A stretch of DNA of 64,000 bases, from contig BCGN01000009.1 in assembly GCA_001599295.1 (NCBI GenBank), positions 248,001 to 312,000 of the forward strand, in the 5' to 3' direction. Source of the DNA: Sporopachydermia quercuum (taxonomy: Eukaryota). Below, piece by piece: positions 1 through 64,000 of the stretch (position 1 is the first letter of the stretch; every line of letters begins with the position of its first letter). The notes below the pieces were generated by a model. That model was not told the origin of the DNA. It saw only the letters and a list, made by a program, of their open reading frames with translations, and searched no databases. The translations under genes were made by a program, and so were the position numbers.

Positions 1-2
1 AT

Positions 3-272
3 GAGACAAAGTTGATTTGTTATATACTAGTACTAATGCTTCATATTGATGGCTTCAAAGCAGAATTGACACCATTATCTCAAGAGTTAAGTGTAGCTCC
101 TTCTAAGCTTCGAGAACTATTCAAAGCTTTAGGTTGTTCAGTTGCTGCTGCTACAGTGAAAGATTCTGAGAAATTCAATATTCCTCGTGGGACTGCTCAT
201 AGTTATCTTATTGCTACATTGAAGGTTCCATTGAAGTTACCTGATTTAACAAGAGGTAGAAAGAGAAGGTAA
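3..272 (+). CDS. RPA49: RNA polymerase I subunit A49, 3' end only (gene starts before the window)
   Basis: Frame is open from base 3: ETKLICYILVLMLHIDGF...KLRELFKALGC...YLIATLKVPLKLP...RGRKRR*, which matches the A49 C-terminal winged-helix region. Confidence 0.85.
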   Translation, partial: ETKLICYILVLMLHIDGFKAELTPLSQELSVAPSKLRELFKALGCSVAAATVKDSEKFNIPRGTAHSYLIATLKVPLKLPDLTRGRKRR

Positions 273-1744
273 ATGGGTACTAGTTGGTGATTCATTGAGT
301 ATATAAATATAAATGGTTCTGGCAGTAACTTCTATTTTGTAGAAATAGTATTGTCTGAATTTATGGTTGAGTGTCGTAATGTCTATGGTTATNAGCTTTT
401 AGTTTCAGTGTATAATGTGAATGCCAGCAATGGTTGCTCGATTTGGTTATTGTTATGCGTAAGAATGAAGACTTTCCAGCGAAACCTCTCCAAGTGACAT
501 GAAACGATGAGCAAGCGTATCAAATTACACCTCCCATTTGATCTTGTATAAGCATTCAATGAATTAGACAGAATAGTTTTGAGTTATAAAGTAGAATGAA
601 ATCAACATTGGTATTTATTTTGGTTCGAAAAAGTGTTCCAGCATTCATTATGATAATAGCATATGACCATGAAATTTCTATCGTTGTATCACGTGATATC
701 TACTATTTTGATCTCTTACTATGTAACGAAAAGAAAGCAGATGTACTTTGGATATATAATATAACCAAGCCCATCTTTTAGTAAGCTCAAAAAACTTTAC
801 TGTAAACAAACCGACACAAAACTGTATGACTCTAAGAATCTCATTTGGTGAGTAACCTAGGATTGGTCTCAACGGATATTTTGTTAGGTTCGAGAAACCT
901 TGTTAGGTTATATCAGGGATGTATGTTCGGTTGGTTGGTAGGAAAGAAACACTATTTCTTCAGTCAATTATCTAGCAAATAAATAGATTACAATTTCTTC
1001 CAATGAATATAGTTCTTATGTTTCTGAATATTTTTCGTTTCACCTTCAATTTCTTTCGTCATACCAAACTGAACAGTGTTGGCTTCATCATAAATCGTCC
1101 AATAATCACAGTAATTTCAGTTTCAGAGATTATACCCGTCAACCTTTGACATATAACTTACGATTGATTTAATNAAATTGCATTCTCTCGCTTCATAAAA
1201 ATCTAGAGCTGGTATGAAAACGTATCATTTACTCTTCTTCCGTGTGTTCCCTATACCGTATTTTCGTTCCTGNAGGATCGATCTAGTGACAGTTCCTTCA
1301 AGAATAGGTTTACCATGATTACGTATTTATTATTACATAATCGAAATATATATTTTCATCTTCAGAATCAAGAACTCAAACACCTAAAGATAAATCTTAA
1401 CCACACATTCAATAAAAGTACTAGNTGAATATAACGAAGAGTGGAAAAATTGATAGCAACAATATTGAATCCGGTATTAAATCACCGAGAATTAAGGCTT
1501 GATATGTGATCTGAAATCGGCGTGACTTAATTACTATTTGTGGAGTTGGCAATTCCCGAAATTCATCTCATTGGCTTGATTCTCGCCTTAACCGTGACTG
1601 CTAACTGTTTACTTCATCGACAGACAATTGAGCTGCTCTAAATAACAAGCCACAGAACATAAACCATTAGAAAGCTAAGCCGCAACAGCCTCATATACTC
1701 CTCCTATCCTTCTTGCCCCTCATTTCACTTCCTGATCCGCTACA

Positions 1745-4700
1745 ATGTCTGGATCGCCCCAAAACTCAGCACTCCTTTCATCAGTCCCCACTCCCTTATC
1801 GTTCATCCCGTCAAAAGCCTCCGACAAACTACACAACGACTCAAAAAGTAAGCGCTATATCACTGCAATCGAGAGAGCCTTAACATTATTTGATGCTGTG
1901 GAAGAATGGGCCGACTACATCTCCTTTTTAGGCAAACTACTAAAGGCTTTGCGCCAACATACGGACCATTGGATTCCTTCCGATAATTTGGTTTCAGCTA
2001 AGCTGGCGCAATGCCTGAACCTAAATCTTCCTAGCGGAGTTCACCAGAAGGCATTGGAAGTCTATGATTACGTATTCGAAATTCTTGGCAATGATAACCT
2101 AGCGGAAAAACTCGCAATATGGTTGCCAGGGATCCTTCCGTTAATGAATTATGCCAGTATCAATGTTAAGCCGGTATTATTAACATTATTCCGAAGGTAC
2201 ATACTTCCACTTCCGAAATTTGCTTTGAGAATTGCACTGAAGCCTATTTTAGTATCTTTACTCCCGGGAATTGACGACGAGTCTTCCGAATCTTTTCAAA
2301 CAACTATGAAGATCATTTCCGATTTTCGCAAAAATTTAGGAAATGATTCATTCTTTTGGCAAGCTTTTTTTTTAGTGATATTAACGTCTCCCGACCGTCG
2401 GCTTGGAGCTTTAGTATTTGCAGGTAAATACCTACCAAGTTTCCAGCTTCCGAAAGATTGTAATGCGGAAACTCGGGACGAAATTCTGGCTAATCTGTCC
2501 GCGGAAGCTAAAGCTGCTATTTCTCCCGAACCGGGGTTACTACTTCGGATGTTTTCTTACGGGCTTTCCGACAGTCAGATTTTAGTCCAACGCGGTTTCT
2601 TTGATTTACTTATAGAGCGGCTAGAGTTAGGTTCCGCTGTTTTACAAGTTTTGGCTCGAGCGGAAGACTTGCAGCTGTTGGTGGAGAAAGCGGCTGAGGT
2701 TGTACTTCGGAAGGACATGTCATTAAACCGGAGATTATGGAGTTGGCTATTAGACTCTAGTTCTGTGTCGAGAAGTAATATAGGAAATCATAGCGGAAAC
2801 AATATAGTAAGCGGCGGCGGTGGAGGAAGTTCTGATGGGCCTGAAACGGGAAACACAATGTCCCGGGTGGAATATTTTGCCCGTTATGGGTTCCCTGCGT
2901 TATCCGAAGCAATTCTGAATCTTATTTATAGCCAAGAACCGGTTAAAATGAGCCGAGCGTTCCGTATTTGCCTCAGCACAATGGATCGATGGGAAATCGG
3001 TTCGGTAATCATTCCCGCAGTGTTTCTACCGATGATTGAGTCTGTAAAGGATCTTTCGGAAACAATTGAAGAAACATCCGATCCTCGGCAGGAAACTTTA
3101 AAAAGTGCTGCTGCATTGTTTGATGGAATCGAAGCTGTTTCAATCTGGTCCGATGGATTCCGATTACTTACTAACTTTAAAACATTACCATTACGATATA
3201 TTCCGGTAGAGAAAGAAGTAGATCCATCCGAACGAAAGAATTTGGAGCCGATAAAGTATAATTTAGAGTTATTTCTATTTATTGTACAAACGTTCAATCT
3301 TTCGGATGAGGAAATGGTAGTCACTCATTTACCGTTAATGTTGGAAGCCTTGTTTATACTAGGAGAAGATCTCCGGTTGTACCAATCCTCGGGTAATACT
3401 GAAATATCTCGGCTTTGGTTGGAAATATGCGGCAAAGTACTTGAATTAATTCCGAGCCGAGCCTTCATACCTCAACAGCATGCACCGGAAGATATAATAA
3501 CGGATAATTCAGAGATTATTTCCGTTATTGGAAAATTTTACGGAATAAAATCGGAGATCGTTTTGGAAGAAGTACCCGAAGGGGATAAAAACTCAGAACA
3601 ATTGATAACCTCGGAAGCTTCCGGAAGCAAACCGGAAATAACCCCAAAATTTGAAACAGCATCAGAAAGCTTAAATCCACCATTTAACGGGGCTACTTTA
3701 ACCAGTATGCTAGTTAATAAGGTTTCCGATTTAACCTTAGAAGCGATCTTACAGTTACAAACCGAAAACCCAAATCGAGTTTCGGAAAATTATTCAGGAT
3801 CTTATTTTCTTCCTAATTCTTCCGTAGTTTCAACCATCTGCGATCTTTTGACTTCCTTGCACGAACAAATTCCGGAACACGAAACTTGGAAACCGAAAAC
3901 TATTCTGAAAACTTTACTGCAAACACCGGAGTATTCCGTAAACCCTGTTATACAGTTTGGAATTGTCAAACTCATTATTTCCGTTATTCAAAGCTTAAAA
4001 ATAACTGAGAAGAGACAATTAATCCACAAAGCAGTCCGTTTACTATGGCACCCATTGACTCATCGATCGGGTGAATTTCAAGTCGAAGCAGTAACTTTAT
4101 TATGGCAATTGCAGGAGAAATCTTCTGGTCGCGAAGTAGAAGCAGCATTTTGTAAAGTTTTTGTTGATCTGGGGGAAAATTCTGAACAGAAATACCGAGC
4201 CTTTTCCGCTTTATGGACTCATTCAATTGATCGACGCAACTATGAACTATTAATATTTAGACCATTATTTTTATTCCTTGATGGATTACAAACATCTTTG
4301 GATCCGTCGGAACGGATGCTAACAGAACAATGGATACAGGAAACTGTTTCTTCCGGATTAAGCAATCGACTTTTTGCATCATTGATCAATCCGTTACTCC
4401 GCACGGCATTTTTATCTCGAGATCCGTTAGTATTTCAGCTATATTCGGATGATTTGGACCTTTTTGCTTATTATGCGGAAACCTTAATGAATGTACTAAC
4501 TACTGGGAAGACTGAGGAAACCGGAAAAGCCAATTTACGGAAGTCTTTCCGTTCGGAACTTGCCGTAATCGATCAGCAAGTCCGGCGAGCGATCTCGGAA
4601 GCCAATATTGACGGGAATAATATATCTACATACAAAGATTTGTTATTAGCGGTATTAAGGAAGATATTTAAGGCTAAACTAGGAAATCTTGGAGCAGAAG

Positions 4701-7700
4701 GAACCTCCCCTTTNGGGGACATTCATCAGAGTCGATTTCAACAAGCCTACTGTCACGTGATGAGTACTTGCATACGATTATTTGATTTCGTTATTGACGG
4801 CAGTGAAACTGATTTTGGAAAAGATGTTTGTATAATAGCGGAAATAATATGCCAGCAGTTGTTTTCTGGCGAATTGTCGGCAAGATCCACACAATCAGCC
4901 AGATTACCTACTTCGGGTGATAGAAACAGTAATATCTCCGACGTGTTTACTTTAACTTCGCATTTGGAACCTAATTCAAGCTCAAACCTCAACACCNACC
5001 TCAATTGTAACGCTAATGCTAAAATATACGTCCATGTATTGTTAGTCAACACGATCAGCAAATTACTACAAATTGCACATACTAAGTCAATCAATTTGAA
5101 TAGTATCCGGCCTACACTAGCTCGGCAATTATCGGAATCGAAAACTCAGTCAACATCAGGGTCGGGTAATTTTGGATTAGAGAATTTACTTATTTCCGTT
5201 TTCAGAACTGGAAGCTCGATGATTATGGAAGCTTGGAATGCCGTTTTAGTAAGATGTACGGAATACTTTCCCGATATAGTGTTTGGACACCTTACTACTT
5301 TAGTTGAAGGTTTGTGTAAACAAATAGATCTAACGTTTGATTGGATTAACCGATCTTTTGATCCGGAATTGGCACCACAACCAGGAAATCCCGCACTAAA
5401 ATTGGAATCGGAATATTTATCGGAATTCTCAACAGATCAATGTATTTTATTACTAATGTCAGGGTTAGAACACGTGCTCGTTGCTGCCCACAAAAATCTA
5501 ATTCGGATAGAAGAACCCAGAACAGGTACTAAATCAACGTCAGAGCAGTCCTCGGGTTTTTTCGGATCCGTTATGCAAGGAGTTTTTGCAGTAGAAGTTT
5601 CATCAGCGAATTCTTCCGAGCCTTCCGCTTCTGCTTATTTGACCTTTTTATGCTTCAGAACAGCTATCAGAACTTGTTTCCGGATATGGCTTTGGGCTGA
5701 GAATAAACACAATTTCAATAGTCGTCGGGAAAGTTCTGTCGGGGCAACCATAACCGCGTCGGAAGACCCGTTCCGACAGTCTACAATATATCATGCCGCT
5801 AAATTGAAGTTCCGAACTAAACGGCTGGTAGAGAAATTGTTCGAGTTAGAGCCATTGGAAACAGTTGAAACTTTAGTGGAATTGTCGGAATACTCAGTCC
5901 AATCGGGTAAATTCGGTTCGGAGAGTAACTTGAATATCAGCTTAAGTTTCAACCGAAATTCCAATCTTGTTTCTTCTACTCGGCCCGTTTTTAAGATGTT
6001 GCAAGTGTTAGACGGATCTCGGCCTCAGTTAACTATACCTTACCTATTCCGCGGAATTATATCCCGNGTTGATCCAACATTAACGGATGGGCCGAGCCGA
6101 TCAAGCCGAACTTCTGAGCTTTCGGAAATGACAATTGCTCAATTCCTTATCGGATATGTTGGAAACTTAGAAAATGATGCAATGGAAGACATATGGCCGG
6201 CAAGTTTAACGTTTTTAAAGGAAATTTCGGCAAACNTTCTGATATTTAGACATATTTTACCTGAGCTTATTGGTTTTACAAGTAGACTGGCAATTAAAGT
6301 GGATAAAACAAAGTTTGGGTCCCAGAAGAAGCCTCGGAAGGATCTAGCGGAAACATTACTGCGGATATTATCGGGAGGAATCGGGCCAGCTAAGACAAAC
6401 CTTGCTAATATGTTAGGACCTGAACGTGATGCTTCGGAGGATTTTTTAGGTTCAGGATCAGGTTCAAGTTCATTAGGTGTTGCTGCAACGGACTTGAAGG
6501 TGCATTCGTCAACAGCATCAATGCATACCATAGCTGAAAACTCTAATGGCAATACTAATATCAATTCGACTGCGAATACCACTCCCGCAACTACATTAGG
6601 AATACCGGGAACCGGAAATGGAAGCATAATAACGCAGGCAGGAAACTCTACCGGAAAGCCATTCGGACAGGAAGAACTGTGCGGAACATTAGTGTCCATT
6701 ACTCCAACTTTACCAACAATAATCCAAGAGCCCGACAAGCTCACCTCGGCATTGAACCTTATTTTCAGTAACCTTATTTCTCCGATTGGCAAACTTAAAG
6801 AATTTCCAACCACAATCCCAAATTATATCATCCCGCTGATTTCCGCCACGGGAGAACTTATCTTCAACTCTACCGGTATTTCCAATAACTTACAAAAACA
6901 GTGGAAATCATTGGTCTATGACGTAATCACTGATTCTCGGGTCTTTAGCTTATCACAATCTGCAATCACTACATGGCAACCAGCATTTGTGAAATGGTGT
7001 TCTGTAGATTCGGATAAATTCGCCGAGTTTTTGAGCAGAGCCATCGGACATTCATCAAACGCCAACACTCTTTTCGGTTGGAATGACCAAGACACCGAAA
7101 TTCGGAGGTTGTACCTAAAGAGGGTAACACTTTTGCTGCTAACTAATGAAAAGGATCATTATTTAGGTCAATTTAAGGAAATCTTGGATAAACTGCAAAT
7201 GGCTTTCCGACTATTCCCGAGTCTTTATTCCGAAGTGTTTCTATGCATCCGGGCTATTGTTCTCCGATACTCGGAACAACATTTACTAACTATCTGGACC
7301 TTTGTTTATACTGAGCTTCGGAATATCTTATCAGAATTGAGAACGGATTCTGAATTCAAATCTATCTTTTCCGCTTGTAAATTATTAGATATGTTACTTA
7401 CGCTTGGATATGAGGAATTCCGACTGAATGAATGGTTATTTATTACTGACAGTGTTGATGCTATTTATAGAAATTCGGAATTTCCGCCATTAGCATTAGT
7501 TGATCAGCTAGGAAAAGTCATCGGAGCTAACGAAAATGACGGTAGGAATAATGGAGACTATAAAAATGGGAACAATACCGGAAATAACACCAATAGCCTT
7601 AAAGTTGATAACAGTGCTAATAACAGTGGTAATGCTAATATTATTAATAACAGCAACAGTTATACCAACAACGTTACTAGTTATAATGACTTTTTTGACA

Positions 7701-7915
7701 ATGATTTTGTACCTATTAGAATAACTGAAAGAGTACCAGGAAAACCATTATTACTTGGATTTAATATTAATAACACTGAGAAGTATTCAATTCAATCGTT
7801 GAAACACTTTTTTGATGCAATTAGCATGTTCAACTTTGATAGAGTGTATCATATGGAAAAATGCGATTTAGAGGCCTGCGAAAATGACTTGTATGAAGAT
7901 TTATTCAATTGGTGA
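1745..7915 (+). CDS. DOP1: Dopey family endosome/Golgi trafficking protein, 2056 aa
   Basis: Dopey N-terminal motifs EWADYISFLGKLLKAL, LAQCLN.NLPSGVHQKALEVY and VLRKDMSLNRRLWSWL; C-terminal SACKLLD..L...EEF...EWLFITD. Adjacent to MTQ2 and RUB1, as in S. cerevisiae. Confidence 0.95.
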   Translation: MSGSPQNSALLSSVPTPLSFIPSKASDKLHNDSKSKRYITAIERALTLFDAVEEWADYISFLGKLLKALRQHTDHWIPSDNLVSAKLAQCLNLNLPSGVHQKALEVYDYVFEILGNDNLAEKLAIWLPGILPLMNYASINVKPVLLTLFRRYILPLPKFALRIALKPILVSLLPGIDDESSESFQTTMKIISDFRKNLGNDSFFWQAFFLVILTSPDRRLGALVFAGKYLPSFQLPKDCNAETRDEILANLSAEAKAAISPEPGLLLRMFSYGLSDSQILVQRGFFDLLIERLELGSAVLQVLARAEDLQLLVEKAAEVVLRKDMSLNRRLWSWLLDSSSVSRSNIGNHSGNNIVSGGGGGSSDGPETGNTMSRVEYFARYGFPALSEAILNLIYSQEPVKMSRAFRICLSTMDRWEIGSVIIPAVFLPMIESVKDLSETIEETSDPRQETLKSAAALFDGIEAVSIWSDGFRLLTNFKTLPLRYIPVEKEVDPSERKNLEPIKYNLELFLFIVQTFNLSDEEMVVTHLPLMLEALFILGEDLRLYQSSGNTEISRLWLEICGKVLELIPSRAFIPQQHAPEDIITDNSEIISVIGKFYGIKSEIVLEEVPEGDKNSEQLITSEASGSKPEITPKFETASESLNPPFNGATLTSMLVNKVSDLTLEAILQLQTENPNRVSENYSGSYFLPNSSVVSTICDLLTSLHEQIPEHETWKPKTILKTLLQTPEYSVNPVIQFGIVKLIISVIQSLKITEKRQLIHKAVRLLWHPLTHRSGEFQVEAVTLLWQLQEKSSGREVEAAFCKVFVDLGENSEQKYRAFSALWTHSIDRRNYELLIFRPLFLFLDGLQTSLDPSERMLTEQWIQETVSSGLSNRLFASLINPLLRTAFLSRDPLVFQLYSDDLDLFAYYAETLMNVLTTGKTEETGKANLRKSFRSELAVIDQQVRRAISEANIDGNNISTYKDLLLAVLRKIFKAKLGNLGAEGTSPXGDIHQSRFQQAYCHVMSTCIRLFDFVIDGSETDFGKDVCIIAEIICQQLFSGELSARSTQSARLPTSGDRNSNISDVFTLTSHLEPNSSSNLNTXLNCNANAKIYVHVLLVNTISKLLQIAHTKSINLNSIRPTLARQLSESKTQSTSGSGNFGLENLLISVFRTGSSMIMEAWNAVLVRCTEYFPDIVFGHLTTLVEGLCKQIDLTFDWINRSFDPELAPQPGNPALKLESEYLSEFSTDQCILLLMSGLEHVLVAAHKNLIRIEEPRTGTKSTSEQSSGFFGSVMQGVFAVEVSSANSSEPSASAYLTFLCFRTAIRTCFRIWLWAENKHNFNSRRESSVGATITASEDPFRQSTIYHAAKLKFRTKRLVEKLFELEPLETVETLVELSEYSVQSGKFGSESNLNISLSFNRNSNLVSSTRPVFKMLQVLDGSRPQLTIPYLFRGIISXVDPTLTDGPSRSSRTSELSEMTIAQFLIGYVGNLENDAMEDIWPASLTFLKEISANXLIFRHILPELIGFTSRLAIKVDKTKFGSQKKPRKDLAETLLRILSGGIGPAKTNLANMLGPERDASEDFLGSGSGSSSLGVAATDLKVHSSTASMHTIAENSNGNTNINSTANTTPATTLGIPGTGNGSIITQAGNSTGKPFGQEELCGTLVSITPTLPTIIQEPDKLTSALNLIFSNLISPIGKLKEFPTTIPNYIIPLISATGELIFNSTGISNNLQKQWKSLVYDVITDSRVFSLSQSAITTWQPAFVKWCSVDSDKFAEFLSRAIGHSSNANTLFGWNDQDTEIRRLYLKRVTLLLLTNEKDHYLGQFKEILDKLQMAFRLFPSLYSEVFLCIRAIVLRYSEQHLLTIWTFVYTELRNILSELRTDSEFKSIFSACKLLDMLLTLGYEEFRLNEWLFITDSVDAIYRNSEFPPLALVDQLGKVIGANENDGRNNGDYKNGNNTGNNTNSLKVDNSANNSGNANIINNSNSYTNNVTSYNDFFDNDFVPIRITERVPGKPLLLGFNINNTEKYSIQSLKHFFDAISMFNFDRVYHMEKCDLEACENDLYEDLFNW

Positions 7916-8364
7916 TAGGAATACCGGAACCTAGAAGTGATATAATGGAAAAGATGATTTGTATACCGGAAATTATACAGAGAATATCTAGGATAGTAAC
8001 TCGACGTAATGGCGGAATTGATGAAGTATCATATATCATCAACAGCATGGCCTTATGGAATAGCTCTTCGAAGTGCAGATGTTTCCTTTCTTTCTTGAAG
8101 CTTTCAATCAAGCCTTCTGGTGTATCCTTTGAGAATGTTAGTTAGCTCTTCTCAATCGAACGCTCTTCCTTCTAAAGCTGCTCACCTTTTGATCGCTTGT
8201 TAACATATTGGATTTTATGCACTATTGGAATCGCACAAAGTATCTTTGTTTGATATATTAGGTTGATATGGGTTTATATCATATGTAGATACACCATTGT
8301 TTATAGTATATATAGTACTGTGTTATAATGAATTGTGCTATAAGACTATTATGTACTGATTGAA

Positions 8365-8388
8365 TACAGATTACAGATTACAGATTAC
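8365..8388. repeat. (TACAGAT)x3.4 short tandem repeat
   Basis: tacagat tacagat tacagat tac read directly. Confidence 0.8.
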
Positions 8389-9179
8389 TAGATCTGTGTT
8401 ATTCTGGTATGTAAAAGAGAGTGTTATTTCAAACAATATAGCAAGTTCTCTTTTTTTTTTTTTGCTGGTCATTTGCATGAAAATAATATAGCTCATCCCA
8501 AAGGATAATTACCAATTGGCTCTAATTGACTATCTTGCCTCCTGATAGTTTTAGAAGATGTCATCTCCATTCAGTATTCCCAACAATAATAGTAATAGTG
8601 AGCAGCAGCTTTGAAGGGGTTTCTATCAAAAAGTGATTATTCATCAGAATAATCAAAACAGTAATGCTTTCGCCAGTTGATGCCTTATGCACATTAGGAT
8701 TAACGCTGTTCTCTGTTGCAATTCCTTTCTTCCACTGTTCCTGTTCCTTCAATTGTTTTTCCTCTATTTTATCTCTATTTCTGACTCTCATTTCTGACTT
8801 CTTTGCTCTCCTAATCACCCCATTTTGATGTTCGAGGTCTCCTCTATTTTTGGACATTTTCATCCTATGATTCTAACATATTTTCACTATGAAATGTTAT
8901 AATGTTATCTCTTGAGTATCATTGAAATCAATANTGAAACACTCAATTTCGAGGCTAGAAGTATATAAACTGACGAAAAAGATATTTTAAACCAAGCAAT
9001 AATCAAATTTGGTTGCCGCTAGTTTATCGAGCAACTGAAGCCATTTAAACAGCTGAATCATATAATTGTTTTATGACTAGGCATTACTTTTGTATAGCCA
9101 CTTTTTACTACTTACTCAAGACCAAATAAACAAGCAGTAAAACCAATAAGACTAAGGTCACCTTCATACAACAGAAATT

Positions 9180-9869
9180 TTAACTCTTCCTTTGGAACTT
9201 AAAAACAGATAAAACCTCCCATCCAGCTTTTCTCGTAATAAGACATTCAGATTTCCAACCTTTACTTTCCATATGCCTTGCTACACTCTCAGGATGGTTT
9301 CTAGCACAGAATAAAATATAGGCTACTCCTTTTGATGACAAGTGGAAATCCAACTGAGATAGCAGTCTATTAGTAATATCCATACCTTCNGGACCTCCTA
9401 CTAATGCTATATCAAGCCATTGACCATCATTCTCATCAGCTTCTGATGGTTCTATGGGCACATGAGGACCAGGAACATAAGGAGGATTGAAAAGTAGTAA
9501 ATCTATGGAGCCAGATTTAAAAGCAGTTAATAAATCTGACCTTATGCCATCCCAGTGTTCAATTGAAGCCTGGTTATACAAGATAGTCCTAGGACAGTTA
9601 GCAATAGCTGTAGGGTTAATATCAGTGCTGAATAGTAGGGCCGAAGAGTTTGGGATGATGTGTTTGATAAGGAAAGCAGAAATGACGCCGGAACCACAAC
9701 CGATTTCGAGGAAAATTGGACAAGATATATTTTGAGATTGAAAGGTTTCGGAAATATACTTCTGTTCTTTTTCTGCTTCAAATACGTCTAATAGAAGAAA
9801 CGTATCTTCCGCTGGCTCGTATACTTTATCGAATGGAAAGTTGTTTGGAGTTATTGGAGTAGGCAGCAT
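9180..9869 (-). CDS. MTQ2: eRF1 glutamine N5-methyltransferase (HemK family)
   Basis: MLPTP...VYEPAEDTFLLLD, SAM motif LEIGCGSG, NPPY motif, C-terminal RKAGWEVLSV. ATG placed at 9869. Confidence 0.95.
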   Translation of the reverse strand: MLPTPITPNNFPFDKVYEPAEDTFLLLDVFEAEKEQKYISETFQSQNISCPIFLEIGCGSGVISAFLIKHIIPNSSALLFSTDINPTAIANCPRTILYNQASIEHWDGIRSDLLTAFKSGSIDLLLFNPPYVPGPHVPIEPSEADENDGQWLDIALVGGXEGMDITNRLLSQLDFHLSSKGVAYILFCARNHPESVARHMESKGWKSECLITRKAGWEVLSVFKFQRKS

Positions 9870-10922
9870 TTGAGTTGTTAGCATGAGAAGCAAAATCGGG
9901 TATTTGGTAGGATTTAGGATAAGGTTGAGAGTGCGGGAAGAAAATTTTTGGGTAGTTTGAACGCCGAGGAGTCGATAGGTCTCAAAGAAAAATTCTGGAA
10001 GAAAAGAATACGAGAATCAAAATTGAGCCGAGCAAGCAGTTTGATTGAAGTTCAAGATATGTGCAATCGTTGTTCAAGAAATGCGTATTGATCCGAGATC
10101 GATAATTTATGAGTGACAGGAAAGTATTCATGTATATTCAATTTAATTGAACCTTTATTATAATTAGATTATAAATTAATACACTATTCAAACTTCCAAC
10201 AGAATACTGCTTACATAGTTATCTTGGTCTTTTCATACTTGAATCTTCATTTTAAGTTAGCGAGTTTGTTAGGCAACGTCCAGAACTGGAAGTAAGAATC
10301 TACTAATCATTCTCATCTATCTATTTACTATATATGAATCATTACGCAGTTGAGATATTCCCCGAACTTGCAATCTGGAATTTGAAATAATGATTTTGAT
10401 AACCATATTGCTATTGTAGAGCAAACACTGCACCATGTTTTACTCACTGATCTGACATATTTATTACCCTTTCTTGAATACTTTTCATTTCATTTCATTA
10501 TTGCTTGCAAGGTATTACATCTCTAGTAACCCCCTCCGAAGAGATAATATTATGTCCAATCTCCNATGCTCACGGCTGCTATACTGTCCCAAATCTCATA
10601 TGCTAACTTGCTTGTGCTTCANTCGATTCAGTTGATGTGATGGTTGGTGTATTCATTCGATTGATTATGCTACATATTATCACTTGCTCCTTTAACTACA
10701 TGATAGAGAAATGAATACGTATAGTTAAATCTGAGTAACTGCGATAGAGCTTCATAGTTGTTTCATTGTTATATCAAGGGCCCGAGTTGTTGTAAAGATT
10801 CTTGTTCAAGATCAGGAAGGCTTTAGTGCGTGGAAAAAATATGATAAATAGAGATTGAGAGAGAACAAATTACAAGCAGGAAATAGGAATTCCGTAAGAG
10901 AAAAGATATATAAATCGGTATA

Positions 10923-11591
10923 ATGCAGATCAAAATAAAGGTATGTTGATAGTTGTTTTTTTTATCATAAAAAAACTTTTGAGCTTTAAGGTTTCTGGTA
11001 AACTGTAGGTGTTTTGTTTGTCACGGAGATAGTACTAACAGTTGCATCTGATAGACATTAGTTGGAACTGAGGTAAGAATTTTATTGGGAAGAAGTTACA
11101 CAGTTGAGATAAAAAAGTAATAATCAGGCAATTGTGCTATATTTGATTGGTATTATGCTAGAATATACGGAAATCATCATTAGTCGAAATCATTCGGTCT
11201 GCTTTTACTAACCTTATGCTTATTGATAGATTGTCATTGAAGTAGAACCAACTGATACTGTAAGTTGATGCAATTGATTAANTGTTAGCAAAATAGCCAT
11301 ACATTTATTCACTTACTAATAATTGATCTATTAGGTGTTGAATGTTAAACAGTTGTTAGAAGAGAAAGAAGGTATTCCACCAGCTCAACAACGATTGATT
11401 TACTCTGGCAAACAGATGTAAGTAATGATAGGAAGTGAACCTAAAAGTTGCTAATACAGTTGTTAAATATGTCAGTACTAACGATTAATCTTAATACTTC
11501 AAACAGCTCTGATGAATCTACTTTGGAAGCAGCAAATGTTGGACCAGGTGCATTACTTCACTTGGTTCTTGCATTGAGAGGAGGCAATTGA
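10923..11591 (+). CDS. RUB1: NEDD8/Rub1 ubiquitin-like modifier, 5 exons, 77 aa (absent from ORF track)
   Basis: Exons 10923-10940, 11055-11072, 11230-11259, 11335-11417, 11507-11591. Introns begin GTATGT/GTAAGA/GTAAGT/GTAAGT, with TACTAAC/TACTAAT branch points and YAG ends. Product: [77 protein letters not shown]. Ala72 and EEKEGIPP identify NEDD8 rather than ubiquitin. Confidence 0.96.
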
Positions 11592-12627
11592 AAGCTATTC
11601 ACGCAATGAAACAAGAGAAATACCAAATAAATGAACAATAGAATAACGACGTTAATTATGCTTTATTTTTTTTTGGTTATTGCTTGACAAATTTATGAAA
11701 TATGGGATGAATGAGATACGTTGCAGTAACGAAGATGTATGTTTTGTAGATGTTGTTATGTAAGTCCATGGACTAGGAATAAGGCACTAATCGATTAGAA
11801 CATTATTAATATTTAAAAATGGAGATGAACAATTCAAACGAGATTCTTATGGCTTTAGATTGGGAAGAATGAAACAACAGATCTGCTTTGTTATAGATTT
11901 ATTTCATTAGTCATTGTACATGTAAACTATTATAATTTGAGAACTGCATGATGGAGCATAATAGTGCATATTATCACAGAAACATAAAGCGTTGCGTTTC
12001 ATGTTTTCTCCTGCTTTTCGAATGAAGATCAAAAGGGTTAAATAACTCTACATAAAGGAGGCCAAGAAATGCGCAGATGTTATATTGATTTATTGATTTA
12101 ATCTCAATCTTCTTGTCTTAGAAATAATTGCAAGGATTTTAATAATTCTCCAATTAAGTTCATTTTCCCTGCAAAATCTCTGCAAAAGAGACCCATCTCT
12201 ATCACAGAATATCTACTCATCTGCAAACTTAACTCCATTACAAGAGTTCCTGAAGTACTTCATAAGTTGTATGAATTGTTCTATTTCTGCTGAATATGCT
12301 CTATGTTCTGAAATACTAATCGAGATCACACAACTCAATAATACACCAAAAGAACTTCTAAACTACCTACCTAACCTAACTAATGCAAGGATATGTATCT
12401 ACTGCATAATTATGCAATGAAATTCTCACATGTATATTGTAGAATTCTTACACTTTTCTATGTTTCCACCCTTCTTTGCCTGTTTTAAGTATAGTACTTA
12501 TATCAATAAAAAGTGCAATGAGAACTCAATCTCCATTCCTTGAACCATCAAAGGTGGCCATAATACTCTCATAAATTATCCTGAAGCACTCCTCCTGTTT
12601 GTCCACGAACTTTTGTACATCAACAAA

Positions 12628-14745
12628 ATGGCCAACGTGTCAAACGTCAAAAACAAAGCTGCTGCTGAGCTGCAAATATCATATGAGCAAATCTTACAAG
12701 AAGCTTATGAAAGGAAAGAAACACCTTTGGAATTGAAGCAAAATTTAGCAGATTTAGAAGAATTAAAGGATACACAAGAAAGAGTACGTAGACAGTATGA
12801 AGGAGCTTTACGTCGTAATAGATTAGCTGTTGATCAATGGAAACGTTATGCTAGTTATGAACTATCATTCAAAGAGTATGCTAGAGCAAGATCTATCTTT
12901 GAAAGAGCATTGGAAAACAATCCCACAANTATTGAACTATGGATAAGTTACACGCGAGCAGAAATGAAAGCTGGAAATGTCAACCATGCTAGGAACTTGT
13001 TTGATCGGGCTGTAACAGTATTACCTAGAGTCAGTAAACTCTGGTATGAGTATGTTCGCATGGAACAGATATTACATAGCTATGGCAATTGCAGAAGAAT
13101 TTTTGAACGATGGATGGAGTGGAGACCAGATCCAGGAGCCTGGCTTGCTTATATTACGTTTGAGAAAAAATTAGGTGAGTACGAGAATGCTAGAAAGATA
13201 TTTCAAATGTTTACTATCGTGCATTCGCAAGACGTTGATGCCTGGCTTAAATGGGTTAAATTCGAAGATGAATATGGTTCTGCTGATAATGTTAGAGACG
13301 TGTTTATATTAGCTTCTGATGTTATGGCCGAACAATATGGAGAAGAGTATATAAATGAAAAACTCTTAGCAGAATGGGCACAATGGGAAATATGGCAGAA
13401 AGAATGGGAAAGAGCAAGAGCCATTTATAAGTTCGGTATCAATAATCTAAGAGCAGAAGGCAAACAGTTTTTACAACAAAAGTATACTGAATTTGAGAAG
13501 CAGTTTGGCGATAAAGATGGAATTGAAACTGTGGTTTTAGAGAAACGGAAACTCAGATATGAATCAGCTTTGGAGAAGGATCCTTATGATTATGACGGCT
13601 GGTTTTCATATTTAGATTTATTACAGGAATTATCTATATCATTGGCTGCAACAGCTGCTATTAGTTCCAATGTCTCTGCTGAAACAGTGAAAGCAGCTTT
13701 TGAAAAAGCCATTTCTTATGCTCCTATTGATAAATTGAATAAGTCTCCATGGAGAAGATACATATTTTTATGGATTAAATATGCATTTTGGTCCGAGCTC
13801 TCATTACAAGGTGAAGAACAAACTAGATCTATCTATCAGCGTGCATTAGAATTAATACCCCATAAAAAGTTCACTTTTGCCAAGCTTTGGATTTTGTTTG
13901 CAAAATTCGAAATACGATCTCATCGTTTGCCTCAAGCTAGGAAAATTCTAGGCCAAAGTATAGGAAAGTGTCCTAAGCCTAAGCTGTTCAANGCATACAT
14001 AGAAATTGAGTTAAAACTGAAGGAATTCGATAGATGTCGTATACTATACGAAAAGTACGTTTCTGCATATCCAACAATGCCTCAAGCATGGATTTCCTTC
14101 GCTGAATTAGAAGAGTCTCTCGGTGAAGACGACAGAGCGAAAGCAATATATTCATTGGCTATCCAGCAAGATTCAGAAATGCCTGAGCTCATTTGGGGTA
14201 AATATATTGAATTCTTGGTTGACATTAATTCTTATGATGCTGCACGTGACGCATACGAGCAGCTCGTAAAAAGATCAAGTCACGTAAAGACCTGGGTGTC
14301 TTACGCTTATTTTGAATTAGCGGTTCCGTCACGTGACCAAATTAAATCAATTGACACAAACAATGTTATTGATGATAGCAAAATAACACAGGCGCGAGAC
14401 GAGGAAGAAGAAATAGAGATAGAAGTAACAAATGAAGGTAAAGAGAGAACTCGAAACGTATTTAATAAAGCATTAGAGTATTTCAAACAGAATGGAAAAA
14501 AGGCAGAAAGAATTGTGCTGTTAGAATTCTGGAGAACATTTGAAAAAGACTATGGAGATGACGAGAGCTTGAAACAAGTGGAGAAGAAGTTCCCAACAAT
14601 GGTTACACGCAGAAGAACAGGGGAAGATGGATTGATTGAAGAGTATGAGGATTATATTTTCCCTAATGATGAAGAATCAAGAGGATTCTCTAAGTTTTTG
14701 GANAATGCAAAGAAATGGAAATTACAGCAAGCAGGAAAATCGTGA
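12628..14745 (+). CDS. CLF1: Crooked-neck HAT-repeat splicing factor (NTC subunit)
   Basis: VKNKAAAELQISYEQIL start, many HAT repeats (RARSIFERAL, NHARNLFDRAVTVLPRV, WRRYIFLWIKYA, IPHKKFTFAKLW). First ATG at 12628. Confidence 0.96.
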   Translation: MANVSNVKNKAAAELQISYEQILQEAYERKETPLELKQNLADLEELKDTQERVRRQYEGALRRNRLAVDQWKRYASYELSFKEYARARSIFERALENNPTXIELWISYTRAEMKAGNVNHARNLFDRAVTVLPRVSKLWYEYVRMEQILHSYGNCRRIFERWMEWRPDPGAWLAYITFEKKLGEYENARKIFQMFTIVHSQDVDAWLKWVKFEDEYGSADNVRDVFILASDVMAEQYGEEYINEKLLAEWAQWEIWQKEWERARAIYKFGINNLRAEGKQFLQQKYTEFEKQFGDKDGIETVVLEKRKLRYESALEKDPYDYDGWFSYLDLLQELSISLAATAAISSNVSAETVKAAFEKAISYAPIDKLNKSPWRRYIFLWIKYAFWSELSLQGEEQTRSIYQRALELIPHKKFTFAKLWILFAKFEIRSHRLPQARKILGQSIGKCPKPKLFXAYIEIELKLKEFDRCRILYEKYVSAYPTMPQAWISFAELEESLGEDDRAKAIYSLAIQQDSEMPELIWGKYIEFLVDINSYDAARDAYEQLVKRSSHVKTWVSYAYFELAVPSRDQIKSIDTNNVIDDSKITQARDEEEEIEIEVTNEGKERTRNVFNKALEYFKQNGKKAERIVLLEFWRTFEKDYGDDESLKQVEKKFPTMVTRRRTGEDGLIEEYEDYIFPNDEESRGFSKFLXNAKKWKLQQAGKS

Positions 14746-15424
14746 GATTATAATGAAGCTCAGAGTGTAATAGAAAGAAAGCTATTGCATATAATATATT
14801 TCTTCTCTTTTAATGTTTTTGTCACAACACGTTATAGCAAATGTTTATTTTCACGTTGGGAAAAGAGGAAAATAAGCAACCTGTTGGACAAAAACGGATT
14901 TGATTTCTGTGTGTTATCTCGTTATTCACTACATACTAATTTTGGTTGGTATCTGATTACGTGAGTGAGAGCAATGGTTACCACCAGACAAATTTCTACT
15001 GTTAATTCTTCTTTGAAGTGAAAACGGATTATCATTTCAAATCGTATTCCGTGCACAATCATTCATTCATGATACCCTTTACAGATAATATCTGTTGTAC
15101 TATACATACACCTATATATTATTTACAACATATTCAATATAATAAATGAATAAGAATAAGTCTCTTATGGCGCTTTTAGTAGAATTGTATTGTTGACTAC
15201 AAACGTCCTTCCATATTACTCACCTTAATATTACACGAGCATTCTTATATGCTATATTATCATAATTATAATTAGTATAATGAGATTCTTTATTTCCCAA
15301 CAACCTCCCATAACCATATAAAATATTTTAATCTTGTATCACAAGAACCAATAACTGTTGTGCCATAATTACAATCACGCATCATGTGCTCTAACATTTA
15401 TCATAAATATTCAACTACTATTCA

Positions 15425-17344
15425 TCATGGTGACTTCCTACTGTTTCCATTTGAACTGGTCCGAGAAGCAGGAGGAGGAGGGGGAACTTTTAAAGACTTG
15501 CTTATACCTGGTGGTGGTGCTAGTTTGGCACCAGGAGGAGGAGGAACTCCAGATGGTTTCAAGATATTGCTGGATGCACCTGGCGGGGCATTTTGTAGAC
15601 CTCCAGAGATTGCTTTTGCACCCGGAGGGGGCGGAGGATAAGAACCATAGTTATCAGCAGTAGTAAGTTGTCCGCTATAATGACCGAATGATGCAGAATG
15701 AGGATCACTGTGGTTGCCCGTNCTTGATGAACTGCTATATGAAGGATTACTGGAATAATTTCTAGGATTCGGATAGGAAGTTGAGTCACCAGAGACACCA
15801 GACCCACCAGACGGTGTGCGCGGTAATGATGCATCTCTTGAATATCCATTAGACTTCCGCCATGGTGGAGGTGCAGTTGAACTGTCAGAAGTACCATGCG
15901 ATGGTTGTTGACGCCATGGGGGAGGCGCAGTTGCGCTNTCAGAAGCACCATGTGATGGTTGTTGACGCCAAGGTGGGACAATAGTGCTATGGTTTTCATT
16001 TCTTGAATTATAATTTGAGTTGTTACTATTGGAGTAATTGTTAGTGTTCTTGGAGTGAGTATTNTTTCTCCAAGGGGGAATGGCTGAGGAGCTACCTGAA
16101 TTCGAATTTCCAAAAGAATCAGCACTGGAACCACCATGCGAATCTGATTTGTCTCTTTGTCTCCATGGAGGTATGGAGGAGGCAGTATTAGCTCCAGATT
16201 CGTCCGCTTGACCTTGTTGGATCATTAATGGCCTATCATCCGAAGGCATTGTTGAACTGCCACCATTCAACTCCGCCATCAATTGTTGATACTCTTGATC
16301 AGCAACAGAATTGAACTGTCCTTTACTTTGTGAGTATCCATCCGAACCAGAACCTCCATTTCTTGGATTCTCTTTACAATCACGAGCAAAATGTCCTGCG
16401 TTCCCACACACTCGGCATATAATTGATGTGGTATAATTTTGTTTCTGAGGACAATCGTATTTACGATGTCCGGTTTCTCCACAGTTTTGACACATAATTG
16501 CTTCATCCTCCCGTAAAGTTCCGTTCAAGGCTGCTAACTCCCTTAACTGTCCTCGCTTAAGATCATTTTGTCCTTCAGGGACCGACGCAGCAGTCTCAAT
16601 GATATTATTCACAAGCTTTGTAGCCTTGATGATCTTTTCTTCATCATCAGCAATAATCAAGCAGTGTAAATCCTCATCCATTGATGATTGGTGAGAAATG
16701 TCTGATCGTCCTTTACCTTCCTTTACTGAACCTTTACCTCTGACCGCAATTTTAGCCCCTGATTCTTGTTCCATCTTCTTGAGAGTATTTCCTCTTGGTC
16801 CGATAATTAGACCAATGAAATTGATCTCAGGATAGTCATTCACGGGTATATATATTTTTTCCTGCGTCTTGGTGGGCTTTTTATAATCATAAGGAGGCTT
16901 ATAACCAGGAATCAGATTCGTGGCTTTAGCGACCAGCTTATGTCGTTCATCTTCTAACTTCTTTCGTGCTCTATGCTCGCGTGTGTTGATCCGTTTGCCA
17001 TTAGCATCATATTGTGGTGGGGGAGATGGTGATCGTCTTCCTTGCCGAATTTTTTCAATGGATTCATACAAATCTTGATCGTTCAGGCGTAGTAGTCTGG
17101 AAATCTCGTCAATTCGGAGACTTATAGCATAAGCTTCGATTTGCTCCTGGGTCATATTCCCTGAAATACTAGCAATACTTGGGCCAGATTCTTCACTACG
17201 TTCATCGTTACTCCAACGAGATCTGCGAACCCGTTTTCTATCTGCTGGCGTAGCTCCTGATGGGACCGTTGGAGGGGGCGATCTGCCACGAGTACGTCGA
17301 CCTGGACCCAAAGGAATATTATTTGTTCCAGTTCTGCTCATCAT
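15425..17344 (-). CDS. MSL5: Branchpoint-binding protein BBP/SF1
   Basis: ULM RRSRW, RSPSPPPQYD..GKR.NTRE, KH-QUA2 (INFIGLIIGPRGNTLK...AVRGKGSVKEGK), two CCHC zinc knuckles, Pro-rich tail. Confidence 0.96.
   Translation of the reverse strand: MMSRTGTNNIPLGPGRRTRGRSPPPTVPSGATPADRKRVRRSRWSNDERSEESGPSIASISGNMTQEQIEAYAISLRIDEISRLLRLNDQDLYESIEKIRQGRRSPSPPPQYDANGKRINTREHRARKKLEDERHKLVAKATNLIPGYKPPYDYKKPTKTQEKIYIPVNDYPEINFIGLIIGPRGNTLKKMEQESGAKIAVRGKGSVKEGKGRSDISHQSSMDEDLHCLIIADDEEKIIKATKLVNNIIETAASVPEGQNDLKRGQLRELAALNGTLREDEAIMCQNCGETGHRKYDCPQKQNYTTSIICRVCGNAGHFARDCKENPRNGGSGSDGYSQSKGQFNSVADQEYQQLMAELNGGSSTMPSDDRPLMIQQGQADESGANTASSIPPWRQRDKSDSHGGSSADSFGNSNSGSSSAIPPWRXNTHSKNTNNYSNSNNSNYNSRNENHSTIVPPWRQQPSHGASXSATAPPPWRQQPSHGTSDSSTAPPPWRKSNGYSRDASLPRTPSGGSGVSGDSTSYPNPRNYSSNPSYSSSSXTGNHSDPHSASFGHYSGQLTTADNYGSYPPPPPGAKAISGGLQNAPPGASSNILKPSGVPPPPGAKLAPPPGISKSLKVPPPPPASRTSSNGNSRKSP
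15858..15976 (-). repeat. 54-nt coding tandem repeat (PPWRQQPSHGxSxSxTAP) x2.2 in MSL5
   Basis: cgcca(t/a)gg anchors at 15858, 15912 and 15966 with near-identical sequence between them. Confidence 0.9.
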
Positions 17345-18785
17345 TTATTAGAATAGATACAGTCCAAAAAGCATTGATTACAGCATCTAACTTAACTCTA
17401 ATGCTTTGGATACATATNATATATTTGTTTGTTTATTTAATAAGAATATATCACCAGGTTATGGTGCGTTTGTTAGTTGTTTCTTTTGTACAAGTTTCTT
17501 CACATAAGAGAAAAGTAAAGGTTATGGGATGTCTTATAACAGGGGTCCATACGTTACAAAAGTACACCCTTACCACTTCTCGTCCCATAAAAGGGGTGCG
17601 GGGATTAGAAAATTTATTGATTAAGTGAGCATAAACATAAAAGATATGTATCGACACCAGGGCTAAGGAATAATCCGGGATGATTGGAAGAGAAAGGCTA
17701 ATGAAATGGGATAAAATTACCGAAGATAAATTGGGTGAGATATTTACATAGTGGAAGGAAACGTTTAATTTGGCTTTAGAAATTAAGCGTTAATTGCCGA
17801 AATGTGGAGGAAGCACTTAGCCTTCCTTGAGCTCCAGTTATCCGAGTAGTTGAAGATCAATAATTGCTAAATAAGAGTTAGGAGAATCAATAGAGACTAC
17901 AAGATTATGCAAGCAAAGAGAAAAGCCCACTATAAGGAATAATATAGATTCAAATAAATTGACAGTTTTCCTTTATTTTACTTTATCGTTATTGGTAAAG
18001 AGCTTTGATCGTTCCAGTTGACTAGCATCTTGTTCAGTATTTTCACCGCTCTTGTATCTATTGCATGCATGATCATGCATTACATTCACATTTATGCAGT
18101 ACTTCATCTTCCAATAATCATCAGTGTATTATTCGTTGGATTTACAGAGGAAGAACCTATAATGGATTATAACATNAATACACTGTGGATCAACCGCAAT
18201 AAACAATTAATAATACAAAAAAAAGTAGTAACATAATCAAGTATAACCAATTAGTTTAAGCTCGCATGTTCTTTCTGTTAGAAACATCATCTTTATTGTT
18301 TTCCACTACAGACTAACCATAATGTCCTACCCACTTAGTTTCTCCGGCGAAGCACTATTGATAGCAAGTGTTCCTGATAGTCAACACTTAATATAAATCA
18401 TTCCCTATATACGTTCACAGGGCGAAAATGAATAAAAAAAAGCTAACTATANAGTCAAATAATCCATTATTTTTATATATCCATTAATAATACACTAATA
18501 AATCAATATTAATTGTTCTTTTTTCTTTGCTTGTTTCCCTACAGTACTTAAAATCCAGTTTGTGTATGATTGATTTGTTTACAGTTTTTTCACATACAAA
18601 AACCAAGTGCCAAATTAGCTTTGCTCGCACAGAATTAAACTTGGTGCTTAACAATGCACTTCTTTTCTTCCTATATAACTGGTAATGAGAGATGGATAAA
18701 AACGAAGGCGGGCAATGAAAGAATAAAAGAAAAGAAATAGCAACGGAATAGATTTAAAATTGAAGGAATAACAACATTATAAAAA

Positions 18786-19309
18786 ATGGTTTCTGGTTAT
18801 GGATACAAGGGAGGTCCCAGTCGTTGCTTTGGTGGTAAGTTTATTGAAGATGGCCTGACCAAGGAAACAAACGAGAAGAGGAAGTAGACAAAAGCCTGGA
18901 TACTATAAGGAAGCTGTATCACTGAAGATAGAAGAAGGCGACACCCTTATTATCATTCGAGATGGTGGATTGTTGAATATCTTGAGGAAGGAATTGATCA
19001 TAACTACATCATAGATTCGTTTGTTTCCTTTAATCCGAATAGTGTATGAACACGTTGAACTATTATTAACATTTTATAGAATGGCAACGGTACCTGGATT
19101 GTTACACAGCAGCAGCTACTCGTCAACCATCAGAATGCCTTCCAAACTTAGAAGACTACTTTGAGTGTTTGCATCATATGAAAGAAAGAAAGCGAGTTGA
19201 AACTATACAAGGTGAGATGAAGAAGGCCCAACTCGATGGATCAGATTCATTTACCTTAAAAAAGTCAACTCCTGTTGAAGGTTTGGGATTGGCCCCAAAG
19301 GAAGCATAA
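18786..19309 (+). CDS. NDUFS5: Complex I accessory subunit NDUFS5/NIPM (twin CX9C), 2 exons, 92 aa (absent from ORF track)
   Basis: Exons 18786-18834 and 19080-19309; intron GTAAGT...TATTAAC...TAG. Product MVSGYGYKGGPSRCFGEWQRYLDCYTAAATRQPSECLPNLEDYFECLHHMKERKR..., with two CX9C motifs and the fungal SG(Y/F)G..GG.SRCF / EDY.ECLHH signature. Confidence 0.92.
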
Positions 19310-20194
19310 ATAATGAGGTAATGTAAGGTTAGAAGCGAAAGAAGAAGGGATGAAAATTCAAAAGAAAAGAAAAGAAAAAGAAGAAGAAAAAAAAGTAACG
19401 AGAGCATTCGAAAAGGTTGAAGGTGGAATGTTAATGAAGTTGATACAGAAAAGAAATTGTCCGNGCTTCTANAACGAAGGAAGGTTTTCATGATTTTGGC
19501 TCTGGTATTGACCAAGGAGATTTATTTATTTTTTGGCATTACAAAGCAGATCACTATGTTGCATAATACAAATCGGTTTTATTTTATTGGTATTTGTCTC
19601 ACATCTTAGACTGTCTTTCATTAGCAAGGAAGTTTTTATGTTTGGTTATATAATAGTATTAGTATTTATTATTAGAATCATATTGGTTCTTATTCATTTT
19701 ACTCTTCAAAACCTCTTTCATTTTCGTTCATTATTAATCTGGGTTTGAATCTGTTGAATGAGTGGTACCATTATGCTATTATAGTCATGTCATCGTGACT
19801 TTTACAATAACTTCTTGAGTTGCACTTGGATGGCAGTTGGCAGGGCAAATTACATATATTTGTTTATTGATTCGATTGTTCTCTGCTTTGCTTTGCTTGG
19901 ATACTACATTGTACTACATTGTGTTCGATCAATTTCCTTTCCGCATTGGATGAGCTTAAGGTTTATCTGGATTAGCTTGCAGCGATCGCCAATTCCTGGT
20001 ATTTATTTATTCACTTGTTTATTTATTATTTATTATTCGTTTNTTTATTTTTATATTGTGGTGAATATGTAATGGGTCAACGTATTAAAGTAGCTTCGGA
20101 AAAAACAATTCTTATTAGAAGCTGGAGAAACCTACTATCCGAATTGGTCATTCATAGGTGAGTCTCCCCGAATATTGTAGGATATGATGTGCAA

Positions 20195-20458
20195 CACAAC
20201 GAATGCATCTTTGACGGTATTATCACTTGCCAGATAAAGAAGCACAAGAGAAAGTGTGTGTGATACTCCTCTTTGTTATTTGTGATTCACTCGTTCTCAT
20301 GTTGATAGCACTCCCGAACGAGCGTTTTTATTTATCCATAAACGTCGAGCATTCTATGTATGGTTGTGAGGTCTTCTGTACTCAGCCACTTTTCTTTCCT
20401 TCCCAGTCTTTGTGGCGCAGTGTATGATGAACAGATTACTTAATCGAAATACTGTTCA
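20195..20458 (+). ncRNA. Candidate structured non-coding RNA (family not identified)
   Basis: Nested complementary stems CACAAC/GTTGTG and GAATGC/GCATTC enclose four hairpins, followed by a further hairpin ending at ACA. No ORF homology recognised. Strand uncertain. Confidence 0.3.
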
Positions 20459-22268
20459 CTATCACATAATCATATAAATGTTAGTTAAGAATTATGTACG
20501 ATATGTTAACATTACGTCTCAACTTGTNGTACTCAGTGACATAACTATAGCATCTATCTCTACACGAGAAATAAAACTAGACTATAACAGCATAAAGTCA
20601 GACCACTTTTAACGGACATTAAGGTCTTAATTGTCACAAGTTAATTCAGAAAAATCATGTCATTAATATCTCTCGAACCTCAACATGAAACAGATGTCTA
20701 ATTGTAGACTTGGCAAATGCTTATTAAAAGAACTAAATATTTCCCTTTTCAGGTACCCGAAAATGTCAATTCAATGGTTCAAAATATGAGTTTTCGGTGA
20801 TTGAATAAATGAATAAATAAGAAATTTTACAATCACTAGCAAATGTTGAGTGCCTCAAAGGTTTGAAGGAGAATATATGAAAGGAGTATTGCCAGTTGGT
20901 TAGTTATGTGGCTTATGCATTTTGTCATAACTACTNTATTTTGGAGCTAGTGATCATACATTTTGAAGATTGTTTGACTACTGTTTACTGGATTTGTAAG
21001 CTGAACAATGATTTCAAGAAGATGATATAAATACTGAGATACCGAGTACTCGAACTGGACATTCTGTTGATTGAATTGACGGTTTCTCTCGTATTAAATA
21101 ATTAACATTGTGTTCTTGTTTATAGTATGTGAAAGAATTGTTTCGTAGTTTTTATGTCACACAACAAATGTCACTGATCATGGTTTACGATTAAGATGTA
21201 GAAATCAGCCTTATAGCAGCTGGAGACATTTCTCGGACTATCTATCCATAAAAACTTGAAACTATAGATCTTATAATTAAAACCAGTATTACATCAACTG
21301 GCATACTCTAAATATTCAACTTTAGAAATTATATAATTAGACACTCAATTCCAGTTTGCCGTCTCATATATTTACAGCTTGACACATATTTCATTGTTCT
21401 TCGAGACTAGGTTGTCACCTCTATACGGACAGTTTGTCTTCCCCCATTGTCGCACAGTACTATAATCATAGCTATATGTCCTTTTGTCATACCTCATGAA
21501 AGTCACACCTAAATTATTTTTTTGTTCTTCCTTCAAATGGAAATTCCAGTAGTTCATAATACTCGTTATTTGAGCTTCTACTGCAACAATGTATCAATCC
21601 TTANTTCACTTACATTTGATGTTTGATACATGCACAGTAATAAACTCCTCATATATTAACGATAGAATTTCTGAATTGGTTGCTACAAGTCCTTTTGGAG
21701 TCGATCATTGAAAACCATTAAAACATTCCTAACTAGTAAGTAAATATCTCTCAGAAAGCTTCTGTAGTTGTCAGAGCACAAAATATACTTGATTGTATTA
21801 CAACGATTCTTAGTATACAATCATTATTGTTGGTCACCACAATACCAATATCATGCACTGATAACTAATAATATATAGGGCTTTCAGTTGAGGTATCGTC
21901 AACAACAAACTCTTTTAACTTTTCTTCAGTGCAACAGAAGGCAGGATTGACCTTGAAGTGAAGAATAACTATCAGAGACTATTAGATAACAATAACCAGA
22001 AGGTCATTTTGAACAACGCTTTATTGCAATTAAAGAAATCATTAATTGGTCAGCCTTTTAGACGATTGAATTAACTGATTAATTCACGTAAACTTTTTGT
22101 CTAACACGGTAGATATTTTATCGTGTGAAGTATCTTAATACTGTGACTCGTCATATCTGTGACTTAATCACCTTCAAAGAGAATAATAAAATTTCAACAA
22201 ATCTGCTTACATAGTTTACATCTAAGCACCCTTTTTTTCACAACTCTCTTACTAAATCTACATACACA

Positions 22269-24068
22269 ATGAGCGAGACAATAAACCCTCACGAAGGGAA
22301 GCAACACATAACTATTGTCGGTGCTGGAATTATCGGGGTTTGTACGGCTTATTACTTAACCCGTCACAGTGCTTTTNCTCCTGAGACCCACCATATCACC
22401 ATAATTGAGTCGAAGCGAGTAGCGGGTGGCGCCTCAGGTAAAGCCGGAGGCTTACTAGCCTTGTGGGCTTTTCCTCAGCAAATTGTTCCTTTATCTTTTC
22501 AACTTCATCAAGAGCTAAGTGATATGTATAATGGAGAAGAAGAATGGGGCTATCGAAGACTCACAACAGTGTCCATTGAAGGCAACATAATTGGCTCTAA
22601 ACAAAAGAAAAAGATGGTTACATCCGGNGATGGTGAAAATAACAAAGCAAGTCATAACAGCACAATATCTGCGGCAATAGCTTCTGTTTCAAGCTCTGAT
22701 ATGAGAAGAACAGGTTCTGGAGGCAGCGGAACACTTACAGGAGGATTAAAAAACTCATTAAGGGCAGAAGAAAATAAGAAGGCCCAAGCAAGAAACAGAA
22801 AGCCATCTGTTGAAACCCAATCAACGCAACACTCGTTTGCCGATTCAATCTCTAGCAATGAGTTCTCAGCTCAATTGTCGCATTCCAACTCTTTTCAAAA
22901 CGACTCCCTAGCTTCTCTGAGTCCTTCCAATGATGTATTTAAAGATGGTAACCAATTCGATTACACCCCGAACAACAGGAGGAACAGCAGTGTCAATAGT
23001 AATTATGATGGAACTGTTAGCTCTATCAGCAATACTGATAATAATCCAACTTATAGTTCTGTACTATCACCAGTTACAGCTTCTTCTGCTTCATCAAATG
23101 AGTTGGGTGATGACCAAGAACCAACTGATAGCTCTGTCTCCAGTCTTGAAGCCAAAAACGAAGATGCTTTGAAATCCTCCATTGCTATTGAACAAGAACA
23201 TGCAAATAAGCTGAACCTCCCAGTTGATCTGAACTGGGTTAGAGCAGAAGTTATCGATGAATGGTCATTATTAGGAGGCACGGAATCAACAGCTCAAGTA
23301 CATCCTTACAAGTTTACCAACTATATTCTTAAGAAGGCTCAAGAAACAGGTGCTGTTGATCTTATCATTGGTAAGGTATCCCATTTAAATTATAACAATG
23401 ATTTTACTGCTGCAGAATCCGTCACATATATACCATCATCTACTAAAGATGAATTCACCGGTGCCTCTGAATCACCAGTTACTATAGCTGCTGACCAAAT
23501 CATTATGACGGTTGGTCCTTGGACCTCAAAAATCCTCACTGATTGTCCCATTTCGGGACTGAGAGCTCATTCAATCACAGTTGCTACAGAAAATGAAAGT
23601 TCAGTCTCTCCGTACGCTTTGTTCACTGAATTGAGANTATCCAAAGGGAGATATGTTTCACCAGAAGTCTATGCTCGTAAAGATGAAATCTATATCTGTG
23701 GTGAAGGTGACACTTCAGTTGCTGTTCCAGATACCACGGATGATGTTGAGATTGTTAAAGAGAAATGCGATGAGCTTTTTGGTCACGTGTCAAAGCTTTC
23801 GAATGAAGTTGCTAATGGCAGAATTCTGAAACGTCAAGCTTGCTACTTGCCAGTCTTAGATGTTCCATCATCATCAGGACCTTTGATTGGTGAAACCAAT
23901 ATAGAGAACTTGTTCCTAGCCTCAGGGCATTCTTGTTGGGGTATTAATAATGCTCCTGGAACTGGTAAATTATTGGCTGAATTAATTTTCGATGGTGAAG
24001 CTCACTCTGCTGACATCTCTGCTTTGGATCCAAGTTTATATTTTGATGCCAGTGCTGGTCCTCTGTAA
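22269..24068 (+). CDS. TDA3: FAD-dependent oxidoreductase, DAO family (Tda3/Btn3)
   Basis: Rossmann IVGAGIIG, GGASGKAGGLLA, TAQVHPYKFT, GHSCWGINNAPGTG; Ser-rich internal insert. Confidence 0.92.
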   Translation: MSETINPHEGKQHITIVGAGIIGVCTAYYLTRHSAFXPETHHITIIESKRVAGGASGKAGGLLALWAFPQQIVPLSFQLHQELSDMYNGEEEWGYRRLTTVSIEGNIIGSKQKKKMVTSXDGENNKASHNSTISAAIASVSSSDMRRTGSGGSGTLTGGLKNSLRAEENKKAQARNRKPSVETQSTQHSFADSISSNEFSAQLSHSNSFQNDSLASLSPSNDVFKDGNQFDYTPNNRRNSSVNSNYDGTVSSISNTDNNPTYSSVLSPVTASSASSNELGDDQEPTDSSVSSLEAKNEDALKSSIAIEQEHANKLNLPVDLNWVRAEVIDEWSLLGGTESTAQVHPYKFTNYILKKAQETGAVDLIIGKVSHLNYNNDFTAAESVTYIPSSTKDEFTGASESPVTIAADQIIMTVGPWTSKILTDCPISGLRAHSITVATENESSVSPYALFTELRXSKGRYVSPEVYARKDEIYICGEGDTSVAVPDTTDDVEIVKEKCDELFGHVSKLSNEVANGRILKRQACYLPVLDVPSSSGPLIGETNIENLFLASGHSCWGINNAPGTGKLLAELIFDGEAHSADISALDPSLYFDASAGPL

Positions 24069-24329
24069 TAAATGAAATGGAAATGGCTATTATGAGTTAT
24101 CGCAAGCCGATGGCTAGTGGATATAGGAATGATGATCTACTCTCGAAGCACGCATTAATCCTGGTATTACAGTGAACTTACTATTATATTATGCCTGAAT
24201 AATGTACATTTTGTTTAATTAAACGTTACGGGTACTTTATCTTGTATTGTAGTAATGGTTGGTTGTCGGTATGTATGTAAGAGTGTATATATGTATGTAG
24301 TGTATTATGTATCATGATAGTTTAAACGT

Positions 24330-25070
24330 TTATACAATTATTATCAGTACCAACAGAACAACTAGAGCAACAGTAAGGATAGCTATACAGCAATTGTTGA
24401 TGGTGTCTCGGTTCTTCTCGTAAATATATTCTGCTCTTTTCCTTCCACGACTTACCTTTGAATGCAAGTTATCAATCCCGTACTCGAGATCATCTAAGAT
24501 TACGGCCTGATCTTCTAATTCATTGCCCATTATTTCTGCTTGCTGTCTAATGTTTTGCACAGTGTCATATACTTGTCCTAGTTGACCGTCTTGCTCTTCC
24601 ATAAGCATTTCTTGGTATGCATTTCCACTATCTCCTTCTCCTGCTGGTTCACCAGTTCCTGGCTGATCTTGAAAAGGATTCTCAAGCTGCATAGCATTAT
24701 TTCGTTTTCCAGCCGATATTATCCCAATGGCATCTCCTCCTTCTCCCTGGGAAAGCCTCTGATCTATGGCTCCTGCCAGGTAACCGCGTTGACCTCTGAA
24801 GCCTAAAACAAGACTTCGGGCATTACTCCTTAACACTTCAACTTCGCGCTGTCTTTCTGCCGAGCCTGACACTTCTGCCGCATTTTGTAGATCGTAGATG
24901 GTTTCGTTGAGTTCTTCTAAAACGTTCAGGAAATCTTCATCCTGTGAAGTAAGTTGTCCTGATGTTCCCGTTGCAGGTGCTTCGTCTAGTCTTGAAGAAG
25001 TGTGCATTAGATTGCGAAGCACCGTTAGCTGCTGTTGAGCATCATCGCGTACGTTATTGTATGGATCCAT
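24330..25070 (-). CDS. TLG1: Qc t-SNARE, syntaxin-6-like
   Basis: N-terminal DP(Y/F) motif, SNARE motif EEQDGQL...MGNELEDQAVILDDLE, CC before the C-terminal TM helix. Divergent from SDC1, as in S. cerevisiae. Confidence 0.88.
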   Translation of the reverse strand: MDPYNNVRDDAQQQLTVLRNLMHTSSRLDEAPATGTSGQLTSQDEDFLNVLEELNETIYDLQNAAEVSGSAERQREVEVLRSNARSLVLGFRGQRGYLAGAIDQRLSQGEGGDAIGIISAGKRNNAMQLENPFQDQPGTGEPAGEGDSGNAYQEMLMEEQDGQLGQVYDTVQNIRQQAEIMGNELEDQAVILDDLEYGIDNLHSKVSRGRKRAEYIYEKNRDTINNCCIAILTVALVVLLVLIIIV

Positions 25071-25780
25071 GGTTTTCGTGGATTACATATGGGCTTTGAA
25101 TGGAACACTGAGGAGTTTATTCGNGTTGAGTCAATTAATTGACGATTTATTGTAGATTGTTTGCAAGTAAGAACGATTTTTCATCAACATAATAATGAAA
25201 GGAATGTGAACATATGCACTATATGCAAATCAATTATAAGGTTCAATTATTTATGCATTAGATTTGCATAGTTGCACAGTAGAGGGCCACTTAACGAAGA
25301 GCAAGTCCTACCATCTAGTTCCACCTCAAATATTACTGCTAATTTCTAAGAAGATAAGTCTTTGAGACAAAAATACATTTTGAAAATCCAAAAATAAAAA
25401 ATAATATTAATAATAAAAAGTGACTAAATCGTTGAGAATGTGTCACCACTCGATAGCCTCTTCCACAACAACTATTGCGTCCATATACTATTGATCACAT
25501 AATCATATAATATCATCCTTCCAGCTCAATCAATAACCTGTCCTATATCCCACACNTCACTCCCTGTTCCTTATTATGCCTCTCTTTTAATCGCACATCT
25601 TGCATTTTGTATCCTTTTCTACTGAAGACATTCCTCATCTATTCGCAGTAAAAATGTATATAATTGTCTTCAGATTCTACTATTTTTACTGATTTTAACT
25701 CCAACAGCTGCGTGGAACCAATTCTGGGACGTCAAAAAGAGGATATCAAGTCCATTATGCCGGCTATTGGCATACAAGTA

Positions 25781-25976
25781 GTAAGTATTGAAGCGTAGTC
25801 CAAGTGCTTGTACATTGAGATAGGATGATCAACGGAAGCTGAGAACGCAGAATTTCGTTAAGGTACCAAATTCTCGGATGTAGACAAAACTCATTTTTGT
25901 CTTTGCAGCGCCGAAATGGTAACGGATCCGCACTTTCCATACCTATTCCTAGCCTCCATTTGCTAACATACTATAG
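25781..25976 (+). other. Probable 5'UTR intron of SDC1
   Basis: GTAAGT at 25781, TGCTAAC at 25961-25967, TAG ending 25976, about 100 nt upstream of the SDC1 ATG. Confidence 0.5.
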
Positions 25977-26079
25977 ATTCTCTTACAGACTAACAGCAGC
26001 ATCTAGTATTCTTATTTCAACGTCTATTTCTACTGCTTTCTAATTTTAATCTTCACCCTTTACCTCCAGCAATGATAAT

Positions 26080-27528
26080 ATGAATGAAAATCTAGATATT
26101 TCAGCTTCAAGAAACATTGAGAAGTTCCGGGACAGTAGTGGGCTGACGATCGCTGCCACGAATAATAATACTCACACTTCAACGGGAAAGGAATCCAGCG
26201 GTGATTTCATTACTTCGAACTCTGCTTCTTCAATCTCAGCTCTAAATTTCCAGTCCCCTTTTACATATTTGAAAGAAGATCGCAAAAAGGAAGTTAAGAA
26301 AAAGAAGAAACGCTTAGAGTTGAATACTCAGACAGTAACCCATAATGATGGCCAAATTGATAGTTCTGGTGCAGGTAATAGAAAGCAAGTGTTGAAGCAA
26401 GAAAGGAAACATGGACATGAATATTCTGATAGTGAGGATGGAAATTCAGGCGCTGCACGTGATGGAAATATAAAAAAGAGAAAAGTAGAACAGCAACAGC
26501 AACAGCAGCAACAACACCACCAACACCAGCAGTTCAGAAGACAAACCCTTCAACAAGGACTACAAGAAAACCTTCCTTATGTTCAGCAGCAACAAATTCT
26601 TGAACAACAACACGAAAATGAACTTCCCAAACATCAATATGCCAATAAAGTGTTACCAAATCATGTATCATCTAGTAATTCCTATGAAACGAGCAATCAG
26701 AGCAAAAGCTCTTCTGCTGTACACAACAGTAGTTTTACAGCTACTACTACCAATACAAGCAATGCTGCGAATAATGCTGCTATTAGCAACTTTGTCACAG
26801 CAACTGCCACCCCCCTATCGTCTACCCCTTCAGGAGAATCACTTACTGGATCATCTACAGCTTCTCCGGGTGATAATATTAAGGAGATTACCCTGAACGA
26901 TGTTTCTTCCGCTGGTAATAATATCAGAACTACAATGGTATCAANTATGCCAGAACTAACTGACGATGTAACAGAATTTGCTCCAAATGATCCTCCTGAT
27001 GATAATTCTCACATTGAAAAGATGGTGAATTATAGAGCTGCTAATTTAGTTGGAGGTCCATCATCCAGAAGGTTTCTTAATGAACATATTACTCCTTATT
27101 TGCTGGCGTCGATGAGGAAAGTCATTGCAACTGATAGGTTAGTAATTTAATTCATTTGTATGAGATAGTGTGAGAGTATGGTATTTTTAATTGCACTACT
27201 ATATCATTTTATTTTATACTATTCTTAGCACTATGTTTATATTTATAAAACATAAATGTATCATAGCATTATAAACANACTCACTCACATTTTATCATGA
27301 GAATTCTATTCAATTATTTGTATAGCTCATCCTGTTTATTTCTTGCATACTAATATCCTATTTAGCGCTGATGATCCTTTGCTCTTACTAGCAAAATACC
27401 TATTTGACGAGTATAAAAGAATCAATGCAACAGAAGATGAAGAAGAACAACCATATACGAATTTAACACAACAGAAACTTGAAAATGATATGAATGAAGC
27501 TTTTCAAAGTCAAAATGGAAGACAGTAA
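26080..27528 (+). CDS. SDC1: COMPASS subunit Sdc1/DPY-30, 2 exons, 406 aa
   Basis: Exons 26080-27137 and 27366-27528; intron GTTAGT...TACTAAT...TAG. Splicing completes the Dpy-30 motif VGGPSSRRFLNEHITPYLLASMRKVIATD-S-ADDPLLLLAKYL. Confidence 0.88.
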
Positions 27529-28274
27529 CATTACTAGACAGGCGTTGGATATGATGATTAGTCTAGTAGTATTATAATGATAGTATTATGATGATACTTG
27601 GTTTGGTTATGGTAATAGTAGCTGATAGTAGGATATTGTTAAGGGAGTTGTGATATTTAAAATAATGGTTATTTCTGATGATTATTGATTATCGTTATTA
27701 TTACCATTAATATTTTCATTGTTATTGAACTACTACTGTTGTAATCTATGTTGTTCCTTGTTGTTTTCAATGAAATCTCCTTATCTCTCAATATACATTG
27801 AGTCCCTGTTAACTATACTGTTGTATCTAGTCAGTATTCCTGTTGATATTCACGATGCTGATTTCTTGGTTTCCGTAGAATATCTGAAAAAAAGCGTGAT
27901 TGATTGATTCAAAAACCAATCAGCCAATCAAAGAAACCAACTGTATGAATGGAACATTTCTTCAATATAATAACCTATGGATTTGGTGAATGGTTCTAGC
28001 TTATAGAAGAAGAAGTAGTAGTATAATTACAATATATATTTGAACTATTATACAATAAACATGTTCTTTGACAAGTTATATAGTTGTGGCGATATTAATA
28101 GAAGTATGAATAATTATGTTGATTGTATTCCTATTCCTATTATCATCAAATAGCTAACTCTTAAATTCAACAACTACAAATTTCTGGTAACCAATGATAA
28201 CCATCAGTGATTCATATGTCGCTCCACATAAACATTCCCATATCTTTATCCTCTCCATATCATCTAGCAATCTA

Positions 28275-30887
28275 TTATTCACCGGATCTCCTCATTGTTC
28301 TCATCATCTGGTGGGAATGAGGTCCCATTTTTCTCATTGTTGCTGCATTACGCGCTGAATTTGATGCTGAGGCTGCTGCTGCGGCACTAGAGTTCACACT
28401 TCCCGAGTTACCATTAGAACTACCATTAGAATGAGAATTTCCAATGGTGGTACTGGTACTTCTATCCCCAAATTTGCTTGTAGTGGTATATACAGGAACA
28501 GAGCCTGACGAGCCTGTAGTTCTCCTTGGGATGCTAGAAGTATTGCTACCGGTACTGCTATTGGTAGTACTTATACTGGTAGTATTTCCATGAGATGTAC
28601 TATTCATGCTTGGAGAAAGCAGGCCTGCTTTTAGTTTGGCTTGTCGAACTGATTCCTGTTGCAGACGTAGTTGCCGTTGCTGTTGGCTCATCTTTCTTTC
28701 GTGGTTTGCTAGAACTGCTGACCCAGCGGCCGCTGCGGCTGGGGTAGTAAAGTTATTGCCGCCGTTGCTGCTTGTGGCTCTATGAGTGCTCCTAGTGCCA
28801 GGATTGACAGCTACTACTGTAGGAGTTGTACTACTGCTGCTACTGCTGCTTGGGGATATNCGCATGTTAGAAAACGAGGAGGATACCTGGTTCACTAACC
28901 GGTTGCTGTATCTGGGCTGCGATCCTGTTCCAGTGCCTGAAGTTCCTGTAGTGTGTAACGGCACCGCAGGAGGTTTGGATAGTTTCTTGGCTTGCACANC
29001 GCCATCAGTACTACTATTTCCAGCTCCAGCTCCAGAGCCGCTTGGCTGTACGACATTCGCAGCTAGTGCATAGCTGTCGTTACCATTTCCTTGTTTCCTG
29101 TTTGCTGGCTGCGAATAGGCATTAGGAATTGGCGATGAGCTTCCACCTGGTTTCTTATACGACTTTGTAGACCCGTTGGCAGTCGACGGTGATGATACCT
29201 TTGCTGGTGGAGATTTCTGNTTAATATAGGATGATGTTTGTTTGGACAATTGTTTAGATTTTGGAGCATGTGGTTGTTGCTGTTGCTGCTGCTGTTGGTG
29301 GTAAATATGTTGTTTTTCAAAGGAATTGTTTGCTGCCGATGCTGCAGGCGAAATGGGATCATTTGATGAGCTGGGAGATGTATGCGAAACTGCGGTTGTA
29401 GATGCAGGCACAGACACGGTAGCATGGCTTGCAGTACGAATAGTATTATTAGAGCTACTAGTACTAGAGCTAACACCATTAATAGTACTAATATTATTAC
29501 CAGAAGACACCCCATTGACAGTCCTAACATTACCACTACTACCACTACCATTCCCATTACCGTTGCTACTCCGAGCTGATCCTCTGGATCCTCCTTTAGC
29601 CATTGGTCTGCTTCCCGATGTGCTCACCCCGCTCAGTGGTCCTGTGGCAGCAGACTGTTTATAATTATAGGAAACCTCAGTTACAGGCTTATATGGAGAA
29701 AACCTAGGCGGAGGTTTGCCCCAGATAGACTCTGGGTCTNGCCATGCAACAGTCTGGAAAAACTCATGCTGTTTGATCTGGGGGAAATCATACCGTTGCC
29801 GGGGATCTATAATCAAAATCCGGCTTATCAAGTCTCTAAAGCTCCTTGGCAGGTTCAACTTAGCAGGAAAGGTATATCTCAGTTTGATGATCCNTTGGAA
29901 AGTAAGATATTCATTTTCAGCTTTGAAAGGTGGAATTCCAACGACCATTTGGTACACAATACAAGCAAAAGCCCAAGCATCGCACTTCTTTCCACAGGTT
30001 TGATGCAGTAGAAGCTCTGGGGATACATACTCCGCAGTGCCAACAAAGGAATTGGCTTGCACGCGCTCAATATTAGGATAAGCAATATTCTGTTTGACAT
30101 AATCATGAGCTGCAGATAAATCGTAATATGAATGATTTGGATCACGATGATCATAAAGGATTTTTGCAGTGCCAAAATCAGTGATCACAATCTTATTCTC
30201 CTGATTCAAAAGAATATTCTCAGGCTTGAGATCTCTATGAATAATACCTTTAGAATGAATGAACTCTACAGCAGAAACTATCTGGGCAGAGTAATATCTT
30301 ACCACGTCAAGATTCAGAGAGCTATATTTATTTATAAGGTCTAGAAGTTCACCATTAGGAGCATAATCCAGTACGAAATAAAGGTTGAAATCGTTTTGGA
30401 AAGTATAATGAAGCTTTACGATACCATACCCCCCGTGGAATTCATTAGTAGGATGCTTATGATAATGGATTCTATTCAGAGCGTCTTTCTCAATGCTCAC
30501 ATATTTTGTTTTCTTTTCTTTAATAATATGTTTCTTTGACAGTACTTTGATAGCATATAGTTGTTTAGTTCTTAGGTCTCTACCGGTGTATACTTTTGAA
30601 TAGGATCCTTCACCAATAACAGTGCCTATTTTGAAATCAGCTATGGTTTTTTTACCACCAGAAGATGTGCTGATGCTGCTTGTCGCATATGAATAGTTGT
30701 TGATGTTTTTATTCGTGTTTATATTACTATAACTATTGCTATTGCTGTTGTTGTGGTTCATGAGCAACCGTGAGTTGGTCACACGAGGCTTTGGATGAGC
30801 AACGAAGCCCAAGCTATCAGTGGAGCTATGAATCATGCCAGAGACTTCTCTTGGCATCGTAGGCCTATTGTTAGCTGCTGTAGACAT
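28275..30887 (-). CDS. PKH3: PDK1-family Ser/Thr kinase, Pkh3-like (no PH domain seen)
   Basis: IGEGSYSKV, KHIIKEKKTKYVSIEK, HRDLKPENIL, DFGTAK, SFVGTAEYVSPELL; low-complexity C-terminal tail. PKH3 is preferred over PKH1/2 because it neighbours TLG1 and SDC1. Confidence 0.8.
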   Translation of the reverse strand: MSTAANNRPTMPREVSGMIHSSTDSLGFVAHPKPRVTNSRLLMNHNNSNSNSYSNINTNKNINNYSYATSSISTSSGGKKTIADFKIGTVIGEGSYSKVYTGRDLRTKQLYAIKVLSKKHIIKEKKTKYVSIEKDALNRIHYHKHPTNEFHGGYGIVKLHYTFQNDFNLYFVLDYAPNGELLDLINKYSSLNLDVVRYYSAQIVSAVEFIHSKGIIHRDLKPENILLNQENKIVITDFGTAKILYDHRDPNHSYYDLSAAHDYVKQNIAYPNIERVQANSFVGTAEYVSPELLLHQTCGKKCDAWAFACIVYQMVVGIPPFKAENEYLTFQXIIKLRYTFPAKLNLPRSFRDLISRILIIDPRQRYDFPQIKQHEFFQTVAWXDPESIWGKPPPRFSPYKPVTEVSYNYKQSAATGPLSGVSTSGSRPMAKGGSRGSARSSNGNGNGSGSSGNVRTVNGVSSGNNISTINGVSSSTSSSNNTIRTASHATVSVPASTTAVSHTSPSSSNDPISPAASAANNSFEKQHIYHQQQQQQQQPHAPKSKQLSKQTSSYIXQKSPPAKVSSPSTANGSTKSYKKPGGSSSPIPNAYSQPANRKQGNGNDSYALAANVVQPSGSGAGAGNSSTDGXVQAKKLSKPPAVPLHTTGTSGTGTGSQPRYSNRLVNQVSSSFSNMXISPSSSSSSSTTPTVVAVNPGTRSTHRATSSNGGNNFTTPAAAAAGSAVLANHERKMSQQQRQLRLQQESVRQAKLKAGLLSPSMNSTSHGNTTSISTTNSSTGSNTSSIPRRTTGSSGSVPVYTTTSKFGDRSTSTTIGNSHSNGSSNGNSGSVNSSAAAAASASNSARNAATMRKMGPHSHQMMRTMRRSGE

Positions 30888-33197
30888 TTCGCAAAATAAA
30901 GGGACGATGCGTGCTTTATAAAACTGTTTTTTTCTTTTTTCTAGGTTGTTCTTATGATAGAAGCTTTAGGATTAACGTCATATAATTGACCTTGATGATG
31001 CAGCACAGCTAGAAGATAGCCTTTATATAAAGTGGAAACAACTCAACCTTTTGAACTTATGGCGGACAGAAGCATCAAATAACAAATATCAGCAAGTTCT
31101 CCAGCGTGAAAATCCTCCTTAGTGAGTAATTCCTTTGTATCAGCAAGATCATAAAAGCTACTAATACATTAGCACTCCTGTTATCACCACAATTGTACTA
31201 AGGGTTAACAAGTAGGTAGACAGAGTGTATAATAAATGTACAAGGATGACTATTAACGCAGGGAGATACGAGGAAACGTTCTGTTTTTATTGAAGTAAAA
31301 ATTCCTCTATAAACTGCAAGAATTCTATCAAAAACTGAACAGATTCTTGATAGCTTATAGTAAGTAATGGTTTCTAATTATAACAAAGAAGTAATCAACA
31401 ATGACTTGTTAAGTGTTGGTATTTCACTTGTGGCCGTTGGACATGTTGAAATCAGTTTAGAGTTTTAGGGAAAGTTTAGAGTTGCGCATGTTAATGCACT
31501 ATTTCGGTTACGTGATCAGAAAATAAGGGATTTGATAAGAGGGAGTGATGTGGATGTAAGTAAAGCAAATAGGGTGAATTTAAGTGTAAGTGTGCTGAGA
31601 TTAAGATTGTAAATGGAATACTAACTTATTTATATCTTCCTGTTGGGTACAATTGAATGTTTGATGCTCTGTTAAGAAAAGCAAATCTGGTATGCATAAA
31701 GCGCATTAATCATGTGTAATGCAAACTTAAATAGGGTTCAGCTTCAACGCTGCAATGAAAATCAGTTTTTTCTTATCTATGAACCAAAATTAAAGGCTGA
31801 ACCAACGTCAGACCAATANCTTATTTCGTTCTTATAAGGAATTATCAGTTCTCTAATGATATTCTATCAATTGAGTAGTAAACTTTAATAAACTATAGTA
31901 AACTCTCATCATCTCTCTCAATGTACCATTATGTTTGATGACATCACATTGTGAATGACTCGTAAAAGTGATGTAAGTGTATGTCAGTTTGATATAAATA
32001 TGCATTAGTTGCATACTGATATGAACTTTAATTATTATCTACAAAGTGTATCAATCAAACAATGAGGAAGTATTGAACTGCTTTTTTCGAAGATGTTGGT
32101 TCATCTGAAGTATACTATTGATAATTGATACTGTCTCATTCATGTTTTAATGAGGGCAGTGTTGTATTGCACGTTACTCCAGACGATGATTGATAGGCAT
32201 GAAGCGTAACATTGGGTTTCGCTATAAAAGAGAGGAAGACATAAGTGTCTCTTATTGTTGTTAATGATAGGATGGCGATGGAACTCACTATTATTATTTA
32301 TATGTGTTTCTCTGATTGTTAGAATAACAGGAACCTACTTTAAATAAGAGCAATAAGAATTTCAAGCCAGTGTCTTCGATACAGCACATCCATACGGTCA
32401 GGCATTGCTATGTTATTAGTTGAATAGTCGTAGAAAAAACCTGATAACATTAATAATGTGATTGATGCCCTTTCATAAGCATTCCAGCAAACTAGAGGGA
32501 ATTCGCATTTCAATGCTGCTGGAAACTTGTTCTTTCTTTTATTTTGTATTTATGTCTTCTTACAAATAAGTTGTAGATCCTGCTGGAGACTATTGAGATA
32601 CAAGACTGAACAGTCATTGAAATAATCAACACATTGTGGTTTCCTCCTAAATCATTGAGATTAGCAAAGGGGATCAGCGAAACCTGAGATTGCAACAGAA
32701 ACGTTTACAGCTACTTCAACTCTTTTGTTTATGGAGGAGATCTCGTTATTGGGTGAAAATACATGCTCATCACAGCTCCTGCAAATCCTTCGCCTGTTGG
32801 TTTGAATTATTATTGACTTAACTGTTACCGATCAAGCGTACTTCAAATCAGAGGCATAGAAGTATCAGAAAGAGATTATAAAGCCTTCTTGATAGTAACA
32901 TTAACTACTTTACTGTAAACAAACTTGCGAATAGGAAAAGCTGCAGTTATAGAGACAATAGATCCCTCAGCCAAGAACCATTCAGTAGATTGCTACTNCA
33001 TTGTATCCGACCACTGCAGTAGAGTATAGACATATTTATTACATGTTTGCATTCCTAATTTTATTCCTTTTCCTATGTGATATCATACCAATCAACTCTT
33101 GGTGTCTCTAGATCTTTATTGAAAAAAATTAAAGCTTTGACTCTTAATTGATAAACTACATTGTTATTTTTTACCCCTCATTTCTACTTCCTATTTC

Positions 33198-33815
33198 TTA
33201 CAAATCCTTCTTATCCTCTATTTCCTTGGGTTCACCATTTGCTCCCTCTTCGTTTGCATCTTCTACCTTCTCACCTCTGGTTTCAAACACCTGGGAGTGT
33301 GAGATGTATAATGAATACCCCAAAAAAGATCCAGCAATTACCAACACAACCAATAAAACGGTCACCGGTCCTTCAATCGCCCACTCCCGGGGTGGGAACA
33401 CTTTACGAAGTGGGTCATCCACAGCACAAAATGGCTAAATTATTATGTTAGAAGACTTGCTCGTTTGAGAGTCTCAACTTCTCTCTATACTCCTCTTTGT
33501 CTTCAAACAATACAGTACNACAGTCCCTTCTGTTTAGCTCATTGCTACCACCAAAATAAACACATACCAAAATCAGCAGCCATACAAAATAATAGGCAAA
33601 AACTAAGGTGACAATAATAAGCATCAGTGATGTCCCAACATAATAATTTTCGTACTCTCTGTTGATCACCTTCTACATATACGTTGAATTGTGGTTAGTA
33701 TTACACGTTACCTAATCAAGTTTAGATGACAGTCAAAATTTCAATGGAATATCCCACTTTTCCCTAATTATTCACATACTGGTTTGTATTCGGTGGTCCA
33801 TAAAGATTGTGACAT
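33198..33815 (-). CDS. DPM2: Dolichol-phosphate-mannose synthase regulatory subunit DPM2-like, 3 exons, 125 aa
   Basis: Exons 33815-33780, 33672-33568, 33434-33198; both introns GTATGT...(TA/TT)CTAAC...TAG, phase 0. Product MSQSLWTTEYKP-KVINREYENYYVGTSLMLIIVTLVFAYYFVWLLIL-PFCAVDDPLRKVFPPREWAIEGPVTVLLVVLVIAGSFLG... matches the DPM2 pattern YY..W..L.PF...P....F.PR.WAI..P. Confidence 0.85.
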
Positions 33816-36247
33816 TTCCTTTGATTTCCTCAGCTTTTAGTTCACTATTCAGTTGCTTGTCGTATATATGGTTATTTGTCTGTATGCTACGGATTGATCC
33901 TAACGCTCACTGTATAATTTTCTCCACCCAGTTACAGTTATCTCCTCCTATAATGTAATAGTAAGCACGATAATCTCCACAATTTGTAGTTTATCTTATC
34001 TTAAGCAAAATAGACCAAAAACCTGTCTAATAATGTTTATTATCCAAAGAACTATGTAAATATATTACTTTTATATGGCAAGCTAGCAATAAAAAAGAAA
34101 AGAAGGAAAATATTTGTAAATTATTCAAAATTAGACTTATGTCGTAAATATTCACATGCTTCTAAAGGTAACTTGGGTTGAGTTGCAAAGTCTTGATTTG
34201 GAAATGGACCATGTGTTGTATGTAAGGAGATGTGATGTTACAAGTGCGTGAGACGAGTGAGACCTGAAGTTCAGGATTGGATATAGGAATGAAGCCAAAG
34301 AGAATGTTTGTAAGTGAGACGTAGGCGGGAAAGCATGGCCTGAAAGTAGTATATGTAAGTGAGGAAGAGATATTTTTAGATGGAGTCGGTAACGGTTGGC
34401 TGTTGAGGCCCCCATGGGTGGGTAATGGAATCCAGCCGCGGAGTCCTNATGATTGAAGCACCAATGTTAGAATGTGAGGATAGAGAGAGTATAATGAAAG
34501 AAACAATCATAGTTGAGGTGCCATCAAGTAACAAATCAAAAAGAGTACTAAAAACTGAATTACTGGCTTGGAAAAGTAATACAACAAAAGAAATCCCAGT
34601 AAGTCCCGAGTTTCTCTCCTATCCTTTAAACCCTCCTGTCAGACATTATGATAAAGCACAACATATGTCCATTATTCTTCAATCAGTTTTCATTATTCAT
34701 AGAGTATCGGATAACACTAACTATCTTAAATAATAGCATAGTACTCATTATATTTCTCGACGTCAATAACATCTCATCAATAGAACAATCAAGGAGAAAC
34801 AACCACTTGATCAACTAAACCTGCGCCAAAAGATAATGACATCATGTCTCAATCCATGGTCCTTTGTGATGACATTTAAGTTAAAAACATCATGCATCAT
34901 CCTGCGGAACACTGCACGGTTCATCATTTCGCCTATTGATACAATTTATTCTGATAGTTCAGTTAAATGCCGTCATAATGCTTAAATTGACTGCAGAATT
35001 TCCCGATCACCAAATAGCAACAAATGAGAAACCCGTTTGATTGATTATAATTTAATCAATAAGCCGTTGCTTGAAAGTTAATTGAATCCATTTCAGTTCA
35101 CAAAACCCTCCATCTCGATACTGTGTTTGTTCAATTATTTTGTCGTTAGGGAAAGCCATGTTTCGACGTTCAAACTTCACATCTCCAATAGTCAATTCCG
35201 AAATCAATGGCTTTCCAAACAAGCACCCCAGATTTTACATTTAATCATCAGTTCCTATGTTTGAACATAAAACAAAATGGAATTGAGGAGAATGTATACG
35301 AAATAAATGGTAGTAAAATCTGAAATTATAACCAGTTTGATGTTAGTTTTTATTTTCATTGTATCATTGACTAATGAAATGTCAAAATAATTGTTTGTAT
35401 GGTAGCTTACCGAAGGTTCCATGCCTGCCATAGCATAAGCCGTACAGTAGATATCAATTATTACTATTTATCATCCTTCCAACCTTCATAACAAAAAGAA
35501 AAGGCTATTCAAATTTTATAATTGTCATCACCAGCTACTACTAAATTTATATCGATATTTTCGTTGCGGCATTTGGCCTCGCTCATTTGATTTTGCTAAT
35601 CAGATCTCCCATGTTCTCCAGGAATTTCCGTTATTCTCTACTCTCTGAAACAGACAAATCTCAACGTAGAATCCAANTATATACTGCTTCCAACACAAAC
35701 ACCAACTCTTTAATCTCACTATTTTCCCCTTGAAATACTCATACTTTATCGGATGATAAACCAATCCAATTTACTCCCTTTATCCCTCATCTCTACTCCT
35801 CATCCCTAGCAAGCGCAAGCAGAAAAAAGTCAGGGACTATTGATTCCAATGCATTCATCATAATGCATCTTACATCATCGACTAATTGTGTCAAAATACT
35901 CTCAACCTACTATTTACTATTTATATACTATACATATAATTATACTAAATACACCCTGATCAATTATAATTGTATTCCCTCTATCATCTATCCATCTGAG
36001 TTCCCGTTAACCTGCATGCTCCATTAGTCTCTCAATTGCACTTGGTATGCCAAATCCAAAACCAGAATTAAAGTTATACCCGATCTTTATTTAACTCCAG
36101 CTTCATCCATTTTTCTTCTTTTCCTTCTTTGTAAGGATTTAAGCGATAGGACTGAGAAGAAATAACAATAGACAGTAATAGTATAGCAACATTTGTTACA
36201 TTAGGAAGATTATTTGAAAGGAATAAGTTCAGGTATATTGTTATAAG

Positions 36248-37054
36248 ATGGCTAGTATCAGAACAATTGCACGACCATTGGCAGGAGCTAAAAAGGTTGC
36301 CTTCTCATCAATTGCCTCTGTGAGAACTAAGGTAACTCTTCCTGACTTGGATTACGATTATGGTGATTTGGAACCATACATTTCTGCTGAAATCAACAAA
36401 GTAAGAGCATTTTGATATNGGAAAAAGATAATTGAGTGTTGATGTTCGGATTTCACATGCGAATTGCCCTACTCCATGAGTGAGTGGAGTTTTCAGTATC
36501 TACGTCAAATACTAACTTGCATGCTATAGTTACACTATACTAAGCATCATCAAACTTATGTCAATGGATTGAACGCTGCTGTTGAACAGTTCCAAGAAGC
36601 TGAAGCTGTTCAAGATATCAAAAAGTTAGCCACTTTACAACAAGCCATCAGGTTCCATGGTGGTGGTTACCTCAACCATAACATCTTCTGGAAGAGTTTG
36701 GCTCCCCCAAAGAATGGAGGTGGTGAACCTCCAGCAGCTGGTTCTGAGCTTGCCAAGGCTATTGAAGCTAATTACGGTTCATTAGACAAGTTGATTGCTC
36801 TTACTAACACCAAACTAGCAGGTATCCAAGGTTCTGGCTGGGCTTGGATTGTCAAGAGTAAGGAAAACAACTCTTTAGACGTTGTTACTACTGCTAACCA
36901 AGATATTTGCCCTTCCAACTATATTCCTTTAGTTGGTATTGATGCCTGGGAACATGCTTATTACTTGCAATATCAAAACGTTAAGGTTGACTATTTCAAG
37001 GCTATCTGGAACGTGATTAACTGGAAGGAAGCTGCTAAGAGATACTCTGCTTAA
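36248..37054 (+). CDS. SOD2: Mitochondrial Mn superoxide dismutase, 2 exons, 225 aa
   Basis: Exons 36248-36400 and 36530-37054 (GTAAGA...TACTAAC...TAG). Basic presequence, KVTLPDLDYDYGDLEPYIS, LHYTKHHQTYV, IQGSGWAW, DAWEHAYYLQY. Confidence 0.97.
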
Positions 37055-37597
37055 TTTTGACCATCAAAAATTTTGATCTCTGGAGATTTAATAGTTTTTG
37101 TTTGACAGAACTCCTTTTTACTTCTCCTCTTTTTTGAAAATCTTAATGTTCTTTAGGGACTTCATTTCATCTCTTTTTGCTTTCAATATTTACATAAGAC
37201 CTGAACTTTCACTTTGTTTGGAATACCAATTGCTTCATGAAATGCGTTCATTGAAATGAATAGGATTCAGTCTAATAAGTATAAGTTTTCTCGTAGCCAT
37301 TATTTTCATGGACTATTAAATAGCCATTACGACTATTTCGATTAATAATGTTGTTCAAACTGTCCTACTAAAGATGAACGTATAACAAGTATATGTATAT
37401 ACAAATTGACTAGTACCAATTAAGGGTCATTTTGCCAGAATTATTTAGCTATTCCAAATCAAAGCAATTTTCATTGCTTAGAACAACTGATAACAATTCT
37501 GTTCTTTGTTTAGAACTATATATATTCGTTACAGATATTCAAGTCGATTGATCTAGTAATAAGAGCTTTTTATTGGGGAACCAGACTTTTTCTAGAC

Positions 37598-38608
37598 CTA
37601 AAGAACAGCTCCAAAGCCAAAAGTGATCTTAATGGCTTTGACGTAGTATTCTTCAAAATTGTTCTGAGTAGCTTCTTCTTGACCAATTGGAATGCCATCC
37701 CAGAAAACAGCCATTGTAGTCTCACCTTCACCNTGGTGAAGATTTAATTTCATATGAGCAAAATGACCATCTTGCCAATCTTTCAAACGCCACAACATTT
37801 CGATTTTGTTATTCTTCTCAAGCTTTTGGATCTTACCTTCAATATTACCACCAAATAAGGTGAATTCACGACCTTCTTCTGGAGCAATATTTGAAGGATG
37901 ACGAGTCCACATTTGAACCAATTCTGGCTTCAAAAGAGTATCATACAGCATTTCAGCAGTAGTATTGAATGTGGGCTCTAGGTGTAAAGTAGAAGTATTG
38001 TACTTAGGAACTTTTCCTGAACCCGACGAAGAACCTGCACCAATTGCTGTCTTCTTGACTTCGTTTTCAACAACTTTATCACCACGGACTTTTGCTTGTT
38101 CAGCAACAGATTTCTGACTTTCCAATGTTAACTTGGATGAGACTTGTTCTGGTGGATGTTGAATATCAGAACTGTTCAATATGATCAAATCAGGACCAAA
38201 GCCATATAAAATCTTTCGGAGTTCTGGAACAAGTTTCTCTCTTGCTAACTCATGAACTTTTCTTGTATCATTATCTTCAGAATATACGCTGATATCAAAC
38301 TGATAGTCGTCTAGTTCAGAATCATAGGCGATTTCGGGAATTGTGATTGAACCAGTTGCTTCTTTATCGTCAACTTTCCCTGCTAAATTCAGTACCATCC
38401 GAACATCGAAAAGAGAAATTACTTTGCCTTTTCGCTGTGAAACATCAACATCTCCTTCAACTGATGATACCGATGAAATAGAAGCTGTCACATCACCTTT
38501 ATCAGAGCTCACACTCAATCCAGTCAACTTGTCTTTGAAATATGTTTTAGACCACTCAAGACAGTTCTTGTCAACCCAGTGCCAGTTATTAGGATTGTTC
38601 ACTACCAT
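37598..38608 (-). CDS. AHA1: Hsp90 ATPase activator co-chaperone
   Basis: MVVNNPNNWHWVDKNC, VSQRKGK, AHSA1 domain ending ITFGFGAVL. ATG at 38608. Confidence 0.96.
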   Translation of the reverse strand: MVVNNPNNWHWVDKNCLEWSKTYFKDKLTGLSVSSDKGDVTASISSVSSVEGDVDVSQRKGKVISLFDVRMVLNLAGKVDDKEATGSITIPEIAYDSELDDYQFDISVYSEDNDTRKVHELAREKLVPELRKILYGFGPDLIILNSSDIQHPPEQVSSKLTLESQKSVAEQAKVRGDKVVENEVKKTAIGAGSSSGSGKVPKYNTSTLHLEPTFNTTAEMLYDTLLKPELVQMWTRHPSNIAPEEGREFTLFGGNIEGKIQKLEKNNKIEMLWRLKDWQDGHFAHMKLNLHXGEGETTMAVFWDGIPIGQEEATQNNFEEYYVKAIKITFGFGAVL

Positions 38609-39030
38609 TGTTAACGTTAGATATGTAATGTCAGAAATCACACTTCAATTGTCCTTACTTCTGCAATAATACTCTTGAGAAATGAGAAATCTGTTACTCA
38701 GTGGGATAATCTATTTAACTGTATGTTTAAATTGATCCTGTTAAATACTTGTTGTCACATTGTGTTATCATCATCGGCCCTGCTATAAAGGTTTATCTCG
38801 TAATCAGAAATGAAAAAGTCTGGAAAATTCTATTGATAATCCACGTGACCTTAACGTTCCCAAAGAGGGCAGACATGTTTGCGGAGAAAATAAAGGTTTA
38901 TATTCTCTGGTATTTGGAATATCGGAAACAATGATGGTCAAATGCTCTCATTCACTTGTCATACAAAAGTACTGTTTTAACAATAAATATATTCATAAAA
39001 GTCATTATGCATTATATGTTTATANGTTGA

Positions 39031-40611
39031 CTATGTATTTTTCGATTGCGTCTGATCTAGTGAATTGTATGATCCAGATGTAGTGCCCGGTGCTGCATTA
39101 CTAGAAGACCTGGAGCTAGAATCTGTTTGTTCATCGTCCTTCGTGAAAAGCCTATTAACTGAGTCATTGGCAAAATTACCCTTGTTGGAAGATATGTTGT
39201 GTAAATCGTCGACAAAAGACGCAGTAATTGGTGGTATCATCAGCTCGTCATTATTCTGTTGACTGCTGTCATTATTACCATCTTTCATTGAATTGTTATT
39301 TGCTCCACTAGAAAAGGGATCCATATCATCAGGGAGAATATTAGCCACACCATTTAAAAACCAAACTCGATCCTTCATTTCAGCTGTATACACTTGAAGA
39401 AACTTATAATATGATCGTAATATTCTTCTGGCAGTTATATCTCCTGTTGATAATAATTGAACAAACTTAGTGTCTAGTAATGCAGGAAAAGCAAATATCC
39501 GCGATAGAAAATCCTTTTTGAACCTTTCTTGGTTAATCAGCTTATCCAGATATGCAAGGGTGATCAAATAAGGAGACCCATATTCAATTGGAAACAAATC
39601 GGCGATATCTTCGTCAAGGCATTTTATATCAGGTCCGTTGTTTTGCCTTTGATCAATGAGATTCAAGTTTCCCAAATCACTTAAATCTACTGAAATCAGG
39701 TTATAGAAACGAGAGGATTGCTTCAAAGGCCAAATTGCAGTCAGAATAGTTGCTGCACCTCGGACATGATAAATCCATGCTAATGGAGGCAAAGATGCAA
39801 CCTCCTCAGGTTCTTCTGTTGTTCTTGCTGATCCGTTAGAATCTAAAGATGCTTCATGAGATACGCCAGTCAGGGTACTTTCAGATGTTTCTGATGAATC
39901 TTCACCGGAGTCTAACCGTGAGGGTTGTGCATTTGCCAATGAGTCCATGATCAATATAATGGCACTTGCAACCAGAGCATCCGTATTATCATCATTGATA
40001 TTTAACACAGCTTCCCGCAGTAAACGAAGCGCATATCCTCTGTGTAATGTTATGTATCGATCAAACTCATGTCTTTTCTGAACCTTGCATAAATGCGATG
40101 CTGATAACGCTAATACTGTATGCATGAGGTAAGGGAAGCGAAATGCTAACTGAGGAACATCATGACGCCATATATCTTCACTGGACAAACCTGCATCAAC
40201 AACTGTAGGCCAAACATAGGTTAAATAATGGAAAAACAGTTGAAGATCTACCATATTCAAAGAAGAGTTCTCAGGAAGAGTTTGAGCACCTAAACTAGTA
40301 TCAAACTCCAAGGTTGGGTTTCTTCCCATTGAATTTGCTTCCATTTGTCCCGTGACGTTTGCTGATAGAAATGGTACTGACATACCATCAGAGCTGTCTT
40401 TCTTCGTAGCCCCATCTTCGGTTAGGTATGAGCATTCTAAGCCCATATGCTGACATTTCTTACATATTGGTTTAGTTTCATCACATTTCACTCTTCTTCG
40501 TTTACAAGTTTTGCAACCTCTCCTGGATTTTTGATGGAATCTCCTTTTCTTTTTGGTTTCCGACTCTTCTTTATCCTTCTGCTGAGCTTCTGTCTTTTCG
40601 TTTTCACTCAT
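39031..40611 (-). CDS. UPC2: Zn2Cys6 sterol regulatory transcription factor, 526 aa
   Basis: [29 protein letters not shown]; ligand-binding-domain motifs [78 protein letters not shown]. Confidence 0.92.
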
Positions 40612-41582
40612 TGTTAGATCTCAATGTATTTCGTTCTATGTTATAGGTTTTTAAGGCCTACCATGCTTATTATTTGCTAGGGATATAATGCAAAAACCGG
40701 TTTCAAAGGTTCAATTGTTTTTCTGACTTATAGTTGACAAAAAAAAATTAGAGAAACTGAAATCTTTACTTGACTCAGCAGTAAGTTTTTTTTTGAGACT
40801 CTCAATGATTATTTCGACTAACTCTAGTCTTCTAAGTGTGCCTGTCTCAGTTACTTGAAAAGTACCTGTAGAATTATTGCGACGTCTTTTTCCCTGATAT
40901 CAATAGTTTCCCTGGATACAAATCAACTGGTATTAAAAGCGTATGCGTATATAATGTAATACAACTTGTCAAATATGCATCTACCGGTGAATCTCTCTAT
41001 GCAATGGATGTTGAACCATACAAAGAGCTTTCGGGAACGGTCTTGTTTTTTGAATCACCAGCTCTAGTGATAGATTTCAGTTGAGCCAAGGTTGGAAAAT
41101 TGCTGCTTATCAAAACAATAAATCATAGAGTTAGGGTGAATATAAGAACTGTTGAAAGCGAAATTAACACTTGTAAGCTGTGACAATGCTTATCTATCAA
41201 AACTAGTTCAGTCTAACTAAGGTTAAATTTTATCTTATAGCAGCAAACCAGCAAAATACCTTCACTAATACACCTTGATCTGTAGTTACCAATATTTTAC
41301 ATGCAAACCAAGTATCTATCAGCTCGAACCCATATAAATAATGAACTTACAGCTTAATATCAACAGAGATGCATGAAGATCTAGATTCAGATGATAAACG
41401 TAGGCAAACAGCAGTGAAAACCTGATCCTAGAAAAAAATTTACAAACTAAACTCGATTGACCTTAAAACGAACCAATAAACCTAGCCCTTTTCCATCAGA
41501 ACTGTAACTAGCTTGTTTTGAATAATTGTGAATAAAAACTATGTCTGAATCCATCACGACAAGAGATATTCTAGTAATGCTT

Positions 41583-41682
41583 TATACGACAGGGAAGACA
41601 ATCACATGGGAGTGAACGATGAGAACGACATTACACCCTTTCTTCTAAAAAGAAAGTAAATATGGGGTCTTAGTATAAACGA
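41583..41682 (-). promoter_or_regulatory. Two Upc2-type sterol response elements upstream of UPC2 (TCGTATA, TCGTTTA)
   Basis: TATACGA at 41583-41589 and TAAACGA at 41676-41682, about 1 kb upstream of the UPC2 ATG. UPC2 autoregulation is known in other yeasts. Confidence 0.45.
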
Positions 41683-41964
41683 AGAGGAACGAGTGAGAGT
41701 AAAGAGATAAGGTTTAAAGCATTCCAGCTTAGGGTTTAACTTTAATCTAAGGTCTTTACCCATGTCATTTATATCCGAGATCAGATTCTATGCTCTTAGA
41801 TACTTAATATATTTACGAGATAAATATATCTAGAGGTGCGGAAAAGAGTAATAGTATATGATATAATGGGCCGTAAATTATTTTACTATAATTGTATAAT
41901 CTATGAGTCTCGATATTCAATATCCCAAGGCATCTTTCAACATATGTAATAATCAATACGGTGG

Positions 41965-42777
41965 TCAATCGATAGTCTTGAGTTCAGCTTCGATTGATAG
42001 CTTTAATCCTTCGTACCATTGTCTCATCCATGGAGAAAGGTAATCGCCCTCTTCTAGAGGCTTCATTCCTAGCTTAAAAGCAAGCTCAAGCCAATATAAA
42101 TATCCAGCGACAATGAAGTCACCAAAATTTGGCTTGTCACCATATAGGTATTTACCCTTAGCGAATTTAGACTGGTCCAATCCAGTTTCTGCCCATGGGA
42201 AATGCTTCAAGTCCACTAGTTCTTCTTTCAAAGCTCGTAATTCTTTGGTATGAATATCATGCCTATTCTTCAGATCTTCCAAATTAAAGCCGGCTTCTCC
42301 TCTTTTTCTCACGAAAAAGTCTGGATCGTCTTTGCTTTGAGCCATAATAGCAGCAAGGAGTGATAGTGGGCCAGCACAACAAGTACCAAAGAGATACTTG
42401 AACAAGTACGACGTCATGGCATCAGCAAATTTCTTACGATCTACATCTCCATAAATATCGTTGTAATGCTCTTGGTTGATTTCAGTATTTCCTTTGAATT
42501 TTTCTTCAATATATTCATAAATCTTCTTCTTATCCATTACAAGATCATCACCAACTTTGATGGTGGGAACAGTATGAAAAGGGTACGCGGCATTGGGAGG
42601 AACACCTAGCTTTGACAGGTATGGTGAAATTTTATCAAGAACCAGAAATTTAGTTACATTAGGAATCTCTAAATACTGTAACAGAAGGTGCACTGGTAGA
42701 GTATTAGCAGAGAATTGTCTAGGTGTTAGATTCACCGATTCCAAATCATATAGTATGATTGTTGAGTCTTTGGTCAT
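41965..42777 (-). CDS. Glutathione transferase, GSTFuA / beta-etherase (LigE)-like, 270 aa
   Basis: IILYDL...FSANT (cf. IIFYDI...WSPNT), KLGVPP, cis-Pro HTVPTI, D...IYEYIEEKF; C-domain N-cap motif YLYGDKPNFGDFIVAGYLYW. ATG at 42777 (the track start is TTG). Confidence 0.7.
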   Translation of the reverse strand: MTKDSTIILYDLESVNLTPRQFSANTLPVHLLLQYLEIPNVTKFLVLDKISPYLSKLGVPPNAAYPFHTVPTIKVGDDLVMDKKKIYEYIEEKFKGNTEINQEHYNDIYGDVDRKKFADAMTSYLFKYLFGTCCAGPLSLLAAIMAQSKDDPDFFVRKRGEAGFNLEDLKNRHDIHTKELRALKEELVDLKHFPWAETGLDQSKFAKGKYLYGDKPNFGDFIVAGYLYWLELAFKLGMKPLEEGDYLSPWMRQWYEGLKLSIEAELKTID

Positions 42778-42899
42778 TTTGGCTTTCAATTGCTTGTTTC
42801 TATGAAGTGCTGTTGAAAAAATCTCAATCTTTATGATTGTCTTTCAAGAGATAAAAACAGTTTGATCAGTTTATTACTGTTCTTTGATCCAGAGAATTA

Positions 42900-43298
42900 T
42901 TACTAATAGCAATTGACTGACTGCTCATCCATAGGCAACTATTCAATTGATTATCGACTAGTCAAATGTTCCAATCATCAGGACAATGATTTCGAACATA
43001 TTTAACTTGTCTCACGTCTTATTATCTTTTATACCCCTGCATTTTACCGACCAACAGATAATCCCTTTTCCAAGTTGGCTCCTCCATCTGACAATGACAA
43101 CCGTATAGCCATTGAAAAGAAAACTGGAGAAAAAGATTATCCGAATCAAGAAATAAACTTGTGAAGGCTTTATTCACCGTTTTTTCGGGACATAGTTCTT
43201 TTGGCAGTAGAGAAGTTTTCGGACAGAGCCCTTGAACGCCAGAGGGGAATTTGCTTGTCTTCTGCGCGGTGGGGACAAGTAACCCAACAAATTAGTAA
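42900..43298. promoter_or_regulatory. Putative Yap1 elements and CGG half-site repeats upstream of the GST gene
   Basis: TTACTAA 42900-42906, TTAGTAA 43292-43298, TTTTCGG(G)ACA at 43182 and 43216, GTGGGG (Mig1/CreA-type) at 43269. Confidence 0.35.
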
Positions 43299-43569
43299 TC
43301 AAATGAACACAGTAAGGAGCAATGCTTACTATGAATACTAATTATATTAAGGAGATACTGGAAGAAATTTAATTAATGGTGAACAACCTATTCCTCGTAA
43401 TTATTAATTATTATTTTAGAAGGGTTTAAATACTTTACTTGCTACAATTTGAGAGTTATCATGTTGGCTTTTCTCGTACTGTCACCAGTGTTCCCCCCAG
43501 ACATTCATATGCATGTCATCTGCATGTCTAATCAATTGATTGATTCACTTGATCTAGCTTCCACTTCAT

Positions 43570-43595
43570 TCATTGTTATCGGGATATAACAATGA
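43570..43595. repeat. Perfect 10-bp inverted repeat with 6-nt spacer
   Basis: TCATTGTTAT cgggat ATAACAATGA. Confidence 0.75.
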
Positions 43596-43910
43596 TTTAT
43601 TTCGCCGATGACTTTGATTGATAGATTATAAACAGAGTCATAGATAAACGGATAATCTTCATTATGCACCTTCCATATTCTGCATTCTCGAAAGTTGACC
43701 AGTCCTACACGTCTTTATAACATGACAATAATGGTTGGGCAAGACTTCAATTTGACATATAAATCACATGACTGACTGACAATACTAATACTATTATGAA
43801 GTACCATTCTAATTACTTACGATGTATTAAATTAACATTATGTAACTTATAGTAGGAACCTCTATCGCTGCATTACCTATATATATACAACTTCATCTGT
43901 CTGACATGTA

Positions 43911-45584
43911 CTAATGATCATGAGGATCCTCCTTCTGAGGTTCAGGATCAACTATGATCATTGTATCGATACGAAGAATAGCAATACAAGCTTCCAAAGC
44001 ACTTTTCAGAGATTTAATTTTACTAACAGTTGGTTCCAATACACCATGCTTCACAGAATCGGAGATTTTACCCTTAATCAAATCTAAACCGTAATTCTTA
44101 TACCCACGCTTCTTAATATCATCAGGTAAAGCCCCTTGACCAACAGCATGGTAAGACCTTAGCTTAGCAACCAAATCAGAGGAATCTTTAGCAGCATTCA
44201 CAGCCAAAGTCTTAGGGATAACTAATAGAGCATTGGCAAATTCAGCAATTGCTAATTGTTCTCTGGATCCAACAGTAGTAGCAAAGTTCTCCAAGTAAAT
44301 GTTTAAAGCTGTTTCCACAGCACCACCACCAGGAACAACATTTCCACTTTCTAGCGTTCTCTTCACTACACTTAATGAATCGTGCATAGATCTCTCCATT
44401 TCATCAAGACTGTAATCATTAGGACCTCGTAAAATGATAGAACTAGATGAATGAGCTTTAGTACCTTTCACCAAGATACATTCGTCATCAGAGTACTTGG
44501 TTTGGACGACTTCTTCAGCATTTCCTAAGTAAGAGGATTCAAATACTTCATCACCGTCGAGATTTGATAATGTAGATACCATTGTTGCACCAGTAGCTCT
44601 GGCAATGCGTCTTAAATCTTCCTTCTTACATCTACGAACAGCCATAGCCCCTGCTTCAACAAAAACTTTCAAACAGAGATCATCGATACCTTTGGTAGTC
44701 AAGATAACATTAGCACCAGCAGCTAGAATCTTATTAATTCTTTCTAGAACAATTCCGTACTCCCGTTTACGGATTTCTTCTAATTCATCAGGATTGTCAA
44801 TATTGATCTGAACACCCATAGGCATACGAGCTTTCTGTAGGTTCATGTCCAAAACAGCGATTTTGGCATTTACTATACGCGTTTTCATAGCTTGAGATGC
44901 AACTGTACAATTCAAAGCATAACCTTTCACTAGCACTGATTCAGTAGCAGATTTGCCATGAGCTTTCAAGATGTTCACAGCTTTCACAGGGTATTTCACA
45001 TCGCCCTTACCATTTGAAGTCTGAACGGCTAACATAGCATCAACTGCCATTTTAGAGAAAAATTCTGCGTCTGATCCAATAATCTTACTTGACATACTAG
45101 TCTTAGCAATATTGATAAGGGTTTCTTTACCTAATGATTCGACAGAATAGCTCATGGTATCGTTGATGAAACGAGCAGCTTCTCTCAAAGCCAATCTGTA
45201 ACCGGTGATAATAGTTGTAGGGTGGATTTTATTGGCAACTAGTTCATTTGCCCGTCGTAGTAATTCTGCTGCAATAATCACCACTGATGTTGTACCATCG
45301 CCAACCTCACGATCTTGTTGTTGAGCCAGTTCGACAAGAATCCTACCAGCTGGATGTTCAACATCAAGCATACTGAGAATTGTGGCTCCATCATTGGTAA
45401 CAGTTACATCTCCAATGTCATCAACAAGCATTTTGTCTAATCCTACTGGTCCCAATGATGATTTGACAACGTTAGCTACTGCTTGGGCTGCTAACACGTT
45501 CTGACGCCTAATATCATCACCAGCGATTTTTTCTCCACCAAGGAAGAGGGTATCAGATCTGTTGGTTCCGTAAACTTGAGCCAT
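43911..45584 (-). CDS. TCP1: Chaperonin CCT subunit alpha
   Basis: [51 protein letters not shown]-terminal EDPHDH. Confidence 0.98.
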
Positions 45585-46508
45585 TATGAACTATTTCTAT
45601 ATTTCTAATGGAGTTGTTCTGATAGGTTGTTTAGGATTAGAATATCTACTTAAATCAATTGCATTATAATTATTTTATCTCATGTTGATCTTTTGCTTGA
45701 CCTATTAATCAAGTATTGTATATCTATTTAATTTTCGTCATTGATGGTAAGTGAAAGTTGGCGTATTTTTGCGGTACTATAATTACGGTGCATGTAAGTT
45801 TCGTACTTTGGTGTGCAAAATTGAGTGTAGGCTGCTCTTTGGGAACTTTTAGATGTGAGATGAGGTAGAGATTTTAATGTCTGGTTCAGAATTGAAGGCG
45901 TTTCTAGGACAGATATATTAGGATGTTGTAAGCAAAGTCCTTCAGAAAGATGGGTATCTGTTTGCGAGGAACAGTGCTGGTGGGACGGGTTCATTAATTA
46001 AATCAGCCAGTCAGTTACTATAACGAGACCTCCTTGTATAGAAATTGGGTGCGCGTCTGTTAATTGACTTTTATAGCAACTTGAATTTATATGAAGTTTT
46101 TCTTGTATCTGCTACCATTAATGACTATAATAATGAAAGTTTTCATCAAATCTATCGGTGTATACTAGTGCTAATGTTCAACTATTCTATTCTTAGTCAC
46201 TACTTAGATGTTCACCAAAACCACGATTGTATTGACGTTGCTAACTAAAAATGATAAGTGAGTAGAATAATGAATGAAAGCCAAGAGTAATTGAATAATT
46301 GTAATCAAACAGGAATAGTTCAACAATGAGAAGAAAATAACCTGATTTGAGATAACCCGAGATGTTTATGTTTATATAAATAGATGTGATAGAAGATGAA
46401 AGATGATATGGAGTGATAGACTAGAATTAAGTAGAAAATATAATGAAATAAACATAATAAAAAAATAAAAGCTAAAGAAATATCAGAGATTAATAATTAT
46501 TATTAAAA

Positions 46509-47222
46509 TTACAACACCACACACTTCTTACTTCTCTTAATCACAGGAGGTTCTAAAGCGGCAACAATGGCCTCGTCAAACACTTCTTTCAAATTCTTTT
46601 GAGTCAACGCTGAACATTCAACGTATTTCACGGCTTTGAGTTCTTTTGCTAATTTAACGCCCATTTCTGGAGTTATTGGCTTTAGTCTTTGCTTAGCAAG
46701 ACTATTTATATGATCAGGATCCGAACGTAAATCTGTCTGTAAACCGACAATCAAACAGGGAACTTCAGGGCTATGATGATGAATTTCTGGGAACCATTTT
46801 TCTCGAACGTTTTCAAATGATGATGGTGCAACTACTGAGAAACAAACTAAGAAAACATCAGTTTGAGGATATGATAATGGACGTAATCTGTCGTAATCTT
46901 CTTGTCCAGCGGTATCAAAAAGTCCTAATGTGTAAGGTTCATCAGAGACCATAACAGTCACAGCATAGTTGTCGAAAACAGTAGGGACATAGTCACTAGG
47001 AAATCGATTGGTAGTATAAGACATCAACATGCAGGTCTATATTTGATGTTAGTTAAACTGTTACAGAAGAAATAATGGCGAATTTCATACCATAAGACAG
47101 TTGCATATTCATATTCTCATATCGCAATCGTATCTTCAGATTCAACATACCTTTCCAACCGCACCATCACCAACAACAACACACTTCAAGTGTTTGTTAG
47201 GTTGATTCAATTTGCTGGCCAT
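46509..47222 (-). CDS. CDC42: Rho-family GTPase Cdc42, 2 exons, 199 aa
   Basis: Exons 47222-47151 ([24 protein letters not shown]) and 47036-46509; intron GTATGT...AACTAAC...[38 protein letters not shown]. Confidence 0.93.
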
Positions 47223-48770
47223 ATCGTAAATTGTACTCTTTTGCTCTTCTGTAACCTGCAATATTTATAAGGCCTCTTCTTTGGATTTCAAACGTGGCTT
47301 CTAGATGGTATCTTCAGTTTGGTTCTAGTAAAAAATATATAAACAGTAATCAGCCCAACACTGCTTTATCAGCAACTACCGCAACTAGTAAATCACTTCA
47401 ATCAACAAGGTTCAGTGGAGTACCGATTTTCTCTGGAATTTATTGTGTAGCGTTGTTTATCGGTTACACTAGTAATTGATATCTTTCAACGGTATTTATG
47501 ACCTCTTTGATGCAATTCCTTTATGTCTGCTGCAATAATTAAATCCTTTCAATGCAAATCGCGTATGGCTTTCATTCTATTATCCCTAACAAAACATATA
47601 TTCCTGTTCGCTTTTATCCAAGATATGGCAAAACAATATTATGTCTCTTATAGTAATGATGCGTTGATTTAGCATACAATTATTAATTCTCACTCTGCAA
47701 TTGCTACGTTGTTTTATGCCCTGTCTGTCCAGAAGGAATTTTGATGTTGCATTGTAAAACAATTTGTTTTTGTGGAGTTGCGTGTCAGGGGCCTCTTCAT
47801 GCAAGAGATACATGAAAGGGTCTATCAACGAGTGATCTGATATTGCAAAGAATATTAGGAATTGGTTACCATGAGGGAGATAAAATACTTGGAATAAGAT
47901 AAAATACGATAGATACTCATTAAAAGATATTCCTAATTCAATTAATACATAGTCTAACGTCTAACGTGTGTTTATATGGGTTTTGAAAGAGAATTCAAAT
48001 ACAAGTGATGTCTTGGTAGAACAGAAGAAGAGTCTCAAAGGATCTAAAAGTTATGAGATGCCTTGAAACTTTAAATGTTCCTTCACATGAGAGGCCTGTA
48101 GAGAAAGATACAAGGTAAATAATTATGGGTTCCTGCAGTTGAACATATTTAAATTTATGTTTGTGGTAATCAGACATAATTTGCTGATTCAATCCAGAAA
48201 TTTTGAGCTAATAAAAGTAAAGATCAGGAATCATGGACAGATGAAAACTAAGTCAGAGAGCGAAAATGATACTGTACAAGAGGTGAACGGGTGTTACTTT
48301 AATAAGAAATGCCTCTATTGAAGTAGGTCTCCTTCGTTACTTTTCAAGAATGAGAAGAGATGCAATGTGCCATATTTGACACCTTGCTTGACATAACATA
48401 GAAAGGTTTTAATGTGCCACATAAATAATAAACGCATTAATATAACTACGATATTTTCCTCTAATTTCTTATTTTTTAGAATTCTTAGTAATTGAGAATA
48501 GATCAGTTGTTACGGCGAGGACAGTCAAGTTTCATCTTTCATTTTAGAGAAAGTTGGTTGCATACGACTTATAAAATCGAGAATAGACCTATGTAAAGGG
48601 TAAACTTAAAGTGGATAACAAGATTAAGTTCAAACTATCGATTTCAAAGAGAAAAGTAATTTGATATGAAAAGTGAATTATATTTGATATAATTTTAGAT
48701 GTTTGCAGAATGGACTTCTAAGACATCAATAGTATTCCTTTGGACCACCTGTTATTATTAAACATACCAG

Positions 48771-48799
48771 TATTGATTAGCTATTGATTAGCTATTGAT
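48771..48799. repeat. (TATTGATTAGC)x2.6 short tandem repeat
   Basis: tattgattagc tattgattagc tattgat. Confidence 0.75.
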
Positions 48800-49107
48800 A
48801 CCAAAACGCGTAAAGTTTCAAATTTAACTTCTAACTTTGATGTTAGGAAGTTTCCGATTCCGTAGATTCTTGTCTTCTGCTCAACTTTCAGGACCTATGA
48901 CTCCAATAATCCAATAATGATATTGAAATGTATTGGCTTGGAAACAAAATAAACCAAAATGTTTCTGATATAGTTGTAAAACATTAATTAAAGCTCTTTC
49001 ACTCAATGATTGGAAGGAGTTGATTAGATTCGCTTAAAAATCTACACCGTCCATAGTAATTTTACTTACAGTCTCAAAGTAGTGTTAATTTCAAATTTTC
49101 ACTATCA

Positions 49108-49205
49108 GACAGGCTGTCCGAGTGGTTAAGGAGTTTGACTTGAATACTTAAAATCATGTTATCAAATGCGGTTCCCGCGCGTAGGTTCGAATCCTGCGTC
49201 TGTCG
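49108..49205 (+). tRNA. tRNA-Ser(UGA) with 16-nt intron (49145-49160)
   Basis: Acceptor GACAGGC/GTCTGTC, discriminator G, anticodon stem TTTGA/TCAAA, anticodon TGA at 49141-49143, long variable arm GCGG-TTC-CCGC, T arm GTAGG-TTCGAAT-CCTGC, downstream oligo-T. Confidence 0.95.
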
Positions 49206-49789
49206 CCATTTATTTTTCTTTTTTTTCTAGTTTTCTTTTTAAATTTCTAATTTCTCATTTTTTTCTTTCTTTCTTTTATAACTTTCATTATTTCTTTAGC
49301 AGTATTTGCGGACTATTTCATAATACTCCTAGAATATTTTCATCAATTAATTCTCATTGCTCTTGAAACTTTTGCGAGGATATTTCCAAATTCAATTCAC
49401 AAAACTAGGTTAGGTATGAACTCCCATTAAGTTAAAAACCTACCGTATCATTCACAAGAAGTGAGGACAAAAAAAAATCTCTAAAGCAAAATTGTATGGC
49501 TGAAAATGAGCAACTCTATTCGCATGGCCATCTGAGTAATATCAGACTGGAAACAAATATATAACATTACCAGCTTTAAGCTATATAAACCAATAGTTTT
49601 CTTATCTTTACTATTCACGATTTGAAACCAAATTATAGGTGGTACACTGATAGAGAATATAGTATAGTTAGTGCTTTTCATTGGAAGTTGAAACCGACGG
49701 TTCAATATACTACTCTACATTCATTCACAAACGATTCAAGGAACAATTACTACATTTCTTGAATTGCATTATAATCAACTACTTGCTTT

Positions 49790-51532
49790 ATGTTCCAGCA
49801 ACTGAGAAATTTGGGAACGGTAAGAGTAAAGATAATTGGATTGAAATATTGTAAATTTTCAAGTGTCCTGTTAGGAAATCAATCACATTTCAGAGTCACT
49901 AGTCAATATCGTAGAATGGCCAGCACTGAATCAACAGAACCGGTGGAAGGAGCTCCAGTAGCTTCAGTTGAAAAGAAAGCAGCTCCTGAACATTCCAACA
50001 AAAAGTCTAAGAAAGAGGCAGTTCAGTTCATCTTAAAGACACCAAAAGGCACCAAAGATTGGGCTGATAAAGATATGGTGATTCGTGAAGCTATTTTCTC
50101 TACACTATCATCAGTTTTCAAATCTCACGGAGGTGTTACTATTGATACTCCTGTTTTTGAGCTCAGAGAAATTCTCTCCGGCAAATATGGTGAAGATTCC
50201 AAGTTGATTTATAACTTAGAAGATCAAGGTGGTGAAATTACATCTTTAAGATACGATCTAACAGTGCCTTTTGCAAGATATGTTGCTATGAACAACATTC
50301 AAGCTATCAAAAGATACCATATTGCCAAGGTCTATCGCCGTGATCAACCAGCAATGACAAAAGGCAGAATGAGAGAATTTTACCAATGCGATTTTGATAT
50401 GGCAGGCGTTTATGATCGTATGGTTCCCGATGCCGAGATTTTGTCTATTCTTGTCGAAGGATTGACTAAGTTAGGTATTAGTGATTTTAAAGTGAAGATA
50501 AACAACAGAAAGATTCTAGATGGTATCTTTAGAGTATGNGGTGTTAAGGATGAAGACGTTAGAAGAGTTAGTTCTGCCGTTGATAAGCTCGATAAATTGC
50601 CGTGGGAAGCTGTTAAGAAAGAGATGACAGTCGAAAAGAATCAGCCGGAAGAAGTCGCTGATCGTATTGGTACTTACGTTCAACATTCTGGTACTTTAAA
50701 TGAAGTTATTGACATTCTTTCCTCTGATGAAGCTTTTATGGCTGATCCTGCTGCTGCTGATGGTGTAGAAGATATGAAAACCTTATGTGGTTACACTGAT
50801 GCTTTTGGTGTATCTGAATATTTATCATTTGACCTTTCATTAGCAAGAGGTTTAGACTATTACACTGGTTTGATCTATGAAGCCGTTACTTCTGCTTCTG
50901 CTCCTCCCCCTGATGCTGCTGATAAGAAGAAGACAGCTTCTAAGGAAGATGAGGATGCATCTGAATACGTCGGTGTCGGTTCTATTGCTGCTGGTGGTCG
51001 TTATGATGGTTTAGTTGGCATGTTCTTGGGCCCTGGCAAGAAAGGTAAGCCTGCTCCTTCTATTCCCTGTGTTGGTGTCTCATTCGGTGTTGAAAGACTC
51101 TTTTCCATTATCAGATCCCGTCCTGGCTTGCTAGATAAAGTAAGACCCACTGCCACTCAAGTGTTTGTTATGGCTTTTGGTGGTGGTAAGGAATGGGATG
51201 GTTTTATGAAGGAAAGAATGAACGTTGTAAAACTTTTATGGAAGGCTGGAATCGAAGCTGAATTCCTGTATAAAACAAAGGCTAACCCAAGAAAACAATT
51301 CGAAGCTGCTGAGAAGGCTGGTTGTCCGTTAGCTGTTATCTTAGGCCAAGAAGAATTTGGTAATGGAAAAGTAAGAGTGAAGAAGCTTGGTCTGGAAGAA
51401 GAGAGTAATGATGGTGATGAGATTAGTTTGGACGATCTTGTGCCTTATGTTAAGAAGCTGCTGAATGAGGTTCATGCTGAGTCTGCTGATGAGGAAGTCT
51501 CTGAAGTTGCAAAGCTTCTCCAGGGCTTATAG
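49790..51532 (+). CDS. HTS1: Histidyl-tRNA synthetase, cytosolic and mitochondrial isoforms
   Basis: [59 protein letters not shown] second in-frame ATG at 49916 follows a basic leader. Confidence 0.97.
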
Positions 51533-52770
51533 ATGTCAATTTAGAGTGATAAGAAGAGTATAGATGATAAGATACTATGGGTAACTTATGATTATATTAT
51601 AATATGAAGCTTCATATGATCGAATACCTAGCCAGAAAAATAGAATGATCTATACGATAGTGTAGTGTGTTATGTAATTCTATATGAGAACTAATATTAT
51701 TTTTATAATGAATACTATAGGTAGTAGTATATTTGCTCCTTCTATGAAAACTCGTCATTACTAGTAATTGATGTATCCAGCAATGATTTGACGAGAGACG
51801 TCGATAATAGTTTCGCACTCTAAGCAGAAGTCAGGTTTGCTCTTATAGTAGAATGCTGCTTTGAATAAATGTACATGATCTAAGGTATTCGTCTACGAAT
51901 AGTGCTATTTCTAACATTAAATGCTACAATGTCAGAGATTGGCTTTTACAATATTGGAAAGTGAGTCAAGTGAGATGTAGATATGTTCAAATATGAGAAA
52001 TATATTGTCAAATTGAGATAGTAAGGTTGGAAAAAATCAGTTAAATAGCAGACGAGACAGGAAACAGGAGTCCGGGTTTCAGTTTGAGTGCCAGCGCTTA
52101 GCTACCAGCTGCAGTTCTCTTACAATTCCATCAAATACCTTGAACTACCTTGAACGTGACACGACGACGAATTCCCTGTTCATTATTAGTTTACTACTAT
52201 ATTCAAATATACAACGCGCAGAACAGAAATAAAGCAAGCACCAACAATGGCTAACAATCAGGTAGATATGGTTGGTGGAGCCATGGTGTATATTATATGC
52301 CTAGCAGAAGTAGCAACATTGAAGGCAGTTGTGGAAACAGGTAATGATGGAAACTGCACATGAGGTCTATTACTTCTCTTTGACTCCAAACACCACGTGA
52401 TAGAATAAACCAAGAACTGGCATTTCCCCTATTGAATTAAAAACTAAAGGAAATAATTTCTAAATAGTTTGAAGCATTGTCATTTCACGATGGTTTATTA
52501 GCTATTATTAGCTATTCTTTCAGTAAAGCAATGATCAAAAAGATGAACAGGCAACTGGGTGCTTTTGTGCGGCTTCATAGTTGTTTTTGTATGGGTATTA
52601 ATAAAAACAACAGGTGTAACTAAAAGTGACGATTGAACAACTGCAGCTACAACAAGCATGTAACATAACAGTAATAAAAATATTAGATATTCTGCTACTA
52701 CTGACACTATGTTACTCCTATAATACACCAATTAAACAAACATAATACTTCTAACTCGCTATGCTTCTCT

Positions 52771-54197
52771 TCATGACTTAGAATCAAACTTCTCTTCTAG
52801 TACATCAGCACCGAATTCAAGCCATTCTTTCTTAGAAATACGAGACTTTTTAAAATCACTCACACTCGAAAGAATACTTGCTCCAGTCCAAACTGCATGT
52901 TTCCTTTCTGTTGGTCGCGCTGCATATATCACTCTAGGTCTGTAATTAGGTAACAACCGCAATAAATCTCCTTGGAGTCTTTCAGTGAAGCCGGAGAGTA
53001 AAGAAGTCCCACCCGTTACTACTACATTTGAAAGTAAAGCAGCAAATACTTCCGGAGTACCATTTGTCTGACGGAGAGTTTCTGCTATTAAATCAGTAAT
53101 TCCCTTTGCATTTTGTGGAACCAGTGGCTCATTATTTCTATTAGAGGATGAAAGATTATATCCTTGAGGTGGTTTCTGTAAAGGAAATCCTGCTGGGTTG
53201 AATAGCGGCTCAATTGAAGAAAGTCTCTCGGGACCAAACATGATGGAGCTTCCATCTGGGAACTCAAATTGTCTTCCGAGCCGAGATAGTGGTGACACAG
53301 AAGCAAACGGAGTCTCCGACACTTGAGACACACATTCTTTAAACTCATCTAACACATAAGAGGTTTGATACATATGGAAAGAAGGAGTGATCACGCCGTC
53401 GGGGAAAGAACGTAAAACAGGATTTGGGGGTTGTCCTTGGTTGAAGTCTGCTATTGCTCTTTTCTCCACTTGATATCTTGGAACAATGGAGACATTACGA
53501 GATTCTAGCATTTTCAATACATGGAAAGAAGCGAAATCTCCTGCGTAACGAGAATGCAGTCCGTTGTTGTAAAGGTTGCCCTCCACGACGGGAGTTACCG
53601 AGGCAACAGAACTTCCGAGATCGACTACTAAACTTGTGGTTTTCTCAAGAGCAATAGACGAGCAAATGGGGCTCTTCACAATGGCAAACGCGGGACAGTT
53701 ATAGTATTCAAATGCAATCTCAGCAGCTTTCTTCCGATTTTCGCTGCTATTCCAAACCTGTTCGGTAATTACCAGAGGAAATTCCGAAGCCTCTACCCGC
53801 AGTTGTTCCGAGATGGCGTAATCCCAAATCTTTGTCATCAGATCCCAATCTCGAACAATTCCGTCTGCGCCAAAGGGAGTCAAAATTTCCTTTCCAGGGA
53901 CAATTTCGTCTAAATTCTCATCTCCAGCTACAATCTCATCACCAGCTTTCCCGATCTTCGTAGGTATCACATGCTTGGGCAAATCATCTCCGGAATAGCC
54001 AATCCGCGTACTGTACGATCCGCTATCAATTACAATTGATATTATATCCTCTGAAAGAGCATCAGTTAGTAAGTAGTTTGCAAACGGATGCTGGAATAAC
54101 AAAAGCAAAATATTTTGACGCAATATCGATATCTCAGATAAAAACTCGGTATTCAATACGTACCTTCCGAGGTAGATGCTGGTGGTAGAGATGGCAT
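52771..54197 (-). CDS. Nuclear actin-related protein, Arp4/ACTL6 family (Arp4 or Arp7/Arp42-type), 2 exons, 437 aa
   Basis: Exons 54197-54164 and 54050-52771; intron GTACGT...TACTAAC...CAG. MPSLPPASTSEEDIISIVIDSGSYSTRIGYSGDDLPK, ITEQVWNS..NR, VLDEFKECV, FEFPDG, NVVVTGGTSLL. Confidence 0.88.
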
Positions 54198-55085
54198 ATC
54201 TTGTACTGTAAGGACTGATGGACAAAGTGTAAGCTGTGTGNCTGGCAAGTCAGTAGAATTAGACGGAACGATTTAGTTGGAACAGGAAAGTAATTTGGAT
54301 AGTTTTTCAATTAAGTAAATTTGTTCCGAGATTATTACTCTTCGTTCTTTGGTCCTTCAGCTCGGCGCCGGAATGAGTTGAATTATGAAGGAATACCAAA
54401 ATGAATCGGCGCGTTCCGAGTAGATTTTCAATGTTTGTGCTTTTCGTTTTGGGTTTTAAGGGTCGGGAAAGGGGGTAGTTCAGGAGATAGAAGAAAGTTG
54501 AACCTTATAAGGGTCTAGACTAATGGGGGGGGAGGTCTGGAGGGAGAAAAGAGTAAGTACTGGAAGAGAAAAGAATTGATAGTCCACTTTAGGGTTTTGA
54601 AAAATTATTTAATTAGAAAGACCAAGATTTCTTTAATATTAATTGGTAGGCCAAAAAAATCTGGCATCTCCGTTTAACTATAGCCCCAGGTTTGGTTACA
54701 TAGTGTTCTAGCCTGCCAAAATGGAAGGAGGCCCTCATTCCTCATTAACTAAATAAAGTAAAACACCCAAACAGCTTAACTTCTCTTCCAATCAAGACCC
54801 TCTTACCTAACAAGACCCTATGTCATATTTACTCTAATCATTGTTTCCTTCTCTTCGGCATTCCTTCGGCACACTCTCGGCTTTTCCTTCCGGTGCTCCG
54901 TTTTCTGTCGGCCATTCCGACAGTCTCCTATCACTACACTTCGGTTCAAACACTACATTTATCCACCATCATATTTATGTTGACATAAATCGTATCTGAA
55001 TCATTTTAAACCCATTGCATGTCCTTCTGCGATCTCACATCTCACGTCCGACATCCGCAATCCTCTTCCGATACCATCCATCATC

Positions 55086-55694
55086 ATGGCTCCCTCACTG
55101 AAACTGAACAAGTCGTTGGACCTTTCGATCCTGCCAGATAACGAAAAGTTCAAGGAGTACGAGAAACTAAAACAGGAATTGAGAAGCTTACTACTGAAAA
55201 AAAAGAGCTTAGATCGCAAGCTGGCTGGCATAGAAGAAGAAATATATACTCGGGAAACAACATATTTAGAGGATATACCTAACGGCAATATAGTGAAAGG
55301 CTATGATAACTATATAAAAGGGGCAATTTCTTTGGGACAGGGAAACTATATTCGGAGGAAAGTTCCTATTCAAGACGAGGATCGGATTTTTTCCCTGAGT
55401 AGTGCAACATATATTAAACATATGCAGAAGTTGCGGGCGAAAGCGGAAGAAGAAGAGAATGAAGGTTCGGCTACTCCCGGAGTTGGAACACCGGGACCCT
55501 CGGTAAGTGGAACTGGAACTGTAACTAATGGTGGACATTCTGCTAACGGAAATGCTGGTGGTGGATCCGGAACACCTCATAGTTCCTTTTCGGGACCAGG
55601 GTCTAATAGAAAATGGAGGAAGCGACGAAAGGCGGAAGATTCTGAGGAGCCCGAAGAGGAAGAAAAACCTACAAAAAGGGTAAAAGGAAGGTAG
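55086..55694 (+). CDS. EAF6: NuA4/NuA3 subunit Eaf6
   Basis: ELRSLLLKKKSLDRKLAGIEEEIYTRETTYLE...GNIVKGYDNY...DEDRIFSLSSAT signature. Confidence 0.93.
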   Translation: MAPSLKLNKSLDLSILPDNEKFKEYEKLKQELRSLLLKKKSLDRKLAGIEEEIYTRETTYLEDIPNGNIVKGYDNYIKGAISLGQGNYIRRKVPIQDEDRIFSLSSATYIKHMQKLRAKAEEEENEGSATPGVGTPGPSVSGTGTVTNGGHSANGNAGGGSGTPHSSFSGPGSNRKWRKRRKAEDSEEPEEEEKPTKRVKGR

Positions 55695-57296
55695 CCGATT
55701 ACTCTATTAGGAAACCGTGACTCAATTTCAAACACTAATTCTACTACTTCTGCCGCCTCAGTCACCAATTAAAGGTTATTTCTACCCCTTTTGTTTCAAA
55801 TCCTAACTGTGGCGTAGCATAAGCGTGTTGCAGCTTAATTTACCAGCTTTTATTTCATCACATCATTAAAAGAACTTCTACAATACTACCTAAAGCATGA
55901 TCTTAACAAACTGCAGAGTATCCAATGTTGTTCTCTAAAAGCCGAACCAAATGAGATGAAACTGCCACTAGTGTCTCATTTCTTCTTGAACTCTCTTCCG
56001 AGAGTCTAGCGGTGTTGCCAGCATGATACCAAACTCTGCCTATGATCAATACAAACTAGAAAGATGATCGACTGCTAAGAATATCTTCATTGCACCAATG
56101 GCTACACATTTCTCCTTTGAGAGAAGCCAATCCTTAAGCAACCAGTGCAGGTAAGCCATGTTGATCGGTTTTGCTTTTTCCCCTATGATATTGGCAAAAA
56201 GGCAATACTTGCTATGGTTATTCATATTAGGACCAGCAGAACTAGCAGTAGATTCTTGTAAGCTGCAGTATTTGATCAAAGGTATAAAAAGGCTGAACCA
56301 TTCGAAAAAGCAACAAATGTTCCCGGTCTGTTTCCGGGATGAGTTTTAGTCTTCTGTAGCCAAGAAAGGCGATACAACTAAATGGCGAGTTTCAATGACA
56401 GGTGAACCGGTGGATGATAGCAATTATGGAGGTGATTACAGGGCAACTAAAGCGAACATCTGGCAATACTCTTGGAACATAGCAGCTAAGCAGAAAGCAG
56501 CAAAGTACTCAGTTTCCATTAGTTTCTCATTGCCGGAGAACATCAGCACAGGACCAAACCAAAAGAGAATAAGAAAACAAGACCGTCTTCACTGAGTTCG
56601 TCAAAAGTCAATTAACTATATTTAATAGTGGTTGAATACGAAATAGAGGGTGCTTTGAGCTTATTCTGCATGGTTTGAATCAGCTTCGTATATTCGGCTA
56701 CCGATATATGGAAGTAAAATAAGTAAAAATAAGTAGCAGTGAATACGAATTTATCGGAAAAACGAATTTCTAGTTGGAGCTTGCTAAATCTTCAGCTCCT
56801 GTGGGAAAGCCAACATAATAGTTGCTACGACTCTTGTTTTCCTCTGAATAGACTTTAAAGTTAGAACCATTATTATTTAAAGTTCACACTTAAAGTTAAA
56901 ATTTGCCGAAGTAATTCCGCTAATTGAACTATTAACTTTTTAGCTTTATTCTAATCTCCGAATAAAGCCAAACCTTACTGCAAATATTGCATATTTCTCC
57001 TTTTTATAAATATCTATCAAATAATGCATACATTAACCCATAAACTAATATAAACAGGTGAGATTTTATATACCATGCTAATTATCAGACAAATACATAT
57101 GAAGATTTGATTCTATACAAACAAATAGCGTAACTAAACACCATAAACCAACAGTATAAGCCACCACCTTAACTCATATTCATGAATAGAAGATCTGCAC
57201 AAGTCAGTCTATCGGTCTTTAATCCCACTTGCTATTAATGTCATACAATCCTTAAATTGTAATCCTATTCCTTATTACTTCTTCTTTTTTCTCCCC

Positions 57297-59441
57297 TCAA
57301 TCAAAACCTGTTCTTACTCTCCATAAATAATCCTCTGGGGTTAAAGGCTTGATTCTATCTTTATCGTTCTTTCTTCTTCTTTGATTATTGCTATGTCCAA
57401 TATTACCACCAGTACCATTATCATTGTTACCACTATTTGATACTCCTACTGCATCAATTGACGAATTATAGCTTTCTAAACTAGCAAGACTATCTCTGTC
57501 GGTGTCAATGCCAATATCCGATTTGATTTTTTCGTTGAAGTTCTGGATATACGTAGGAGTGTTTGACAGAACTCTTGAGATTGTACGAAATGCTGAGCTC
57601 GATTTTCTTCTTGTTTTAGCCGGGTGTAAATCAGAAGGGGCGCCATTATTTTCGTTGGCATTGAGATAGTTAGCATTAGTATTCCTGCTGCTGCTGATGG
57701 TTCTACTCTTGTACATGTTACTTGCAGGAGGAGCGCTTTGAATGCTATGCTGATCATCTCGCACCTGGGACGATATTCTTCTGACGCCGGTAGGCTTACT
57801 AATTGAACCAGTTTTATTACCCGTGACAGAGTTGCTACTGCTATTCTCACTGTTACTCGCTTCATATTGTGCTAGCACGTCCTGAATATCAGGAATGTCG
57901 TCTTCATTATGCTGCCGTAGGGAACTTAGTTGTCCCATTGCTATTGAGTTCCTGCCGGCCAGCATAGCCTTGGGGGCATTGCCAGAGCTGGCGGGAGATG
58001 TGGTTCCTGATCCTTCTTCTTCTGAGTAGATGGTTGAAAGTCTTCTCTGTGGTTTGGACGCGTCGATGCTAGCAGGAGCATTAATTGAGTCGCTACTATA
58101 ATTAGAATCTTCAGCTGCGCTTTCAGTTGGTCGATCTTCCATTTCCTCCGGATTGGGGGTGTCCAGTTTCTCATCGGCAGAACTGCTACTGGAAGAGTCA
58201 TAAGGACGGAACGGTTTGAGGTCTTCGGATGTGTCAATCTCGGAAGTTGCGGTCGGGAGCTGGGACTCCGAAATTCGTTCTTCAGAATATTCTGGGTTGA
58301 ATCTTGGGGGTCTATTGGATCCCAAGCTAGTATTACTGTTGATTTTGTGGAACATTTTCTCTCCAAATCGCGGAGGTGCGGCGGCAGCAGAAGCGGGACC
58401 GGAAACCGTACTCTGGAAGGAAACAGTGCGTTTCGGCCGAAGAACGTTCCGATTTCTCCGAGAGTTCTCATACACCGATTGTTTCTCATCCTGTAGTAAA
58501 GAATCGTAATCAGCATCTATGCGCGACCGCATGTCGCTCGGCTCAGCAATTGTCGGAATCCTCACTATTCGAGAATCCATTTGGAGATCCGGTTGCTCGT
58601 CCCGAGTTTCCCAAACCGGTAACGATTCCTTCTTTCGGTCATGTTCCACTACCACCAAATGCAGATAGAATGGAACTATGATCGAAAACATCGAGCCACC
58701 GACAATATTGCCCAATGCTACTGGAATCATGGCCCGCCATATGTACTCTCCAACAGTGAAATTGGCTCCATTAAACATCCCGATCGGGATAAGAAACATG
58801 TCCGCAATCACATGCCCGAATCCCGAGGCGACAAATGAAAATATAGGGAAGAATATCGCCAAACATCGGGACGGGAATGGCTTACACATTATTGACATAT
58901 AAACGGCTAAGCATACAAGAAAATTGCCCCCGATTCCCTTTAGAAAGTTCTCCAGAAAATTGCTGTAAATAACCTTCCCTTCGGATATGACTATAGTTGC
59001 TTCTTTATATGCCTGTGTCTTCGCTAATCCCGAGCAATAGCAGAGAATGTATGCATAGAATAAGGTCCCCCCCAGATTGAAAAAAAAGGTCATTCCCCAG
59101 TTCCGAAGGAGATCCAGAGGAGTGCACTGCCGCCGTAGTAACCCAACAACAAAGAACATAACGTTGGAATTGAATAGCTCGCACCCATTTATCACTATAA
59201 ATATAAGTCCCAAGGCGTAGACTGCTCCTTGGAGTAAACGGATTCCCCACCACTCGGATTCGGCAACGCTCGGAGCACCTGCTTCGATAGTCACATAGAG
59301 CATTCCAGAGACTGATAGGAATAAACCGGCAGTGATTGAATTGACAGTTAAGGAAATCCACGATAACCGCTTTTTCTTTGCCGCATTGGCTACTACAGCC
59401 AATGCTGTTTCATTCGGTGTTATGTAGTTAGCGTCCGACAT
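57297..59441 (-). CDS. Formate/nitrite transporter family protein (S. cerevisiae YHL008C-like), 714 aa
   Basis: MSDANYITPNETALAVVA, GCELFNSN, GIGGNFLVCLA, FVASGFGHVIADM, IPVALGNIVGG; long Ser-rich tail. ATG at 59441 (the track start is TTG). Confidence 0.92.
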   Translation of the reverse strand: MSDANYITPNETALAVVANAAKKKRLSWISLTVNSITAGLFLSVSGMLYVTIEAGAPSVAESEWWGIRLLQGAVYALGLIFIVINGCELFNSNVMFFVVGLLRRQCTPLDLLRNWGMTFFFNLGGTLFYAYILCYCSGLAKTQAYKEATIVISEGKVIYSNFLENFLKGIGGNFLVCLAVYMSIMCKPFPSRCLAIFFPIFSFVASGFGHVIADMFLIPIGMFNGANFTVGEYIWRAMIPVALGNIVGGSMFSIIVPFYLHLVVVEHDRKKESLPVWETRDEQPDLQMDSRIVRIPTIAEPSDMRSRIDADYDSLLQDEKQSVYENSRRNRNVLRPKRTVSFQSTVSGPASAAAAPPRFGEKMFHKINSNTSLGSNRPPRFNPEYSEERISESQLPTATSEIDTSEDLKPFRPYDSSSSSSADEKLDTPNPEEMEDRPTESAAEDSNYSSDSINAPASIDASKPQRRLSTIYSEEEGSGTTSPASSGNAPKAMLAGRNSIAMGQLSSLRQHNEDDIPDIQDVLAQYEASNSENSSSNSVTGNKTGSISKPTGVRRISSQVRDDQHSIQSAPPASNMYKSRTISSSRNTNANYLNANENNGAPSDLHPAKTRRKSSSAFRTISRVLSNTPTYIQNFNEKIKSDIGIDTDRDSLASLESYNSSIDAVGVSNSGNNDNGTGGNIGHSNNQRRRKNDKDRIKPLTPEDYLWRVRTGFD

Positions 59442-60744
59442 GTGTGATAGATGGGAATTGAAAGAGAGGACAGTAGTTGGATATGCAGGATACGATTGGA
59501 TTAAATGGGATATGAGTGCAGGAGTTTCCAGGAGCTTGTAATTGTAATAGCCTTCAGGCGCTGGAACTGAAGATTGTTGTGCCGTATGTAAAAGTACTGC
59601 TGTTCGTAGTATGCGTTTACATGTGCTGTAAAGAAATGCAATATAATGTGGTGATGGCGGAATTAATGATGCTTTCAATAAGGATTAATATAAATACAGC
59701 AGCCTAGTTGGAGTGAAAGACATTTGATGAGTTTTGAATTAGTTGACTAAGAAGAACCGTTAGTAAAACTGATTAGAAACAGACAAATCTGAGTTGGCAA
59801 CAGTGAAATAAGAATGACAGATAAAGTTGTTGTACTTTATTAGAAGAATTAGAGGAGCATTTAGTACGAACGCTATCAGTATTTTAAATACTATGATTAT
59901 GATAGCTAGTTGGTTATAATGGATGATAGTATGATTGTATGATAGTATAATGATACATCAACAGCAAGCGGAAGCATATTTTTAAACATTAACGTTCTCC
60001 TTCTTATAATGCTGTGCGAGTTGATACTATCATCATAATAATATTATTGTCGGTTGTATTCTCATGCATAAACGGTTGAAATTCTTTTTTGACAGGTATA
60101 ATTCTTTTCGATCGGTTGATATGATAATTCACCTTATTGCTTTGTTATAGCATAGTAGCACTTAATAGCATATCAACTACAACTCAATTTTTTTTCTTTG
60201 AAAATTAGATCAAAGAAACTAAACTTTTTGTTGCTGATTTAGTGATATATGCTTCTGATGCAAAGAGAGTATCGTCTTATATAAGTATACCAAATGAAAG
60301 CACTGAATGCCCAGTCATTAAACACCCTAGTGGTCCATCAAGCCAAAATTCCAACCTAACCATATTTCATATCACCAAAACAAACAACAAATGCTCAGCA
60401 ACAAGAAAAGCAACTGGAGTAAATTAGCAGATTTCACCGTAACATCACATAATATCGTAAAAATATAAAGTGAGCAACAATGTCAATGAATATCGTCTAA
60501 TACATTTCATATCAGACTCTGATTCCTGTTTCACTTCATATCCAGCAAAGAAAATCAACAAATCAGCTCTCACAATTTTTAAAACATCACCTTTCCTAAT
60601 TATTTTGTAGATCATTTATATATGATTATCTTCAATGATACTGATCTATCTTGATTGATACTAAGAACTTTGGAGAAAGATGATGCATTCATTCATTATT
60701 CAGTTGAGCCTTTAATTACATCAACTGCGAATCTATAAGGAACG

Positions 60745-60773
60745 GCATCAGCTAGCATCAGCTAGCATCAGCT
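60745..60773. repeat. (GCATCAGCTA)x2.9 short tandem repeat
   Basis: gcatcagcta gcatcagcta gcatcagct. Confidence 0.8.
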
Positions 60774-63022
60774 GTAAAGCCCGTAGTAGAATTATTGCTT
60801 ATGACCATGATAAGAAACATCAATAACCGTATAAAACCCGAGATAGCTCTATAATCTAATCGTATCATGTAAAGTATCATTTATCACCCAATAACAAAAT
60901 CATCTTCCTGTTCTTCTAACTCAACACTTTCACCAACACCAAGAAAACAGCCGGGAATATAATATAGATATCAGTAATCAAATGGAACTTACGCCTCCTT
61001 CAACGAAAAACCAATTCTCAATAAACAGCTATTTCATATCTCTTTTGCTACTTATAAATGTAGTTGCAACCAAGACGAATTCTGAATTGGCTGCTTTTTC
61101 TTACGCTAGCTATTTTCTTATGTTGAACAAGCAAAGCTGCTGAAAGGCAGAAGACAAGAAAATACGAACAACAACTATAGGAACTATAGGTCTATCGATT
61201 CTTCAGGTCTTTTGATTTTCGGACAATAGCAAGAAATAGATAGAATGGAACCAAGGTCAATCTACACCACTTCGACTCTAGTTGAATTGTCTTAATGGAT
61301 ACACCATTTGAGTATATTCCTGCAAGCAAAGAAGAGAAGACCTACTATAATAATAACATAATAGCATAAAAGCAGTAAAGAAAATAACCGTAGTAACAAT
61401 AACAATAGTAAACGCAGGGCCGGTTGTGCTGTAGCGAACGATCATAATAGAGTGTTGATGTATTTTTTTTGCGTGCTTCTTTGTGGAAAAAGTAAACGAA
61501 AGCTTAATACTGGAATAGGAAGGGGGATCAATAATAAGGTTAATGAAATACTTAAGGATGAGACTGAAACCTCAAGGTCTTACAGATAAATTGGAGTACT
61601 AAGAGAGTAAAGGTATTCTATAAGATATATTTAAGTAGAAATGAAAGGAATAGAAGATTCAATCATTTGATTGCAAACCTTTGCTAATATTGACAGTAAA
61701 TACAACTGTTTTGAGAAAGTAAGGGTGTTAGATGATGGAAACAGACACTACAATATAGTTGAACTCACAGAATGAGAGTGTGCATTGGAAGTGCAGGATC
61801 AACCGTTGAACATTATATGAGAAATAAAGCAGTTAGAAATACACCAGAAACCAGCTGGGATAATAATAGAGAGAGAATTCAGGTAAAAAGTTAATACAAT
61901 TTCACATTCATGCGTTTTGATAGGGAATGATGAACAAAGGAATCAACTCCTTAGCATTATAGCACTTTCTCACAGGTTTAGCACCTCAACAAATACCTTG
62001 ATGATACCAGAAAGTTATACTCTTCTCTCAAGCAAACTATTAATTTTCTAAATTCGCAAAACTCCTAGAAGGAAAATCCAATAAATCGTAGCCTCACCAA
62101 CTGAAATGGTATAAAGGCTTGCTAATGGTAATGTTCATCCCTTCCCTCCTAGTAAGGAAGAAAGGACCTGAAAAACGGCTTTGAATTAAAGTTAAGGAAT
62201 ACAACTGGAGAGTGAACATGTCACTAATAGTATCCGCGCTGCTCAAGGATGGGCTGTGTTAGTAATTTACACCAATATATTTACCAAAACCAATTTGAGT
62301 ATAAGACGGACAATAATGAATGTCTAGATATTTTAAATGCAGTTTAAAATTTATTTGGATATCATTAAGATTAAGTAAACCATCTATTGAAAACTCACTT
62401 AAAGTTGAGCNGTTGCTTTAAGGCTAAACCTTACTCGGAACAACGGCTTCGAAGCAGGTGAAGACAATACTACAATACTTGGCCTTACATCTATATGAAT
62501 AAAGCAATATTCTGCTGTTATTCATCGCAATAGCATTCAAGTTATGCTTCTCTCAATGCAGNGGCCGAAACTGCAAGAATTGCCCATAAAAAAATTCCGC
62601 CTAACAGTGGATAAAGAGCCTAACTGACTATTAAACGCGTTTTCACTATCGCTAACAACAAGTTTCATACTAAATAAATANAGCTCAAGCTTGCTTAGGC
62701 TTTATAAAATAAACTTCTTCCAATAAGAAGTCTAATTAATGAATTAATCCGTCGCACCCACCCTTTTGATTTTCCTTCCCAAATCTGACAAAACATGACA
62801 TCCGAGACAAGGAAATAGAATTGATAGTATACTGCTGNAGGTACTGTTATTCAGTTGTCACTAAGGAAACAACATCAGCATAGTATTAGTTGGNTAGAAC
62901 AGAACTTAACGTTCAATAACTCAAAGATCTATAATTTGCAATGTTTTATCTCCTGTGGTATATAATCGAAATATGATAAATAATTTAGAAAGTAAGAATA
63001 AAAAAATAAAGGATAAAAAAAT

Positions 63023-63138
63023 TGCTCTAGGAGGGGATTGAACCCACGACCGTCGCGTTCCTCACACGACCGTGACATCAGCATAGACGTCGATATACGG
63101 CTATAAGCACGATGCGCTAACCTCTGCGCCACTAGAGC
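63023..63138 (-). tRNA. tRNA-Ile(UAU) with 43-nt intron (63059-63101)
   Basis: GCTCTAG/CTAGAGC acceptor plus A73, anticodon arm TCGTG-CT-TAT-A[intron]A-CGCGA, T loop TTCAATC, oligo-T terminator downstream. Confidence 0.95.
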
Positions 63139-64000
63139 GGATACCGGAAGATAACGAGGTCAGAATATATGATGTGTTTTGAGAACGTAAACTGATAAGT
63201 GACTCATAATGATTAATTGTAGATATTGAAGAGTTTTGCAGAAGAGTTCTCGCCATATAGAGATAGTGTGTCAGAGAAGATAATTTTATGTATTTTCTAG
63301 TATGCTACAATCAAAATCTACAACCTCAACATTACAATTGTTGTTGAGCTTATAATTGTTAGCCGAAGGCATTTAGTCAATTCACTATATCTACAGCTGA
63401 AGTGAGATCACTGGTAATACGACGACTTCACATACTTCACATCAACAAATAAAATTAACTGAACAATATCCTAGTTTTGGTACTCGCAAAGGGTATCGTA
63501 AACATCTTCCTTTCATGTAATGAATAAAGATTGTTCATAAGGAAGATAATCAATCCTTCGAAAAGCAAGAACAAGTTAACCATTTCGTTTTCATGCATTT
63601 CTATGCAAAACTATGCATTAAAATGTATATGCAGTGTTATCTAAATCTTATANTTCCATTGCTGATGATGTTAGAAGTCAGCAAATGTCCCAGATTGAAT
63701 TCCTTGGTGCAGCATGTAACTTGAATAATCCATAACAATGTTAATCAACTTTTATAGGAGCTCCTCAAAAGCTACTCCTACACTCTTCTCTCTCTACCTC
63801 ATCCCATCCCATCTGCCCCCCTCGCTCAAACATACATAATTTTCGCATTATGCTATTTCCTTTCAATTCACATGTACTCACAAACCCATTTCTTCCCACC
63901 ACAAACTTTTCACATTTCAACCACAAAAAAATGAAGTCTACGCACAAATACTCATTTTGTTGCTTCATTTACTTTCTTCTGCTTTGCTACTCAACCAGCC

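Follow-up and report, generated by a model that had tools for sequence, protein, structure and literature searches.

CpG islands and bimodal gene CpG observed/expected (o/e) ratios in vertebrates and insects, for which methylated genomes are taken as the comparison, concern gene-sized, strand-symmetric regions that overlap promoter and gene and in which CpG is not depleted. Very-short-patch repair in E. coli is a mismatch-repair bias that over-represents CCWGG-related words on both strands and in all frames; it acts throughout the bacterial genome and is linked to an identified methylase and endonuclease. Deviant chromosome segments are found in yeasts, such as the GC-rich left arm of Lachancea kluyveri chromosome C, with introgression as one accepted origin; like GC-biased gene conversion tracts, they are regional departures that affect coding and noncoding DNA. 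Short words also extend over whole genes, independently of frame and with a proposed gene-level function, as PATCs, the intronic A/T clusters with a 10-bp period in C. elegans germline genes, and as DSR hexamer clusters, strand-specific RNA signals of S. pombe meiotic mRNAs. The sites of Zn2Cys6 proteins are built from a CGG triplet unit, with flanking bases tuning specificity, as described in the available portion of PMC10954478. The GC-ACS origin motif of Pichia pastoris, as presented in the available portion of PMC3945215, has the core TYGAAC and occurs in single copy in intergenic promoter regions.

We analyzed a 64,000-nucleotide stretch of the Sporopachydermia quercuum genome (the window), in which DOP1 lies in what we call a 'CGG island': 6.9 kb of double-stranded DNA shifted toward CGG/CCG, most strongly toward T/C-CGG-A-A and its complement, both in the noncoding DNA next to the gene and at every coding position where the protein permits it. 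It has the CpG-island features listed above, but only CpGs within CCG/CGG (and TCGG) are raised, while ACG/CGT and GCG/CGC are as depleted as in the background, and a CCG o/e of 2.30 in DOP1 versus 0.61 represents gain rather than mere retention. Very-short-patch repair exemplifies the kind of process that we propose below; here, in contrast, the effect is regional and the word is CGG/CCG, for which we know of no enzyme. Deviant yeast segments are shifted in overall G+C and GC3, whereas here a single trinucleotide pair is affected and GC3 is 0.36, compared with a typical value of ~0.30 (0.29–0.36 in other ORFs). Unlike PATCs and DSR clusters, the signal is both aperiodic and strand-symmetric. 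A CGG triplet with flank preference is common to the island and Zn2Cys6 sites, but the known sites are triplet pairs with fixed spacing in promoters, and the island consists of ~200 single, randomly spaced triplets in an ORF. GC-ACS, as far as the available part of its description goes, is likewise a word containing G/C that serves a chromosomal function in a budding yeast with AT-rich DNA, possibly of a related order, but the island word differs and is gene-wide. No description or explanation of such a gene-wide CGG/CCG signature was found in the literature searched.

The core of the island is the DOP1 ORF (1745–7915, + strand; 2056 aa; Pfam Dopey_N, TPR_DOP1_M and DOP1_C), whose CGG/CCG load is several times that of its neighbours. 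It contains 229 of these triplets, compared with 80.6±7.7 predicted when its amino-acid sequence is combined with the codon usage of 13 further ORFs in the window (z ~19) and 167±7.5 obtained by shuffling the gene's own synonymous codons (z ~8), an enrichment well in excess of chance. The hand counts of an earlier note, 18 triplets at 2461–2760 (12 CGG and 6 CCG) and none at 12661–12960 in CLF1, were reproduced, as was its observation that the triplets occur on both strands and across codon phases: there are 121 CGG and 108 CCG (39 CGGAA and 36 TTCCG), the background-usage model is exceeded in 6/6 motif-by-phase classes (z 2.8–13.3), and all four out-of-frame classes lie above the level left by shuffling codons within the gene (z 2.4–5.2). 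ACG, CGT, CGC and GCG are not above the within-gene shuffle in DOP1. Synonymous opportunities to form CGG/CCG are used at a rate of 0.43 in DOP1, 0.11 in the background ORFs and 0.29 in a second island described below, corresponding to log-odds shifts of ~1.8 and ~1.2 for DOP1 and the second island; for ACG/CGT, the rate is 0.15 in each of the three. CGGAA and TCGGAA reach 18x and 37x their frequencies in the 8.5–53 kb background, respectively, and CpG o/e is 1.13 in the DOP1 stretch versus 0.62 in its surroundings.

The island begins ~600 bp upstream of the ORF and ends ~100 bp beyond the stop codon. The noncoding upstream shoulder (1136–1744), which covers the DOP1 promoter or 5' leader, holds 11 CGG/CCG where the pooled noncoding rate predicts 3.5 (P 9e-4; o/e 1.51 versus 0.60), and just 3 occur in positions 1–1135. 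The triplets had been noted to continue past the stop codon, and TACCGGAA indeed begins at 7922 and 7964. The 3' tail (7916–8015) contains three CGGAA, with CGGA at 7925, 7967 and 8013 (P 5e-5 for at least three CGGAA/TTCCG per 100 bp at the background rate), and 5 CGG/CCG in total where 0.6 are expected (P 3e-4); the next CGG/CCG is at 9016. Across the end of the gene, ATACCGGAA occurs three times in 7575–7971.

All four NCGG contexts are raised in DOP1 in a graded manner (TCGG 6.9x, CCGG 6.4x, GCGG 4.4x and ACGG 2.75x), and they and their CCGN complements are alone in this, all other NCGN contexts lying at 0.6–1.5x. The best context is YCGGAA: T (0.43) or C (0.24) precedes the triplet, and A follows at +1 (0.54) and +2 (0.53), compared with ~0.3 around background CGGs. 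Viewed as C-N-G, the central base is G or C in 67–76% of cases in the strongest contexts and in 18–24% in the background, while the centres of several non-CNG contexts have a G+C fraction below background. The earlier note had also seen runs spaced by 10–11 bp. The individual CGG starts (3541, 3552, 3612, 3622 and 3633) are as described, but they do not extend to a gene-wide period: no lag of 10–11 bp stands out in the autocorrelation, the largest periodogram peak over DOP1 reaches 0.173, below the global 95% null threshold of 0.268, and at a period of 10.5 the value of 0.017 likewise falls short of the null (0.031). Nucleosome or helical phasing, which had been suggested as a source of the signal, is not borne out, with neither a 10–11 bp or nucleosome-scale period nor a preferred spacing. 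Counts per 100 bp scatter in a Poisson-like manner (variance/mean 0.95), and among inverted, everted and direct triplet pairs with N = 0–25, no spacing has z > 3, the highest count being 6 against 95% null maxima of 7–8.

The same signature recurs, more weakly, at 52771–59441, in a region of three genes and the DNA between them (island 2). The genes encode an actin-related protein (–), EAF6/NuA4 (+) and a formate/nitrite-transporter-family protein (–). Their opportunity use is 0.26, 0.28 and 0.31, compared with 0.00–0.21 across the 17 further ORFs tested (each at least 100 aa), and CCG o/e in 3-kb windows is 1.18–1.51. The NCGG contexts rank in the same order as in DOP1 (TCGG 4.8x, CCGG 4.6x, GCGG 2.9x and ACGG 1.5x). 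None of the three genes has a significant excess over its own codon shuffle, which reproduces the counts (z 0.2–1.9). The noncoding DNA is enriched as well: between the divergent Arp and EAF6 genes (54250–55085), there are 21 CGG/CCG versus 4.7 expected (P 3e-8; o/e 1.52), including a TCGGC/TCCGG motif run at 54841–54945, and downstream of EAF6 (55695–57296), 23 versus 9.1 expected (P 8e-5; o/e 1.18). In the latter interval, the two ORFs of at least 65 aa match no Pfam family at the gathering score.

The signal is DNA-level, strand-symmetric, frame-independent, trinucleotide-specific and regional. The view of the earlier note, that a regional double-strand signal overlies the protein code and is not codon preference, is supported by the excess in out-of-frame classes, by the symmetry between strands and by the enriched noncoding DNA at the margins of the DOP1 island and in island 2. 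The out-of-frame and noncoding enrichment, together with the outcome of the within-gene shuffle in DOP1, also speaks against codon-usage bias due to translational selection. A GC-biased gene conversion tract or GC-rich isochore was rejected because GC3 is barely raised and several non-CNG contexts fall below the background G+C, and a CpG island or general CpG retention because NCGG/CCGN alone are up and ACG/CGT use is the same in DOP1, the background and island 2.

The protein and the remaining codon choice are ordinary. DOP1 offers 483 opportunities over 2056 codons (0.235 per codon), and the 13 background ORFs ~0.232 (1419 over ~6104 codons, summed by hand); its amino-acid composition is unremarkable, and in codons unable to touch CpG it resembles native low-expression genes such as CLF1. 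In overall composition distance, nevertheless, DOP1 stands at a Karlin delta* of 145 from the rest of the window, compared with 23–72 for control 6-kb chunks.

Of 80 fungal DOP1 loci fetched, 47 had sufficient flank and a long DOP1 match; in these, the ratio of CCG o/e between gene and flank is 0.72–1.17, and none shows a similar enrichment. The highest o/e among 919 3-kb windows from all 80 loci is 1.25, compared with 2.1–2.5 in the DOP1 island, and no donor-like signature appears in these windows. DOP1 adjoins the same MTS gene here and in a related metagenomic contig, and a relative sharing the DOP1–MTS gene order has no island, with an opportunity use of 0.22 against 0.10–0.30 in its neighbours. 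On these loci, a conserved property of DOP1 was rejected. The yeast lineage is isolated: the best DOP1 match has 32% identity, judged no lower than the inter-order yeast distances of 33–35%, and a control HisRS is 64–72% identical to the yeast matches listed, which span several orders.

Our preferred explanation of the islands, held with a probability of a little under 0.4, is a bias that is weak but lasting, symmetric between strands and directs substitutions toward CGG/CCG; it would operate locally or have come in by introgression, and we infer a neutral directional force rather than selection for function. Such a bias would be context-dependent, influencing which substitutions arise or become fixed, with the island as its equilibrium product; it might stem from mutation or repair or from motif-directed biased gene conversion, and would be strong enough to remodel silent sites yet too weak to alter the protein. 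Either it would operate in this yeast in some chromosomal segments only, or it would have operated throughout the genome of a relative that passed on the segments by introgression. The Poisson scatter and the lack of a period or preferred spacing point to composition-like behaviour rather than built binding sites, and the graded rise of every NCGG context to a neighbour-dependent substitution effect rather than one sharp motif. Further support comes from the same context ranking, at lower amplitude, in a second, unrelated segment of 6.7 kb at a distance of 45 kb, its noncoding DNA included, from the untouched protein and native-like non-CpG codon choice, and from the absence of the island at other fungal DOP1 loci, which argues that it is not a property of DOP1. 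Against a substitution bias, the island edges lie near the ends of the transcription unit, and the noncoding flanks carry 8–25 triplets per kb compared with 37 in the coding body; this deficit is a problem because a neutral force should leave at least as strong a mark where DNA is free of constraint. No single mutation type would suffice, since CGG requires several changes (AGA to CGA to CGG; TCT/TCA to TCG/TCC). We know of no fungal repair or conversion process with CGG/CCG specificity, and none was found in the literature searched.

The main rival, possible but in our judgement doubtful, is a dense array of single half-sites, maintained by weak selection per site for total density and read on double-stranded DNA by a CGG-recognizing protein, for example a monomer-binding Zn2Cys6 factor; the putative protein would coat whole transcription units and set a chromatin or expression state. 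Zinc-cluster proteins recognize CGG triplets, and monomeric binding is reported in the available portion of PMC10954478. The flank preferences, the coincidence of the island with the DOP1 transcription unit down to the three CGGAA after the stop codon, the repeated ATACCGGAA and the tight motif run upstream of EAF6 are consistent with such an array. Of the marks of a Zn2Cys6 dimer array, the CGG half-site core with its flank preference is present; triplet pairs, however, have neither fixed spacing nor fixed orientation and do not cluster, and all NCGG contexts are raised instead of one motif. An even distribution of some 200 sites along a 6-kb ORF is not known for any transcription factor, and the array is missing from the DOP1 of the gene-order-sharing relative and from the 47 other fungal loci. 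The window contains one Zn2Cys6 gene (39031–40611); nothing ties it to the island.

Selection at the level of RNA or translation appears improbable. Here, rare slow CpG codons (CGG, CGA, CCG, TCG and GCG) or a CCG RNA-modification site would hold protein output down, and the excess seen out of frame and on the antisense strand would be a by-product. DOP1 does use such codons heavily (Arg CGG 0.28 versus 0.07 and CGA 0.27 versus 0.10; Pro CCG 0.34 versus 0.06; Ser TCG 0.19 versus 0.07), and codon usage alone explains ~86 of the 148 excess triplets. However, the other rare codons CTC, CTG, AGG and GGC are not raised, the out-of-frame classes exceed the within-gene shuffle, motif and flanks are strand-symmetric, and noncoding DNA is enriched. 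The mRNA folds no more strongly than synonymous shuffles (z –1.1), and extra mRNA structure was rejected on this ground.

That the CGG-rich pieces entered the assembly through contamination or chimeric joining is very unlikely: nothing speaks for it directly beyond the large composition distance, whereas 99–100% of sampled 31-mers from 1001–9000, a stretch that takes in both edges of the DOP1 island, are present in three runs from two studies (which may include the assembly's source), codon usage away from CpG is native-like, and the MTS gene adjoins DOP1 as in the related contig. A one-off hypermutation of RIP, deaminase or editing type, such as a single clustered burst of A-to-G and T-to-C changes in C_G on both strands of a transcribed region, would fit the G/C-rich C-N-G centres and the rough match to the transcription unit, but is largely refuted, as its TCWGA and CWG precursors are not depleted (TCAGA 17 and TCTGA 17, versus ~16 expected each from background counts scaled to DOP1 length; CAG/CTG 0.86x), several substitution types are needed, including transversions for the Arg AGA-to-CGN shift, and AAG, AGG, GGC and TTG are not raised, against a general transition burst.

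Silent sites are commonly ascribed to base composition, translation or mRNA structure, and no usual explanation fits a locus where one complementary trinucleotide pair takes 43% of the silent opportunities over a 6-kb essential gene, versus 11% next door. In practice, such islands mimic foreign DNA in composition-based screens for horizontal transfer and skew codon-usage statistics. If a repair or conversion bias is responsible, it would be a eukaryotic counterpart of the bacterial repair-driven word biases and a clean system in which to measure such forces. More speculatively, and we hold this to be rather unlikely, this yeast lineage may have machinery for reading or writing CGG/CCG in double-stranded DNA, by which entire transcription units are marked. 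It would be either a chromatin code of dense CGGAA half-sites, placed at silent positions of selected genes for a zinc-cluster-type reader, or a motif-directed conversion drive that keeps writing CGG into particular segments of chromosomes. Such a reader or drive would add to fungal coding DNA a sequence layer of a new kind, and a binding field, if real, would show a coding region to be capable of bearing, at high density, a further DNA message independent of the protein.

The sequence analyzed is AT-rich (~36% G+C), and the proteins that it encodes are distant from those of all yeasts sampled; even histidyl-tRNA synthetase, used as a control, is 64–72% identical to the listed yeast matches, which come from several orders. 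The ORF at 1745–7915 (+) of this budding yeast encodes a complete DOP1 with the Dopey_N, middle TPR, and C-terminal domains. Its best match is 32% identical, about equal to the 33–35% found for DOP1 between yeast orders. The protein is 2056 aa long, compared with 1660–1900 aa in most of its closest fungal relatives, and its inserts are rich in Asn, Ser, and Gly.

The CGG/CCG-rich domain described over DOP1 in the earlier note was recovered exactly, including the counts of 18 triplets at 2461–2760 versus 0 at 12661–12960 and every quoted coordinate. Between 2001 and 7500, each 500-bp bin contains 15–29 CGG or CCG triplets, compared with mostly 0–8 elsewhere in the window. The ratio of observed to expected (o/e) CCG/CGG given base composition is 2.30 in DOP1 versus 0.61 in the surroundings. 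Of the positions at which a synonymous change would yield CGG or CCG (opportunities), DOP1 uses 43% and background ORFs 11%, and the corresponding value for ACG/CGT is 15% in both. ACG, CGT, CGC, and GCG show no excess over a within-gene codon shuffle of DOP1, and when the ten NCGN words were compared with the 8.5–53 kb background, only those containing CGG/CCG were raised (TCGG 6.9-fold, CCGG 6.4-fold, GCGG 4.4-fold, and ACGG 2.75-fold; others 0.6–1.5-fold). What DOP1 shows is an increase in a single trinucleotide pair rather than an escape from CpG loss.

The earlier impression that the excess does not look like codon preference is supported. The DOP1 ORF contains 229 CGG and CCG triplets, compared with 80.6±7.7 when the same protein is encoded with the codon usage of 13 other ORFs of the window and 167±7.5 when its own synonymous codons are shuffled. 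By the difference between these two expectations, unusual codon frequencies (Arg CGG 0.28 versus 0.07 in the background, Pro CCG 0.34 versus 0.06, Ser TCG 0.19 versus 0.07) explain about 86 triplets of the excess of 148, and the remainder comes from codon juxtaposition. As the earlier note had stated, the triplets occur across codon phases: all six combinations of motif and phase exceed the background model (z 2.8–13.3), and the four out-of-frame classes also exceed the within-gene shuffle (z 2.4–5.2). Of the 42 serines that precede a codon starting with GA, 33 are encoded by TCG or TCC, compared with 20 of 74 before non-G codons; the TCG-GA junction is clear (p 4e-5) and the TCC-GA junction is borderline (p 0.056). 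A strand-symmetry test of arginine codon choice by the preceding base (T-CGG versus C-CGA) was not significant (Fisher p 0.069). The Karlin third-order residual for CCG, only 1.16 versus 0.94, is given little weight because its denominator includes C-N-G, which is mostly CCG/CGG itself.

Enrichment over the 8.5–53 kb background is 5.0-fold for CGG/CCG, 8.5-fold for CGGA/TCCG, 18-fold for CGGAA, and 37-fold for TCGGAA. Around CGG in DOP1, the preceding base is T (0.43) or C (0.24), and A follows at +1 (0.54) and +2 (0.53). The signal lies on both strands, as noted earlier, and is strand-symmetric, with 121 CGG and 108 CCG, 66 CGGA and 56 TCCG, and 39 CGGAA and 36 TTCCG.

The excess extends beyond the coding sequence. 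Upstream of DOP1, positions 1136–1744 contain 11 triplets versus 3.5 expected (P 9e-4). The run past the stop codon, reported previously, is borne out by the first 100 bp (7916–8015), with 5 triplets versus 0.6 expected (P 3e-4), three of them in CGGAA; the next CGG/CCG is not found until 9016. The 9-mer ATACCGGAA has four copies on the + strand, three of them within 400 bp at the 3′ end of DOP1, one inside the ORF (7575–7583) and two just past the stop (7921–7929 and 7963–7971). The fourth (63141–63149) adjoins a tRNA gene, and no longer repeat is common to the flanks of the four copies.

A second, weaker island at 52.8–59.5 kb covers the genes for an actin-related protein, EAF6, and a member of the formate/nitrite transporter family. 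Opportunity use here is 0.26–0.31, compared with 0.00–0.21 in 17 other tested ORFs of at least 100 aa, and the NCGG words rank T, C, G, A by first base, as in DOP1. Since the excess of the three genes over their own codon shuffles is not significant (z 0.2–1.9), which counts against a DNA-level reading, the argument for such a reading relies here on the noncoding DNA, with 21 triplets versus 4.7 expected at 54250–55085 (P 3e-8) and 23 versus 9.1 at 55695–57296 (P 8e-5). Upstream of EAF6, 54841–54945 holds a tight run of TCGGC/TCCGG/TCCGA (cttcggca, ccttcggca, ctctcggct, ttccggtg, gtcggcc, ttccgaca), which looks like a cluster of putative zinc-cluster-type sites in a divergent promoter. The reading frame of the actin-related protein (52771–54249, −) continues without a stop for ~410 bp ahead of the first ATG, and its Pfam actin match begins only at position 76 of the profile; the gene probably starts further upstream than this ATG, perhaps in a separate exon. 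The transporter gene (57297–59441) encodes a formate/nitrite transporter domain of 250 aa followed by a Ser/Asn-rich tail of ~450 aa.

Elsewhere in the window, partial ORFs match the C-terminus of RNA polymerase I A49 (3–269, +), NDUFS5 (19070–19306, +), DPM2 (33201–33434, −), and Fe/Mn superoxide dismutase (36530–37051, +), with matches that start inside the profile. Each is probably one exon of a gene with introns, located where the sequence would otherwise seem to lack genes. Rfam models identify tRNA genes at 49108–49205 (+) and 63023–63138 (−), both presumably with introns because they are too long for plain tRNAs; ARAGORN reported no tRNA within the window. There are 56 single N positions, isolated and about every 0.7 kb over 8.9–39 kb, absent or rare over 39.0–62.4 kb (none between 39026 and 50538), and dense again past 62.4 kb. 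If the Ns mark heterozygous sites, the N-poor stretch is a loss-of-heterozygosity block. Their distribution does not follow the CGG islands, nothing sets their sequence contexts apart, and DOP1 contains only 4 of them.

The earlier note had proposed a comparison with DOP1 orthologs in sister species; the signal did not recur in the fungal DOP1 loci sampled here. A DOP1 protein alignment retrieved 80 DOP1 loci from metagenomes, 47 of which combined a long DOP1 match with flanking sequence of 1.5 kb or more; in these, the gene-to-flank ratio of CCG o/e is 0.72–1.17 (median 0.97), compared with 3.8 here. When the full set of 80 loci (1.11 Mb) was divided into 919 windows of 3 kb, the highest CCG o/e was 1.25, versus 2.1–2.5 at DOP1 and 1.2–1.5 in the second island. 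The nearest relative found, an AT-rich metagenomic contig (L001:9980–16085, 38% G+C), has the same convergent arrangement of DOP1 and a small methyltransferase gene (MTS, 45% identical) and is without a CGG island; opportunity use in its DOP1 is 0.22, inside the 0.10–0.30 of its neighbours. Since the 47 loci, the 919 windows, and this contig show none, the island is specific to the S. quercuum lineage. Its composition, outside the range of the sampled fungal DNA, argues against a simple origin from an ordinary foreign donor. DOP1 codons unable to touch CpG do not look foreign, resembling those of native low-expression genes such as CLF1.

Several other readings were rejected. Neither the 10–11 bp phasing suggested earlier nor a period at nucleosome scale was upheld, as no lag or period stands out over DOP1, and the number of triplets per 100 bp varies much as in a Poisson process (variance/mean 0.95). 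Pairs of triplets 0–25 bp apart have no favoured orientation or spacing. General rare-codon enrichment is excluded by CTC, CTG, AGG, and GGC, which are not raised; ordinary GC-biased conversion by a GC3 of 0.36 and non-CNG contexts without G+C enrichment; and amino-acid drive or a reshaped protein sequence by GARP content, amino-acid composition, and opportunity density, all ordinary. The GC-rich origin motif of P. pastoris (GC-ACS), which has a TYGAAC core (PMC3945215), is a different and unrelated motif.

Our best guess, with a probability of roughly 0.4, is a bias of substitution or conversion toward CGG/CCG that is neutral and depends on the neighbouring bases. Either this bias is active only in the affected segments, or they may have come from a relative whose whole genome is subject to it. 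This reading is favoured by the random scatter of sites, the graded response of all NCGG contexts, and a signature common to two unrelated segments at different strengths (log-odds shifts in opportunity use of ~1.8 in DOP1 and ~1.2 in the second island) that includes noncoding DNA. Against it, the islands end close to where transcription units end, the triplets are denser in the coding body than in the noncoding flanks, and no CGG-specific repair process is known to us.

The main rival, less probable and on balance unlikely, is that selection maintains a field of single half-sites read by a protein that recognises CGG. The flank preferences and the extent over transcription units fit it, as does the match to the zinc-cluster recognition triplet, CGG (PMC10954478); no known site architecture resembles so many randomly spaced sites within an ORF. 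A translation or RNA-level cause is improbable and poorly supported: native DOP1 shows no extra mRNA structure from CGGA:UCCG pairing against 15 synonymous shuffles (z −1.1 sense, −0.1 antisense), and three control genes behave similarly. Still poorer candidates are an assembly artefact, very improbable given three sequencing runs from two studies of the same organism that contain the stretch across both edges of the DOP1 island (no RNA run was listed among them, and the assembly itself may derive from one of the three), and, last, a one-off hypermutation burst, for which several substitution types would be needed and whose precursors TCWGA and CWG are not depleted.

In the literature searched, mostly at abstract level, we found no description of trinucleotide-specific CGG/CCG islands over yeast genes, and the DOP1 island is filed among compositional islands. 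Systems for comparison include bacterial short-patch repair, C. elegans PATCs, S. pombe DSR motifs, and the GC-rich arm of Lachancea kluyveri. The data, all from one 64-kb window, call for a directional force that has acted on double-stranded DNA over a long time, that favours YCGG(A), is limited to certain segments, and is weak relative to protein constraint. A bolder reading, which we keep open, is that a CGG reader or writer system may mark transcription units in this yeast.
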